Position numbers and translations under genes: made by a program
Assembly (NCBI GenBank): GCA_000708835.1
Contig: DF237189.1
Span: 1-64,000 of the forward strand
DNA from: Klebsormidium nitens
Taxonomy: Eukaryota > Plantae > Klebsormidiophyceae
DNA: 64,000 nucleotides
Direction: 5' to 3'
Shown here: piece after piece, positions 1 through 64,000 of the stretch
Numbering within the stretch: the first letter of the stretch is position 1
Layout of the letters: each line of letters starts with the position of its first letter
Notes under the pieces: generated by a model
What the model was told of the DNA's origin: nothing
Database searches by the model: none
Seen by the model: the letters and a program-made list of their open reading frames with translations, nothing else

Positions 1-3000
1 ATTGATTGACATACAGACTCATGAATCTCCGGTTCCGGCCTGCGCAGATGAGCGGAAAGCTAGGACTGGGCGGAAAGCTCGCAACAACGCTCTCTCCATG
101 GAAATGATCATGGATGCATTGTGGCAGTCTTCAATTGTGCAACGTCAGAACTGCCAAAAGCTAGAGCAAAGTGTTCTAGGGCCACAGTTTGTTAGGGCTG
201 CCTGGAGAAGGCTTCCATGATCAATCAGCTTCCATGCGAGTCCCTTTTAATCTCCCCTAGATTAAAACTTTGGATCCGCCAACATAGCGGCGCCACCCTG
301 TTCTGGGTAGGTCAAGTGGCCGAGCGTCCGGCAGAGGAAAGACCATAAAGCTTCAAAAGCACGTTTTGTAAACTGTGACAGCTTTTCATCTGGTAGCCTG
401 TCTGGAGCTAGCTTTGCGCAGCCGGGCATGGGGAAGAAGCGGTGCTGGTGTCAGGCTTGACAGCTGTTGAATTTAAAGGAACAGGAAAAGGGTTACCCTG
501 ATCTTAGTTGGCCTAGCTCAGAGCGCTGCAGAAGGAGAGCGTACTCAGCACTGCTCTGTGGCACGGTCCTCACAAAATGGCTTCATGGTTCAGCAACCTG
601 GTAGCAACGCTTGGCTTTTTCCTGCTGGGGCACTGTGCATATGCCACAATTGGATGTAAGCAGACTGGATTTCAAGGTCTTACTTGACCGAGTTGTTTGG
701 CAAAGCATTCATGAGATGTGTCATTTCGTGATTCTGACAGCAGAGCTGTCCAAATAGAGCATGTAATTGCGAATTATATTGAGAAACATGATTGCACATT
801 TTCCTGTTGGTTCGCTGTAGCTGGTCTGACACCTTTTGATTGTGGTGAAAACCTCAGCCCACTGTGCATTCAAGTCAGAACTCAAACCATTTTGAAATTG
901 ACAAGAAAATCACCCTTCAATGAAGCCAGTTTTAGAAATGGCTGCAGCCTTCGGAAGTTGCCCACTGATGTTGCCGCAGAAGCATACTTCATGTGTTGAT
1001 AGATCTTTCAGCTCATCGTCTGATTGAGCTGGCCTTACAGCGTCAATTTGTGTTCCTTTCCCGTTATAAAAGTAATCCCGGCTCACCCTGCTTGCACTGT
1101 GCCAAAAGAAGTCTGGAGAGCTTGCTGAGGTTGTTCAATGTTGTATGCAGATCGAGAGGGGTTGAAGTTGGCTGAAAAGGAGTACAACTTGCCACCATCC
1201 GAGGTAAGAGGGTGCAAACCACACCCTTGTGACTCCTCTTTACTGCTCCAACAGCTTTTGTCGTACTGCTTTGTCAAATACCCTGTACCAAATGGGCTGT
1301 ACCAGTTGCAAAAATACTGTCAGCGAAAGTAGCGGTACTCTTCTGTAATTGATGCAGAAAGCTCACCTTTCAGTCAATGTGAGTCTCAAGGACCACTGCT
1401 TTCTAAGTCTGGCAGTACATGGGCTTGTACTTTATTTTGTTTTTGAGAGAGACTGGGGAACGTGTAAAATATTAGTATTCTCAATTGGTTAGAGTCCGAG
1501 GTAGTCCAAGATATGGAGTGTACAGATAAGTCTAAGGCAGCTTTCACAAGAGCTTACTCGTCAAGCTGATTGCTGTTCCTATGCATCCCTGAGGAGAAGT
1601 ACTTGGTTCGCATTGGTTGACCCTTGTACTTTGCTCCGATTAAGGTTACATTGAATTCAACTCAACGTTGATTGTCACTAATCGTCAGAGCTTTGAACGC
1701 CACCTATGTGCTGCAGATTCTATTGGAACTGCTTGTTGCTACCGCCATCCTGGTGTGGTCCAGTCTCGAGATGGGGGGGCCCTTCGCACCCATCAAAGTA
1801 GATGCCGCAAGCAACAGGTGAGAGTTCAATGTGACCGTTCCGGGGCAAGTGTTCCATGAGGAGATTCAATGAGCTTGAGCTCAAATATGGCGTTCGGTAC
1901 GAGGCCGGTGACACCGCAATGCAAGTGGGTCCGGAAACTTTGGACAGCGAGCGAGGCACTCATTCAATCGTTCTTTACAAAATCCGAGTTTTTTTGTGTT
2001 CAGTCAGTTTCTTACACAGACGAGTAATGATATGGAAGGCATCGCTTTCAGGACTTCAACGATTGCCAGGTACCCTGCTTTGAAAGGCTTTCTCCTTTCG
2101 AAAGTCGCAAGTCACTTTGAACCATCAACAGTGCAAGGACCCTTTAATTTCGGTTCTTGTGATTTAGGAGCCGTTATGCGCGGTCAAGGTGATGCTTCTC
2201 GAGCTCGAAATGAAGTCTCAAGCATGTCTTCGCATCTCTTTCAAGCGTTTTTGTTAAGGACAGGAACTTTTGGTTGACCTCATTCATTGGACCTGATCGA
2301 GATTGCGTCCCACAACATCCAGGTTGGTTAAGCTTCCGGAGCTGATGGACTTCTGCTCGGTCAACCACCGAGGCAGAGGCCTCCCCGCTTTCTTAGAGCC
2401 GTCAGGAGGAATGGACGACTGATATGAGATCACGGGCCAAAATGTACGGGGACAGCTCAATGGGGCGTTCAGCGCTTTTCAGAACATCATAAGGCACAAC
2501 ACGTCCAGATGATTGGCTTCTGCAGGCCCTTGTTGGTTGTCAACTATTTTCAAGAGAAGCAGTGGCAGAACCAGTCGTTCTGCCACTATTGAGAGGCATG
2601 CAGCATAGCCTGGAAGAACAAGAAATATTGATGTACAGCCGAATTGTCAAGAGGACAGCTTGATCCAATAGCAATCTCACAGCACGACCTTATCGAGGTG
2701 TACGACTTGATTTGCCTGCGGTGGAAGCTGGATATGTTTTTGAGTGACAAACCGCATATGATGTATGACATGACTGCATAACTGGACAATCATTGTCAAA
2801 TCTGGCATGGATGAGCAAGGATGTGCGCATATGTTGGAGTCAATCAACGAGTCGGAATCCATCATCCGATCACATGCATGACGGAGTTGAATTAATTGAC
2901 CCATGGCAATTCAAAGGTGGCTGTCGTGATTGGACTCATGTATCCGGGTGCCAACTTGTACATGTAATCGACATATCGTATATACGGCCACTGAGTAGAT

Positions 3001-3812
3001 GCAGCAGTTCGGTTGAAAGCGGCATCCGGCCGCCACGGTGCAGGCCGGGTGCATGCAGCGGTGGTTTCATATTTAATGATGATGCAGTATACGTACATGA
3101 TGTGCAAGCAACTTTAGTACCTGGTCGCCCGCCTGCCGCCAATTCAGTGTGCCCAGTCCCGATATTGCGCATGCAACGATAGCTCATCTCGTTATCGGGG
3201 TTGATTCTTAACACGTTTGATTTGAATGTTGCACTTTCACACGCGGCGTAATGGTACTTTCAGAGCGGCCCGCCAGCTTTGATGCCGAACGTCAATGGCT
3301 ATACTTATGTGGCAGCTATTGCATAATATATCAAAACAGAAGGCAAGCCTAGGATCCAACATTTGCGTGCCAGAACAAGCCAGAAGTCCATTTGTCTTTT
3401 CTTGAAGGTCCCGGTCTAATTCTTATTTACAACAAACACTACACTACCGTCCCCACATACACTGAACTACCTTAAGCGCATATGTATACTCAAACTCGAT
3501 CTGCGTGAACTCGCTCAGTTTTTCCGCATTTAGTTCGCCCTATCACTGTCAACAAGAACACACCCTAGTTTCAAAGCATCTCTTTTTTAACAAACCTGGG
3601 GCCGGACGTTCCTAGCATGGAACCGAGTGACGATGATGCTACACAACAGGGTGCTTCTAAGGAAGTATTCGCATCCTTGCATCCAAACCTATCGCTAACA
3701 CTTATTTCAACGCAACAGCTCCCTATCAAACCTGCTCTCGTGATCCTTATTGATTTGTACAAGGCCAACCTGATTCAACCAACTCCGTCCCTCAGCAAAG
3801 TAGCTCATTGCG

Positions 3813-6800
3813 TCACCCCCCGGCCAACCGCGCCAGCTGCCCCGCCACGACTGGGGTGGAACACGCCGCGAGCGCAAAGAGCGCGGTCAGCGTGTATGCC
3901 ACTTGGGCGAACAGGAGCAGGTCCTCGTCCTTGGCTGCCAGGGCCGCGGAGCCGAGGCCGTGGCTGGACGAGCTGACGGCCAGCGCGCGTGCGACCGGGT
4001 CGTTGAACCGGGCGAGCGAGAGGAGCCAGCGGTTGAGGTTGGAGCCCAGGACGCCGGTCAGGACGCTCGCCCCGACCAGGAGGGAGGGGTCACCTGCGAT
4101 GAAGGGGAAGGAGCTAGAAACAGATCCGTTGATTGGTAGTGGATCAAATGAAGGCAAGCCGTTCAAACTGCAGGGACATCCGCAGAAAACACCTCACAAA
4201 GTAGCACAATTGGCACGCGCCTGCCGATTTCTGCACCGAAAACGGACAGCGTGCGATAAGCAGACTCACAATTGACGCCAGAATGAGTTCCAAAATTGTC
4301 AGGAATGGCGCTTTGGAGTCTCAATTTGTGACAGTCGGAGGCCGTTTTGGACACCTAAGTGTGACCATTCACAGGCTCAGGCTATCTCTTCGGCATACAG
4401 CGAACTCATCGAGGCAGACCACTTTAATAAGATGTGCAGAAAGAACAATCTGGGCGGAGCGCTTACCGCCGATCAGAGGCGCCAGCGGTGCGGCCACTTG
4501 CGGCGAGACGAAGCGCGCGGCCAGGGACGCGCTGAGGGCGGGGTCCAGGCGAAGGCGGCGCGCCAAAAAGGCGGCGGAGAAGAGAGAAAAGAGCGCCGAC
4601 AGGGGTACAACCACGCCCAGCTCCGGCAGGTGGTCGCGGATCAGCTGCAAACGGAAGCAATCAGGGCGGTGCGCTAGCCGCTTCGGAGACACGTGTCCTT
4701 TTGGGCGCGCTTCCTCTAGCTGAGCTCACGGGGTCTTGACGATGCATATTAGCCAGCGGGGCGGCTTGGAAATAGGAAATGACAGGTTTAATAGACCTGA
4801 GAAGGCAGAATATGCACGAACCGGATCAGCAGCTACAGAAAAGGGCACTTCAGACAGGGAGGCCGCGTACAACTTGTGAACAGAGGACGGTGCCAGCACA
4901 TCTCCTCAGCGCGTTGCAACGAGCAGAGTATAGTGCTGATGGAAGCGTGCCGTGCGCCCTTTTCAAGCTGGGCGACCTGTTGGCACACGTTGAAGATTGA
5001 AAACCCGTCGAACTTTCCGCAGGCGACAGCAGCCAGAAGGAGCGGAAGAAATCAAGAGCCAAATCACAAGTTGTGAATGAGGGACCGTGTTTGAAACGGT
5101 AAGATAAGTTTGTACCTTCTTCTGTCGGTTCAGCGTGAACGCGAGCGCCAGGATGGACGGTCCGATGAACGAGCTCAAGATATCGGCGGCGCCGGGAGAG
5201 CGGATGCCGCCGGTCGAGTACAGCCCTGCAACAACAGGTGCTTGAGATGATACTGATGGCTTAACCCAAAAGGAGTAAGGAGTTCTAGTTGGACCAGTGT
5301 GTGTCGTGAGAGATTAAAAAGCCGATTTGAAGCTCCAATTCGGGTTGAGTTCATCCTGTCCACGTCGAAAAAGGGGCGCACACTCGGAGCTGCTGACGGA
5401 AAAAAGCGTAGCAATCGGACAGGTCAGGTTCTGTGACCGGCACGGATCGAAAGCAGTCGCGGCGGCCAGGGTTGAGAATACTTCGATCGGTCAGCTCTGT
5501 GCAACGCACATTAACAAGGACTGCATGCGCTGAAAACTTCTAAAGACTCCTGTGAATCTCCTCTCTGTCTGGCACGTCAAAAAGAGTCCAAATCCCGCCA
5601 CCTGGCAATCTCAGAAGGGTCGCGGGTGGCCTAGCTTCCTGCCGTTAAGCGAAGTTGACCATGCAGGTACTAAAGGAAGCAGGGCTCGACCGTGGAGGTC
5701 AGAGTGAAGCCGTCTTTTTGGAAAAGAGGAGCTGCCCCGTCGAACACCGGTATGCTCGCGCAAACACACTAGCAAGCCAGAAGCATGCTGAGAGCCATGG
5801 ATGCATCAAAGTAACATCAATTACTGCAGTATGATTCAAACTCACTTGTGAAATGCGTCTCTGGGTTTCCGAATCTTGAACAAGGACGGGAAACGAAAGC
5901 GAAGTGATTTGGCACCTCACCTAGGATGGAGTCCCAGCCACGGCCGAGGCTCTGGCCTCCCACAAAAGCGAGTGCGTTTACGAGAGCAGCGGCCACTAGG
6001 GACGGGTGGATGAGCCGCTTCAAAGGGCCGGGGAGCCTGGACGAAATGAATCAGCGTTTGAGGACTCGGGAAACCGACGGAATTATGTATTGCGGCTACG
6101 AATTCAACGGTTCGAGAGAGTGCCCTAGCTAGTTGAGATGTAAAATTCCACTTATGGCGTCATGGATTTCTCTGCTTTCTGAACGCATTCTGTCGGATGT
6201 CGTGAGGGCACCGGAGAGTGTAAACCCAACTGAACTCGCTGCGGCCCTCAACGCGCTCAACAACGCCATCGACTATTCCTCTCGTACATATGGAGGCCGT
6301 TTATAAACGGGTGTATTGCCAGAGCCTTGCACACACTACAGCAAGCTCGAACAACCGTCTGATCGTACTAGCACTGAATGATTACGATTCTCGAGCAATC
6401 GCTCGAAACCTTGAACTACATTACTTCCAGACGCGGTTCTTGCGCTGTCGTCAACCCAAAGAGCCTTCGACCACGACTGGCTACCCCTTGTCCGACAAAT
6501 TCTTAACCGAACGTTCTGAAGAGACAATAAAGGATTTTTCCTCTTACCAGGCGCTAAGCAGGAAGCCCGTAACAGTGGCGCCTAGCAAGCAGGGAGCTGC
6601 GGTCAGCGCCTCTGACCCGGCCAAGGTGGGTGCCACGTAGTAGACCAGACCCGCGCCAGCAGTGAGCGCAGCCCAGGGAATGAGCTCAGTCAAGCTGTCG
6701 AAGCAAGAAGGAAAAGTTGGTCACAGATTCTTCTCAGCATCTGGCGACCGGGCGAGGAGTTTCGAAAATAAGCCGACAAGTCCTGGTTTTCATCAAGACT

Positions 6801-8695
6801 TGTAAAGCAAATGTGGTTTGGAAACAAGACTTCTTGGTCGAAGGTACAGTACGACGTCGATCGGCACCCCCGGACAACCGAGCCAGTGGCCAAGTCTCAC
6901 CTCAGTGGCGACATCCAGGAATTTTCGAGACTGCCTATCTTCTTGAGACTCTGGTAACTAGTGCGAAAAGTGTTCGTCTTCGTTCTCTGCTCATGTAGCG
7001 TCACACAGACCATGACAGCAGCTCTGTTTGCTAGGCATAACAGTCGAATTTCCTTAGCGGAAATTACACATTGTTGGGGAGCTTACGTGTAAGGAGCCAC
7101 GTTAGGCATGTGCTCCGCAGACCGCAGTCGGTCGCTGGGCTTGAGTCTTCGCACCAACGTAGCCAAACCTCCCGCCTGAAAAAACGAAGTGACGAGGCCA
7201 ACCACTGCACCAGACGCAGAAACGCTTGAACATTTCGAGAATCAGAGTGACAAATCGTTCTTTGTCAACATCGACATTGACTGTTCCGTTTATCTCAAGA
7301 ACGATAATCTGCAGATGTGCAGTCCCGGACGACAATGTTTAATCAAAAGCCTTCAGCCCTTTCTCGCACTGCAGCCTTCAGAGACCAATAAATGGTTGCA
7401 GCCCTTGTAGGAAACAATCTGAGGGGTGTATCAATCTCATGAGCATTTTCGAAAATATTTCTCACTTCAGCAACACTTCTGTTTGCGCAATCAAATGGGA
7501 AAAGCAGTCGTAACCTTGACCGCACATTCTTCCTGATGAGAGCAGCGTGTAGGATTCTCATCATGATGAAGCTGGCAATTCTTACCTAGCACTAAGACAA
7601 TCTTGATTCCTTCCACCACTGGAATGCTCCGCAGGACTTGCGGAAGCATCACAATGGCGGGGGTGTAAAAAAGGGGCAGCCATCTCTGGAGGAACTCCGT
7701 CGCAGGTCCGAAGAACGCGATGACATCACGGGCAAAGGGCTGGCTGGCTTGGTCGATGACCAGGAGCGCTGAGGTCAGCAGCAGGCAGCCAACCAGGGCG
7801 CTGGGGAGTGCGGCGTTCGGGAGGGCAGATTGAAGTGCCTGATCTGCACCCAAAAGAGCAGTGGTCAATTGTCATGTCAAGGGCTTGGTTAGTTCTTTGA
7901 TTGCACGGGAAGGCTGTTCTTTTAGTTCACCAGAGAAACCTCTTCGCAGCTCCCACGTGAGCTATCCCAATGAAGGTGGCCCTCAAGTACAAGATCCATC
8001 ATGTCACATCCCATTCCGCACTGGAAGAATGAAGTGCCCCTTTTAGCTAACTGCAATAAGACTCTCTCCGTGCTTTCCATCAAACATTGATGGTGGATTG
8101 CGTTCCTGAAATAGACCAACCATGATGATTGTGAGGGGAAATAAGCTCAAGCAGACTCGGTCACTTTGAAAACAGGTCTTTCAAGGTGCTCACTTGCAAA
8201 AGAGATGCAATGCCGTACTTGTATCACAACTCTGGTTTCCGCTTCAGCCCATAAAAAACCTCATACACCAATTGTCCTACCTGCTGCCACCAGCACTGCT
8301 AACCCCAGGGCTACTTTTGTAATGCTGCCCTCCTTCCTGTGTCCAGACAGTTGCTCAGACAAATCCGCATCTAAGCTGGCTTTTGGCACCATCCGCCGAG
8401 AGCTTGCGGCAGCTAGTGGAAAGTTCTTCTCCTTACTGCTACTGGATTTCTTAACCCTCCACCGAAAAGGTACGAATTGCCGCTGAAGTGGTGCATAATG
8501 CCGGTTGTCAGCTAAGCTGGCAATTGGAGCGATACACTGATGAACAGCATGCCTTTCCCAGCTTCTCAGATTCACTGTCTGGCATTTGTGAGCTTGAAAC
8601 GCTTTTGGAACTGCAGCTTCATCAGGATTTGAAGGCCGCGTCCACACCAGCGAACAGGTGCCAGACCGATCAAAGCAATGCTGTATGGACTGCAT
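3813..8695 (-). CDS. PLGG1: Plastidal glycolate/glycerate translocator (LrgA/LrgB-type chloroplast envelope transporter), 8 exons
   Basis: Phase-consistent GT-AG exons (minus strand): 8695-8281, 7843-7586, 7204-7087, 6694-6548, 6036-5921, 5225-5116, 4644-4467, 4093-3813. The spliced protein has PLGG1-family motifs LGLAVLVAADQAL, FLQRWLPLFYTPAIVMLP, PGAADILSSFIGPSILALAF and DPVARALAVSSSSHGLGSAALAAK. The long N-terminal extension is compatible with a transit peptide. The start codon (first in-frame ATG, 8695) is inferred. Confidence 0.92.
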
Positions 8696-8964
8696 CTGGT
8701 CTGCATGCACAGCAATCCCTTTGAAGGAGGTGATGGGGAAGGAAAGCGCTCAATAAGAAAACGCCCAGCGCAAATAGAAGCGCGGCAGAGTTGGACGCCA
8801 TTGGCAGAGGGCTGGCACAGCCAAGCCGGCAGACATGCCACCTCCAGGTGGCAGTGGTATAGAAATCCTTCTGGCAATTGCACGTACGACAGACGTTCGA
8901 TGTGGATCACGGATTCTTATATATGTCACACATGGTGTATCGAAATCGAAATCGAATTATAATA

Positions 8965-9207
8965 AGAGTATTGGCCCTAATTCCGGAATTTCGCAGTTCC
9001 GGACGGGTAAAGCAAAAACCTTATTCCGGACATAACAGATTAGGTCGGTAAGTTGACACACGGTGTCCGGGATAGCGTTCGAAAAATCCGGAATTGGAAC
9101 TGGTGAAAGCCCCAGCGTGCTCGGTAGACTGCTTTGTTAGGTCCGGAATAAGGTTTTTGCTTTACCCGTCCGGAATTGCGAAATTCCGGAATTAGGGCCG
9201 ATACTCT
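8965..9207. mobile_element. MITE, 243 bp, 67-bp TIRs, TA target-site duplication (Tc1/mariner-type flanks)
   Basis: 8965-9031 is the reverse complement of 9141-9207 at 65/67 nt (AGAGTATTGGCCCTAATTCCGG...). TA lies on both sides (8963-8964, 9208-9209). Confidence 0.85.
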
Positions 9208-10080
9208 TATAGACTGACATGTATATATGTAAAGCCTGTAACGCTTTCGACAAATTGCATCGAAGCTGTCTCGCGAGTCGCGATGGTTCACGACAGGCAA
9301 GAACATAGGAAATCGACACGTGTCCACGACATCCCTTTTAGGAGTTGAGTCCCGAAAGACTGACGTTCCTGCCAGGCCACTCGAACCCTGGACTCGAGCC
9401 GTCCGACCAAACTCTTTGCCCACTGGGCTAACTAGATTGGCAGCACACTGTGCTGCACTCGGCATGCCATAATATCGTTTTTGCGCCGAGCTGGTTCAAC
9501 GGTTCAGACCGTCGATGTCGATGTGCAAATTCAGGCCGGAGGGTTCCGAGGCGACGGTTGTACCCCCTGGAACAGGCTGGAAATGCAATCGACGGCCTGC
9601 GACTTTTGAGCACACGTGCGGATCTCCATCGGAGGGCCTGCGACCGTCGGCCGACCTACAATAATCGCACAAAACGACAAACAGTCGTGAATCTACTGTA
9701 AGATTTTATAGTGCCAGGTATGAGCAGCTACTCCGAATACCCTGCCCGCTCATACACCATCTTTGCTGTGGCCCATCGAACCTCCTGGAAAAGCGGTCGA
9801 CCGGACTCTTCTCGCATAAGAGATTTGACGGATTTTTAAGGGTAATAAGGCGGACGAACAAGCGAGGGTCCCTGGGAGGTGGTCGCCACCCATTTTGCGA
9901 CGTCGTACTGCGGCATTGCACGACACCATTCCGGAGGCTTTCGCCATTTTCAATAGTAACGCGTACGCTCGCGCGCACACTGGCGCACACTGGACAGCAG
10001 AGAAAATGGCATGCCAAAAAGAGCGCGTGCGTTTGCGGAACCTTCCAAATCTACCGTATATAATAAAAGTCATTAGCAGT

Positions 10081-10920
10081 GTACGGCCGTAAATCCTGGA
10101 ACCGATATCGACGACCGTCATTCCTTACACGTGGCAGATTCCTATGTTCTTGCCCTGTCGCAATAGCACGAGAGCAGTTTCAACGTTCGACGCGGTTCGG
10201 TACGCTTAGTCGATATTCTGCGCTCGTCATCCAGAGTCAGCTCCGAAGATATCTACACTTCCGTTTTTTTTCGATCCGTCGCTTTCAAACCCCAGTGGAT
10301 CACGATGGCCAGGACGCTATCTTGCGTCATATCTGATCATCGGACGGCTGCGGACTGAGAGGGCAGTAACTCCTGGTCAAGTCTATCTTTTGTGAGCACT
10401 TTTTTGTGCCGTCGATAGGGTGCATTAGGTACCGTCGATGGTCAGGGATACAAACGACCCCTTTGACGATCCGATCGGATCGGCAGCGGGTCTCACCGCT
10501 GGTACGTACCGGGTCTGCATCATGTAACCCACAACTTGACGCATTCATCCTTCCGACATCACCGTTGGATTCAGGCGAGAGGAGACCTGCCGGGCCGCAG
10601 CTCCGTTCGATGATGGCGCTGAAGCCCCATCATTGTGCATGGGCCATGGAAACGGCACCGCGGCTGCCCGGTACTTACTGGTGCACCTGACCAAAACCGT
10701 GAATTGCGCATAAGGTATGTACCGTCTTGAGAACGTTCTTTGAACCAGCCTGCTGAGGTTGCTCTACGGTCTGCACCGTTGACGGGTACCGTGCATACCT
10801 GGGCCTTTTTGGTACGTACCGTAGACTTGTGGTACAGTGTACCGCAGTCTTCGACGCTTGGAAATGGATATAAGAGGAGAGCCGCACCTGCAGACCACTC
10901 AAGCCGTCAAGGTACCGTAC
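10081..10920. promoter_or_regulatory. GTAC-dense intergenic segment between divergent PLGG1 and PI4Kgamma
   Basis: 14 GTAC by manual count in ~840 bp (about 3 expected at random). Includes the palindrome GGTACGTACC at 10501 and 10811 and a G-box/ABRE-like ACACGTGGC at 10127-10135. A regulatory role is not demonstrated. Confidence 0.3.
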
Positions 10921-12986
10921 ACAGGGGTTCATGGTGGTTCATGGTGGACTCGTGGCATTGCATCTTCCTCAAATACAAGCAACTTCCGCTAGCTCAGCAA
11001 CCTCTCGAAAGGAGGACGGAGAGCGCAAGCTGCGTGCTTATCAGGTTCAAAGTGCCGTCTGCGGGGAGGTTGTCGGTGGGAGCACAGTCAGCTTGCAGGA
11101 TTTGTTCTGGGTTTGAAGAACGCGCTTCCCAGATTTCCATCTCAACACTTTGTGAGTTTACTTAGATCTCAAGAGCTGCACCTAAGCAGGAGGACTTTTA
11201 GAACCCCTGTGGTGCCCCAGGCGCTCGGCTGGAGGGATGGATGTTACGATGTAACCATCAGAGTATCCTAGCTCGGCCTCTGGGCCAGGGCACCTCAAGA
11301 AAAGCCTGTTGGAGAAAGGATTAGCTCCAAGCCTTTAGCCTTGTGCCAGGCGTGTTGCCTAGAGACTAGTTTAATAGCGGAGGGTGGGGCCTCGCCAGCA
11401 GTCTAGCCTTTGTCCAATATGGGGGCAGGTTTAGAAGTTCTTCTATCGAGGTACCTTTCTGCGGACCCATGATTGGTCCAGGCAAAACTCGTGGGGCTTT
11501 GCCTCTGAGCTGTGACAAGAGTGTCGCGCTTGGCATTGTCTGTGTACCCCAGAGTTCCGCAGGAGGCAGCAGGTCTGGAGTCAGCAACAGCAGCAAGGAG
11601 TGGGCCTGCCGTGTTGCGGCGGGGCCTCGGCATGGCTCCAGACCTTTCTGGACCTGTTATCTCGATGCCTATGATGTCGCCCGCGCTGGACCAGGTAATC
11701 ATCGCAGGTCTACGAAGGTCATCTGCAAATCTTTTAAAATGGTGTGGTGATTGAGGAATCTGCATTCTTGTGAATGTTGGGTTAGTTGCTCTGAAGAGCG
11801 CGCCTAAGTAAGGTATTTTGTCGTGTTTCAGTATTTATTCACAAACATATGATCGGATTCATTTGTATTACTGGCCCTCATCAAAACATGTCCGTCATCA
11901 GGATATGTTGCTTAGTTGTTCTGCTTTGTCTGAGCAGCTGTGTAATGTTTGGTCAGCTATTGGGTTTGGTATACCTACAGCTATCACAAAGTTCCATTCT
12001 GATCAGTTTGAGTAGACGAAGGAGTAGTTCCAGGAAACACTTGTTTTAGAGTATGAGTTATTTGCATCTGCTTCTCATTTGCACCTGCTTCGATTGTTGT
12101 ACAAGCAGTTCAAGATGTATAGCACAGGGAAGAAGCCGCCCCCATATTGTAGGGGCGAGTAATTGACAAATACCTTTCAAAGTTATGCAGGGATACTCGT
12201 CGAATGTCTGTGGTGTTTTGGCCAACTCCTGTTGTGTTTGGATTGTAGACTTTTCAATGATTGAACCGGACTTTTCTAAGCCCTGCACCAAACTTTTTCT
12301 AGGCCCGGCAAAGAAAAGTCTAAAAAGTGGACTTTTATCGCACTCAGTATCAGGATTTCCTCTGTGTGGCCATCTTCTGCAAAACAACCTTTTCTCGGAA
12401 CCTTCTGGATTGGACGTCCAGCAGGGATGCCTAGTTGTTGATGTTTTCGCGGGTTCTTGGGTTATCCAAGATATGGACCATACGGGCCAACGGCACCCAT
12501 CATTGCAACTGTGCTTTCTGTTTCAGGCTGGTCTTCAATTGAAATGTGGTCAGGCATAGCGGCAAGTAGTTCGGCTTGAGCTGAGACCAGAGCATTTTTT
12601 CCACAGTAGCTTCTTCTCCTCCTGTGGGGTGTCCATCATATGATCAAGTCCTTGTTCTCTTTTTCCGTCAGCAACTTGGCTTCGGAGACAGCTTAGTGAA
12701 CCTCGATTTGTCCAATCTGTGTGCACTTGCATGAGTCTCGAGTGACATCTATTTGAAAGAAGCATTTGAAGCCAACAGAGGCAGGAGGAAACCACATTGG
12801 ATCGGCAAGCTTTGTCCATTTTTTGGTGTAAAAAGCCTTCTGAGTTGAAGGTACGATGTCTGCCGATATCGTCCAAATAATGGTCAATAACGAGTTGATC
12901 ACATAATGACAAAGCGGAGAACCTGGAGAAAGAAAGAAACAGAAGCGCGCAGCAGCTGTTTGTAAGAAGCCCTGCTATCAAAAGCC

Positions 12987-15900
12987 ATGGCCATGCATAA
13001 GAAGGCTCACTTCATCACAGCGACCCATTGTCTGCAGGTTGGACAGGAGCTCAAGTGGCAGCGGCAGGTTGGTCGCCGGCGGATTTTCATCCAGACTGAG
13101 TTTGGCGATGTGCTGGGCCTTGAGGTGGACCGCGCAGAGAAGGCTGGCTCACTCAAGAAGAAGCTCCAGACTGCATTCAACATTCCCACCGAGCATAGCG
13201 AGCTCGTGTGCGGGGACCTGGTGCTCGAGAAAGAACTTACGGAAGTCAGGCGGGATGCCCCTGTCCTGCTCACCAGGGGGGGGTTGTCTCGCTCTCAGAG
13301 CAGCCCCTGCTTGACCCCCCCGTCGGCTCGATCGTTCCTGAAGCAGGACCAGGGAAAAGTGATTGAGGTCGTGGGGGGCGGGAGCTGTGCTGGAAAGCTG
13401 AAGAAAGTGCTGAGGGAGGCGGTGAAAGCGATCGACGGCGGCGTCATTCCGGTGCGCACGACGGGGGGCCTCGGGGGGGCGTATCTGCTGCAGAATACAA
13501 GGGGGGATTGCCTGGCGATTCTGAAACCGGGGGATGAGGAACCGTTGGCCCCCAACAACCCCAACGGTTTTGTGGGGCGGTCTCTGGGGCAGCCTGGCTT
13601 GAAGAAAGCAATTCGAGTGGGGGAGGCTGCCGTCCGAGAAGTTGCGGCATATCTTCTAGATCATGGGGGCTTTGCAAATGTCCCTGAGACCGTGCTGGTC
13701 AAGTGCACGCACTCGTGCTTCCATCTAAACAGCCCGCGCTCCCTCGGGCCTGGAAAAGGCTCTTTGCCGGTGACGAAGCTGGGGTCGTTTCAGGAGTACA
13801 AGGAGCACGACTTTGACTGCAGCGAGCACGGCACGTCGCGCTTTCCGGCGTCCGAGGTGCACAGGATCGGGATCCTGGACGTACGGCTGCTTAACCTGGA
13901 CCGCCATTCAGGAAACATTTTGGTGCGAAAGCTGGGGAGGAAGGAACTAGAGGCAAGGCGTTCGGAAATGGGGAGAGAGGCGACCGTGGATGCGGGCGTG
14001 GAGCTGATTCCCATTGACCATGGGTACTGCCTACCCGAGATGCTGGAGGCGGCCTACTTTGAGTGGCTACACTGGCCGCAGGTGAGCTTGGTGGTTTCTT
14101 CCCTCTTCTGCTTTTGCATCTCTGTTTCATGATCCCGTATGCTGTTGGGCAGGCTTCTGAGTCCCTTCACTTGCATGCTTCCACTGCTGTTCCTGCTACT
14201 ATGCTTAGGCGGTGATCCCGTGCTGATGCTAGGCTTATTCTATTCACTTTGTATTCCTCCCCGTAAGAGCATCTGGAGAACATGCAGAGTGCCTAATAAC
14301 AGAGTTTAGAGGTTAGATCAGCATATACATATTGAAGCCGTGCTTGTGTTCGAAGCAGGCATCGTTGTTCTCTCCGAGCAGCATGTGGCCACAATCCCCA
14401 ACATCTACCACGAAGATGAAGCGGAATCAATGTTCAGAGAAGACAACCAGCACTGACCATTGTGTCCTATGTGCAGGCGTCGCTGCCCTTCTCGGAGGAG
14501 CACCTTGCGTACATTGCTGCGCTGGACCCGGCCCGCGACGTGGAGCTGCTGCGGCGGGAGCTGCCGATGCTGCGCGAGGCGTGCCTGCGCATCCTGCACC
14601 TCTCCACGCTCTTCCTCAAGCGCGCCGCAGCCATGGGCCTCACGCTTGCTGAGATTGGTGCCATGATGAGCCGCGAGTGCGCGGGGCTGGAGGAAGAAGC
14701 GAGCGATTTTGAGGTAGGCAGCAACTGATTGGTGCATCCCAACCAAGCCTAAGGGGTGGTTGGTGTCTGGACGTGCTAGCATTGTCTCGAAGATGAGGTT
14801 CGTTCGTATCTAGAGTAGGTCTCTTGGGACATGTGCGGAAAGTGCAAAACAGCTGTAGTAGCCAAGAGTGTCGTTCATAGAACTGTTGCTTGTTGGATAC
14901 ATTTTCTCATTGGATGATCTGTGTAAGAGGGTGTGATTGAATGGAGAAGAGCAGTAGGATTCAATGTTGGATGTCGTGAAGGCATCGCTTGTACTTTGGC
15001 GGTTTTGGCTGTGGGGGAGAGGCAAGAAAAGCATATTCGAGAAGGGAAGCAGGCCGTTACAGCTTCGAAGAGGCCATCGCGAGCCCCTTTCTTAGGTTCA
15101 TTTCTGTCTGTCGTGCAGCTGGTGTGCCAAGCGGCCAAGCAGCGCCTGGAGGAGGACCTCGCCGCGTTTCGCCCCGAAGACCTCGCCTCCGACCACTTCT
15201 CCTCGGAGGGCCTCGACGACTTCCGCGACGAGGAGCTGTCCAGCGTCCAGTTCGACATGGACGAGGACGACACGTGGCACTCCTCCCTCTCCCCCCGCTC
15301 CGTCTCTGGGGGCCAGCTGTCACCCCTTGCGTCTTCCCGGGGGACGTTTTCGTACTCTCCCGCGTCCCCCTCCGCCGGTGACAGCCGCGCCTCGAGCACT
15401 TCGCCGTTCAGCGGGGGCTTTGCAAACACGACGCCCCCGCCGGGAAGGAACGCGCAGTCGCCCCCCCAGAGGAGCTCCGGGCTGACCACCCCGGCATCGC
15501 GGAAAGTCGGTTTCAACGCCCCCCTGTTGCGCCTGGAAGAGATGGAGCCGCTGAGGGAGGCGTCTCCGCCTGTATCGTCGAGCGTGTGCCACAGTGCCAT
15601 GGGGCTGGGGAGCTCGATCTTCAACCGAAAGGGGGGGCATCCGTTCGGTCGTAGCACCAGCTCGAGGAACCCCCACGGGCTGAAGTCGACGGCGGTGCGA
15701 CGTGAGACGGTGCTCAACATTCAGGGCGGGGCGATCTCGTCTCCGTACGCAGCACACGAAGTTGGTGAGTCGCGGCGTCCCTGCCCTCGTATGGTGTAAA
15801 ACGTGCACGTGCTTCCGGTGTTTGCGATCTCAGTTTAACCTGAGCCGATGTCGACTTTGGTGCCAGCTTCTATGGGAGGTTCTGGTCCGGGGACAGACAG

Positions 15901-16261
15901 CAAGGGTCGCAGTCTTCATGAGCTTTCAGTTGGTGAAGATGTAAAACTGCCTATCTCAATAACCAGCTCGACTACGTTTGCTTCGCGAGACAATTTAGCA
16001 GCTCAGTTGCACCACATCAGCCTTCTAAAGTGCTGCTTATATGCATGCTTTTGAAATCAAACTCTTAAGCGCGTTTGCCTTCCTGTGCGTGCAGTGGACC
16101 AGCCAGGGGCGGAGGGGCCCTTGATCCTCTCCAACATCCCGTCGCGGGCATGGCCGACCTTCCTGCATTACTTTTGTGAGCTGATTGACGATAGTCTGGC
16201 TCAGCGCCGCCGCGAGAGCAACTTGCGGATGGCGCGCCTAGGAACCTCCTGCAAGTTCTGA
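12987..16261 (+). CDS. PI4KG: Type II phosphatidylinositol 4-kinase gamma (PI4Kgamma5/6/7-like) with N-terminal ubiquitin-like domain
   Basis: Exons 12987-14081, 14477-14713, 15119-15764, (possible 15867-15932), 16095-16261. Motifs: RRIFIQTEFG (UBL), GGLGGAY, KPGDEEPLAPNNPNGF, VREVAAYLLDH, LDVRLLNLDRHSGN, PIDHGYCLPE, WLHWPQAS, and the family C-terminus RLGTSCKF*. Confidence 0.93.
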
Positions 16262-17019
16262 TGTAACAGTATGGCATCCAGTTTGTTGTCGGGTCAAAAA
16301 GGACGGGCATGTAGCTTGGAACGCCTGCAGGAAGTCTCCCGAAATGCACGGCGTGCATTAGTTTCTTCTCATTGTATTTCTAACTGATATTGATTGGGTT
16401 CGTCGTGAACGTGGGCAAGAAGTAGGGAGTCGTTTGCAGCGCAGAAGGAGTTGAGTCGAAGTTGTAATAACGTACAGATCATGTAGGTCGAGGGATAGAT
16501 TAGCTGAGTCTACATTTTGGGTCTCGAGAACGTGACTAAGAGTTCCCGCAATGTATAAGCTGACTCACTAGCTGTCCATATTGAGGTATTTGGCATTGGC
16601 CGTCGTTATCTTCCTTTTGCCACACTTAGCAACGTAATTGTTGGTTTAGGCATTATCAGTGCATGCATTGGCACTAATGTGCCATGATCTGCTCAGTGAA
16701 TATATCACAAGTATTGCAGCCCGCCGCGGCAGCGGGGCACATTTTTGGAACTCAGTGACCATTGATATCATGAGTAAGTAACCGTCTCTCGGACTATCCT
16801 GGTTTATAATATATCCGAGAGCTAGCTCTGATCAGCAGGCTGGTTGCGCACCGCGTGCCATCACGTCACTAGGATTCAGGTTAGTAATAGGCGTTATAGT
16901 GACACGGACATACATCAATTACCGTCTAGTCAATATATCCTGTACGTCGAAAAAGTGCCCGCGTCTCAGCACGTACTGGCACATAAAAGACGATGCACAT
17001 GCATGCTGAGCAATCATTG

Positions 17020-17255
17020 CACGGGACACGTACGGTGCGGAATTCGATAGCTGCATTTCAGTCGGTCGGCGCGGCAGGTTACCGAGTACGGACCTAGGCT
17101 CCCAACCCTTGACCGTCGGTCGGACCGGGGCAACTTCCCCGGATCCGACCTACCAGCTATCCGGAACTTTCTGGCGAAAATATCTGGTTTGCCGGAAATA
17201 TGTCAAAATTGCCCCAATTCGCCAGTGGAAATGGTGGAACTTTAGTGCACCATTG
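17020..17255 (+). repeat. Left decayed long inverted repeat of the 16-kb segment
   Basis: Blocks CACGGGACACGTACGGTGCGGAATTCGA, GTCGGACCGGGGCAACTTCCCCGGAT and AAATATGTCAAAATTGCCCCAATTCGCCAGTGG match the reverse complement of 32965-33289. Internal hairpin at 17119-17149. Confidence 0.7.
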
Positions 17256-17929
17256 TGCTGCCTTGGAGAGGGGCATCAAGCCGCTCTTTTTCATAGATGG
17301 TGGACAAAGTCCTTCCTGTCTGCTGAGAAGAATCAAGATCACCTCTTCGGATCTAAAACATAGGCTTTGTGGGTAAGAAATGAGTCGAGTGCTGACGGCT
17401 CAGTGGACGCCATTGTTAAGGCGACTCTTCCAGCTCCTTCGGACACAGGCCCTGTTTTTGACAGGATGTCGAATTCGGGCCCCGCTATTTCGGCCGAGCA
17501 TCAAATCGCAAGGCCTCGGCCAATTTGACCAACCGGGTCGTAAAGGAGATGGGGGAGGTGGACTTGGTGTCGAGCTCCCCTCAATCTAGAGTCTTAAAAC
17601 TCGAGTCTGCTGCAGTCTTCCCTACCTTCAATTTCAAATACCGCCGCTTCATAACACATAGATCCATAATGCACATGTGAGCCCCTGGCAGTCGAGAACC
17701 AGCTGCATTGATTCTCCTTCAGGGTTCTTTCTGCTGTGCTTCTGCAGCTTTGAGTTTTGCTACTAAAGTTCCGAGCGACCAGCATTCTTGCCACATCCCA
17801 TATCATTGCCAAATAGTGCTATGTGTGCATCCGATTGCAGTTTGATTGATGGTGCACCGGTTGGAGCTGCTAAATCTGATGCTCTAAAGCATAGAGTCTG
17901 CCATTAGGGGCACTTAAGAGCAAGCTCTC

Positions 17930-20320
17930 AGAAAGTGCGTTGTCTTTAGACTACCAGGGAAGGCTAAGGACTGAAGGGGGGCCCGCAAGCTATCAGGTTG
18001 ATTGCAAGTTCTGCTGTGCTTCATGTGCTTTTGAATATCTCCAAGACAGAGCAGGAGGTGAGTTGCTTTTGAAACAGGCAAGGGTCACCCTCATTCAGTC
18101 CACTTTCGCATTCATCCTAACCTTCGATCTCATATACTAGAGCAGATTCTAGGGCTCTTCCTCAACCTGCTCAAGAGATCTTGAAGCTTGAAGCATCTCT
18201 CCTGTCGGTATGAGAGCTGAAGCCAACATTAGACCATAGGAGTCTATTTCTTTCTAGTGAAGCTGCAGGGACTGGACGGAGTTGGGCAGTGCTTTTGGCC
18301 TGAGCCTTGTTCACCCTGGATCCTTGTCTGTCATTCAGCTCTCAATGCTTCTTCATACCAAGATTTGAACTGTGGCTGATTGCAATGAATCTGCTCAAGA
18401 CTCAACAGAGGGCAACTGAAACTAGGATCGGATTAGACTTTAGTTTCTGATGTGCATCTGGGTATGTGCTTGGCAGTCTCAGCCCTTTTCATCAATGCTA
18501 GATGTCTAGATATGAACCAGCTTAATGAGGTGGAAATTGGGTAATATGAGCTGACCTGAAAGCATCATTATTGTGCAGAACTTCAAGATTTGGAGGTCAC
18601 CGTTACATTAGCTGCCGGATTGGGGGCAGTCTAGCTCAACTCTGAGTCTTTGTTCCTGGCGGCCTATCAATCTGCGCGAAGGTGGGTTTGACAAGACTTC
18701 GCGTGTTACGCCCACTCTACCTTCAAAAAAGGACAGCACGCATAATGTCTGCGAGTCAATTCTCTTGCACAAGCTGGTGGGACAACTTTGGAACATCTCG
18801 GAAGGTCCTTGAGCTGGCTCCCTCAACCTGAGCCCTTTCTTGTGAAAGGGATCCCCGAATACACCTTCAGTTACAGCCTTTCCTTCTCAAGGGCTCTACA
18901 GCAAGAATCTGAACATGAGTACCTGGTACATCGTCTCCTGCGGCCTTGTGCACCCGGTATAGGGCTATGAGGCTAGGGCGATCCACCCTTTACATACGTG
19001 TGCAGTTAGCAGGAGCCCCTGACGCACTATCTATCTGCTTATTATGTTTGTTCTCCTTTGACAGCCGCAAACAAAAGAGCTGGCAGCTGCAATCTGGTAA
19101 AAGAGATTGCAGGGGGTGCAAGTAGAGCAAGCGTCGCTGCGGTCAGCAAAGCAAGCACGGCTGCGTCCAGGTCGGTGATCCACCCACAGTGATTTCTTAA
19201 TGTGCTCAAGCTGCTTCTTCCAGCAGCTTGGGCGTCGCTAAGATCGTTGACAATTACCTTTGCGAGCACGTATGCATACGAGCCCACCTGATCCGCTTGA
19301 CATACTGAAGAAACTGATTTGTCCATGAAGGTGATTGCTTCAGTATGTCTGCCAACCTTTCCAAGCTCACGGCTCTTAGGTTCAGCTGTACAAACATTTG
19401 GCTACCAGCTGAGCAAGCTTCTGGCCTTGTGTGGTAGGCTTACCGATTCTGCATCAGATCAAGCACATCAATCCGGTACAGCAACCCATGCGCACATAGG
19501 GATTGCGTCTTCCAGGGCTCACGACTTTCAAACCTTCCTGTCCAGATCCCCTTCTTTGCTGACATCATCAACGCTGCGGGCAACGTGGTCAACACTGGTA
19601 TTGTCGTGCGGCCTGAGGTGCGCACCTCTCCGCAGTGGCGTCTTCCTGGCAGAGTGAGAGGCAGCTTGCAAAAGTCATTCCCAGAAGAGGTGCTCAAAGG
19701 GGAAATTAGCATTGATGTGTGGACCGGAGTGCCTGTCTCTTCAACAAGTGCTTTCCCGGCTAAATGCATTCAGCAAGCAATCAGCACTGGCGCAAACACA
19801 TGTTGGCATTTGCTTGAGAAGTGACGGAGCTTATGATCTAATTGCATACAGGGCCCCTCGCTTCCGAAGCCCCTCGCTTTCAAATCTGCGGCAGCCACCA
19901 AGTCAGTCAGCGTCCGGTCAGTTAACAATCTTTTGCTTGTGTGCTCTTGCTCAAAAGCCAAGGCTTTCATGTTAGTGTCTCGTTGTCCCCCTTTCTATTC
20001 TTTAGAATATTGCGGCGTGCCTGCTTTTCAACTCTGCAAGTCTGCAACTTCGTCCAAAGCTTTGCTTGAGTTTGTCAAAGGGATGATTCTGTACCTTGCT
20101 CTCACCTTCTTACGGCTATCTCAACAGGATCTGTGGGTGGTGTTCAAGACAAGCTGTGTATAGCATTCCAGTTACATTATCTTTTGTTGACGGGCTGACG
20201 CTCAAAGTGATCAATGATGTCACAGCATTTCTGCTCTTTGCGAATCCAGTAGGGAATCCAACCAGGAGCCTGCATTTCCCACCATCTTCCAAAATTGCGT
20301 TCTGTGCGGCGTGTCCTTGA
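17930..20320 (+). other. Possible upstream exons (or decayed exons) of the + orphan transcription unit
   Basis: Strong donors (GTGAGT at 18059, GTATGC, GTATGA) bound short open frames such as DCKFCCASCAFEYL and IPFFADIINAAGNVVNTGIVVRPEV. No unbroken phase-consistent model could be built. Confidence 0.25.
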
Positions 20321-20864
20321 AGCAAGGCAGAATATCGAAAGTTTTGAGGTTTGTGTCACTGATAATCGTTTGTTCTTTTGCATCTGAACTTCAGGTCAAA
20401 GGTCTGGTGCCCCTTATCCGGGCGCGACAACTGAGGCCTTGCACGTCTTGAGATTGGAGGTGTCGCTTGCATATTTGGTGCTACCTACAGCGGGGTAAGC
20501 CATGCTTCAGTTCAATTCAATTCACTTCATTGTGACGAAAATAAGGTCCATCTTGCTGGCCGCTAAAGCCTAGGTTTGGTTTCAGGCTGTCTAGGCTGTC
20601 AAAAGGTGACAACTCTCGCAAGGACTCCGCATCAGTCGGATCAAAAGAATGGACAAGCAAGCTCAAAAAGACTCCGTTTTCAGTCAAGGTCATTCCCCGG
20701 GGGTCATTCTCGAGTCGTTGCTCTAGTGCTGAATACTCTCCGTATGCTTGAGCTGTTTGCGCTCATCTTCTAGTGGGCTGGACGCCCCTCAGTCACTTGT
20801 CATGATGACTTGAAGTAAAGGTCCTTACATTTTCCAACTCCCAGACTGTGCGCGCGCATTCTGG

Positions 20865-23800
20865 ATGGCTGGGACTACTTCGTCGAGCTCGCTGGTTGAT
20901 GGCCACGTGGCCTTTCACGGATTTTGGAAAGTGAACCCATATGCGGAGCCACGGCCTGGACACTTCGATGCCCCGGGATACTTTTTGTTCCCCCATCTTG
21001 ACCCCGCCCAATTTCGATTGGATGATGTGTGGGTGGCTGTGTTATGCGACAATTTTGTTGCGCGACCGCGTGGCCATCCTAACCAGACCGAGAGAAGGTT
21101 TGACCTTGCTTGGGCAGCTTATCTGATTGATATGCACCATAACTTATCGGGAGGGGCCGGTCATGTTTACAACAGCGAGAAGTCGTTGGGTGTGGCGTTG
21201 ATGCGCGCTTTTGAGAAGAGGAACGAGGGTCCGACTGGGGGTCGAGTGGGCAGATTCGGCATTTAGCTGGGACAGCAGTTTCGGGGCGGGAGTGCCCCCT
21301 ATGGTCTCATCCTGGTCCTGAACGATGCACTTTTATGTTTTGTGATGGAGGGTCGTCTCCTACGGCTGAAGATGACGGGCTGGCTTGGATTGATGAGGAT
21401 GCTTCGACTGAGGCTGTAGAGCCTGTCGCTGAGGATGGGGATCTTGGGACGTCTTTTGGGCTGGACGGGATTAATGATTTTGAGATACTGGATGATGAGA
21501 CCGCAGAGATTCTGAGGGATGCCGAACCGAACTCCGGCGAGGCATCCGATGATGCTAACAAGCGGTTGTGCGAAGCCTACAGGCGGCTTTACACAAAGCA
21601 TGGCCAGCGTATGGCCTTGAAAAATCTGAGGAATACAATGATGCCCCTCTCAAGGCTAATTGCTTGGATAGCTTGCAAGAGCTTGTCCCAATATACCACG
21701 ATGAGGACTATCGTCCAGTTTGCTGCTCGGAAGCCCTTTTCATATACGGATTGTGCAAGTGGGGAGTGGCGGGAGGTGGAGACATTCTTGTGCGCTCGGC
21801 TTATTGTTGCTGTTTACTCGGACGCCTCGCCCGATATCTTTAAGTGGTCCAAGTTGAAGTTCCTCGAGGACCCTGACAATCAGGAGTTGGTCGACCAGAC
21901 CGTAAGGGATTGGAAGGAGGCGGTATTTGACCACTTCGCTTTTCACGAGCTCGCACCACCTGTGCATATTGCCCTCATCTCGGATACTCGCCATTGTCGA
22001 GGAAACAATTTCCTCCTCGTTTTCCGGGCCGTTGATCACGCCGTTTCCGCCAGGTCTGACTCTTTGGAGATTGGCGACTGCCTTCTGCGTATCACTGCAG
22101 TTGTCAATCGGAGGATGAGACTGAGGCTTGGTGGGGGCCTAGTCATGCCTGATCTCTTGTCGACTGCTGCTCAAGCGTCTCTTGCTGCGAAAGACGAGAC
22201 CGCCGACCTGTTTGACTACCTTATAGACAACGTGTCCCCCTACGAATATTTATGTGAAGGGGGGATCAGGGTGATGCAAGAGAAGGCTGTGCGGGTTTTG
22301 CATTGTGATCCTGCACTAACGGCGGACATGGTCGCCCAATACTTCGTGGAGACTGCAGGCGTTCGTCCCGCTCGAGTGCTGCGGGACTCGAAGTTCAAGC
22401 AAACGCAGCCTGGCTTCGTCACCTGGATTGCTGACTTTGCTCAGTCAGGGGCTGACTGCGAGGATCAGTTTCGAGACATTGATGAGGTTATGCGTCAAAA
22501 TAACGGGACCTTTTTGCACCCAACTTTGGGCGAACACGCAATCCGATTACAACTCTTGAGGAAGCGAACACCAGGTTAGTTGAATTTTGCATAACACAGA
22601 TTGTCTTCGGAGTTGGACGGACGGCTTCTTTGACTGGTCTTTGCCTCATTTACCTTGTGGTCTGCCTTTGGTTTTATCTAGTGTCGGAACAGCTGCCTCC
22701 TTATGTGCGGCATAAGCTAAGAGTTTCAATGTCTGCTTTGTTGAGATCTTTGCTCAGGTACAGATTGTGATGCGCGATTGATCCGGTTCACGGTGCTTGG
22801 CACTGGGTTCCTTTTCTGCCCGCTGTCTCCCTCTCGGTTCCCTCTGCTCTGATGTCTTTTGTTGTTCTCTAGGGCTCAGTATCCTTTCTCGTTCTTGAGC
22901 TCTTCATCTCGGCGACTTTTGAAACCAGAAAGAATTTATATCGATAAAATAGTGAAGGTTGAATAGCTCCGCAGGCAAGGTTCTTAACGCTCGTTGACCC
23001 TTCTCAGGTGGCCGAGCTTCCAAACCGTGGAAGATGTTGGAGCGCATCCAGGAGACAGCGGCGAATCGCCGTAACCTCCTGGAGTTGCACCCGGCCAGGC
23101 CAGCGCACGCGTCTATTTTAGAGTTCTGGGATGGCTTTGCCGCGCTGAAGAATAGTATGACCAATTTTCGATATACAATACTTTCCGCCGACTTGTACAA
23201 AGCTGCTAAATCGACGGCGGGACGAGGTTTTGACGTGCGCTCAAGCGAGGGGCAAGCGCCCCGTGCTCCTGTGTGCTTGACTCCTGCCGATCGGGAGGAA
23301 TTGCACACATATTTTCCTCACCATCCGCCCTTCCCCTCTCACGTCCCTCTGGCACAGATGCGGCATCTTCATCAGGAATATTGCGCGCTGGTGGGCTTCG
23401 AACATAACGGCCAGCGTATCCTCGCCCCTATTACCAGTTCTACAGGGGATATCAAGGCCAATAACCACCTTCTCAGCCAAGATAACCGGTGCCCTTGCTG
23501 CCAAATGCCATACGCTGACTACTACCATCATTTCTATTGCGGCGCCCACCGCTCTGCGTTTACTAACATGGAGGACTAACGGGGTTTCTTGGAGGAACTT
23601 GCCGATCTGATCGCCTTCGCTGGGACCAGCGACGCCGTGTGCAAATCTCTAAATGAGGTGCACGGCCAGGAGCTCTTTGATAGGGTTCTTGTGCTTGCTG
23701 CTGCGCAGCTTACAGCTGCAAAGGCGCTCGAGGAAGGTGGAGGGCTGCCAAGCCCCATTCTCATTCGAAGAGCGACGCTCTTTGCTGCATTCTCAGCTGC

Positions 23801-26800
23801 GCCGGACACTGTCGCTCTAGGGAAAATATTGGAGGGTAAGCTCGGCGACAGCAATTTGAGGTACAGGGCCGGCCGCGGCGAGTCGTTTGACGAGGTGATG
23901 GCGGTGGGAGTAAACCCTCTGGCCAAATCGCGCCTTAAGACCCTGATGGTATTTCTAAAACGGCGACACCATGACGTGTTGGGACTACCAATTGATTATC
24001 TTTATCCTCGGAATCCTCTTGTCCCCGTCCCCAGGATAATATGCGCTCCGATGCACACTGTGATGAGGACGCTCAAGATTCATCTCAGCCTCATCCAGAG
24101 CGTTGGCATTGGGACAGCGCCTGACGGGCCAGGCGCGAAGGAGTCTCTTGATATATATGCAATGAACCAGGTTGGTGACTCTCCGCTTTGCTCTTGGATT
24201 TAGTTGTATCCCGTTTCTTTATCCTCTTCTTAGTTTCTCCAGGCTTCGCGTGTGACTGTAAGCGGATTGTGTCCCCTTTCGGTCAAGGTTCTTTTTGAGA
24301 TATACTCTGAGTTCTGATCCGTTTGCCTTCCTTCCTTTGTAGAAGGCCCTAATCAACAGCCACTTACTCATGAAGGACGAGTCGAATCCTGGAGACCGTA
24401 TCTCCATGGACTTGAACGGCGAATCTATTCGACTCGTCTTTAATCGGTGGCCTGATTTGGTTGGAGAGTTTTTGAGCCGGGTTCAAGCACTCCTTCCCAT
24501 ATTGGCGACCTGGACGACGAAGCTTATCTACAGCCACGAGCTCCCTACGGCTCGCTCTCGCTTGGCGTTATGGTGTCTCACATATGCCGAAATTACCGTG
24601 GCTCGAATCATGGACGACCAGCTTCGGGCAACGCAGACCAAAGACCGCAAGAACGTGGTCGTCTGCAATCATGCCCATGTGAAAGTTGCACACCTTCCAC
24701 AGGTCCGACCTCGAACAAATCTCGCTTTGACGTTTGGTCCTTTCTGGCACTTGCAAGTACAAAATCAACAGGCCTCACTCAATACTTCGGCGCCTGTGTC
24801 ACTTCGGATTTGGATTACATAGACTGTGACCTGAGCATTGGGTAGACTCGAGTGGCCGTTCATTCGGACCGACTGTCCCGACCCCTGATGTTCTCCGGGC
24901 CGTGCGCGTGCGACAACTTCAACTGTAAACGGTGATTTTGTGTCCGTTTTCCTTGGGCGATTAATGACACCTGTTCTCCGTTGTTTTACAGCTTCACGAA
25001 GCCTTCGATGTACCTCTAATTGACCTATCGGAAGAGGCTGGTGAACGGCTTCAAAAGCCGAATAAGGAGAGTATGTACAATAGGAGTGACCGGAAAACTG
25101 ACCAGGTTGACACAATGATCAGGGAGGAATTCTACCGGGAGAAGGGGATGATTGAGTACGGGATGAGGATAACGGATCCCCACACAGGCCAGCCCAAGCA
25201 TCATAATGCCTTTCAGGAAACAGTGGAAACTAATGTAATATATTATGGCTGCTTCTACAATTTTGATCAACCTGCGCGCTTCAATTTTGTCTCTCTTTTG
25301 GGCAACCTGGCTATGGGTCCCAGCGACTTGTTGGCTGATCAAGCTTACATATATTTGAGAGATCAAAGTCCGATTGAGTCCACGGAGTCTCCGGTGGCGC
25401 AGATGAACCTCCTCCAGCTTCCTCCCAAGAAGCCTTGCAAATGCACTTGCTTATGCCAGTGCGTACAGGGGTGCGCAAAGGCATGGCCTTGCAGATGCAA
25501 GTGTCGGGATGATTGCCGTGACTGTGCACACGGCAAGGCAACGGCTGACTGTAGCTGCTTATCATACCCACTTGTGGTCCTCCTAACGGGAAAAGGCGCA
25601 GGTAATTTAGTCTGCCACTAAGATCCTTGGACCCAGTGTTCAAATCTGAACCCTCGTTGGTGTGTCTGTTTTGGAAGGCTTTTGATTAAAGTTCACCGCG
25701 CTGTTTCGGACTGTTGATGTTGATTGTATGTATTGTGCTTGCAGGTACTGATCAATATCTGCATGTCCGCTTTTGCGAGAGCGGCGACCAAACAACCTGC
25801 AGCGCGCATATACCCGCCCTGGTTAGTTATTTGCGGGGCTCGAATGCTCTCCCCAGCCCTGGCAGGCTTATTCCCGCCAAGGACTATATCCTCGGCCAGC
25901 TAGCGACCCTCTGTAACGCTGCCGCGCGCCGGTTCAGACAACGCAACCTTGTGAAGCTTGGGTTGGAAGCACGGGCTCGGTTGGCTGAAAGTAAGTATTC
26001 CCGTCCGCACAAAGCTGGTCCAACGGATTGGTTCCGCTCGTTGGTTGCTGTTCTCGGCGAACTGCTAATCTCGTTGACCATCCTTTTGATTCTGCTGACT
26101 ACCAGTTTCCGTCTATCGAAGGCGGACCCCGCCCTTGGGCCGCCCAGTTTCCTCATCCAGTTTCTTTGGGGGCAGGACGATCCGGTCCCTTGGATCCTGG
26201 ATCCGTTTCTCTGGCGGATGACCGGAATCACCATTCAATCACTGCCTAAATCGTTCTATGACTTAGCTTCCGCTTTTCCGACGACTTTGTGTTACCTGAG
26301 TAACAAAATCCTTCTAATCTTAACTCATTTCGTCCGCTTGACTTTGGTTCCGCTCGCCAACAGCTGATTCTGCTCAGATTCCGTTCTTTCGCCATTCCGC
26401 TGAGTGCCGTTCTGTCGCTGGCCGCCGATTCTTATTAACTTGGGGCAGACTGAGATTCGTCCCGTCAGGCTTCCGTCCGCTGCTGGAATACCTTCTTCTG
26501 ACTTCGTATACCGTCCATTGACAACAGATCCCGCTGCACTGTGTTCTGCGCTGGGCTGGTGGGCTTTGTCCACGCACCAGAGTCTTCGATCCGTTTTGCT
26601 TGACAAACCGGTCGACAGACTCGAGGTAGACATTAATAGCTTTCTGGCTTCTTGATGAGCTTGGCTCTGGTCCGCAATGTACGCAAAGGCGATTTCGCGA
26701 AGACATTCAAACACTTTGGGTCTCGTCTCAGGGGTTACTTTCGACTTCAACGAGCCAATCACAGGGCCTCCGCATGGTGGCACTCTGGTCACCATTCGGG

Positions 26801-29606
26801 GTAGGGGTTTTGGAACTCTGTGCACAGCCGAAGGCGGCCGCATTAGTGTGCGGGTCGGGGATACTCTAGCCACGGACGTGACCATCCTTGACGACACCAG
26901 TATAACTATTGTCACTCTGCCTGGCACCGGGGGTGATCGGCCGGTGGTTATTATTCCCCCGGTCTTCGTCCGATTGCATCCGGGGGATGAAGCAGGTCAC
27001 TTGCTGGCCGGGCAAAGGATTGAGCTAGCAACGCGCTTTTCTTTTGGAGGTAAGACGGTTGCGGCGGAGTTTGACATCAACCGGGACTTCTTGACTCGAT
27101 GTTTCAGGTGGCCGTACCTGGCTCTGTTTTGAATGCTCGCAAACCTTTGTTGGGCTGAGTATGATTGAAACGTCTTTTCAAATGGTCCCTTTCGTCTTCA
27201 AGTTCATATTTCCCTCTATTGAACCCGGCCACGGCAACAAAGACGAATTCCTAAGAATCAAACGGATGAACGCTTCTCACGTGTCAAGAGGAGAGAATCT
27301 GGACAAGCACTTTGTTGTGGCACTTTATTGGAAGCTCGTTCGGCCTTCTTAACCGTGCAATACCTCCCGATTTGCAGGTCCCACTGTCCACCCTCTCCCT
27401 CCAGATGTCCGCATCCCCACTGAAGGTGGCCCCCTTTGCGTCACCGGCACCAATCTGGACGATCCGGACTGCCTCATCTCGGCCGTTGTGCACGACCGCA
27501 GGGGCGCCATTGTGGCGGATCCGGAGCCCATCGACGTCCAAGTAGCTGTTGCGACAATCGGCGGAATAAGGCTCCATATAGGGCCTGGTCCAGGCTCTCT
27601 GCGAAAGCTAGAGTTGCGAAATAAACATGGGACGACTTACTTCCGCATGTCCTACCAAGGTACTGGTTCTATCACAAATTCTGGCCAAGGAGTCGACGAT
27701 TGAAATGCGTCGTCTCTGACAGTGGCTAAAGTCGCTTTTGTCTACTTCGGTGCTTGAACTGCCTGCTGACGAGGATGAAGGGGGAATGAAGTTGGTTACT
27801 TGAGCCAAAGCCAGTCCGATATCAGTCCGTTGACCAGTCCGACTGGAATCACTTGTCGTAATTCTGCATTCATGCTATGTTCAGGCCCCGAAGTCACAGC
27901 CGTCGAGGAGGGCCGCGAATTGGGGACGGTGGGTGGTGCCAGATTGACCCTAGAAGGGCGCAACTTTGGTCGGCATGGGGACATTGAGCACGTCACTATC
28001 GGTGAGCAGCCATGCTGCGCCCGGTTGAGAGCTTTCTTAATAGTTTTGCTGCCCAAACAGTCGGTGTCAAGTGTCGTTTTGACACGGCGTGTTGATTCCT
28101 TGTTTGTCATCAACGTCCTTCCTTTATTCTCCCTCACATGTTGGTTAGCCGAGAGCTCGATCGGAAACAGTGTTAAATACAGTAGTTTGAAGTAGGCAAT
28201 CTACTTCCTTTTTTCACCTGACTCATTATCATGAGCACTTTTGCTTATCCGCTCCAGGGACGGATCGATGCCGGTTCAATCTGCTCGAAGACCACCGCAA
28301 GCTGCAAGTGACCGTCCCCTCGAGCTCTGGAGGACGGATGCCTATCCAAGTCACAGTTCGTGGGGCCCGTTCGCCTGTTCGAGACAATATCTTTGTCCAA
28401 TATGCTGCTCCAGTGGTCATATCCTGTACACCTTCTGCAAAGCCGGGTGACGTCATAAGTGTGACGGGTCGTCACCTCGGATCAACTATTGATCAGAACT
28501 GTCAGGTCACCATAGGCGGCATCCTCTGCGATTATGCTCGCGTCACCCTGGCTCACGTGAAACTTGACTGTAGGGTACCGGAAGGCGAGGGCAGGAATCA
28601 TTCTGTCCTAGTATGCATTTCTGGGCAGTGGTCCGCTCCCTCCACGGCCGTCTTCGCATATAAAGGTGAGCTCTGAAGCAGTCTCGATCCTCCCTCCCTG
28701 CACAACCCAGACATTGATTGACTTGCCGTACTGAGCCACATGACCGAGTCGGACTCAAAGCTCGTCCTTCTCAGCCAGCAGTGCCGAAGCCAACAGAGAT
28801 TCAAGTCTTATCGGATCCAGCACTACACTGATCAGTCTGTCGAGACGTTTGTTCGCGACTCCTTATCACGATTTATCTTGAAAAGTCAATAGGCTTGCAA
28901 GTGTGGGCAGATTTGGTAAGACTCCTACTTCTGTTCAAGCGTGTCTGTTATATTTTTGTAGAGAAGCCGAAGCAAGGCTCGGCGAAGAGGCCCCAACTGG
29001 GTGCGGAGCTGCCGGTGGTGTTTTCCGAGGCGGAGATTACAGGGGCTTGTCGGGTGAACGTGCAGTACCGGCTTATGAGATACTATGCGGATTACAAGGA
29101 CGAAAGGGCTCGTATGGGTAAGCTAGCCTCCGCTTGATGACAAAAGATGGGAAAGTGCATCCGCAACGATTGGAACGTGTGAAGGGTTTACGTATCGGAT
29201 CCATGGGTCACAAGCGAGCCCATTGTGTTGGACCGTATGTATAACTTCATCAGTACAAGAAGGCATGCTTTGTCACCGGGATTGCAGCAATTGATGTGGA
29301 CCCGTGCAGCGAGGCTGAGGCACGAGGTAATTGGCACTTCATTCTGCTTCACTTCTACATTGCAACTCATATATTCTGACCTTAATTGCAGACGCGTTTG
29401 GACAGCCTTTTGACAAGCGAAGCCAAGTGAAAGCTCAAGAGAATCATGACAAGGTATTAGATCGCCTCGTCAAAGTGGAGAAGCCCGCTAGAAGTGATAT
29501 ATGGGCGAGCATGAGGCACGCGTGGGAGCAAGAGAAAGCTCGCCGGGGGCTACTTCAACGAGATAAAGAGGCCCCGAGTTCGTCAAAACGGCAGCGTAAG
29601 GAGTAG
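20865..29606 (+). CDS. Large multi-exon orphan gene: RRM-like segment, CCHC knuckle, Cys-rich cluster, 4 x IPT/TIG, basic C-terminus (~1800 aa if all joined)
   Basis: Long ORFs 20865-21266, 21335-22579, 23034-23579 and 23589-24203. Phase-consistent GT-AG chain: ..22574 > 23008.., ..24170 > 24343-24702 > 24992-25601 > 25745-25990 > 26732-27049 > 27378-27659 > 27885-28001 > 28258-28665 > 28962-29117 > 29392-29606. The 5' end and the treatment of the TAA at 23577-23579 are unresolved. Confidence 0.6.
26732..28665 (+). CDS. Four tandem IPT/TIG (Ig-like) domains within the orphan gene
   Basis: Repeats of the IPT pattern P..(T)xGG..(V/L)T(I/L)xGx(N/G)FG...VTIG..C...V(P/T)xGxG...V.V....S....F.Y: EPITGPPHGGTLVTIRGRGFG, RIPTEGGPLCVTGTNL, LGTVGGARLTLEGRNFG and SAKPGDVISVTGRHLG..VTIGGILC..CRVPEGEGRNHSVLVCISGQWS. 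Confidence 0.8.
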
Positions 29607-30159
29607 ATCAAAATGAGATCATTCATAGTAACATCGTCAAAGCAAGCGCTCGCGAATATATAGATCTGTGTGGTCGGATTTTTGAGCAGGCTTTGAAATA
29701 GGATGCACGCGCGCGCCGCTGCAGCAATCATCAGGAATCAGTCCGATCGCGGATCGAGTCAACAGGAAACAGTTTGAGTCAAACAGGCAAACTTATTGAT
29801 TGTTGGCGCCGCAGCGTAAATGTATTGTTCACGTGACATTGATAGATGGCCTAGACATTGACTGGAGAACTCTTAAGGCTAAGTTAAATTAGCACGGCAT
29901 GCCGTGCGAGTTATACAAAAGTCCACTGTAGTGACTTGTGTTCTTAGGGTGAACAATACGACCCGGTCCAAATACTTTCAAGTGTTACCTTCTCAAGTGG
30001 ACATTGCATAGCAACGCCAAGCGAATGGAGGTTATGTACCGGTCTGACAACCTACATGACCCAACTGTATCGATTCTATGTACTGGCATGGAACATTGAT
30101 TCTGAGACTCCGCCTAACTTTTCATAGATACAGATTGTGCTTTTTCTAACCTAGCCTGA

Positions 30160-32879
30160 TCACCTCAGGTGGAGCCTCAGTTTGCGGGCCATGCTTCTTA
30201 ATACATAGACAACATTCCCGTTGTCCAGTACCTTCTTACAGAACACATCCGAGTCGACGTCGTGTGCGAGCGGGATGTCTTTGGTCCAGTCGGTGCTGAG
30301 GGCAAAAAGCGCCGGGCTCAACTCCGAGTACTTCCTCTTCAGGGCGACCTCCTGTCCCCTGCAGAGACAAGCGTTGCAGATTTAGAATCTTAAGAATAAC
30401 GATATTCCCGTGACTCAAAGCAAAGAAACTTGTAGGCCAGAAAGAGTACTAGACTCGGCAATTGCTGAGGCACACTCGTTGCAGGAGGTGCGTGGGTGAG
30501 ACCGAGAGGCCATTGAAGAGGCCTCACCTCATATGAGCGGAAATGAAGCAGGTTTCAGTATTGTCAGATATCAGCAGGATTTGTTTCCAAGTGGAATGCT
30601 TGACCTCTGCCAAAGTCAGAGGGCCCAGACAGCTTTGATTTCCAGCAACGCTTAGCAGCTTCAGAGTAAGTATCATTTTGAATGAGGCAGCTCAAAGCAG
30701 CATCTATTCTGACAGGTACCCTCATGCAAGCAGAATAGGTTGGCCCATCCAAAGTTTCCTAAGCTCTGGCACATTGCATCTCCAGATCTATAATCCACCG
30801 GAATCATTCAGCACTCCAAAGCTCTGATTGACAACCAGATTGTGCTAATCACACATTGCCTCACCCAAGCTGGAGAGCGGTGTCGCACGCATAGTCGGGC
30901 CGGGTGCCGGAGATGTGCAAGTCAACTTTCCCATGGCGGCCAGGTGGGTTCTTGATCAGAGTAGCCACTACGTCGTCGCCAGGGGTGTCGCCGCCCAGTT
31001 GGATGATGTGCACTTCAAACAAGGTACTTGTGTCATAGCAGAGGACCAGCGGGAACTCTGCGCCAGCAGAGGAGCCTCCACCGGAGTCACCAAGGGCGGG
31101 GCGCTGCAGAAACAAACAGCTCACATGGGTTCGAATACAGGAGAGGGCTCAGGAAAGGTGCATATATTTCTAACATACCCAAGTAAGAAGCCTCTTATGG
31201 CAGAATGCATTTCAATGATGTCCTGGGCACTCGAAAGAACACCTTCTTGTCCTAACAAAACCGCGACAAACCACTTTGGCTTCACTTGATACAAACAGCA
31301 CATTATAGTCTGAAGCTATTCTCATAACTTTGACTCACAGCCTGAAAGTTCAGAGATCCGTTGACTTGTGCTGTCAACATGACATGTGCTGCGCAGTATG
31401 CGATGCCCCACCTTCAGACACAGGAGCTACTTAGATCAGACCCCAGTGTTAGATGATGTGACTTCAATGCTAACCTTGGCTGGTGAGACCTTCTGGTACA
31501 TGCTCTTGAACGACCACTTGAACACCCGCAGGTCCTTGTACTCGAGCGCCTTGAAGAGGGCACGTGTATCCTCATTCCAGTAGCTGTCAGTGAGCTGCAG
31601 CTTTGCGAAGTTGAAGACGCGATCCTCTCCCCTGCCCTCGACAAAGTTTGGGTTGATGATGAGGCCATAGTCAAAAAAATCCTTCCTGTCCTTCCCGAAC
31701 TGAGGTGTCGAGGACCGCCCTTAAGCACTCCCCGCTTTCTTCTTGCTAGCAGCAGGAAGCGGTGTAAGGTTGACCTCAGCAGAATCAGCCTCCACAGTAT
31801 GACCAGGCATCACAAAGCCTTGTGGTGCCCCTTTGCGTGCCCGTTTTTCTGTCAAAAATAAAACCCAGAATCACTTTCCCAGGCCAAGGAAATGCACCAA
31901 GATTGCACCTTATCTGATCAAACAAAGTATTGGTCAGCTCCAAACGCAGAATCTCCAATGTCAGCCTATAAATTGCAGAAACATTTCCACCTGCGTGAGG
32001 GCTTGGCCTTTGATGCAACTTTGGAGCTGGTGTTAGGAAAGGAAAGGCTAATCACTTCTTTTAGCGTGACACGCCTCAGAAGGCCAAGGCGATCCAACCC
32101 TTCAGGATTCATTCGAGGTGATAATGTACTCAGAAGCTGCTGGAAGTATTGCATGACCAGTGGACATGTAGGGGAAGGGAGTATGACAGATGATTCAAAG
32201 CCCTCAACGTTGGTCAAACGCTTAGTCTCACATGTAACAAGATTTTGGACAGGAAGAGACAATCAGTAACAGGCATCATGTTTAGCATGATCCAGAGGAA
32301 GCTCCGCATACCTCGCTGAGATTGCACCTTGGCGAGCGCCACAGCTCTGCGGCGTTCCCCAACAGCTGCAGCAATGTTTCTGCCTCCAGTTCCGCCAGCA
32401 GTAGGGCCCCACAGGACGTCGTAAACGTCTTCTCCAAGAAAAAGCCGCGGTGTGTTCCGGAACATATTCATCTCAATGCCTTCCAAGTGTGGGTCCCCGA
32501 GGCTCTGTGCTGGAGGAAGAGCAAGTGCGAAGACATCCGACTTTACAAAGTGCTTGAAGGTAGTCAAGCACCAGCTTTTGAACTCCACACGAGACTTCGG
32601 TGCGCTGCTGATTGTGACGAATACTGAAGGCTGTACTTTGCTTTCCTTCTTGGGAGACGTGCCATCGCTTGCAAGGGGTCCGCTGTCATCATCTTCCAGT
32701 TGCGACCCCAAGTGACTGTGTGACTGAGTATTGCTCAAATTGCTGAAGCCAGGTGGGCTAGTACTGGCAGGATGCGCTGCGTAGACACGCGACACAGATG
32801 GTCTCGTTGGAGGAGCGTGAACAGTTGACCCTTGCGCATTGGCCGTTTGAAAACCCATGGCAGGACCCATGGCCGCCAT
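30160..32879 (-). CDS. Multi-exon orphan gene, function unknown
   Basis: ATG at 32879. Exon 32879-32328 ends at AAG/GT. Further protein-like exons: ~31710-31480 (FGKDRKDFFDYGLIINPNF..YKDLRVFKWSFKSMYQK), ~31105-30867 (FPLVLCYDTSTLFEVHIIQLGG..), ~30710-30605 and ~30358-30160 (GQEVALKRKYSELSPALF..). Some junctions are phase-compatible and others unresolved. Confidence 0.5.
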
Positions 32880-32964
32880 CTTTATCAGTAAGCATGCTTT
32901 GAAACTGTTTATGTATTACTTTCATTCTAGACTGAACATGCTGAATCCAGTGAATCCTGATCCC

Positions 32965-33289
32965 GCCATGTCATTGTGCATTCAAGTTGCCCAGTGCCGT
33001 TTTGGCGCCAATTTGGGTCATATTCAAAATGCATTGACACTACTTTTATACCGGGCACTCGAGTTCAGGTAATTGCCCCAGTTCACGACTTGGGCAAACA
33101 TCCAGGAATTTCCCCCGGTCCGACAGAGAAGCACGAAAAGCACGACCCACCCTCGACCTACACAATTGGTGACACCAAGATATGCATCTGCGGGATTCCG
33201 TGCGGTCGGGACCCCAATGAATGCGCGTTAATCTGGGGTCCGACGCCCGGTATTGCCCGTTTCAAAATCCGCACCATACATGTCCCGTG
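32965..33289 (-). repeat. Right decayed long inverted repeat of the 16-kb segment
   Basis: Reverse complement of the blocks in 17020-17255, with ~70 bp of extra sequence between the two outer blocks. Internal hairpin GTCGGGACCCC...GGGGTCCGAC at ~33205-33244. Confidence 0.7.
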
Positions 33290-34125
33290 TGCATGCAAAT
33301 GACGATTACACCGCAACGTGCACACATGTTGATAGCCATGCGCAGGCGTTGCGCACGGGCGGCTGGTCGCTCCGGCCCAACTTATCCGATGCATGAGAAT
33401 CAAAGTTCTCGTGTTATATTTCAGTTCTAACTTCAACTTGGATTCTTTATAGCCTTAATTACATAGCGCGATTCCACGTGTACTATAATCAAGCTTGCCT
33501 TCAGTCGAAAGTGTCTGATCAGACCACGTCGATATTGAGTCCAAAACATGGCAGATCAAACGCGGTGGCTGCGAATATGCGTGTATACATTTTGCGACAG
33601 AGCCTTGGTATAAGCAACCCCGACTGTCTGGTCGAATGCATGCTGTATTTACTGGCGTGCGAAAGGTGGTGTACTGAACTGAACCCTGAGTTCCAACACG
33701 TATCTTCTTGCAGGCCAGACACACCGTCACTAACCAGACTTATGCAAGTACATGCAGTAACGGTCAGCTGCTCGTCTGGAATTGGATTGCATCACTAGCC
33801 TAGCTCATTTTGCTGTCGCCCCGATTCGGAGCCTGGGTGCCCAGCCATGGGCCGCGGTGATGGATAGTCTGTCAGTCCTACTATATTGTCAGCACAGCTT
33901 CCAGTCCAACAAGGAGCACGCTGTTACGTTTGGCAACGCTGGCAATCCTTCATCTTATCACTGTCAACGGGTCGAGTCATTAACCGGCACCCAGATCCCC
34001 GCAGTCGCACACTCAACACCTTGGCCTGAAGCAAAGCCCGATCAATAAACTACCCAAACGTCGCGCTCTCCGCAAGCAGATACAGCAACTAAACGTTTCC
34101 CCGAACCTCTTCCGCGCCCCCGTCT

Positions 34126-37100
34126 CTACCACAGGTTTCCCTTCGATCGCGTCGAGGAGGGCACCAAATTCTTCCAGCTCGGCATCTGAAGCTCCTTCTT
34201 GGTCGGGGCCGGCGGCGGCGCGGCCGCGGCCGTCTTCGGTGAGAATAGGCTCTTCTCGAAGCCTTGTGTGAAGCCGGTCGCGATGATGGTCACGTGCAGC
34301 TCGCCCTCGTACTTAGGGTCGATCACCGCGCCGAAGATGACGTTTGCTTCAGGGTCCGCTAGACTTGTGACCACCTGCGAACGGGACGGAACAGGATTAA
34401 AAGCCGGTTTTGCGAAAGTCGACCCAGGAGAACAGCCCATCGCTGAGCCCTGGAACGCACTTCGCGGACCGTCCGACCGTAGATGTGGACGAGTGATTGT
34501 GCGAGAGGTTCAAGGATAGGAAGCCACAGTATTGTCATCCTCCTGAAAAGGAATGCTCTCTGCTATGACGTGAAGCACAGGGTGACAGAGTCAGCAGTAC
34601 GACTAGCACTCATAAGTGTGAAGACAGAAGGAGTCGCGAAGCTCACTCCAGGGGAAGAGAAAAAGAACGAGGCCAATCGCGGCTTATTCGCTCCCTTCCC
34701 CACACCGTGCTGACGGCGCTTCAGCTACAAATGTCCAAGATTCTTGCACGCTCCAACAGAAGGCAATTATTTGGTAGAGCAGAGCGAATCCCTGCTCCAC
34801 TACTTCAGGAGGTGCAAACCGCTCATGCCTTGCCCTTATGCGCGGCCCGTTTCTTGATTCGATCTTGCAAGGTGACTCACTTTGGACACCTCGTTGACCT
34901 CCTGCAGCGTGAGGTCCGTCCCCCCCGTGATGTTGTACACGATGCCCGTCGCGCGCTCGATGGACCGCTCGATCAGCGGCGCTGACGTGGCGGCCAGCGC
35001 GGCCTCCTCGGCGCGGTTCTTGCCCGTGGAGAAGCCGACGCCCAGCATGGCGCTCCCGCTGTTGCTCATAATCGCCTTCACGTCAGCAAAGTCCACGTTC
35101 ACCAGGCCCGGGATCTGCGGAGGAGTGGATAATCTGATTTCAACAAACTGAAAGGTAGGATATTTCAATTCTGGTGAAAAGTCTACGTGTACCAGGCCGC
35201 AATCTGTGGATGTCTTCGGATCTTACGATTCGAGTTTTGGTAATTCGGGATTCGTGTGTGGCGAAGTTATGGGGCGTGGATTGTTGAGGAGATCACGACC
35301 TTGGACTGTCTGAAGTTCCATGTTGTCAATGAGCTCAAAGGGAAACAGATGTCGGGGCGAACGGAAAGTCGATTCACCAGGCCCAGGACCCACGAGAGGA
35401 CAGGGTTTGGGCTGAGAATTCTAGGATGTGTGGGTTACTGAGGCTCGGTTGGTGCCGTGGCTTACTCTCAAAATGCGCCACTTAATTCACACGAGCTGAA
35501 TTCGATGGAGCGGGGATTGACGAGAAAGTGTGGCAGTACTGAAGCGGCAAAGTGGGTTCTCCTGGGCCGACTCCGTTCACTAAAGCTAACCAATCTTCAA
35601 ATCGTGAGGAAGTGTGCGTCTCCTCAATCGTAAGCTCTGCTTCAACGACACAACGGCCTGAAGCCAGAAATACTAGATGACGTAAAACCGTGCAAAGATG
35701 ACGTCAGCGGCGCGCACCGTGATGATATCCGAGATGCCCTGCACGCCCTGGCGCAGCACGTCGTCCGCGAGCAGGAACGCGTCCTGCAGGGGCGTCGCCT
35801 CTTGCACCACGTCCAGCAGCCGGTCGTTCGGGATCACGATCAGCGTGTCCACGTGCTTCCGCAAGTTCTCGATCGCGTCCAACGCCTGCGAAAGTTGGAA
35901 AAGTGTGCTCGCAACTACTTATGCCGTCACGCACTTGAATAGTGACTCAAGCATTTTAAAGGTAAAAGACTCGCAGACAGAAGTTTGAGAATAACGATCA
36001 GCGTGTCCACGTGCTTCCGCAGATTCTCGATCGCGTCCAACGCCTGCAACATTTGACGGTTGTCTCGGGGTTAGGGTTTGGCCAGTCCACGGTTTGGATG
36101 CGTATATGTACGATCCGCGTGTCCAGGCACTTCGCAAGTGTCAATGGTGTCCACGCCTGCATAGACAGGGAAATGATTCTCTGCAAACGGTTACCGCCGT
36201 TCAGCAGTTTGCGGGATCAACCACCCGCATCAGTGAGATTCCGGAATCACAATCAGCGTGTCCACGTGCTTCCGCAGAATCTCGTCCAACGCCTGCAAAA
36301 CATAGTCATGTTTCAAGTGGTCGATGTTTTGCTAGGCTAGGTTGTTGAATGTCACAAATAGTGTCCACGAGCTTCTGCATGTTCTTGCTCGCGGCAAACG
36401 CCTAGCGACGCAGGAGGTGAATGTTCAAAAATGTCGGACAATGACAGACCGGCAAAAGTTCTGGCAGAAGTTCCACTGCAGTCGCAGTCAGGCTCGCTAC
36501 GCAGACAGAAGGACTCCAACGTTCCGCGGCGATTCAACGTGCTTCTACAGTTGGTGAACTGCGTTCAACGCATGTAGAGACGCCATCTGAGGAATATGAT
36601 CACAAAATGCAACGCCTACGGTTTTGTAAGGTTTCGAGAAGGTCGACGTATGGCCAAGAAAGCAAGTGGACACACTGAGGTTGCGCATTGCCCATGCAAT
36701 CAAATCTTAACGTCAGCACGAACTTCCGTTCTTGTCTTGTCACGCTGCCCTCGATAAGACCAGATGCGCTTGAAAATGATGCACTTCGAATAGGAAAGAG
36801 CGGTGGGGCTGTCTACGTCCTTGGCCGATTGAAGAAGGGGCCGAGTGGCCTCGCATGCAAACCGCAACAGGCAAGCTAAAATTGGTTATCCACATGTCCA
36901 TACGGTTCCAGGTGGTCAATTGGGTCGTCAATTTTTAAAAACATTTCCGATTCACCCCTCGTTTCTTCAAAGCCGACCAAGAGTCATCCACTCGTGAAGC
37001 TATTTAGCTCTCAATTTGTTTCAGCAATCACGTCTGGTAGTCGACATTTCTCGAAAAGAGCAGAAAGCTTTTCGATCTCAAGCAACGACTCTCGCCCCTG

Positions 37101-38777
37101 GAATCATCTCGGTTGGCAGAAGGGCTGCTCTGAAAAGCAGAGGAGTTTCGAGCACTAACCTGGTTCGCTCGCCGGCGGCCCTCAAACGTGAACGGGTATG
37201 TCACAACGCCCACCGTCAAAACCCCCGCCTCCTTTGAAAGGCGTGCTACAACCGGTGCCGCCCCACTGCCAGCTGTCCAAGATACAAAAATAGTGATCCA
37301 GGGCTGCAATTCAAGGTACGTGAGTACTATCTTCTCTTTCTTCTAGTACAACACCAGAGCCACTTTTACATACGGTAGATGACCACTGTCCTCTGTCAAA
37401 CACTGCAACGCAAATGAACCTGTTGCCCATGTTGCCACTAAGCACACTGTGGATGATCAGCCCGGAAAGGTGATGAACGAAGCGAAGAATCCTTCTCAGT
37501 GCCCGCACGTTGGACCGCTGACCAGCGGACAGACACCAAAGAAACCAGCTGACAACGAATGATAGACTGCAACCGGAGTCCACTCACTCCCGCCGCCCAT
37601 CCCCGCTGTGATAAAGATCATGTCTGCGTCCTGAACCGCGAACGCCAGCGCTTCCTGCGACTCCTCAGCCGCCTGCTCCCCCAATTCCGGTTTCCCGCCT
37701 GTGCCCAGACCCCGTGTCAACTCCTGCCCAATCTGCAGCTTGTCGTGTGCCGCTGACGTCACCAACGCCTGCGAGTCAGTGTTGACCGCCAGGAATTCGA
37801 CGCCCTGCACGGACGCGGAGCTTGATTAGCTGCGCAGGAAAGTTGCCCTAAGTGGACTGATATTGAATGCCGAAGCAAAGCTGATAAGTATCGATATTTC
37901 GAGGTATTCCACGCCCCTAACAATTTACAGCTGGAAGAATGAGATCCATCAATGACAAAGGTGCCCGTCTTCAGGCGGCAAGGCTCAGATCTGGCGGAGT
38001 GATGTCCAGTGACAGGTCAACTGGATTACTTGGCGATCAGGGGACTTCCAACAAAAAGGAATCATATGACAAGACTTCGCACGTGCACACTTGTCCACAG
38101 CATCGAGATTGAGAATGGAGCGAACCCCGACTTCATACAAGATCGAGAGGAGGTTGTGTACCGAAGGAGGCTGTTCTGGAGGCGAGACATAATCTGGCCA
38201 ACTCTGCGCATTACAATGTCATTTACTATAGCATCTGGACCCACCTGTAATCCGCTCCCCACCATCCTGTTCACAGCATTGCCACCCCCCCCTCCAACAC
38301 CTGAACCCAGGAGAAAGCTAGGCATGAAGTGGAGGAAGAGCGAGAGATTCTTAAACCTGCATTTTTGAATCCACAAACCTCACACCACTAGCTTGATGGA
38401 CATTTTGCATATTAGATTGGTGGACAATCTGCACAATCCGCAACAAGGGTGCAACAAGAGCTGAGAACCTCTTTGTGTTGTGAGGTACCTATTCAGCCTT
38501 TGTCCAAATACATCAAGCTAAGCTCTGCACATTAATTAAGACAACGACCTGTATGCAGACTTATGTCCGTAAGAAACTCACCAATGACTTTGATGTTTGC
38601 CTGATCAGGGCGGCCCCTGGCTCTAACCACCGCCCTGCATCTGGAGTGTCTTGGCTTTGGCCTGTCACCAGCTGTCTCAAAGAGGGCCTGACCCTTGAGA
38701 AAGGAGCCAGCGGAAGATGGTGCTACGGCGGGGGCTTGGGAAGGAGAGCAAGAGTGTCGACTATCAGGGCGGCTCAT
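34126..38777 (-). CDS. FtsZ1: Plastid division protein FtsZ1, 7 coding exons
   Basis: Exons 38777-38582, 38300-38245, 37804-37588, 37272-37160, 35885-35718, 35114-34881, 34374-34126. Motifs: [32 protein letters not shown] (tubulin signature), [28 protein letters not shown] and [28 protein letters not shown]. The FtsZ2 C-terminal core motif is absent. An AG acceptor directly precedes the ATG, so an upstream exon is possible. Confidence 0.94.
35990..36575 (-). repeat. Array of ~5 decayed copies of the FtsZ1 intron-4/exon-5 junction
   Basis: Copies of cag|GCGTTGGACGCGATCGAGAAC..CACGTGGACACG start at 36043, 36156, 36292, 36401 and ~36571, upstream of the real exon start at 35885. Confidence 0.85.
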
Positions 38778-40445
38778 CTGTAAAGACACGAGTGGATCGT
38801 TGTTGGAAAACCATTTCTTGAGCTGAACGCTCTTGCGGAAGCTTGTTGAGTTGAGGAAATTTGGCATACATTGAGCGTAATAGGGGTGTGAATCGATTCG
38901 GATACTCAGCAAGCAGCATACAGAAGGGTCCCGTGCGCTTGCAGAATGAACCAAAGCCTTCCAGAAAGTTGCGCGGATTACTTCAAAGTGAGGGATAATG
39001 ATGATGTGCAAGTGCTAGGTTGAAGAGTGGAGGAAGGCAACAGCCATTCTCTTAGGAGTGGCCTTGGATGTGACAGCGTCCACCACGCTGTTTTGCTCCT
39101 AGCCTGAAAGCCGAACTTTAGGATGCTCTGGAGTGCCATTTTGTTGAAGTGTCTCCCTTCAAAAGATCACTTCCCTGCACACTTCAATACTGTGCAACAA
39201 GAGTACCTTGAACTTCTACACCAAATTTCAAAAGGTCCTTGACTATGCAGTCTTTTCTGCCACGCTGATGAGATGCAGTTGGTCATAGATCGACAGACGT
39301 ATCAGATTTGCAGTCAAGCAACAGGTGAGTCCATTATTTTGGCAGGTTCGTCCAGAAGCCAAGGAAAGCAAAGTTCTCTGCTTCAGGATGCAAATCTGCC
39401 AATCTGTTGAGACCAAAATGCAACAAACAGGAAGTCGTTCTCGTAAGTACTTCTTGTCGTGATAACATGTCTTCAAGTATTCATATTGCCACTACACTGT
39501 CTCCGTTACAATCAAAGTACCTGAAATGCAGTGTTTGCCTGAAGATCTCGATGCGGATGACTGGTGCATTCGTGCCGCTCGTCGAACGCCCTTGGCTGAT
39601 GCGCGCCAAAGCTGCCGTAAAGGCTGCATCTCTGTAAGGAGGTCGCTGCCATCATCTTTAAGAATGCCTCCCTCGACCCTGCTCTCTAGCTAGAGCTAAT
39701 TCTGAAAAGATGGAAGCCGCTTCTGACCTTCAGCAAAGGTAGTAGGCAAGTAAACGCCGCGTCAAAGGACAAATGCACCACGCCGCAGCCTGTTGTAGAG
39801 AATAATTGGACGTTTCTGGCCTGTAGCCTGCCGCTTTTCTCAACTTTCAGAACAGCACCGACAACTTGAAGTTGAAGTTCTCGGAAGCACACAAACGAGG
39901 AGATGAGTTCTGCCAATGGTGCCAATGCAGGCACAGCTGTGCTCTATTCTGCCCAATTCCAACTCTTTCGCGCCAAATTCCAAGAGGATGAGGAACCCGA
40001 TCGGTAGGCGTTTACCGTGCACTTTACTGGCAATCGCTGGGGGTATTGTTCTCCATGGTATGCACCCGGTAGATGTTTCACCAGGTCCTCTCTTTGAGTT
40101 GACGTCAGCAGCTGCCAGGTGTCAGGATTGTATTGGACGATAGCGCCAGCAGGGCGGTCTGATCAGTTCGTACTCATCCTATGATCTAGGTATCTGCGTT
40201 GCTGTGGCCTATTCCCTGCTTTGCTCAGATCTTGCTCCCCGTGTTCAAAGTTAATCTCTCGAAATCGATTGCTGGACGCTGAGCGCAGCGTATGTGTGGG
40301 TGTCTCCGCCCTTGAACACTTTTGTGTATGCGCACCGGGTATTTGTGTGCGCTGTTTATACCACCACCAGCTTGATCGTCAAACAGCGTCCGCTAATCAG
40401 ACTTTGGCGTAGCTGCCCAAGTGTCAGTACCAGGGTGGAGGTACG

Positions 40446-43400
40446 ATGGACATTGCAGAGCTGCATGGCATCCTGCAGCTGTGCCTGAGTGGTGATTTGG
40501 CGCAGCGGAAAGCGGGCGAAGAGCGCCTCAAGGAGGTGAGATGTCTGTTCTTCCGTGTCCACTTGCCAGCTAGTGCGTCGTGTTGCTAGTGTCATATGAT
40601 GGACTTTGTACGTCAAAGGGCGTCAGGTCTTGGATTCTTCACCGCCTTTACTTGGAGTAACAGGCTTCAGGAGTACCGCTTTTGTTTTCTGCTTGACAGA
40701 AGTTTTAGGGTTCCATTGAGAGGCGCTGATAATGGTTCTTCAGATGGGCCCACATCGTTACCAAGATGCAAGCACCAGACCTCACCTGTATATTTGGGCA
40801 AGGGAACCTAGATCTCATGTTTATCGCCCGGGAGGGTCCAGTCAAAGCTGCCTACTCATTGACTTCCTCGAGCACATATTCAATGAGTCCATGGCGCCAG
40901 CAATCCATGCCCATACGTGCAATGCTGGGTCTCACAACTTGCTGGAACAACAGCATTTCAAGACAGTGACCCTGTCTTTATGATCTTGTTTTTGTTTCAG
41001 GGCCCCTGATTGGCGTGTCTCAAGGATTATGTTTTTGTCTCTGGACTTATGTCTTGGTCAACAGTCCTAATGCAGCCTATTTCTTCCGTTTGCAGTTCCA
41101 GTATGGCCCTGGCCACCTGGTCCTCCTGCTGCAGACGATTGTTCAGGAGTCTGTCGACCTCGCGATCCGCCAGGTGGCGTCGATCCATTTCAAGAACCTT
41201 GTGGGCAAAGAGTGGGAGGTCGATGATGGTAGGTGGTGCTTATATTCAAAAGTGCACCCATGACCCCACGTTGTCAGTTAAAAAGCGCGTTTTGATATGA
41301 TTCAAGTGGGCGCATGCACAGTGGCCCTCCTCCAGTCTGCACTAATCATCGATGAGAATCTTGCCATTGCACTCCTATGGCAAAGAAGTAGATCTCACCG
41401 GTTGGCTTTCTTGAAGCATGTTGCGGTGGCGCCCCGACCTTTTTCATTGGTCTGGTCTGACATGGCACGTGCGTTGTGGCTGCAGGCGAGCAGGAAAAGT
41501 TCTCGGAGCAGGATAAGAAGATTGTGCGGGACAACCTGCTGGAGGCGATCATTCAGGCGCCGCACATCATCAGGTACGCCAGCGGTGTGGCACGATAGGA
41601 GATTGAAGCCGTGTCAAACTTGTGGACTTGGCGATCCTGACCTGATTGACGAGATTGAGAACGGGTAGCTCGCGGAAGTAGCACGGTTGTGCAATAGGCT
41701 TCACAGGGGTAGCACAGTTGTGCGAACAGGTTCCAGGTCAAGTGGCGAAGCGGTCGCTGAAGGGGCATCTCTTGTAAGTCCGCTTCGCTGCTGGAGCACA
41801 GCGCAAGTAGATTTGGCTTGGTGAGGGATGAAATGAGCTCTGTGCGAGGAAATGTTGCCAGGCGTGTGGCACCCGTAGGCAAGCTGTTAGCCAGGTCGAG
41901 TGGGGGCAACTGGAAAGGGGAATGCAATGATGCAAGGGCAGGCTGCCTATTGCACAGGCTGCGCATTGCAGGGAATGCTGTTCGGTACGATGCAAACCGT
42001 GTGACCCCAGACACTTGCACCCTTAAAAGCCCACCCTGAAATCAAATACCTGATTTTTCGTTGAGTTCTGACTTCACTAAGATAGACCCACTCATTTAGC
42101 AAGACTAGCATCATTGCACATCGCAGGGCCGAGGCGCTGACTGCATTCCAGTCCAGAGGGGCGAGAAGCGCCACCAAAGCACCACCTCAGCAGATTGAAA
42201 AATTCGTCCTTGCTTGTATCCTCCTTTTTTGTGAGCCCCACACACCAATAATAAGAAACATAGGGGGATAAGCACACACACAAAAAGGGAACAAAAAAAG
42301 GAGAATACTGAGTGTACTTGGCCTCACCCAAGGGGATTGGTTTGACAGGTTGCCTCCGCAACGGTGACGATTGTCGGCGACCTCCTTGCAGGACGCAGCT
42401 GGGCGAGTGTATGAAGAGCATTGTGCACGCGGACTACCCGCAGCGTTGGCCGCAGCTGGTGCCCCTTTTGGATAGCAACATGAAGGCAGGCGCGGCACAC
42501 CCGCAGCGCCTCTACGGGGCCCTCTACACGCTGCGCATCCTGGCCCGCAAATACGAGTAGGTCACATCTCTTGACTTGTCATCTGTTAGTTTCAATTTTG
42601 TTCGCTGTGATGCTTGTGATCTTACTTCCATGGTCATTATAATGTCTTTCTAGGCCTCCAAGCACTGCCACAGCGTCCCAGTTGGCTCACAGATTGTCCA
42701 TGCCGATTATTTGTTGTTCGTTTGCTGAGGCATATGTTTGCGTTTTCTTGCCTCACTTATTTGCCTCACAGAGTACAATGATCAAGGTGGCTGTCGTCGG
42801 TGTTATAGGCTTTATGGTCCTGGATCTGAGGAATTCGAGGAGTTGAGTTTTAAGCATTGGTTCGCAATGGTGTTGACTTCAACCGGACACGTCAGGACGG
42901 ATTGGAACGCTTTGGGGGCATGTAGACCCGGTTCTGCAATCCGTACTTCTTGCTGGTTGTGCAGGTACGGACGAGCGAGCGCGATTGAGAATAAACGACG
43001 CCCCTCGGTCTGCCATTCATCTGTGTTCAACGTACACTTCTTGAAATACAAGCGAGGTAACCGAAATGGCAGTATTGTCGAAACCAAGAACGTATCTTCG
43101 GGGTGTGCAGGTTCCGGGACGAGGACGAGCGCGCGCCGCTGGTGGCGGTTGTTGCGGAGGTGTTCCCGTACCTGCTGTCCATCTTCCAGGGCCTCCTCGC
43201 GGTGCCGTCCCCCCCCATCGAGGTCGCCGAGCTGCTCAAGCTGCTCTGCAAGATCTTCTGGTCCACGAACTATGTGAGCGTCACGATCCCTTTCTGCTCG
43301 AAAACCTGTTGACCCGCTTTGGAGAGGTTTCGGCATCGCGTTTCCAAACTTGCAGTCCGTCACATAATACCGGTCATCTCATATCGCAAGTGGTCGGAGT

Positions 43401-46400
43401 CCTTGCCTTCGTGTTCTCGCCTTCGCTTGAGCTGACTTGAGTCTGAAGCAGAGGTGCAGAAACACGTCGGCTCGAGATTTGGTGACATATTTTCTTTTTA
43501 CGCAGCATATGTCTTTGTTGATCTTTTGTTGTCTCTCTTGTCCGAGCAGTGAATTGCAGAGCGCCCCATAAAAGCTGCATTGTGAGTTCGCCATGAGCCT
43601 TGCAGAAGAGAAGGGCGCCAAACCGTTTGGACCGTTGGGCAGTCAGAGTGACACCCCATGATCATCTGCTATAATCAGCGGTCCTACATGAGGGAGACTT
43701 CCTTAATCAGCGTGTTTGCCAAATGTTTCAAGGTTGTCAGAAGTTCTGCTGGTTCTCGTATTTCGAACTCAAATCGCAGCATTCGAGTGAGCACGACATG
43801 CATTCGAGTGAGCACGACATGCAGAAGATGCTTCGGTCGAGATGAGGTTTTCACGTTGTAAAAAAAACGTGGGACTGTCCACGAGCAGAGACACGAGTCC
43901 TTAGGGGTGGCTTGTAAAGTTGCTGAAGAAAAAGCGTTCCTTGGAACCTTTAATGTCGTCTTTTCATCTCTATCGAAAAAGCCACTGGTTGTCCCACCCC
44001 TCACCTCTTCCAGTCCTAAGCGACACGTGGGCCCCACCTCACACTTTATCCCTCCATTTCTACCCGCCCAGCTGGAGATCGCTCAGCCGCTGCTCGACAC
44101 GCCAACGTTCACGGCGTGGATGACGTGCTTCCACAGCCTGATCGAGCGGCCGGTGCCGCTGGAGGGCCAGCCGACGGACCCGGACGTGCGCAAGAACTGG
44201 CCGTGGTGGAAGGTCAGGAAGTGGGCGCTGCACATCGTCAACCGCCTCTTCAGCAGGTGCGACTTTTCCTCACTTTGATTTCCAGAGCTTCTTCACCAAG
44301 ATTTTCGTCCGCCTGTTTGGAAGAACAATTGTTGTCTGCGTTTATCTCGAAACAATCACTTCAGTGTCTCGACCTTCCAGTTTCTGCGGTTTCTGGAGGC
44401 TGGGGACGTGTCGTCGTAGCTGATAAGTGAGCAGGGGATCGTGATTTAGCACACTGCGCATCGCTCTCGCCCTACATTTGGGTCTCGGCGTGCAAGCAAG
44501 CACGACAAGTGGGAATCAGTAAATGCTTCGTCACGTTGTCAGCACTCTATCGGCATGTAGCGACCACGTTGGACCGTGCCGCTAAAGGTGCGATGGCAAG
44601 ATCTCATGAACTGTGGTCTTTTGAGGCTTTTCAACGTGGGTTACGGAACATACTATAGAACGTCTGGCTCCCTTTGGTCGGCGGCAGAGTCCTGGAAAAA
44701 GAGCTTCCTTGTCGTTCTGTAAGACAAGGACGGGGCTGATAGTGCCCTGTGACATGGCCACTGCTGCGACCAGTTGAGGCCAGTCAGGCTTTTCCAAAAT
44801 TGATATAGGATCTCCAAAGTCAATTCATCTTCACTTCGGTTCTGAACGGTCGGTTACTCTCAGGAGTTGGTTTCACTGAGCAGTTCGTGTCACTAAGATA
44901 AGAATTTCTCTTCCAGGTTCGGCGACCCCAAGTACGTGAAGGAGAGCCAGGTCCAGTTTGCGCGCAACTTCTCGCGCCACTGCGCCACCAAGTTCCTCCA
45001 CTCCTACCTCAACGTCCTCGCCATCGTGCGCGAGGGCGGTTATCTCCCTGACCGCGTGGTTAACCTAGCGCTCTCTTACTTAACCACGGCGATCCCCAAG
45101 AAGGAGCCGTACCAGGCGATGAAAGCGCACATGGACGTGATCCTGTTTCAGATTATCTTCCCGCTGATGTGCTTCAGTCAGCAAGACGAGGAGCTCTGGC
45201 AGGAGGACCCGCACGAGTACGTCAGGAAAGGATACGGTGAGGCATTGCTCCTTAGTTGAATAATCAAGCCGCTGAGAATATCACTTCTGTTCAAGAGGAA
45301 CCAGATTCTTGGGTTTTAACATGAAAGAACGTTCAGTTCTCGTATGATGAGCCTTTCGAGTGAGGAAAGGATGTTCAAGCATACATTCGGAAGGGTGCGG
45401 TGAACTTGCGTAAAATAGTAAGAAATGGTCTGGGCTTGCCTAACTTGCTAGCATCTTTGATCCTGAACGGCGGTGAACCTCTTCTTCGTTGATATCTTCC
45501 GACGACAGATGGGCGGGGCTAATTTTCCTACTTTTGAAAATGTGGGCTCCTATTCAGTTATCGACATTTCTCTGCGGAGTGTTGATTGCTATTGTTTGTA
45601 TACAAGAAAAGCTTTACGCATTCTAGCTGGTCAACGAAGTGCTCTGTTCGTGCAGACATCATCGAGGACATGTACAGCCCCCGTACGGCGGCCATCAACT
45701 TCGTGACGGAGCTCGTCCGAAAACGAGGCGCCGACAATCTGCCCAAGTTTATCACCTTCATCGTCAACATCTTCACCAGGTAACTTGGCGTGCTAGTTCC
45801 TTTTTCCTCTACAATGCATTGCTTCGGTCGAGGTGTTTCTGCACCTACATCGACGAGGACTCCAGGAATCGGAAGCCTTTCAAGTCTGATTGTTTGGGCA
45901 TTCTGTAAGAAGATATGCGGACGGAGGTTTAAACTGAATCGATGTCGAGCTGTGGGCGATATCAATCTGTCCGCACAGTCTCACATTCTTATGGATCCAA
46001 GCTTTCTGCAGATTCTGGTTACCTGCTACACGTCCGAACATTCTGCGATCTGAATCGGTTTGAGCTGAAAGGTCTTGTTTCAAGTCGACCACGTTTTGCA
46101 ATTCGTTTGCGCATTCGTTTCACAGTGTAAATCACCAAAGGTGAAGACAAATAAACCCATACATTTCTCCCCCCGCCTCCTCAGGTACACGGAGGCCCCC
46201 CCGGAGCAGAAGCCGTTCCGCGAGAAGGACGGCGCGCTGTTGGCGATTGGCGCGCTGGCGGATCGGCTGAAGCAGCAGGAGCCGTACAAGAGCGCGCTGG
46301 AGCAGATGCTGCTGGAACACGTCCTGCCAGACTTTCAAAATAGTCACGGCCACCTTCGGGCCAAGGTGAGAATAGGGTCCGGACAAGTCTTTTGAGCATT

Positions 46401-49400
46401 CTCTCTTGCAATACGAACTTCCCTTCGGAAAACTGCATGGCAGAGAAGGTTCGGGGGCTTCCCATGACCTATGAAGCAGCCGGCCAAGAGCTTTCTGAGG
46501 TCTCGTTCGTCGTTTTGACAAGTGCCAGTCAAGGTAGGAACCGGTTCTAGGAATTTTGGAAGCGAAACGGCGGCTTGGATTCCAGGGTTTTGAATGCAAG
46601 TGCTTCGAGCTCTGGAGTAAGCTTTCAATCTTTTGAGCACATCTTGACTGCTGCTGCCAGGCTCTCGACTCCTCGATCGTGCGGGCTTTTGATAAGTAGA
46701 AGCTTAGCGCTGATGTGGGGCTTTCAGGCAAGGGCATTAGGGATGTTGGCACCCGGCGCTGCCGCTGGCAGGACATCATCATACACATAGAGAAGCTCCA
46801 GGCTCTCAGCACCGGGGGCCGTTTGTCATTCTGGGGAAATGTCGAAGCTGGTCCTTTTTCATCATTCGGCCGCTCTTGCGAAAGGTAACCCTAGCCATCT
46901 CCTTAAGTGCACCGCTGACGTCACCTTACTCTTTGTATCCGCCTTTCAGGCGGCGTGGGTTGCGGGCCAGTATGCGGACACCGAGTACAAGAACCTACAA
47001 AGCTCATCCGCACATCGGACCAATTTTGCGAGCGCAATGTCAGTAGTCGCTGACGTCACCCTGCTTTCTTTCCTATCCAGGCGGCGTGGGTGGCGGGGCA
47101 ATATGCGGACATCGACTACAAGAACGTGCAAAACTTCAACGCGCAGCTGCAATGCATTGTCAACTGCTTGCGAGACCCGGACCTGCCCGTGCGCGTCGAC
47201 GCTGTCGTTTCGCTCAGGAGCTTCGTGGAGGCCATTGAAGGTCAGACTTCGTTCCTTGAATGTTTTTCGAACACCAGGTTGTAGACGCTCTTCAGGACGC
47301 TGCTCGAGAGTTTTGCTGTTGAATAATGCCGTCCTTATCATCTCCTACCTTGCCTCAGGGAGGCTTTACGGGGACCTCTTGGATGTCGATTTCTTTTGCT
47401 TCATTGTCGTTTTGGAGAATCGGAAGAATGCTTCACGACCAGCGTCGCTGCGAATCTCGGGTTTCTGTTGTTTGGAGAGTCTTCCCTCAATCTTTCGAAG
47501 AGTCTTACCTCGATATCTTGCCAAGATGACGAGAGTTTGCAGCGGTTCTTGCGCAGCGAGGATTTCGGCTTCTCGTATTCCGTACCGCTTTCATGTGCCT
47601 TCTTTTCTGTACTCAATCCTTACAAAGTACACAGACAAGCCGTTCGCTGAATTGCAGCCCACTTCATTGACTCCGTTGGCTCGCTTTTGCAGATCTCAAC
47701 CTGCTGCGGCCTATCTTGCCGCAACTGTTGGACGAGTTCTTCAAGCTCATGAACGAGGTCGAGAACGAGGACCTCGTGTTCACGCTGGAGACGATCGTCG
47801 ACAAGTTCGGGGAGGAGATGGCGCCCTTTGCGCTTGGCCTCGTGCAAAACCTGGTGAGGCGTCCAGCCCAAAGTACAAATCTTTTAAGCAAGCTGCTGTT
47901 TGGATCGAGAGTTTTGTGGTCAGTTGCTGATGCAGAAGTGTAAAAAATTAGTTGGTTCCAGAATCGGCAGGGTGCCCGGATGGTGCTGCGAGGACGCTAT
48001 TGACGCCTCAAGACTTGCCAACATGGAGGAACATGAACGAATTCTTCAAAACTCAGTAATGTCCCTACGGTTGACCCAGACAAAAAGTTCCGACGGCCTC
48101 CTTCAGCGTAGGCCCTATTCCATCCTTCGATGGCGTGTGTGACTAAACCTATAACGCAAAACGTCAGATGGCACCTACAAACTTTCTGGATTTGTCGACT
48201 ACGTATGATCTTATTCTACCAGCTTGGACTGTTAGCTGCGAGTGATTCCTTTCCTCGTCGACCTCCTTGTTTTTCCCCTCGTGTCCCTCCTCTTGTTACT
48301 CCAGCGTCACACCCAGAGACGACTTTTCTTTGCAGGCCGCCGCGTTTTGGAAGTTCGTGAAGGCTGACGAGGACAACGAGGAGGAGGACATGGGCGCGCT
48401 CGCGGCGGTGGGGTGCCTGCGCGCGATCAGCACCATCCTGGAGTCCATCAGCAGCCTGCCGCACCTCTACCCGCAGCTGGAGCCAATTCTGCTGCCCATC
48501 CTCAAACAAATGCTCACCTCCGACGGACAAGGTACGTAGCGGCCGGAGCATATGTCTCTTTCCATTTTGTCTCTTTTCCAAAACTGCTACCTTACAAGTA
48601 CTGCTTGGTATTCGGGTTGCGTTGGCATCGAGGGTTTGTTTTGAACAGATGCTCGCATTTGATGGATAGGGTGCGTATGGCGAAAAGGCGAGCGATGCCC
48701 CAATTTCGAGTTGTTTTCCTGTTTGAAGACTTGTCTTTTCGTCTTTTCGTCTGTTTGGCCGGAAAACTTGTCGTTGCTGAAGAGATGCCTGGACTTAAGG
48801 TACTGAGGGTAAGTCAGTGGTTGGGGGACCGGAAAACTTCGGATGTCTCCTCAATACAGGTCCAACGAACCGTCGAAAATTGAAAGTGCCGGAACGTTTG
48901 GATCTTCCCAACTACTTCCCGAGATCATTCGCGCAATCATCACGAACGTTTCAGGATAAAAAGCTACCACTGACTCCCTCGTCAACATAAACCAAGCCCC
49001 TTCGAAATTGTCTCAAACGGTTTCTCTGTTGTTCGCAGACGTATACGAAGAGATCATGGAGATTCTGTCCTACGTCACCTACTTCTCCCCGTCCATCTCC
49101 CCCCAAATCTGGGCCCTCTGGCCGCTGCTCATCGAGTCGTTGCGCGAGTGGGCGGTGGACTACTTCGAAAACATGCTGGTGCCGCTCGACAACTTCATCT
49201 CGCGCGGTACCGACCACTTCCTGACAGCGGAGGAGAACTACCCGAAAAGCGTGTACGACCTCGTAGAAGAGGTGCGCTGAAGTTTCTGATCTTCTTTGTG
49301 ACATCCAAAAGCTGTGCCGGTGCAATCCTACCGCTTTGAAAATCGCACGGTTTCAGCCTACTTGCTTTTGAAACTATCTTGTTTGGGTGCTGTTAAGATG

Positions 49401-51960
49401 TATGTATCATTGATAGAGTCTTCAGACTTGTAAATGGAGTCCGTTTCAGGAGTGATTTCGCATGTGGCCTTCTTTTCTGATCTGACCCTTTCCTCAATTC
49501 CATTGTTCCATGTCAAATCAATCAAAGTCACTCAAAACAACTTGCAATCTCAAAAGTGCCCGTTTTCTATCAAAGTAGACGTTCCGATTCATCTGGCCGT
49601 ATGTGCGCTTAGAACACAGTTGGTTGAAAGCTTATACCAGACGGAAACCAGGTCTGTGCAGAAAGTGATTCTGCTCGGAACGACTCTTTTCATCTCTGAA
49701 GCTGGCAATCCATTCTCCGCAGATGCTGAACAACAAGGACCTGCGGGAGCCCGATCTAGTTGCCGCGCCCAAGCTGTTCGAGAGCGTGTTGCAAAACTGC
49801 CGGGGCCGCGTCGACGCCTGGGTCGAACAGTACGTAAAGCTTGCGCTCACGCGATACAAGACAGCGACCAACAACTATCTGAAAACGTTGCTGATCAGCG
49901 TGGCGGCCAATGCGCTGTACTACAACCCGGTGCTGTGTTTGCAAGCGCTCGAGCGGCTGGGCGCGACGGGGGAGTTCTTTAGAACCTGGTTCGCGATGCT
50001 GTACGAGGCGGGCAAGAAGAAGGACTCATTTCTGCACTTTAGGAGGTGAGGCCACGCACTTTTCCTTTCTTTCCCTTTTGGGGATGCACGTGGGAAACAG
50101 TGTTGTCTCTCCAACTGCCAAATAAAAAAATCCGGAACAGTTCAAGCCGTACATTTAGGGAGTTGCCACCCTAATAGATTCATTAGATTCGATTGAAGAT
50201 GTTCTGCGTGAATGTTCGTATTGTGCGCTTAGATCCTCGGGTGTGACGCCCTGTAGAAAGTGGTCTTCGATTTTGCATCCGAGGGTCTCCTTTTGCTCCT
50301 TTAGTATCCTTTTTTGAGTAGGTGTCGTGCTAGGTTGAAGCTCGATAATCCGGCCTGGACTTGGCAAAGACGAGCTATCAGAACAACAGACACAAGAAGT
50401 CGCTGTTTGCGAACAAGTCTCTATTTGCTAACCAGCCAGTCTTGCCCTTGCAGGGAGCACGACAAAAAGGTAGCGGCCTTAGGCCTGACCTCCCTGCTGC
50501 TAGTGCCGGAGAACCTGTTGCCAGCGGACCTCCAACCCGGCATGGGCCAGGTCGTCAAAGGCCTGCTGCGAGTACTCGCAGCGTACAAGGAGCAACGAGA
50601 CGGTGAGGCTGCAGGGTGACGCTGTTAGGGTTTAGGATTGTAGCTTTAGAGGCTAGGTTTCGTTCATATTGTAATGCTTTGTGGGTTTGGTGATGTCAAA
50701 ACCTAGTGGTGTTGACCTCTGGATTTTCGAAAGTTCGGGCAACGAGTTTATGATGGTCAAAGCGTTCCGGGTGAAAGTGATACCGTGGACGAGGTGGGCA
50801 CCGGGCTGAAAGGATTGTATGCGACAGTTTTCGAAGCGCCCCCAAGAAGCAACTACAGGACTGTGAAAAGGGCCAGCGCACCAAGTTCGTGGGAGCGGTT
50901 CATGCCTCGACCCCGCGCAAAGAGATTGAGTGGCCCCTCGAACCCGGCGGACCTTTTTTTTTGGTGCCATGCCCAGACTCCTGCTCAAGCTGACTCGAAT
51001 CACTCGTTATGATGCAGAGAACATCAAGGCTGCGGAAGAGGCTGAGGATGACGTGGACGATGACGACAGCGAGGGCTTCGAGGCGGAGGAACTAGGGGAG
51101 GGAGGCGAGGACGGCGCGGAAATTGCGCCTGTCTCGTTGTCTGACATGCCATCCCGGGTGAGCGCAAGAATCTGCCCCTGACTGGACCGCTTATTACTCA
51201 AACCTGTTTTAGCAGTAGTCTGGTTTGATTTCTTGAGTATTGACCAGCATTAATTTATTTTCACCCTTTCACCTGCTTCTGAGAAGCCGCTAGTTGGTTG
51301 TCAACCAATCCTTGACCGAGTTCTTAACCGACTTCTGACCTCTCGCAGCAACGAAAGTTCTTCCGCGATTCGGACGATGAGGAGGATTCGGACGACGACG
51401 ATTGGCTGGACGAGGACGAGGAGTACGTGTCGCCCATCGACGACGTCGATGCGTTCATCTTCTTTGCGGACGCCATGAAAAGTAAGTTTAAGGGCAGATT
51501 GGAACGGCCTTTTGGTCAAACTTTAGGGCCCATTCTTGTGGCACTGTTGCCTTGACAAGAGATTGCAACAGTATCTGGTGACCATTGTAATTTTGCGGAA
51601 CTGATTGGAGGGAAACAGCTGATAGTGGCTTTTCTGAATCGTGAGGGGATGCGGAGATCAGGCATCAAGGGCGCAAGACAAAGTTTCCGGGCTACCTTCG
51701 TCAATCTATAAAAGGGGGCTTGCGCTGTATCCGCTTCAAAGCTTGCTGACTCATGTCTTCTTCTCCCGTCTTCAGATCTGTCCTCGAGCAATCCCCAACG
51801 ATTCCAGCAGCTCACGGGTGCCCTAGACTTTACGGACCAAGCCAAAGCCCACGGCCTGGCACAATACGCGGACGTCCGGCGGCAAGAGTTTGCGAAAGAG
51901 CAGGAAGAGAAAGCGAAGGACGAGGAAGAGCGACGGCAAAAAGCACAAGCGGCCCGATAG
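40446..51960 (+). CDS. SAD2: Importin beta-like SAD2 (importin-7/8 family), 18 exons
   Basis: Exons 40446-40535, 41096-41228, 41486-41573, 42392-42556, 43111-43273, 44072-44256, 44917-45236, 45656-45779, 46185-46365, 47081-47240, 47693-47853, 48336-48531, 49039-49271, 49723-50045, 50454-50602, 51018-51157, 51349-51481, 51776-51960. Motifs: [10 protein letters not shown] (IBN_N), [56 protein letters not shown] and an acidic C-terminus SPIDDVDAF. Confidence 0.94.
43779..43823. repeat. Perfect 21-bp tandem duplication in importin intron 5
   Basis: GCATTCGAGTGAGCACGACAT x2 + GCA. Confidence 0.9.
46913..47003 (+). repeat. Duplicated branch point/acceptor plus first ~18 codons of importin exon 10
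   Basis: CGCTGACGTCACC..cag|GCGGCGTGGGTTGCGGGCCAGTATGCGGAC at 46913-47003 repeats 47048-47134. Spacing is 131 nt (out of frame). Confidence 0.9.
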
Positions 51961-52627
51961 TAGCTCGCGTGCCTCTTCTAGGTTAAGCATTAATGGGGGG
52001 ATACTAGGTTCATATTGTTTCTTCAGGCGTCAGTCATCGGGAGCCCCGATTATAGAGCTCGCTGGTCGAGTCCGATTCTTAACCAATACGAGGTGAGGGA
52101 CAGACATTGCGGTCAGAGTTATAAGCCTGATTAGCCATGTTGAGATCATTGGCAGACATTGCCGCTCCTTCGGAGGGATACGTATCAAAGGTCGTTGATT
52201 TTAGGTCGTATATCATGTGTCAGCTCTGATCAGATCCTGCAGAGATTGGGTTCGTTCTCACACTACAATAGTGACTACTGATTGCAATGTCGTTGCATAC
52301 TAATCTCAGTTAGTCACGTTTCTACCGGTCGTGTTCGTCAAAGTATGATAGTGGCATGCTAGCCCACAGTATGTGTGCCAAACGCCTGCATGGTTGCGGC
52401 CCGCATGGACCACAATGAAGACCATGCTAATAACAACATCTAGGCATCCGAACGGTCAGTGTAAGTCGTCGCAATGTCGTGCGCATTCGATCATGCATGC
52501 AATAGCTCATGCATGCCAGAAGCTAGTGCACACATCATGAGCTGAGCGCGCGTGCACCTGGCTCCACAAGCTACCTAGGGTGGGTACCGGCCGAGTCGAT
52601 TTCGACTCGGTTTGCGACAATATTGTA

Positions 52628-52949
52628 CCGTACTACCAAGGTATGATTTCGAATAAATAAATAATTATTTGCATTCGGAAAGTTGGAAACTCCAAATAAG
52701 CATTCGGAATTCGCTTTTTCGGAAATGGAAATTAATTGTTAAATCTCGTTCGGAAAGTGATTTTGAAGCCCGTATGAGCTTCAGGTACGTACCGGTACCC
52801 TTTAAGACCCACTATATAAGGGTACCTGGGTACCTTTCGTCTCATTCGGATTCAGGGTCGGATTCCGGAAAATAATACAACATTTGGACTCGCATTCTGT
52901 AGAATAATTGCATTTTTCAAGCATTCGGAATCATACCTTGGCAGTACGG
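52628..52949. mobile_element. Tc1/mariner (pogo-like) MITE, 322 bp, TA TSD
   Basis: TA|CCGTACTACCAAGGTATGATTTCGAAT ... ATTCGGAATCATACCTTGGCAGTACGG|TA, 27-bp TIRs with 2 mismatches. Confidence 0.8.
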
Positions 52950-53196
52950 TAATGCCGAGTATCGTATAATGTCAGTGATACCGGCGGTTCGCGTCACGGC
53001 GACTCGGACTTCCGCTACACGTACGGTTCGAGTACTCTCAAAATTTTGCTCGGCCGTACGCCGGTGTCACGCGATCGTGAGGTAGTGTTATAATATACAC
53101 TGTGAAAGAAGCATCAAAATAGGGCTCAAAGGAGAGGCTTATTCATCATGTAGAAACGTCTGACAAGCAAAAACAAATGTTGGGAAGGTGTCATTA

Positions 53197-53729
53197 GGTA
53201 GACCCCACAACCTTCAAAATTGACCCGGGCAGAGCCGCGCAAATACACTCAGTGAAATTTTGTCGCACCGTAGACTGGCGACACTTGGCAGATCCGGCAG
53301 ATTGTCTTCGAATCCAGTCTGCGTTTCAGACCTGTAAGAAATGCCCTGGTCCCCCGGGTAGGCCAGTCAGACCATAGCAGGCCTGTTTTTGGCCGCAAGT
53401 CCGCCCGGTAAGGTTCACATTCTAAGGCTTCTACTGGGGACTTCTGAAGCCTAGAGGAGTGCTCGGTCGACCCCCAGGTCCAATGCACCCACCGGGCGGA
53501 CTTGCCGCCAAACATAGGCCTGCTATGGTCTGACCCGCTCGACCGGGGGACAAGGCATTTCTTACAGGTCTGAAACGCAGACTGGATTCGAAGACAATCT
53601 GCCGGATCTGCCAAGTGTCGCCAGTCTACGGTGCGGCAAACTTTTACTGAGTGAAATTTCACGCGACCGCGGCGACCGCGGCGATCGCGCCCGGGTAAAT
53701 TTGAAGGTTGTGGGTTCGTAGGGTCTACC
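53197..53729. mobile_element. Mutator-like foldback MITE, 533 bp, 9-bp TSD
   Basis: TSD GTGTCATTA at 53188-53196 and 53730-53738. Termini GGTAGACCC/GGGTCTACC. Arms 53197-53409 and 53491-53729 are inverted, with an 82-bp perfect core. Confidence 0.92.
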
Positions 53730-54840
53730 GTGTCATTAGGGGTCCTTTGAAGCTCCAAGTCCATGTTATGTTGGGGACAAATCGCAAAAAAATGCTTAGG
53801 AGGCGCAAAGTTGGCCGCCATTGTTGGTGCTGAAAGAGCGCCTTCTCTTACACTAGTCTTTCAGCTTCGTGCACTCTACTTTCATTCTAGGTACCGCGGT
53901 ACTCCTATTTGGTTCGAGTCGAAAGTGCCGACAAAGACCATAAATTTGAAATTTTACGGACCCGCAGACTCGGGCCTCGGGCGACGGTACCGTACCGCCG
54001 AAGAGTACGGAGTTCGAGTTGTCAGAAATTTTGCAATTCATGAACTCGGACCTGATTCTTAAGTACCGCCGTGTACGGTCGTCAGAAATGCGTACATAAT
54101 TAAATGATAAGTTGGAGTTCGCGTGACACCGGTGACACATTTTCGTGACCGGTTCGTCGCGCGGTCGATACCGCCCATACCCACCGTAGGTTGCTTGTGT
54201 CACATGCAGGCACACTGACACTAGCTGATGTACAGTAGATATTTTGAATGCGCGAATTAGTACCACATTGACATGCAGCAACCATGGTCACTGAAGTTTG
54301 ATAGGTAGAAAGCAAAGCCTTGAAGGGCGCGGCTGACACCATCCATGGGATGTGCCAGTACGTAGAAACATACATGCACGCAGCAGGTACCGTCGAAAGT
54401 ATACAATATAGACAATTCAGCAATCGAACTAATTGTAGTTGTGATGCACATGCAACAAACTAGGTATATGATTTGTAGAAACAGCTCATCTACGTGCCAG
54501 AAGTAGGGCCTGAAGCATCAAGCCAACTGCCAATGATATTTCAGTATGTCTCATCGGGCAAGCTTGAAAGCTCTTGCCGAGGTGGTGGGTCTGTCAAAAC
54601 AACACTACTGAGATATTCAAGCACAAAGCTCGCCTTCACCCCACCACAGCGGTGGGCTGAAGGCCAAGAATCCCCTACCATCTACCGAGTGTCGATCAAT
54701 CAAGGTCATTGCGGACCAACTGCTCTTTTAAGCCCAATCTGTTGGACCTCTAAAAAATGCTGTACAACCCTACCGCCCACGAAACACACGCGACCAACAA
54801 GAACCATACGGAAAGCAAACTTTTCTAAGAGGCCATCACA

Positions 54841-57800
54841 CTACCGCTCCCGTTGTATAGACTTCAGAATGCTGACCCCCAGGTCGGGAGTCTCGGACGC
54901 CGCCCTCGGGACGACCTTGATCGGGGCCGCTGCCCCCCTCTTCTTCTCCGCATCGGACTTCACCGGAAACAGCTGCAGTTCGTTGACCTCCTTGCCGCCA
55001 TCCCCCGCACCCCCCTGATCCGAAAAATCGGGGCTCGAGTAAAACTGCGAACCAGGCAGCCTGCCCGCTCGGAGCGCATCTTCATCCGAGTCGTTCCCCC
55101 CGCCCTTTATCCGGTGCGACTGGCTGAAGAACGACCCCGCGTGCGTCATCTCGCTGCGGCCCCCGTGTTGAAAACTATCCTCCGCTGTCCCCCGTGAGTC
55201 CTGCCTCTGCGGCCAACCGGACCACCGCGGGTGCGCATCCACCTCCTTGCGCTTCCCAAGCATTCCGTCCCCTCCCCCCGCTGAGAACGTCTGCTCGCTC
55301 CAGTCTCCCTGCCGGGACTCCCCATGCGCGTCTGAGCTCTGAGACGCGAAGTTTAAACGGGTACTCGCAGCCCCCCCCTGCGGCATTCCCCCCGCCCACG
55401 AGTGAGAGAGCCCGCTGAAGCTCTGCGTGGGGCCGTCCCGACCAGCGGAGCTCCTCGGACGGAACTGGTCGTATGCAAACGCGTCGCCCGCCCCGCTGGA
55501 ATACTCCTCGGGCCCCCTGAAATTGGCCCACGAGCTCTGGACTGGCATGGCGGACTGGGAGGAGTGGCTGGGAGTAGGGCCCATCGGGTTAGCCCCTCCT
55601 GGGAACCCGCTCTGAGGGTTAGTGAAACCTGCCGGGTGGTTTGCATTATTTGGGAGGTTCCAGGGGGCCACGCCGCCACCCGCCATGGTGGCGAGCCAGG
55701 CTGCAGTGACCGGGTCAGGGTTCTGCATCCAGGGGTTAAGGGCCGGGTTAAGGCCTGCCGCCCCCTGGAGCTCGCTATACTTCGGGTACATGGGCATATA
55801 CCCGCCTGCTGCTGACCCGTATGGACCCCCCCCAGCTGGCGCTGACATTGCCTCCCCCCCGAAAAAGGAGGCCGAAGCTGAGTCGTAGGATGGGTAGCCC
55901 GCCATCATGCTCTGCGCCTGACGCATGTACATGGCAGGGTTGAGGTAAGGGTTGGAGAATGCCGTCATTTGCGGGTAGTAGGCCCCATACGCCCCCGCCA
56001 GAGCGTTCTGCAGCCAGGGGTTTGGCATGGCCGGAGCTGTGTTCCCCTGCAGATGGGGCCTCATCGCCTCGAGCGTCGCCGACAGCCGGGTCGCCTCTTC
56101 CAACACCACCTGCGCCCCCGAGTCTTCGGCAGAGACCGCCTGCCCCCCCGACTTCTCGCTCTCCGCTCGGTGCGCCATCAACTTGGAACACGACTCCCCC
56201 ACTCGCTGCGCAACTAGAGCGAGCGCCTCCGCAGCTTGGACGTTCACCGGCGCCACTGTCGCCGAGCTGACTTCCTGGAACGACCGTCTTGCCGCCTCCT
56301 GCGCAGCCATAACGGCCTCCCGCGGGCCGTACTGCGTGCTGATCTGCGCCACTTTGGAAGCAACGTAGCGCGTGCTGCTCGGGTTGCCAAACTCGGAAGT
56401 CTTGGCCGCCTTGAAGGCGTCCGCGTGGCTGACGGACCCACTGTTTTGGGGAATGGAGAAGGGGTTACGCCGTACGTCGCTGACGGCGCTACGCTCGGGA
56501 GTGACAGCTGTTGAGGGTTCTGGCCAGCGAGAGTCACGAGGGTGGAGGCGCTTTGTGGAAGTGAGGGGCGGGGGTTGCTCGGTGGTGAAGTCCGGGTTCT
56601 CCGCAAACATCTTCTGGACCTGGCATCAGAAGGAAGATGAGAGTGTTCAGACTTGGAAGGGAAAGAGGAGAATTGCTTGACAATGTCTATGATCACGAGT
56701 CAGACCAGAGCTTAACCGCGAATGGGAATCATAAAATGCTGAAAACCACTCTGAATCTGGCACAAGTAAACTCAACAGTCTTAGCATGAAGGAAAGGAAA
56801 GAGAGAGTAAGCGGAGCAGAGAGATATTGCACTCATGCAAAACTCCCATCAACTCAAGACAAGTAAACAGAAAAGTTCATAGCGTGCGTCCTCTGGCTGA
56901 AGGGAAGCAGCAACAGTTAAGCAGTAGAGGATGCCAAAGCACAGAGACTAAGCATTCAAGTTTCTCACGCAGGCTGCAGGACAGATTCCATCCAGACACA
57001 AGGATTGGACTGGACTCTGATTAAGGGACACTCAATTGAACCACTTCTAGAATGTCCTTGAGGTTAGGCCATACCAGAAAGGACTCAACCTATGACAGCT
57101 GCTAGCAGTGCATGCAAAAGAACTTGAGCTACAAAAGTTCAGAGAAACTCGAACGAAGCTTGCAAATTTCTTGCATGCAGTATCCATACCAAGCTCTGCT
57201 GAAAGAGAATGTGTGACAAACATGGGAAGCTCAAAAAGCAGTCAAGCAGCCTGCCAGAAACAGGGCAACTTAGCACGCCCAAAGCAAGCCATTTGCTCAA
57301 AACAGGCTGCCAACCCCCATATTATAGCGATTCAGAATCTGGGTTGCTCTGGCCATTATACCAACTCAGCAAGTACCTCATCCAGCAGATTCTGCTGAAG
57401 GAGTGAGCTCAGCAAAAAGAAGAATGCATCCCAATGGAACACACAAGCCTTACTGCTCCAGCACAGCCAACTTCAAAACCCACAAGCCCCATCAAACCTC
57501 ACGTGTGCGGAGCAAAAGCAGAACCGAGGAGCCTGCCGGCCTAATCCATGCTATCTCTATGAAGGTCTGAGCAGCCCATAGCCTCATAATTAACAGCAAG
57601 CCCGTAAAATGCATCCATCAGGAGACTTTTGCTCAGGAAACAGATAGAAGAAGACACAGTCCAAACAGAATGAAAGCATGTGCTTAGCAAGACAAAATGA
57701 GGGTAAATGCAGGACAGGCTCCAAGGAGAGCATTAGCAACACAACCTGACAGTGGTTAGTCAAGAAACCAAGCTGGCTCTGCTCACCTTGACCAGGCGGT

Positions 57801-60681
57801 GCATCTCAAAGAGCTGCGCAGAGAACTTCTTCTGCTGCTGCTGCATCGCCTTCCGCGACTTCCAGAACCCGTGCTGCCCAATCACCGACACGACGTCCTT
57901 AGGCAGGATGCCTGCCGCCGCCGCTGCTGAATCTGCCCCGTTGCTCTCAACGTCACACACACTCGGGGGGTCCTGCTCAGACAGCGCCCNNNNNNNNNNN
58001 NNNNNNNNNNNNNNNNNNNNNNNNNNNNNNNNNNNNNNNNNNNNNNNNNNNNNNNNNNNNNNNNNNNNNNNNNNNNNNNNNNNNNNNNNNNNNNNNNNNN
58101 NNNNNNNNNNNNNNNNNNNNNNNNNNNNNNNNNNNNNNNNNNNNNNNNNNNNNNNNNNNNNNNNNNNNNNNNNNNNNNNNNNNNNNNNNNNNNNNNNNNN
58201 NNNNNNNNNNNNNNNNNNNNNNNNNNNNNNNNNNNNNNNNNNNNNNNNNNNNNNNNNNNNNNNNNNNNNNNNNNNNNNNNNNNNNNNNNNNNNNNNNNNN
58301 NNNNNNNNNNNNNNNNNNNNNNNNNNNNNNNNNNNNNNNNNNNNNNNNNNNNNNNNNNNNNNNNNNGGTCCTGCTCAGACAGCGCCCCATCCCCTGCCCC
58401 CCCGCTGCGGTCCCCGCTGCTAGACCCGCTCGGGCTAGGACCCGCCTTCGCCGCTACCGCTGCAGCAGCTTCCTGCGTGGCCCTGTTGGCCTGTGCGCTC
58501 GCTCTCTTCCTGCCCTTTGCGTGCCCCTGCCCCGGCCCCTCTGTTCCTTCCGCACGTTTCCCCACCTGGAACCCAGCCCTCTGGCTTGCTCCTGCATCCT
58601 TAAACCCTGCCGCTCCACCACCCTCGCTGCCTTCAATAACCTCTGGGGAGCTGTCCCCGTTGCCCTTCAGGGACACAGGCTGGACACACGACTGAAAATG
58701 CCTGACAAAGCCATACGTCCCCTCGCTGCGCGGCTTGGGAGGCCGCTGCTTGGCAGCCCCCCCCCCTGAGGACATGTTCACGCTAGGGGCTGCCCTTGCA
58801 ACCGCAGGCTCTGACAACCCTGACGCAACCTCCTGTGTAATTGACCCCTCAGGCTCCCCTGCCACAGCCCCATCCAGTTCCGCCTGTGTACTCAGCTCAG
58901 GAACCTCGATGTTTAGGGTTGGCTTCCCAGGAGGCCGCTTGGGCAACCCCTCGCTGCCCCCTGCATCCAGGACTGGCACAAGCCCCTGTTTCTCCCCCTC
59001 AGAATGACTCCCCATGGCCGCCTTTATCTGCGCAGCTACCTCCTGCTGTGCAGCCACTGCGCCTGCCCTCCTCTCCGCTGCGAACAGGACCTCCTCCGCA
59101 ACCCCCTTGCAGTCTAGCTGCGCCTGATGCTGGCTCGCCTCGGTCTGCTGCGCCGCCACCTCTAGTTGCCGCCCGCTCGCTTCTGCTGCCATCCTCCAGT
59201 CCTCTGCAGCCTGCTTCTGCAGCGCCAGACGCTGGGCACGCAACCCCTCCTCCCCAGCAGCCCCTTTCCACACAGCTTCAGGCATTTTCCGGTCCTGCTC
59301 TGTCGGTGCATATGCAGACTCTGCTGGTTTGGGGCCTGAGTAAGCAGGGGCCCTAAGAGAAACAGGCCCCACGCGCCGCTGCCTGGACTGCTCCTCAAAC
59401 TCTGACAGGCCTTCCTGCGGCCTCTGCGCCCGAAACGAGGCCTGCTGCTGCTGCCAGGACCACCAGGCCCACCGCCCCGAGGCATCGTGAGCAGCAGATG
59501 TGCCAGGGTTTGCCCTCGCCTGTGGGATAGGCACCAGATGTGCCTGGGTCTGGAAGCTAGGAACAATGCACCCTTCCTCCTCGCCCTGCCGGGGCCTGCT
59601 CGGCCCCTCACTCTGCTGCCTTCCTAAGGGGGGCCCTGGTACTATCTGGGACAAATGAGAGGCAGCAGGGAGTGCTTGTGCCTCACTTGGATCCCATTCT
59701 GAGGCACTGCCAACGCTGCTAGCTCCAGAAGGAAGCCTCAAGCTCAAGGCCGTTCCCTGGCTGCCTGTCATGCTACGGCTCTGGAAGGTGTTCTGAGGAT
59801 AATAGCTAGGAGCCGAGGAGAAGGATGTCTGTGGCAGGTGCGGGGGATGCGGCATGGAGTGCTGCGGATAGTCGTAGCGGCTTCCATACGATGACTGCAG
59901 ACACCAAAAATAGACCAATTGAAAGTCTGGCCAGCATCCCTGACTTGCAAGACTGATTTTGACCAACCCTTACGGTGCTCGACCAACATATGCCAAGTAT
60001 GAGCAGCAGCGATTGCTGCATCCACCTACAACCATCGACCTGAAGATACTCTTCGCAGAAGCTAAGAGAGCGTCAAATGACAGCAGGCTCTACATTTGCT
60101 GCTCATTCAGACAACTACCGTTTGCAGGACATCATCCTTCCAGTTACGGGAAGGCTTTACAAACCTTCATTGCAAATCTACCGGAATCTAACCAACCCAA
60201 CCTCCACCAGTATACTAGATGCAGAAAGGGAGGAATAATCTGCTAGTCACACACTCGTCTGCCCAGACAAGGACTCCTCAACAGAGAATCTAGAGCAGCA
60301 TCAACATGCTGAAACTGCTTGTCAACTTTTGGGGACCCTTTCAACCTTGAATGCAAGACAGGAGAGATTAGCCAGTCAAACCTCCTGTTTATCACTCACC
60401 ATGGATGGAAGGTTTCCATCTGGTTGTGTTCTTGCTTTTGGGGCCTGCATCCCGCTGCCCCCTGGTCCCTCATCTTGCGAGGTAGGAGCTGACGCTCCTG
60501 ATGCTCCTGCAGCTTTTGGATGCGAGGCCTGCAGCGTGACTTGCTCATACAAAGCCATCTTGTTCCTTGGAGGGGGCCTTGGACCATTATCCCTCTTTGC
60601 ATGAGACACATGCAACCTTGGAAAGAGGGCTGCCGCCTCCACTGGCCCCCGCTTCCCTGCGGACTCTCCTTGCTTTGCCAT
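54841..60681 (-). CDS. ELF3: EARLY FLOWERING 3 (circadian evening-complex scaffold)
   Basis: Exons 60681-60382, 59894-57787 (across the N-gap) and 56619-54841. ELF3 blocks: [22 protein letters not shown] (N-terminal), [37 protein letters not shown]|VQK (middle) and [15 protein letters not shown] (C-terminal). Confidence 0.93.
57990..58366. other. Assembly gap (377 N) with overlapping flanks
   Basis: GGTCCTGCTCAGACAGCGCCC is present at both 57969-57989 and 58367-58387. Confidence 0.95.
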
Positions 60682-61299
60682 CCGATTCAAGAATAAGACC
60701 TGCTTTCTAAGTCATCTCAGCTCTGTGTCTGAAGAGGCGGCCTTCCCCTCGTCGTGCGCGAAATATACTTCTTCCTTTGCTGAGTTCCAGCTTATCGCAA
60801 CTCGTTCAACAACCTGCGAAATCGTGCTCTACAAACGACTCTCAATCCTTCCTTCAGATCCTTCGTTAAACGCTTGTCCAATGCTTGATGCCCTCAGCCT
60901 CTCACGAAATCAAGCCTTCTTGCTGCCTTGCACGACGTTCAACTCTCCGGGTTCCTCTGGACATGCACCCTGGCTTCACCAAAAGGGCCATCAATGCCCA
61001 TCATGAATCTTTGAAAGGTGGCTTGCGAGAAGATCTTTCTGCTTTCGCACTGACGTCACGTTTGAAAAGTGCTCCCTTTTTGCAGATCTTTCCTTTATCA
61101 GTTTGCTGGCCGTAGATGCTTACGATCTTTTCTGAGTGGACGACGAGTACCGTCGATTGCTGTCGGAAAAGCACTTCGTCAGAGCTGCCAAAAGCGTAAA
61201 TGTTTTCCAGTCAAACAAGCTCTGTATCCGACGCCTGTGATTAGATGTCTGCATCGGACGGACTGGATTGATTTTAAGTCGTCGATCCGGCGCCCGCAG

Positions 61300-61890
61300 A
61301 CGGTTGTCGGTACGTACCAGACTTTGATCAGTACGCGAAGGTGACCTCGCAGATCTGCAAGTCATGCAGCCCTCATGAGCAAGAAGGCTGCCACCTAGGT
61401 ACCTAGCTGCCACCTGACAAGGTACCGGGCGACTGCGGTTGTTTTCACCAGTCGCCTAACAGTGTCGAAAAGCGACCACAATGATTCAAGGGGAGCGATG
61501 CTTGTCGCCACGGATACAGCCTGGTTGATTTGGCTGTGCCATGGGTCCCGCATTCCGGGGACGTCCGATGCTGAAGATCACTGGCGGATGTGGTCGGTAC
61601 CGCGGTCCGCGGACAGGGCACTGCGTGAAATCCAGGACCCAGGTTCGCGTCGCTTCAAAGTTCAGTTCTCGATCTAGGTAGGTATGTGTACTCGCTCGGT
61701 ACCTTGGTACAGTACCTAAACACTCATCGACAGGCTCCTGTTTGCCCGGGCTACAGCCTACCGACGCCTACCGTACTGGTACGGGTACGCGGTCGCACGA
61801 ATCTCGAAAGGCCCATCAAGGGGTAGTACCGTAGTAGGTACCTAAGTACCGTTACTTGTACTTTTTGGACCCAGCGCGCGCACAACTGTA
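61300..61890. promoter_or_regulatory. GTAC-dense segment upstream of ELF3
   Basis: 18 GTAC in ~590 bp by manual count (about 2 expected). GGTACGTACC at 61309-61318. A G-box GCCACGTGG lies nearby (~61958). Function not shown. Confidence 0.3.
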
Positions 61891-63577
61891 CTACTAGTGA
61901 GGTCCAAGGGACGATTTACCGATCCGATCATTGTCGGTTGTTTAGATTGTGCTACGTTGCCACGTGGACGCAATCGAATTGTGAACAGCGAAGCACGGGA
62001 TTCGGGAGGTTGCTGATAGGCTGCGCACCGCTCCCACATGGGACGATTGGAGGGGATCATGTAGCAAATCCCGAGATTTGCGAGCCACGCGGATCAAAGG
62101 GATGCATTTTGACTCTTGAGCCTATCACGCGGTAAGATTTTGAACCGTGGATTGGGGCATGGATGATCGGACCGTAGCCACGGTCTGAATTTTTGCAATC
62201 CACAGACCTGAACGCGCGCATTTCACCACTCAGGAGGCGGATGTTCGATCAGACTTGGAGGCAGGCGAGGCGAGAAAGTGGACTCAAAACTCCATGAGAA
62301 ATCAGAGAATACGGACATACTGGTAGTCACATGTGCTCGGTACGACTGCATTTTCGGACGTTCCTGCTTAGCTGCTTGTGTGGTTGGGCCTGCAAAGGTC
62401 CCTTCTGAGTCAGGCAAACTTTTCCTTCGTTAAACGTTTTTGGCAGCTATCAGAGCTGAGGGCATATTGTCTTTCGCTTCCCTTTTGCTTCATTGTTTTG
62501 CATCATTTTAATGCAATTTAGAATAGCAATCCGGGCTCCTCACTACCTCCTCACTATATCCTAAGATACTGTATATCCTACATAATTGTATCCAGCTCCA
62601 GCAGCTCAAGTCGTATCAGCTCCGATTGTCCAGCTCAAGCTGTTGCTAAAACGGCCTTCAACGACGCATATGTCTGACTGTATATCAACTTCCGTTCTTG
62701 GCCTGCCTTAACCTGCCACGTTTGAAGACGGGCCGACCTGCATGGTCTACTTTGCAACACTGACCCTTTCCTGAGTTTCCAGATCAGAAGGCCTCAGTGC
62801 ATCAGTGTTTTCTACCATTTATGACCTTACTACTAGGTACCCACTAGGTACTTACAGACTGAAGTACTACAGCTTGAAGTTGCAGGGCTGGTTTCTGCTG
62901 TGTACCCCGGGAAAGCTACATTTCCTGAGCTGAAAAAGCGGCACGCCACAGCCAAAGTACCGCCTTTGCAGATTGAGATGGCGGGTCGACGTATAGGGAG
63001 TCGATGATTCCCCAACCCAAGAACGCCCGAGTGGCTGAGTCGACTTCGCCAGTATGCAGCGCGTACTACCTTGTAGCAGGTCATTCTCTTGTCTTGTACC
63101 TAAAAATCATTCGAAAGAACACCCAGCTAGCTAATCTGCTTCAGGGATGTACCGTCATTGATCCATAATTTGCGTAGTTGATCACTTTTAGCCACACCGG
63201 ATGATGACGTAATTGCATCCATTATCTACCTCGAATATCATAATATCATGGTCCGGTCTTCACGTGACTTCTCCCTCAGCGGTAGCAAGCCTGCCGAGTA
63301 TCATCTGGCAAGTTCACAACTCGACTTCAAGCAGTATCGTTGTCAACTCTTGCATCAGTCTCAGATTCTAGTTCGATTCGAAACAAGAGGCCCGCCCAAC
63401 CATTTTCACTAGAGGTCAATACTTACTAAGCAAACAAGCCCAAGCCTCAGATAATCAACAGCACTAGTCACCCGAAGCCCAGTGCTAGAGTATGCGCTAC
63501 GTGGGTTGCAATATGCACGGCTCGCAGGCGCTGATGTCAGTTGAGGAGGAAGAAGGAAATTTACACTCAAGGCTGCA

Positions 63578-63890
63578 ATGCCGTGTTGCTTATTTCCAAT
63601 GAACATGGCAAAAGTTCAGAATAATGTGCCGGCCTGCGCTGGCTGTAGACAAGTGGGCCTTAGCGTGTGGCAACCTGACCCTGCGCGGCATGGAGGGATG
63701 CACCATTCCTTTAGTGTTCACGGAAAGGGAACTGTCTCATTGTCCCGCAACCCAAGCCAAGTACGTACAACACGCGTGCACCCGGTTCAATGTCACACCA
63801 GTGGTTCTAATCTGGTAAGCCGCCGGAGCTTCTGGTTACAGACGCGCTGTTTGGCAGTCAGTTCTGAATTGCAAGACACTGCGTGCAGCG
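63578..63890 (+). CDS. Possible first exon (transit-peptide-like) of a gene continuing beyond the window
   Basis: Ser/Arg/Thr-rich, acidic-poor open frame ending at a strong donor GCG|GTGAGT (63890/63891). No recognisable domain. Confidence 0.3.
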
Positions 63891-64000
63891 GTGAGTATGC
63901 TGTTTTGTTACCGGCTTCCGCTCGACGCAGCTCATTGAGTCTTGTCGAAACCTCTGCCCCATTCCTGTTGGTCCAGAAAAGCTGAGAGGCAGGTTTGAAA

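Follow-up and report, generated by a model that had tools for sequence, protein, structure and literature searches.

The window, a stretch of 64,000 nucleotides from Klebsormidium nitens (contig DF237189.1), contains an element of 16,270 bp that extends from bp 17020 to 33289 and lies between the 3′ ends of a PI4K-gamma gene and FtsZ. The first-pass annotation had placed it between two conserved housekeeping genes, and these are indeed a PI3/PI4-kinase gene on one side and the 3′ part of FtsZ on the other. The element carries two genes, both reading inward. The plus-strand gene has 11 exons, spans bp 20865 to 29606 and has a predicted product of about 1,860 amino acid residues; all 10 of its introns have GT-AG borders and keep the reading frame. 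The layout of the terminal inverted repeats (TIRs), the target-site duplication (TSD) and the exons of both genes is given in Table 1.

Table 1. Features of the element and its immediate flanks, in window coordinates.
Feature	Position	Strand	Remarks
Left TSD copy, 2 bp (TG)	17018–17019	+	2-bp duplications in 3/3 complete elements
Left terminal inverted repeat	17020–17069	+	Starts CACGGGA; versus right end 24/28, then 36/50
Left subterminal region	17070–17260	+	GTCGG/GGACC/GGGGCAA repeats, spacing unlike that of the right end; putative function
5′ region, CpG-depleted, without conserved ORF	17300–20864	+	CpG o/e 0.56; 1.4–3.0 kb in relatives
Putative transposase, exon 1: N-terminal domain, acidic stretch, weak RRM-like region	20865–22574	+	Frameshift near 21,240 versus L001/L002
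Putative transposase, exon 2	23008–24170	+	First Asp codon 23130 (FxDG); second Asp 23448 (GDxK); CxxC 23490/23499; His 24054 (MH)
Putative transposase, exon 3: helical region, H-x-H-x4-H	24343–24702	+	Codons 24670, 24676, 24691
Putative transposase, exon 4: candidate catalytic Glu, Cys-rich block	24992–25601	+	Codons 25031/25034, the second invariant (8/8)
Putative transposase, exon 5: helical linker, conserved phase-1 donor at end	25745–25990	+
Putative transposase, exons 6–9: four IPT/TIG-type repeats, phase-1 introns between	26732–27049, 27378–27659, 27885–28001, 28258–28665	+
Putative transposase, exons 10–11: conserved C-terminal domain, basic NLS-like tail	28962–29117, 29392–29606	+	Stop 29604–29606
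Convergent partner gene, 4 exons, ~459 aa	32879–32312, 31848–31475, 31103–30865, 30358–30160	-
Right subterminal region	33080–33239	-	GTCGGACC/GGGGCAA repeats
Right terminal inverted repeat	33240–33289	-	Right termini also in L004, L008, L019
Right TSD copy, 2 bp (TG)	33290–33291	+	Flank sequence

The outermost blocks of the two ends, bp 17020–17047 and 33262–33289, match as inverted repeats at 24 of 28 positions, and three of the four mismatches are CpG>TpG, exactly as first described. Local alignment of the two ends gives a score of 51, while 183 random pairs give a mean of 32 (sd 4.2) and a maximum of 47. The long TIR originally proposed does not hold up, as ungapped identity is 36/50 and drops to 48/100 farther inward. 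The second of the collinear blocks in that proposal (22/26) is present, with 21/26 identities ungapped at 17116/33127 (20/23 by BLAST, E 0.006), but this GTCGGACC block is set in by 97 bp at the left end but by 163 bp at the right and is therefore an asymmetric subterminal repeat, not a part of the TIR. A third block (25/35) appears when gaps are introduced and is absent from the ungapped comparison, and the innermost match, put at 14/20 and found here at 14–15/20, is at background level because many comparable matches exist. The anatomy of each end is a short TIR followed by asymmetric subterminal repeats. The terminus pattern CACGGGA..TACGGYGC, derived from these same two ends, occurs in the window at the two ends only (expected 0.01). 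A TG dinucleotide precedes the left CAC and another follows the right GTG, forming a candidate 2-bp duplication where none had been noticed. CpG is depleted in the 5′ region and the partner gene (o/e 0.56–0.59).

A search of JGI and Logan assemblies with the core exon identified seven true homologues; two further candidates, P0007 and P0008, were rejected as repeat artefacts. The relatives' contigs belong to JGI samples 3300060284/5 and to runs SRR14092358-60. The gene order of the window is repeated in L001–L007, L010 and L019, with unrelated flanks. The terminus CACGGGA..TACGGYGC is found upstream of the transposase gene in L001, L002, L004, L006 and L007, and with a changed first base in L003; downstream of the partner gene it is found in L004, L008 and L019. 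Overall, 10 of 11 termini begin with CACGGGA and one with TACGGGA. Three elements are complete: that of the window (16,270 bp, flanked by TG/TG), L004 (13,963 bp, AA/AA) and L007/L008 (16,279 bp, TT/TT). The third flanking base is mismatched in all three, which sets the TSD at 2 bp, and the joint probability of three matching dinucleotides by chance is about 3.5e-4. The duplicated dinucleotide thus varies, and the flanking genes differ case by case (S18, O-FucT and GCD14, SMP), no PI4K or FtsZ match being found in L001–L007. The shared termini, the matching 2-bp flanks and the differing flanking genes show that the unit is mobile and makes 2-bp duplications. The first-pass annotation was right that a single large mobile element is present and that its two genes both read inward; copies of the TIR do pair around homologues of both genes, a check that it had suggested, as seen in L004 and L007/L008. 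A search for an empty site via PI4K yielded short contigs only and no such site, and searches of viral contigs, prokaryotic genomes and the scanned metagenome set yielded no relatives.

The first conserved ATG of the plus-strand gene is at bp 20865, and the segment 17300–20860 holds no conserved ORF, so the gene does not begin just inside the left repeat, as had been supposed. The RRM-like character of the exon 1 region is weak, with an RRM_1 match at E 0.019 in homologue P0014 and profile matches to RRM proteins at E 0.04–0.4; in homologue P0030 the RRM-like part and the core lie within one ORF. Conservation in the core was scored among copies that are about 30–55% identical. The Asp of FxDG is conserved in 8/8 copies and the Asp of GDxK in 9/10, the two Cys residues of CxxC in 10/11 and 11/11, the His of MH in 9/9, the H-x-H in 7/7 and the Glu in 8/8. 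The H-x4-H is present in the window, L002 and L003, and its last His is a Glu in a distant subfamily. About 84 alignment columns equal the proposed catalytic ones in conservation, and the D-D-E triad was therefore chosen by motif context. The order of these residues, D, D, CxxC, H, H-x4-H, E, matches that of the CMCT (CACTA/Mirage/Chapaev/Transib/RAG1-type) clade (PMC12730594). Thus, a conserved DDE-type residue pattern is present in a gene in which no transposase motif had been recognised, and the main gene, previously taken for orphan cargo, probably encodes a transposase with a CMCT/RAG1-type pattern split over four exons. The architecture of zinc-binding modules joined to tandem IPT/TIG domains that the first-pass annotation had proposed was right, the TIG domains being confirmed by Pfam PF01833 matches.

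The assignment of the transposase to the RAG1 type rests on motif order and conservation. Exon-by-exon Pfam and PDB sequence searches with core exons, homologues and alignments returned no match, and against the CACTA and RAG1 Pfam models, including those of the Transposase_21 type, the transposase has no HMM-detectable similarity. Language-model features of the H..E region of homologue P0017 are nearest to RAG1_ZnH2 clusters (0.88, which, being below 0.9, is a lead only). AlphaFold models of two single-ORF exon pieces are of low confidence (pLDDT 41 and 46), and five fold searches returned generic helical or weak matches only, which speak neither for nor against the assignment.

The partner gene has homologous exons in the same position in L002 and L003, at 32–44% identity, and the partner gene of L019 ties the distant subfamily to the window through its last exon (E 7e-6). 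No known domain, Kelch and PHD included, was found in an exon-by-exon search of the partner, and nothing in its predicted product suggests RAG2. A PHLxG-like string had raised the possibility of an HUH/Rep protein; this was dropped, the string not being kept in L004, L008 and L019.

Both genes of the window copy are damaged. In addition to the frameshift near bp 21,240, the transposase gene has an in-frame TAA at 23577–23579, where relatives have Trp, and the partner gene has an in-frame TAA at 31721–31723. Judged by these lesions, the window copy is a dead transposon, one that could be moved in trans at most.

We propose that the element is, very probably, a decayed and formerly autonomous two-gene cut-and-paste transposon of the CMCT clade, of a family whose members measure 14–16 kb. 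The CACGGGA termini, 2-bp TSDs, copy-specific flanks, single spliced frame and co-inherited partner show it to be one unit. The CMCT clade unites EnSpm/CACTA, Mirage, Chapaev and Transib together with Plavaka, ESTA and Lanisha (Kojima, PMC12730594), and its features are CA..TG termini, TSDs of 2–5 bp and the ordered residues D, D, C(2)C, H, H(3-4)H, E (PMC12730594). The window family has all three, with CA..TG termini, a 2-bp TSD and the residues in order; on a fourth feature, an RNase H or RAG1-type fold or a significant profile match, the record consists of the RAG1_ZnH2 lead, the blank Pfam and PDB searches and the two low-confidence models. What sets the family apart from the other members is a transposase of about 1,860 residues in which an RRM-like region and a Cys-rich block accompany four IPT/TIG repeats. 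By analogy with the CMCT pattern, the D-D-E triad, together with zinc held by the CxxC/His site, would cut at the CAC ends, and insertion would occur with a 2-bp stagger.

The closest published system is Lanisha, with which comparison is by description only. Lanisha of mosses is 10–12 kb long, with TIRs of 35–40 bp and a transposase assigned to the RAG1 type by HHpred (Carey et al., 10.1101/2020.07.03.163634; PMC8245031); the preprint gives it 5–8 ORFs, with Mnd1-like and bacterial-like cargo, and reports homologues among Klebsormidium nitens proteins (10.1101/2020.07.03.163634). Lanisha has also been placed in CMCT (PMC12730594). Large RAG1-type elements are therefore already published for mosses and Klebsormidium, and the unusual part of the present family is the fusion of a transposase to TIG domains. 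Both systems are large plant-lineage elements with short TIRs and a RAG1-type transposase, a putative one in the window family, and it is possible, if on balance unlikely, that the window family is a Klebsormidium branch of the Lanisha superfamily, a reading that is compatible with the one we prefer and would make the family a new member with another gene load. The dimensions are near to those given for Lanisha but outside their range, at 14–16 kb with TIRs of 28–50 bp. The 5–8 ORFs and Mnd1-like cargo of Lanisha stand against two spliced convergent genes here, although the moss ORFs could be separate exons, and the core search gave no match among proteins of mosses or ferns or among the NCBI-annotated ones of Klebsormidium.

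Downstream of the core Glu, the predicted protein continues with the Cys-rich block, the helical exon, the four TIG-type repeats and the C-terminal domain, whose basic tail recurs in L002 and L003. The Pfam matches to PF01833 are at E 6e-9 and 2e-10 in two ORFs, and the other repeats were recognised by alignment with relatives. Might the TIG exons instead be a captured gene of their own, or cargo carried passively, within a genuine element? Among PDB entries, a TIG repeat matches Plexin-A1 best (E 0.0014), a protein of the surface-receptor type, and in L006 a stop interrupts the helical exon ahead of its donor, as a separate gene would allow. However, five elements (the window, L002, L003, L004 and L007) have a phase-1 donor at the end of the helical exon, the first TIG is preceded by a phase-1 acceptor in the window, L003 and L004, and L002 and L003 retain the later TIG junctions; moreover, the spliced plus-strand frame has no stop after bp 23579. 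Compared among copies, the TIG exons are identical at 45–54% of amino acids and at 31–40% of third codon positions, against 52–53% and 36–39% in the catalytic exons; TIG and partner exons together show 43–55% and 31–42%, a constraint like that of the core. Since the constraint on the TIG tail equals that on the core, the tail was selected during the spread of the family and is not passive cargo. A separate TIG gene is therefore improbable, and the transposase-TIG fusion is, on comparative evidence, conserved across copies. Our literature search found no described transposase-TIG fusion.

The origin of the tail is less certain. The Plexin-A1 match and the phase-1 introns suggest that the TIG domains came from a surface-protein gene of the host, acquired through phase-1 exon shuffling; the transposase may have retained them as a scaffold in the nucleus. 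We give this proposal an even chance. Such a scaffold might aid oligomerisation, or might bind the partner or chromatin. Second proteins act as accessory factors in CACTA and Harbinger elements, and the partner may likewise be an accessory factor that binds the subterminal repeats or counters silencing or methylation, with the CpG depletion of the 5′ region and partner gene bearing on the latter.

The CAC termini invite comparison with Transib and ProtoRAG. ProtoRAG has a tail-to-tail gene layout and CAC termini (PMC9435367), and the TSD of both systems is 5 bp (PMC1131882, PMC9435367), with 3-bp TSDs in some Transibs according to a preprint. The window family resembles the two in its CAC termini, asymmetric subterminal parts and similar motif order, and resembles ProtoRAG in its convergent second gene; Transib, at 3–4 kb, is unlike the 16-kb element. 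A literature search combining Klebsormidium and Transib gave nothing relevant. That the element is a plant ProtoRAG/RAGL with the partner as the RAG2 counterpart is nevertheless very unlikely, in spite of the layout, the termini and the RAG1_ZnH2 lead: the TSD is 2 bp rather than 5 bp, the partner has no Kelch or PHD match and is not detectably RAG2-like, and the transposase has no sequence-level RAG1 match.

Plant CACTA/En-Spm elements have CAC ends, subterminal repeats, an accessory second protein, a 3-bp TSD and the TnpA/TnpD genes on the same strand. The window family is like them in its CAC ends, subterminal repeats, second gene and large size, CACTA elements reaching about 20 kb (PMC2613891). 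It is unlike them in its 2-bp TSD, its convergent genes and a transposase without a Transposase_21-type Pfam match. The TSD of Mirage is 2 bp. That of ESTA is the dinucleotide TA (PMC12730594). The dinucleotide TSD is thus shared with these two groups, whereas the window family has no fixed TSD sequence (TG, AA, TT) and the element is without TET/JBP cargo.

Mutator and MULE elements have long TIRs and a TSD of about 9 bp. The idea that the window holds a Mutator-like long-TIR element with orphan cargo drew on the two convergent genes between inverted ends; it is refuted by TIRs of about 28–50 bp that start with CAC and by the 2-bp TSD in three elements, the residue order is unlike the MULE pattern and there is no MULE Pfam match, so that we regard it as even less probable than a ProtoRAG. 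Least credible of all is that the ends are independent insertions of a small repeat and the genes ordinary host genes, single-copy and syntenic, for although the inner similarity of the ends is patchy and no empty site was recovered, relatives keep the ends together with both genes, at unrelated sites where the termini enclose this pair of genes and the 2-bp flanks agree, as L004 and L007/L008 attest, and both genes carry lesions.

For annotation, the consequence is that the locus is a dead transposon rather than two orphan host genes. Under the RAG1-type reading, the clade of transposons from which RAG1 arose gains a two-gene form of 14–16 kb, whose transposase has acquired tandem Ig-like TIG domains that were selected across copies about 30–55% identical. 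What accessory domains and partner genes contribute to RAG1-type enzymes could be tested in this family. More tentatively, and with the odds against it, the family may be a distinct, undescribed RAG1-type lineage of streptophyte algae, with stably acquired TIG domains and a needed partner of a new fold. If so, it would be an independent two-component RAG-like machine, in which the Ig-fold tail and the partner would control the recognition of ends, targeting or the evasion of silencing.

Several introns of the window's core, the putative catalytic part of the transposase, are absent from the distant subfamilies (contigs L004, L007, L010 and L013 and the homologous protein P0030), and a longer insertion separates the conserved CxxC motif from the MH motif in these subfamilies. 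Gag-like ORFs lie inside the related elements of L019, by a match to Pfam PEG10_N-capsid, and of L002, as judged by eye; both are nested retroelement insertions. In L002, a short repeat starting CACGGG is present in three spaced copies immediately outside the left terminus, the inverted-repeat end upstream of the transposase. A tandem repeat starting CACGGGG occupies part of the large intron of the core in L006.

Ahead of transposase exon 1 in the window, in the 5′ region, a short ORF gives a below-threshold match to Cys_rich_CPXG (E 0.0024); it is not conserved among the relatives. The Pfam search of the two long low-complexity ORFs returned no match.

Repeats and ORFs in the window and in related elements
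Feature	Sequence	Position	Strand	Details
Short ORF	window	17895-18137	+	
Low-complexity ORF	window	54841-56610	-	589 aa; A/G/P/Q-rich
Low-complexity ORF	window	57882-59966	-	694 aa; A/G/P/Q-rich
Inverted-repeat element	window	8962-9210		arms 76 nt
Inverted-repeat element	window	9296-10154		arms 28 nt
Inverted-repeat element	window	52626-52951		arms 40 nt
Fold-back element	window	53201-53717		517 bp; long inverted arms, 119 nt, 92%
FtsZ exon segment copies	window	35833-36413		65 nt
Exon-like direct repeat	window	46947-47135		58 nt, 86%; spacing 131 nt
Gag-like ORF	L019	523-1356		
Gag-like ORF	L002	about 15300-16224		
CACGGG repeat	L002	637-948		
Tandem repeat	L006	11871-12251		~190 bp

Elsewhere in the window, the four degenerate copies of an FtsZ exon segment are local partial exon duplications within this neighbouring gene. 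The fold-back element, with GTA on either side, is MITE-like, and the three small inverted-repeat elements are probably non-autonomous transposons.
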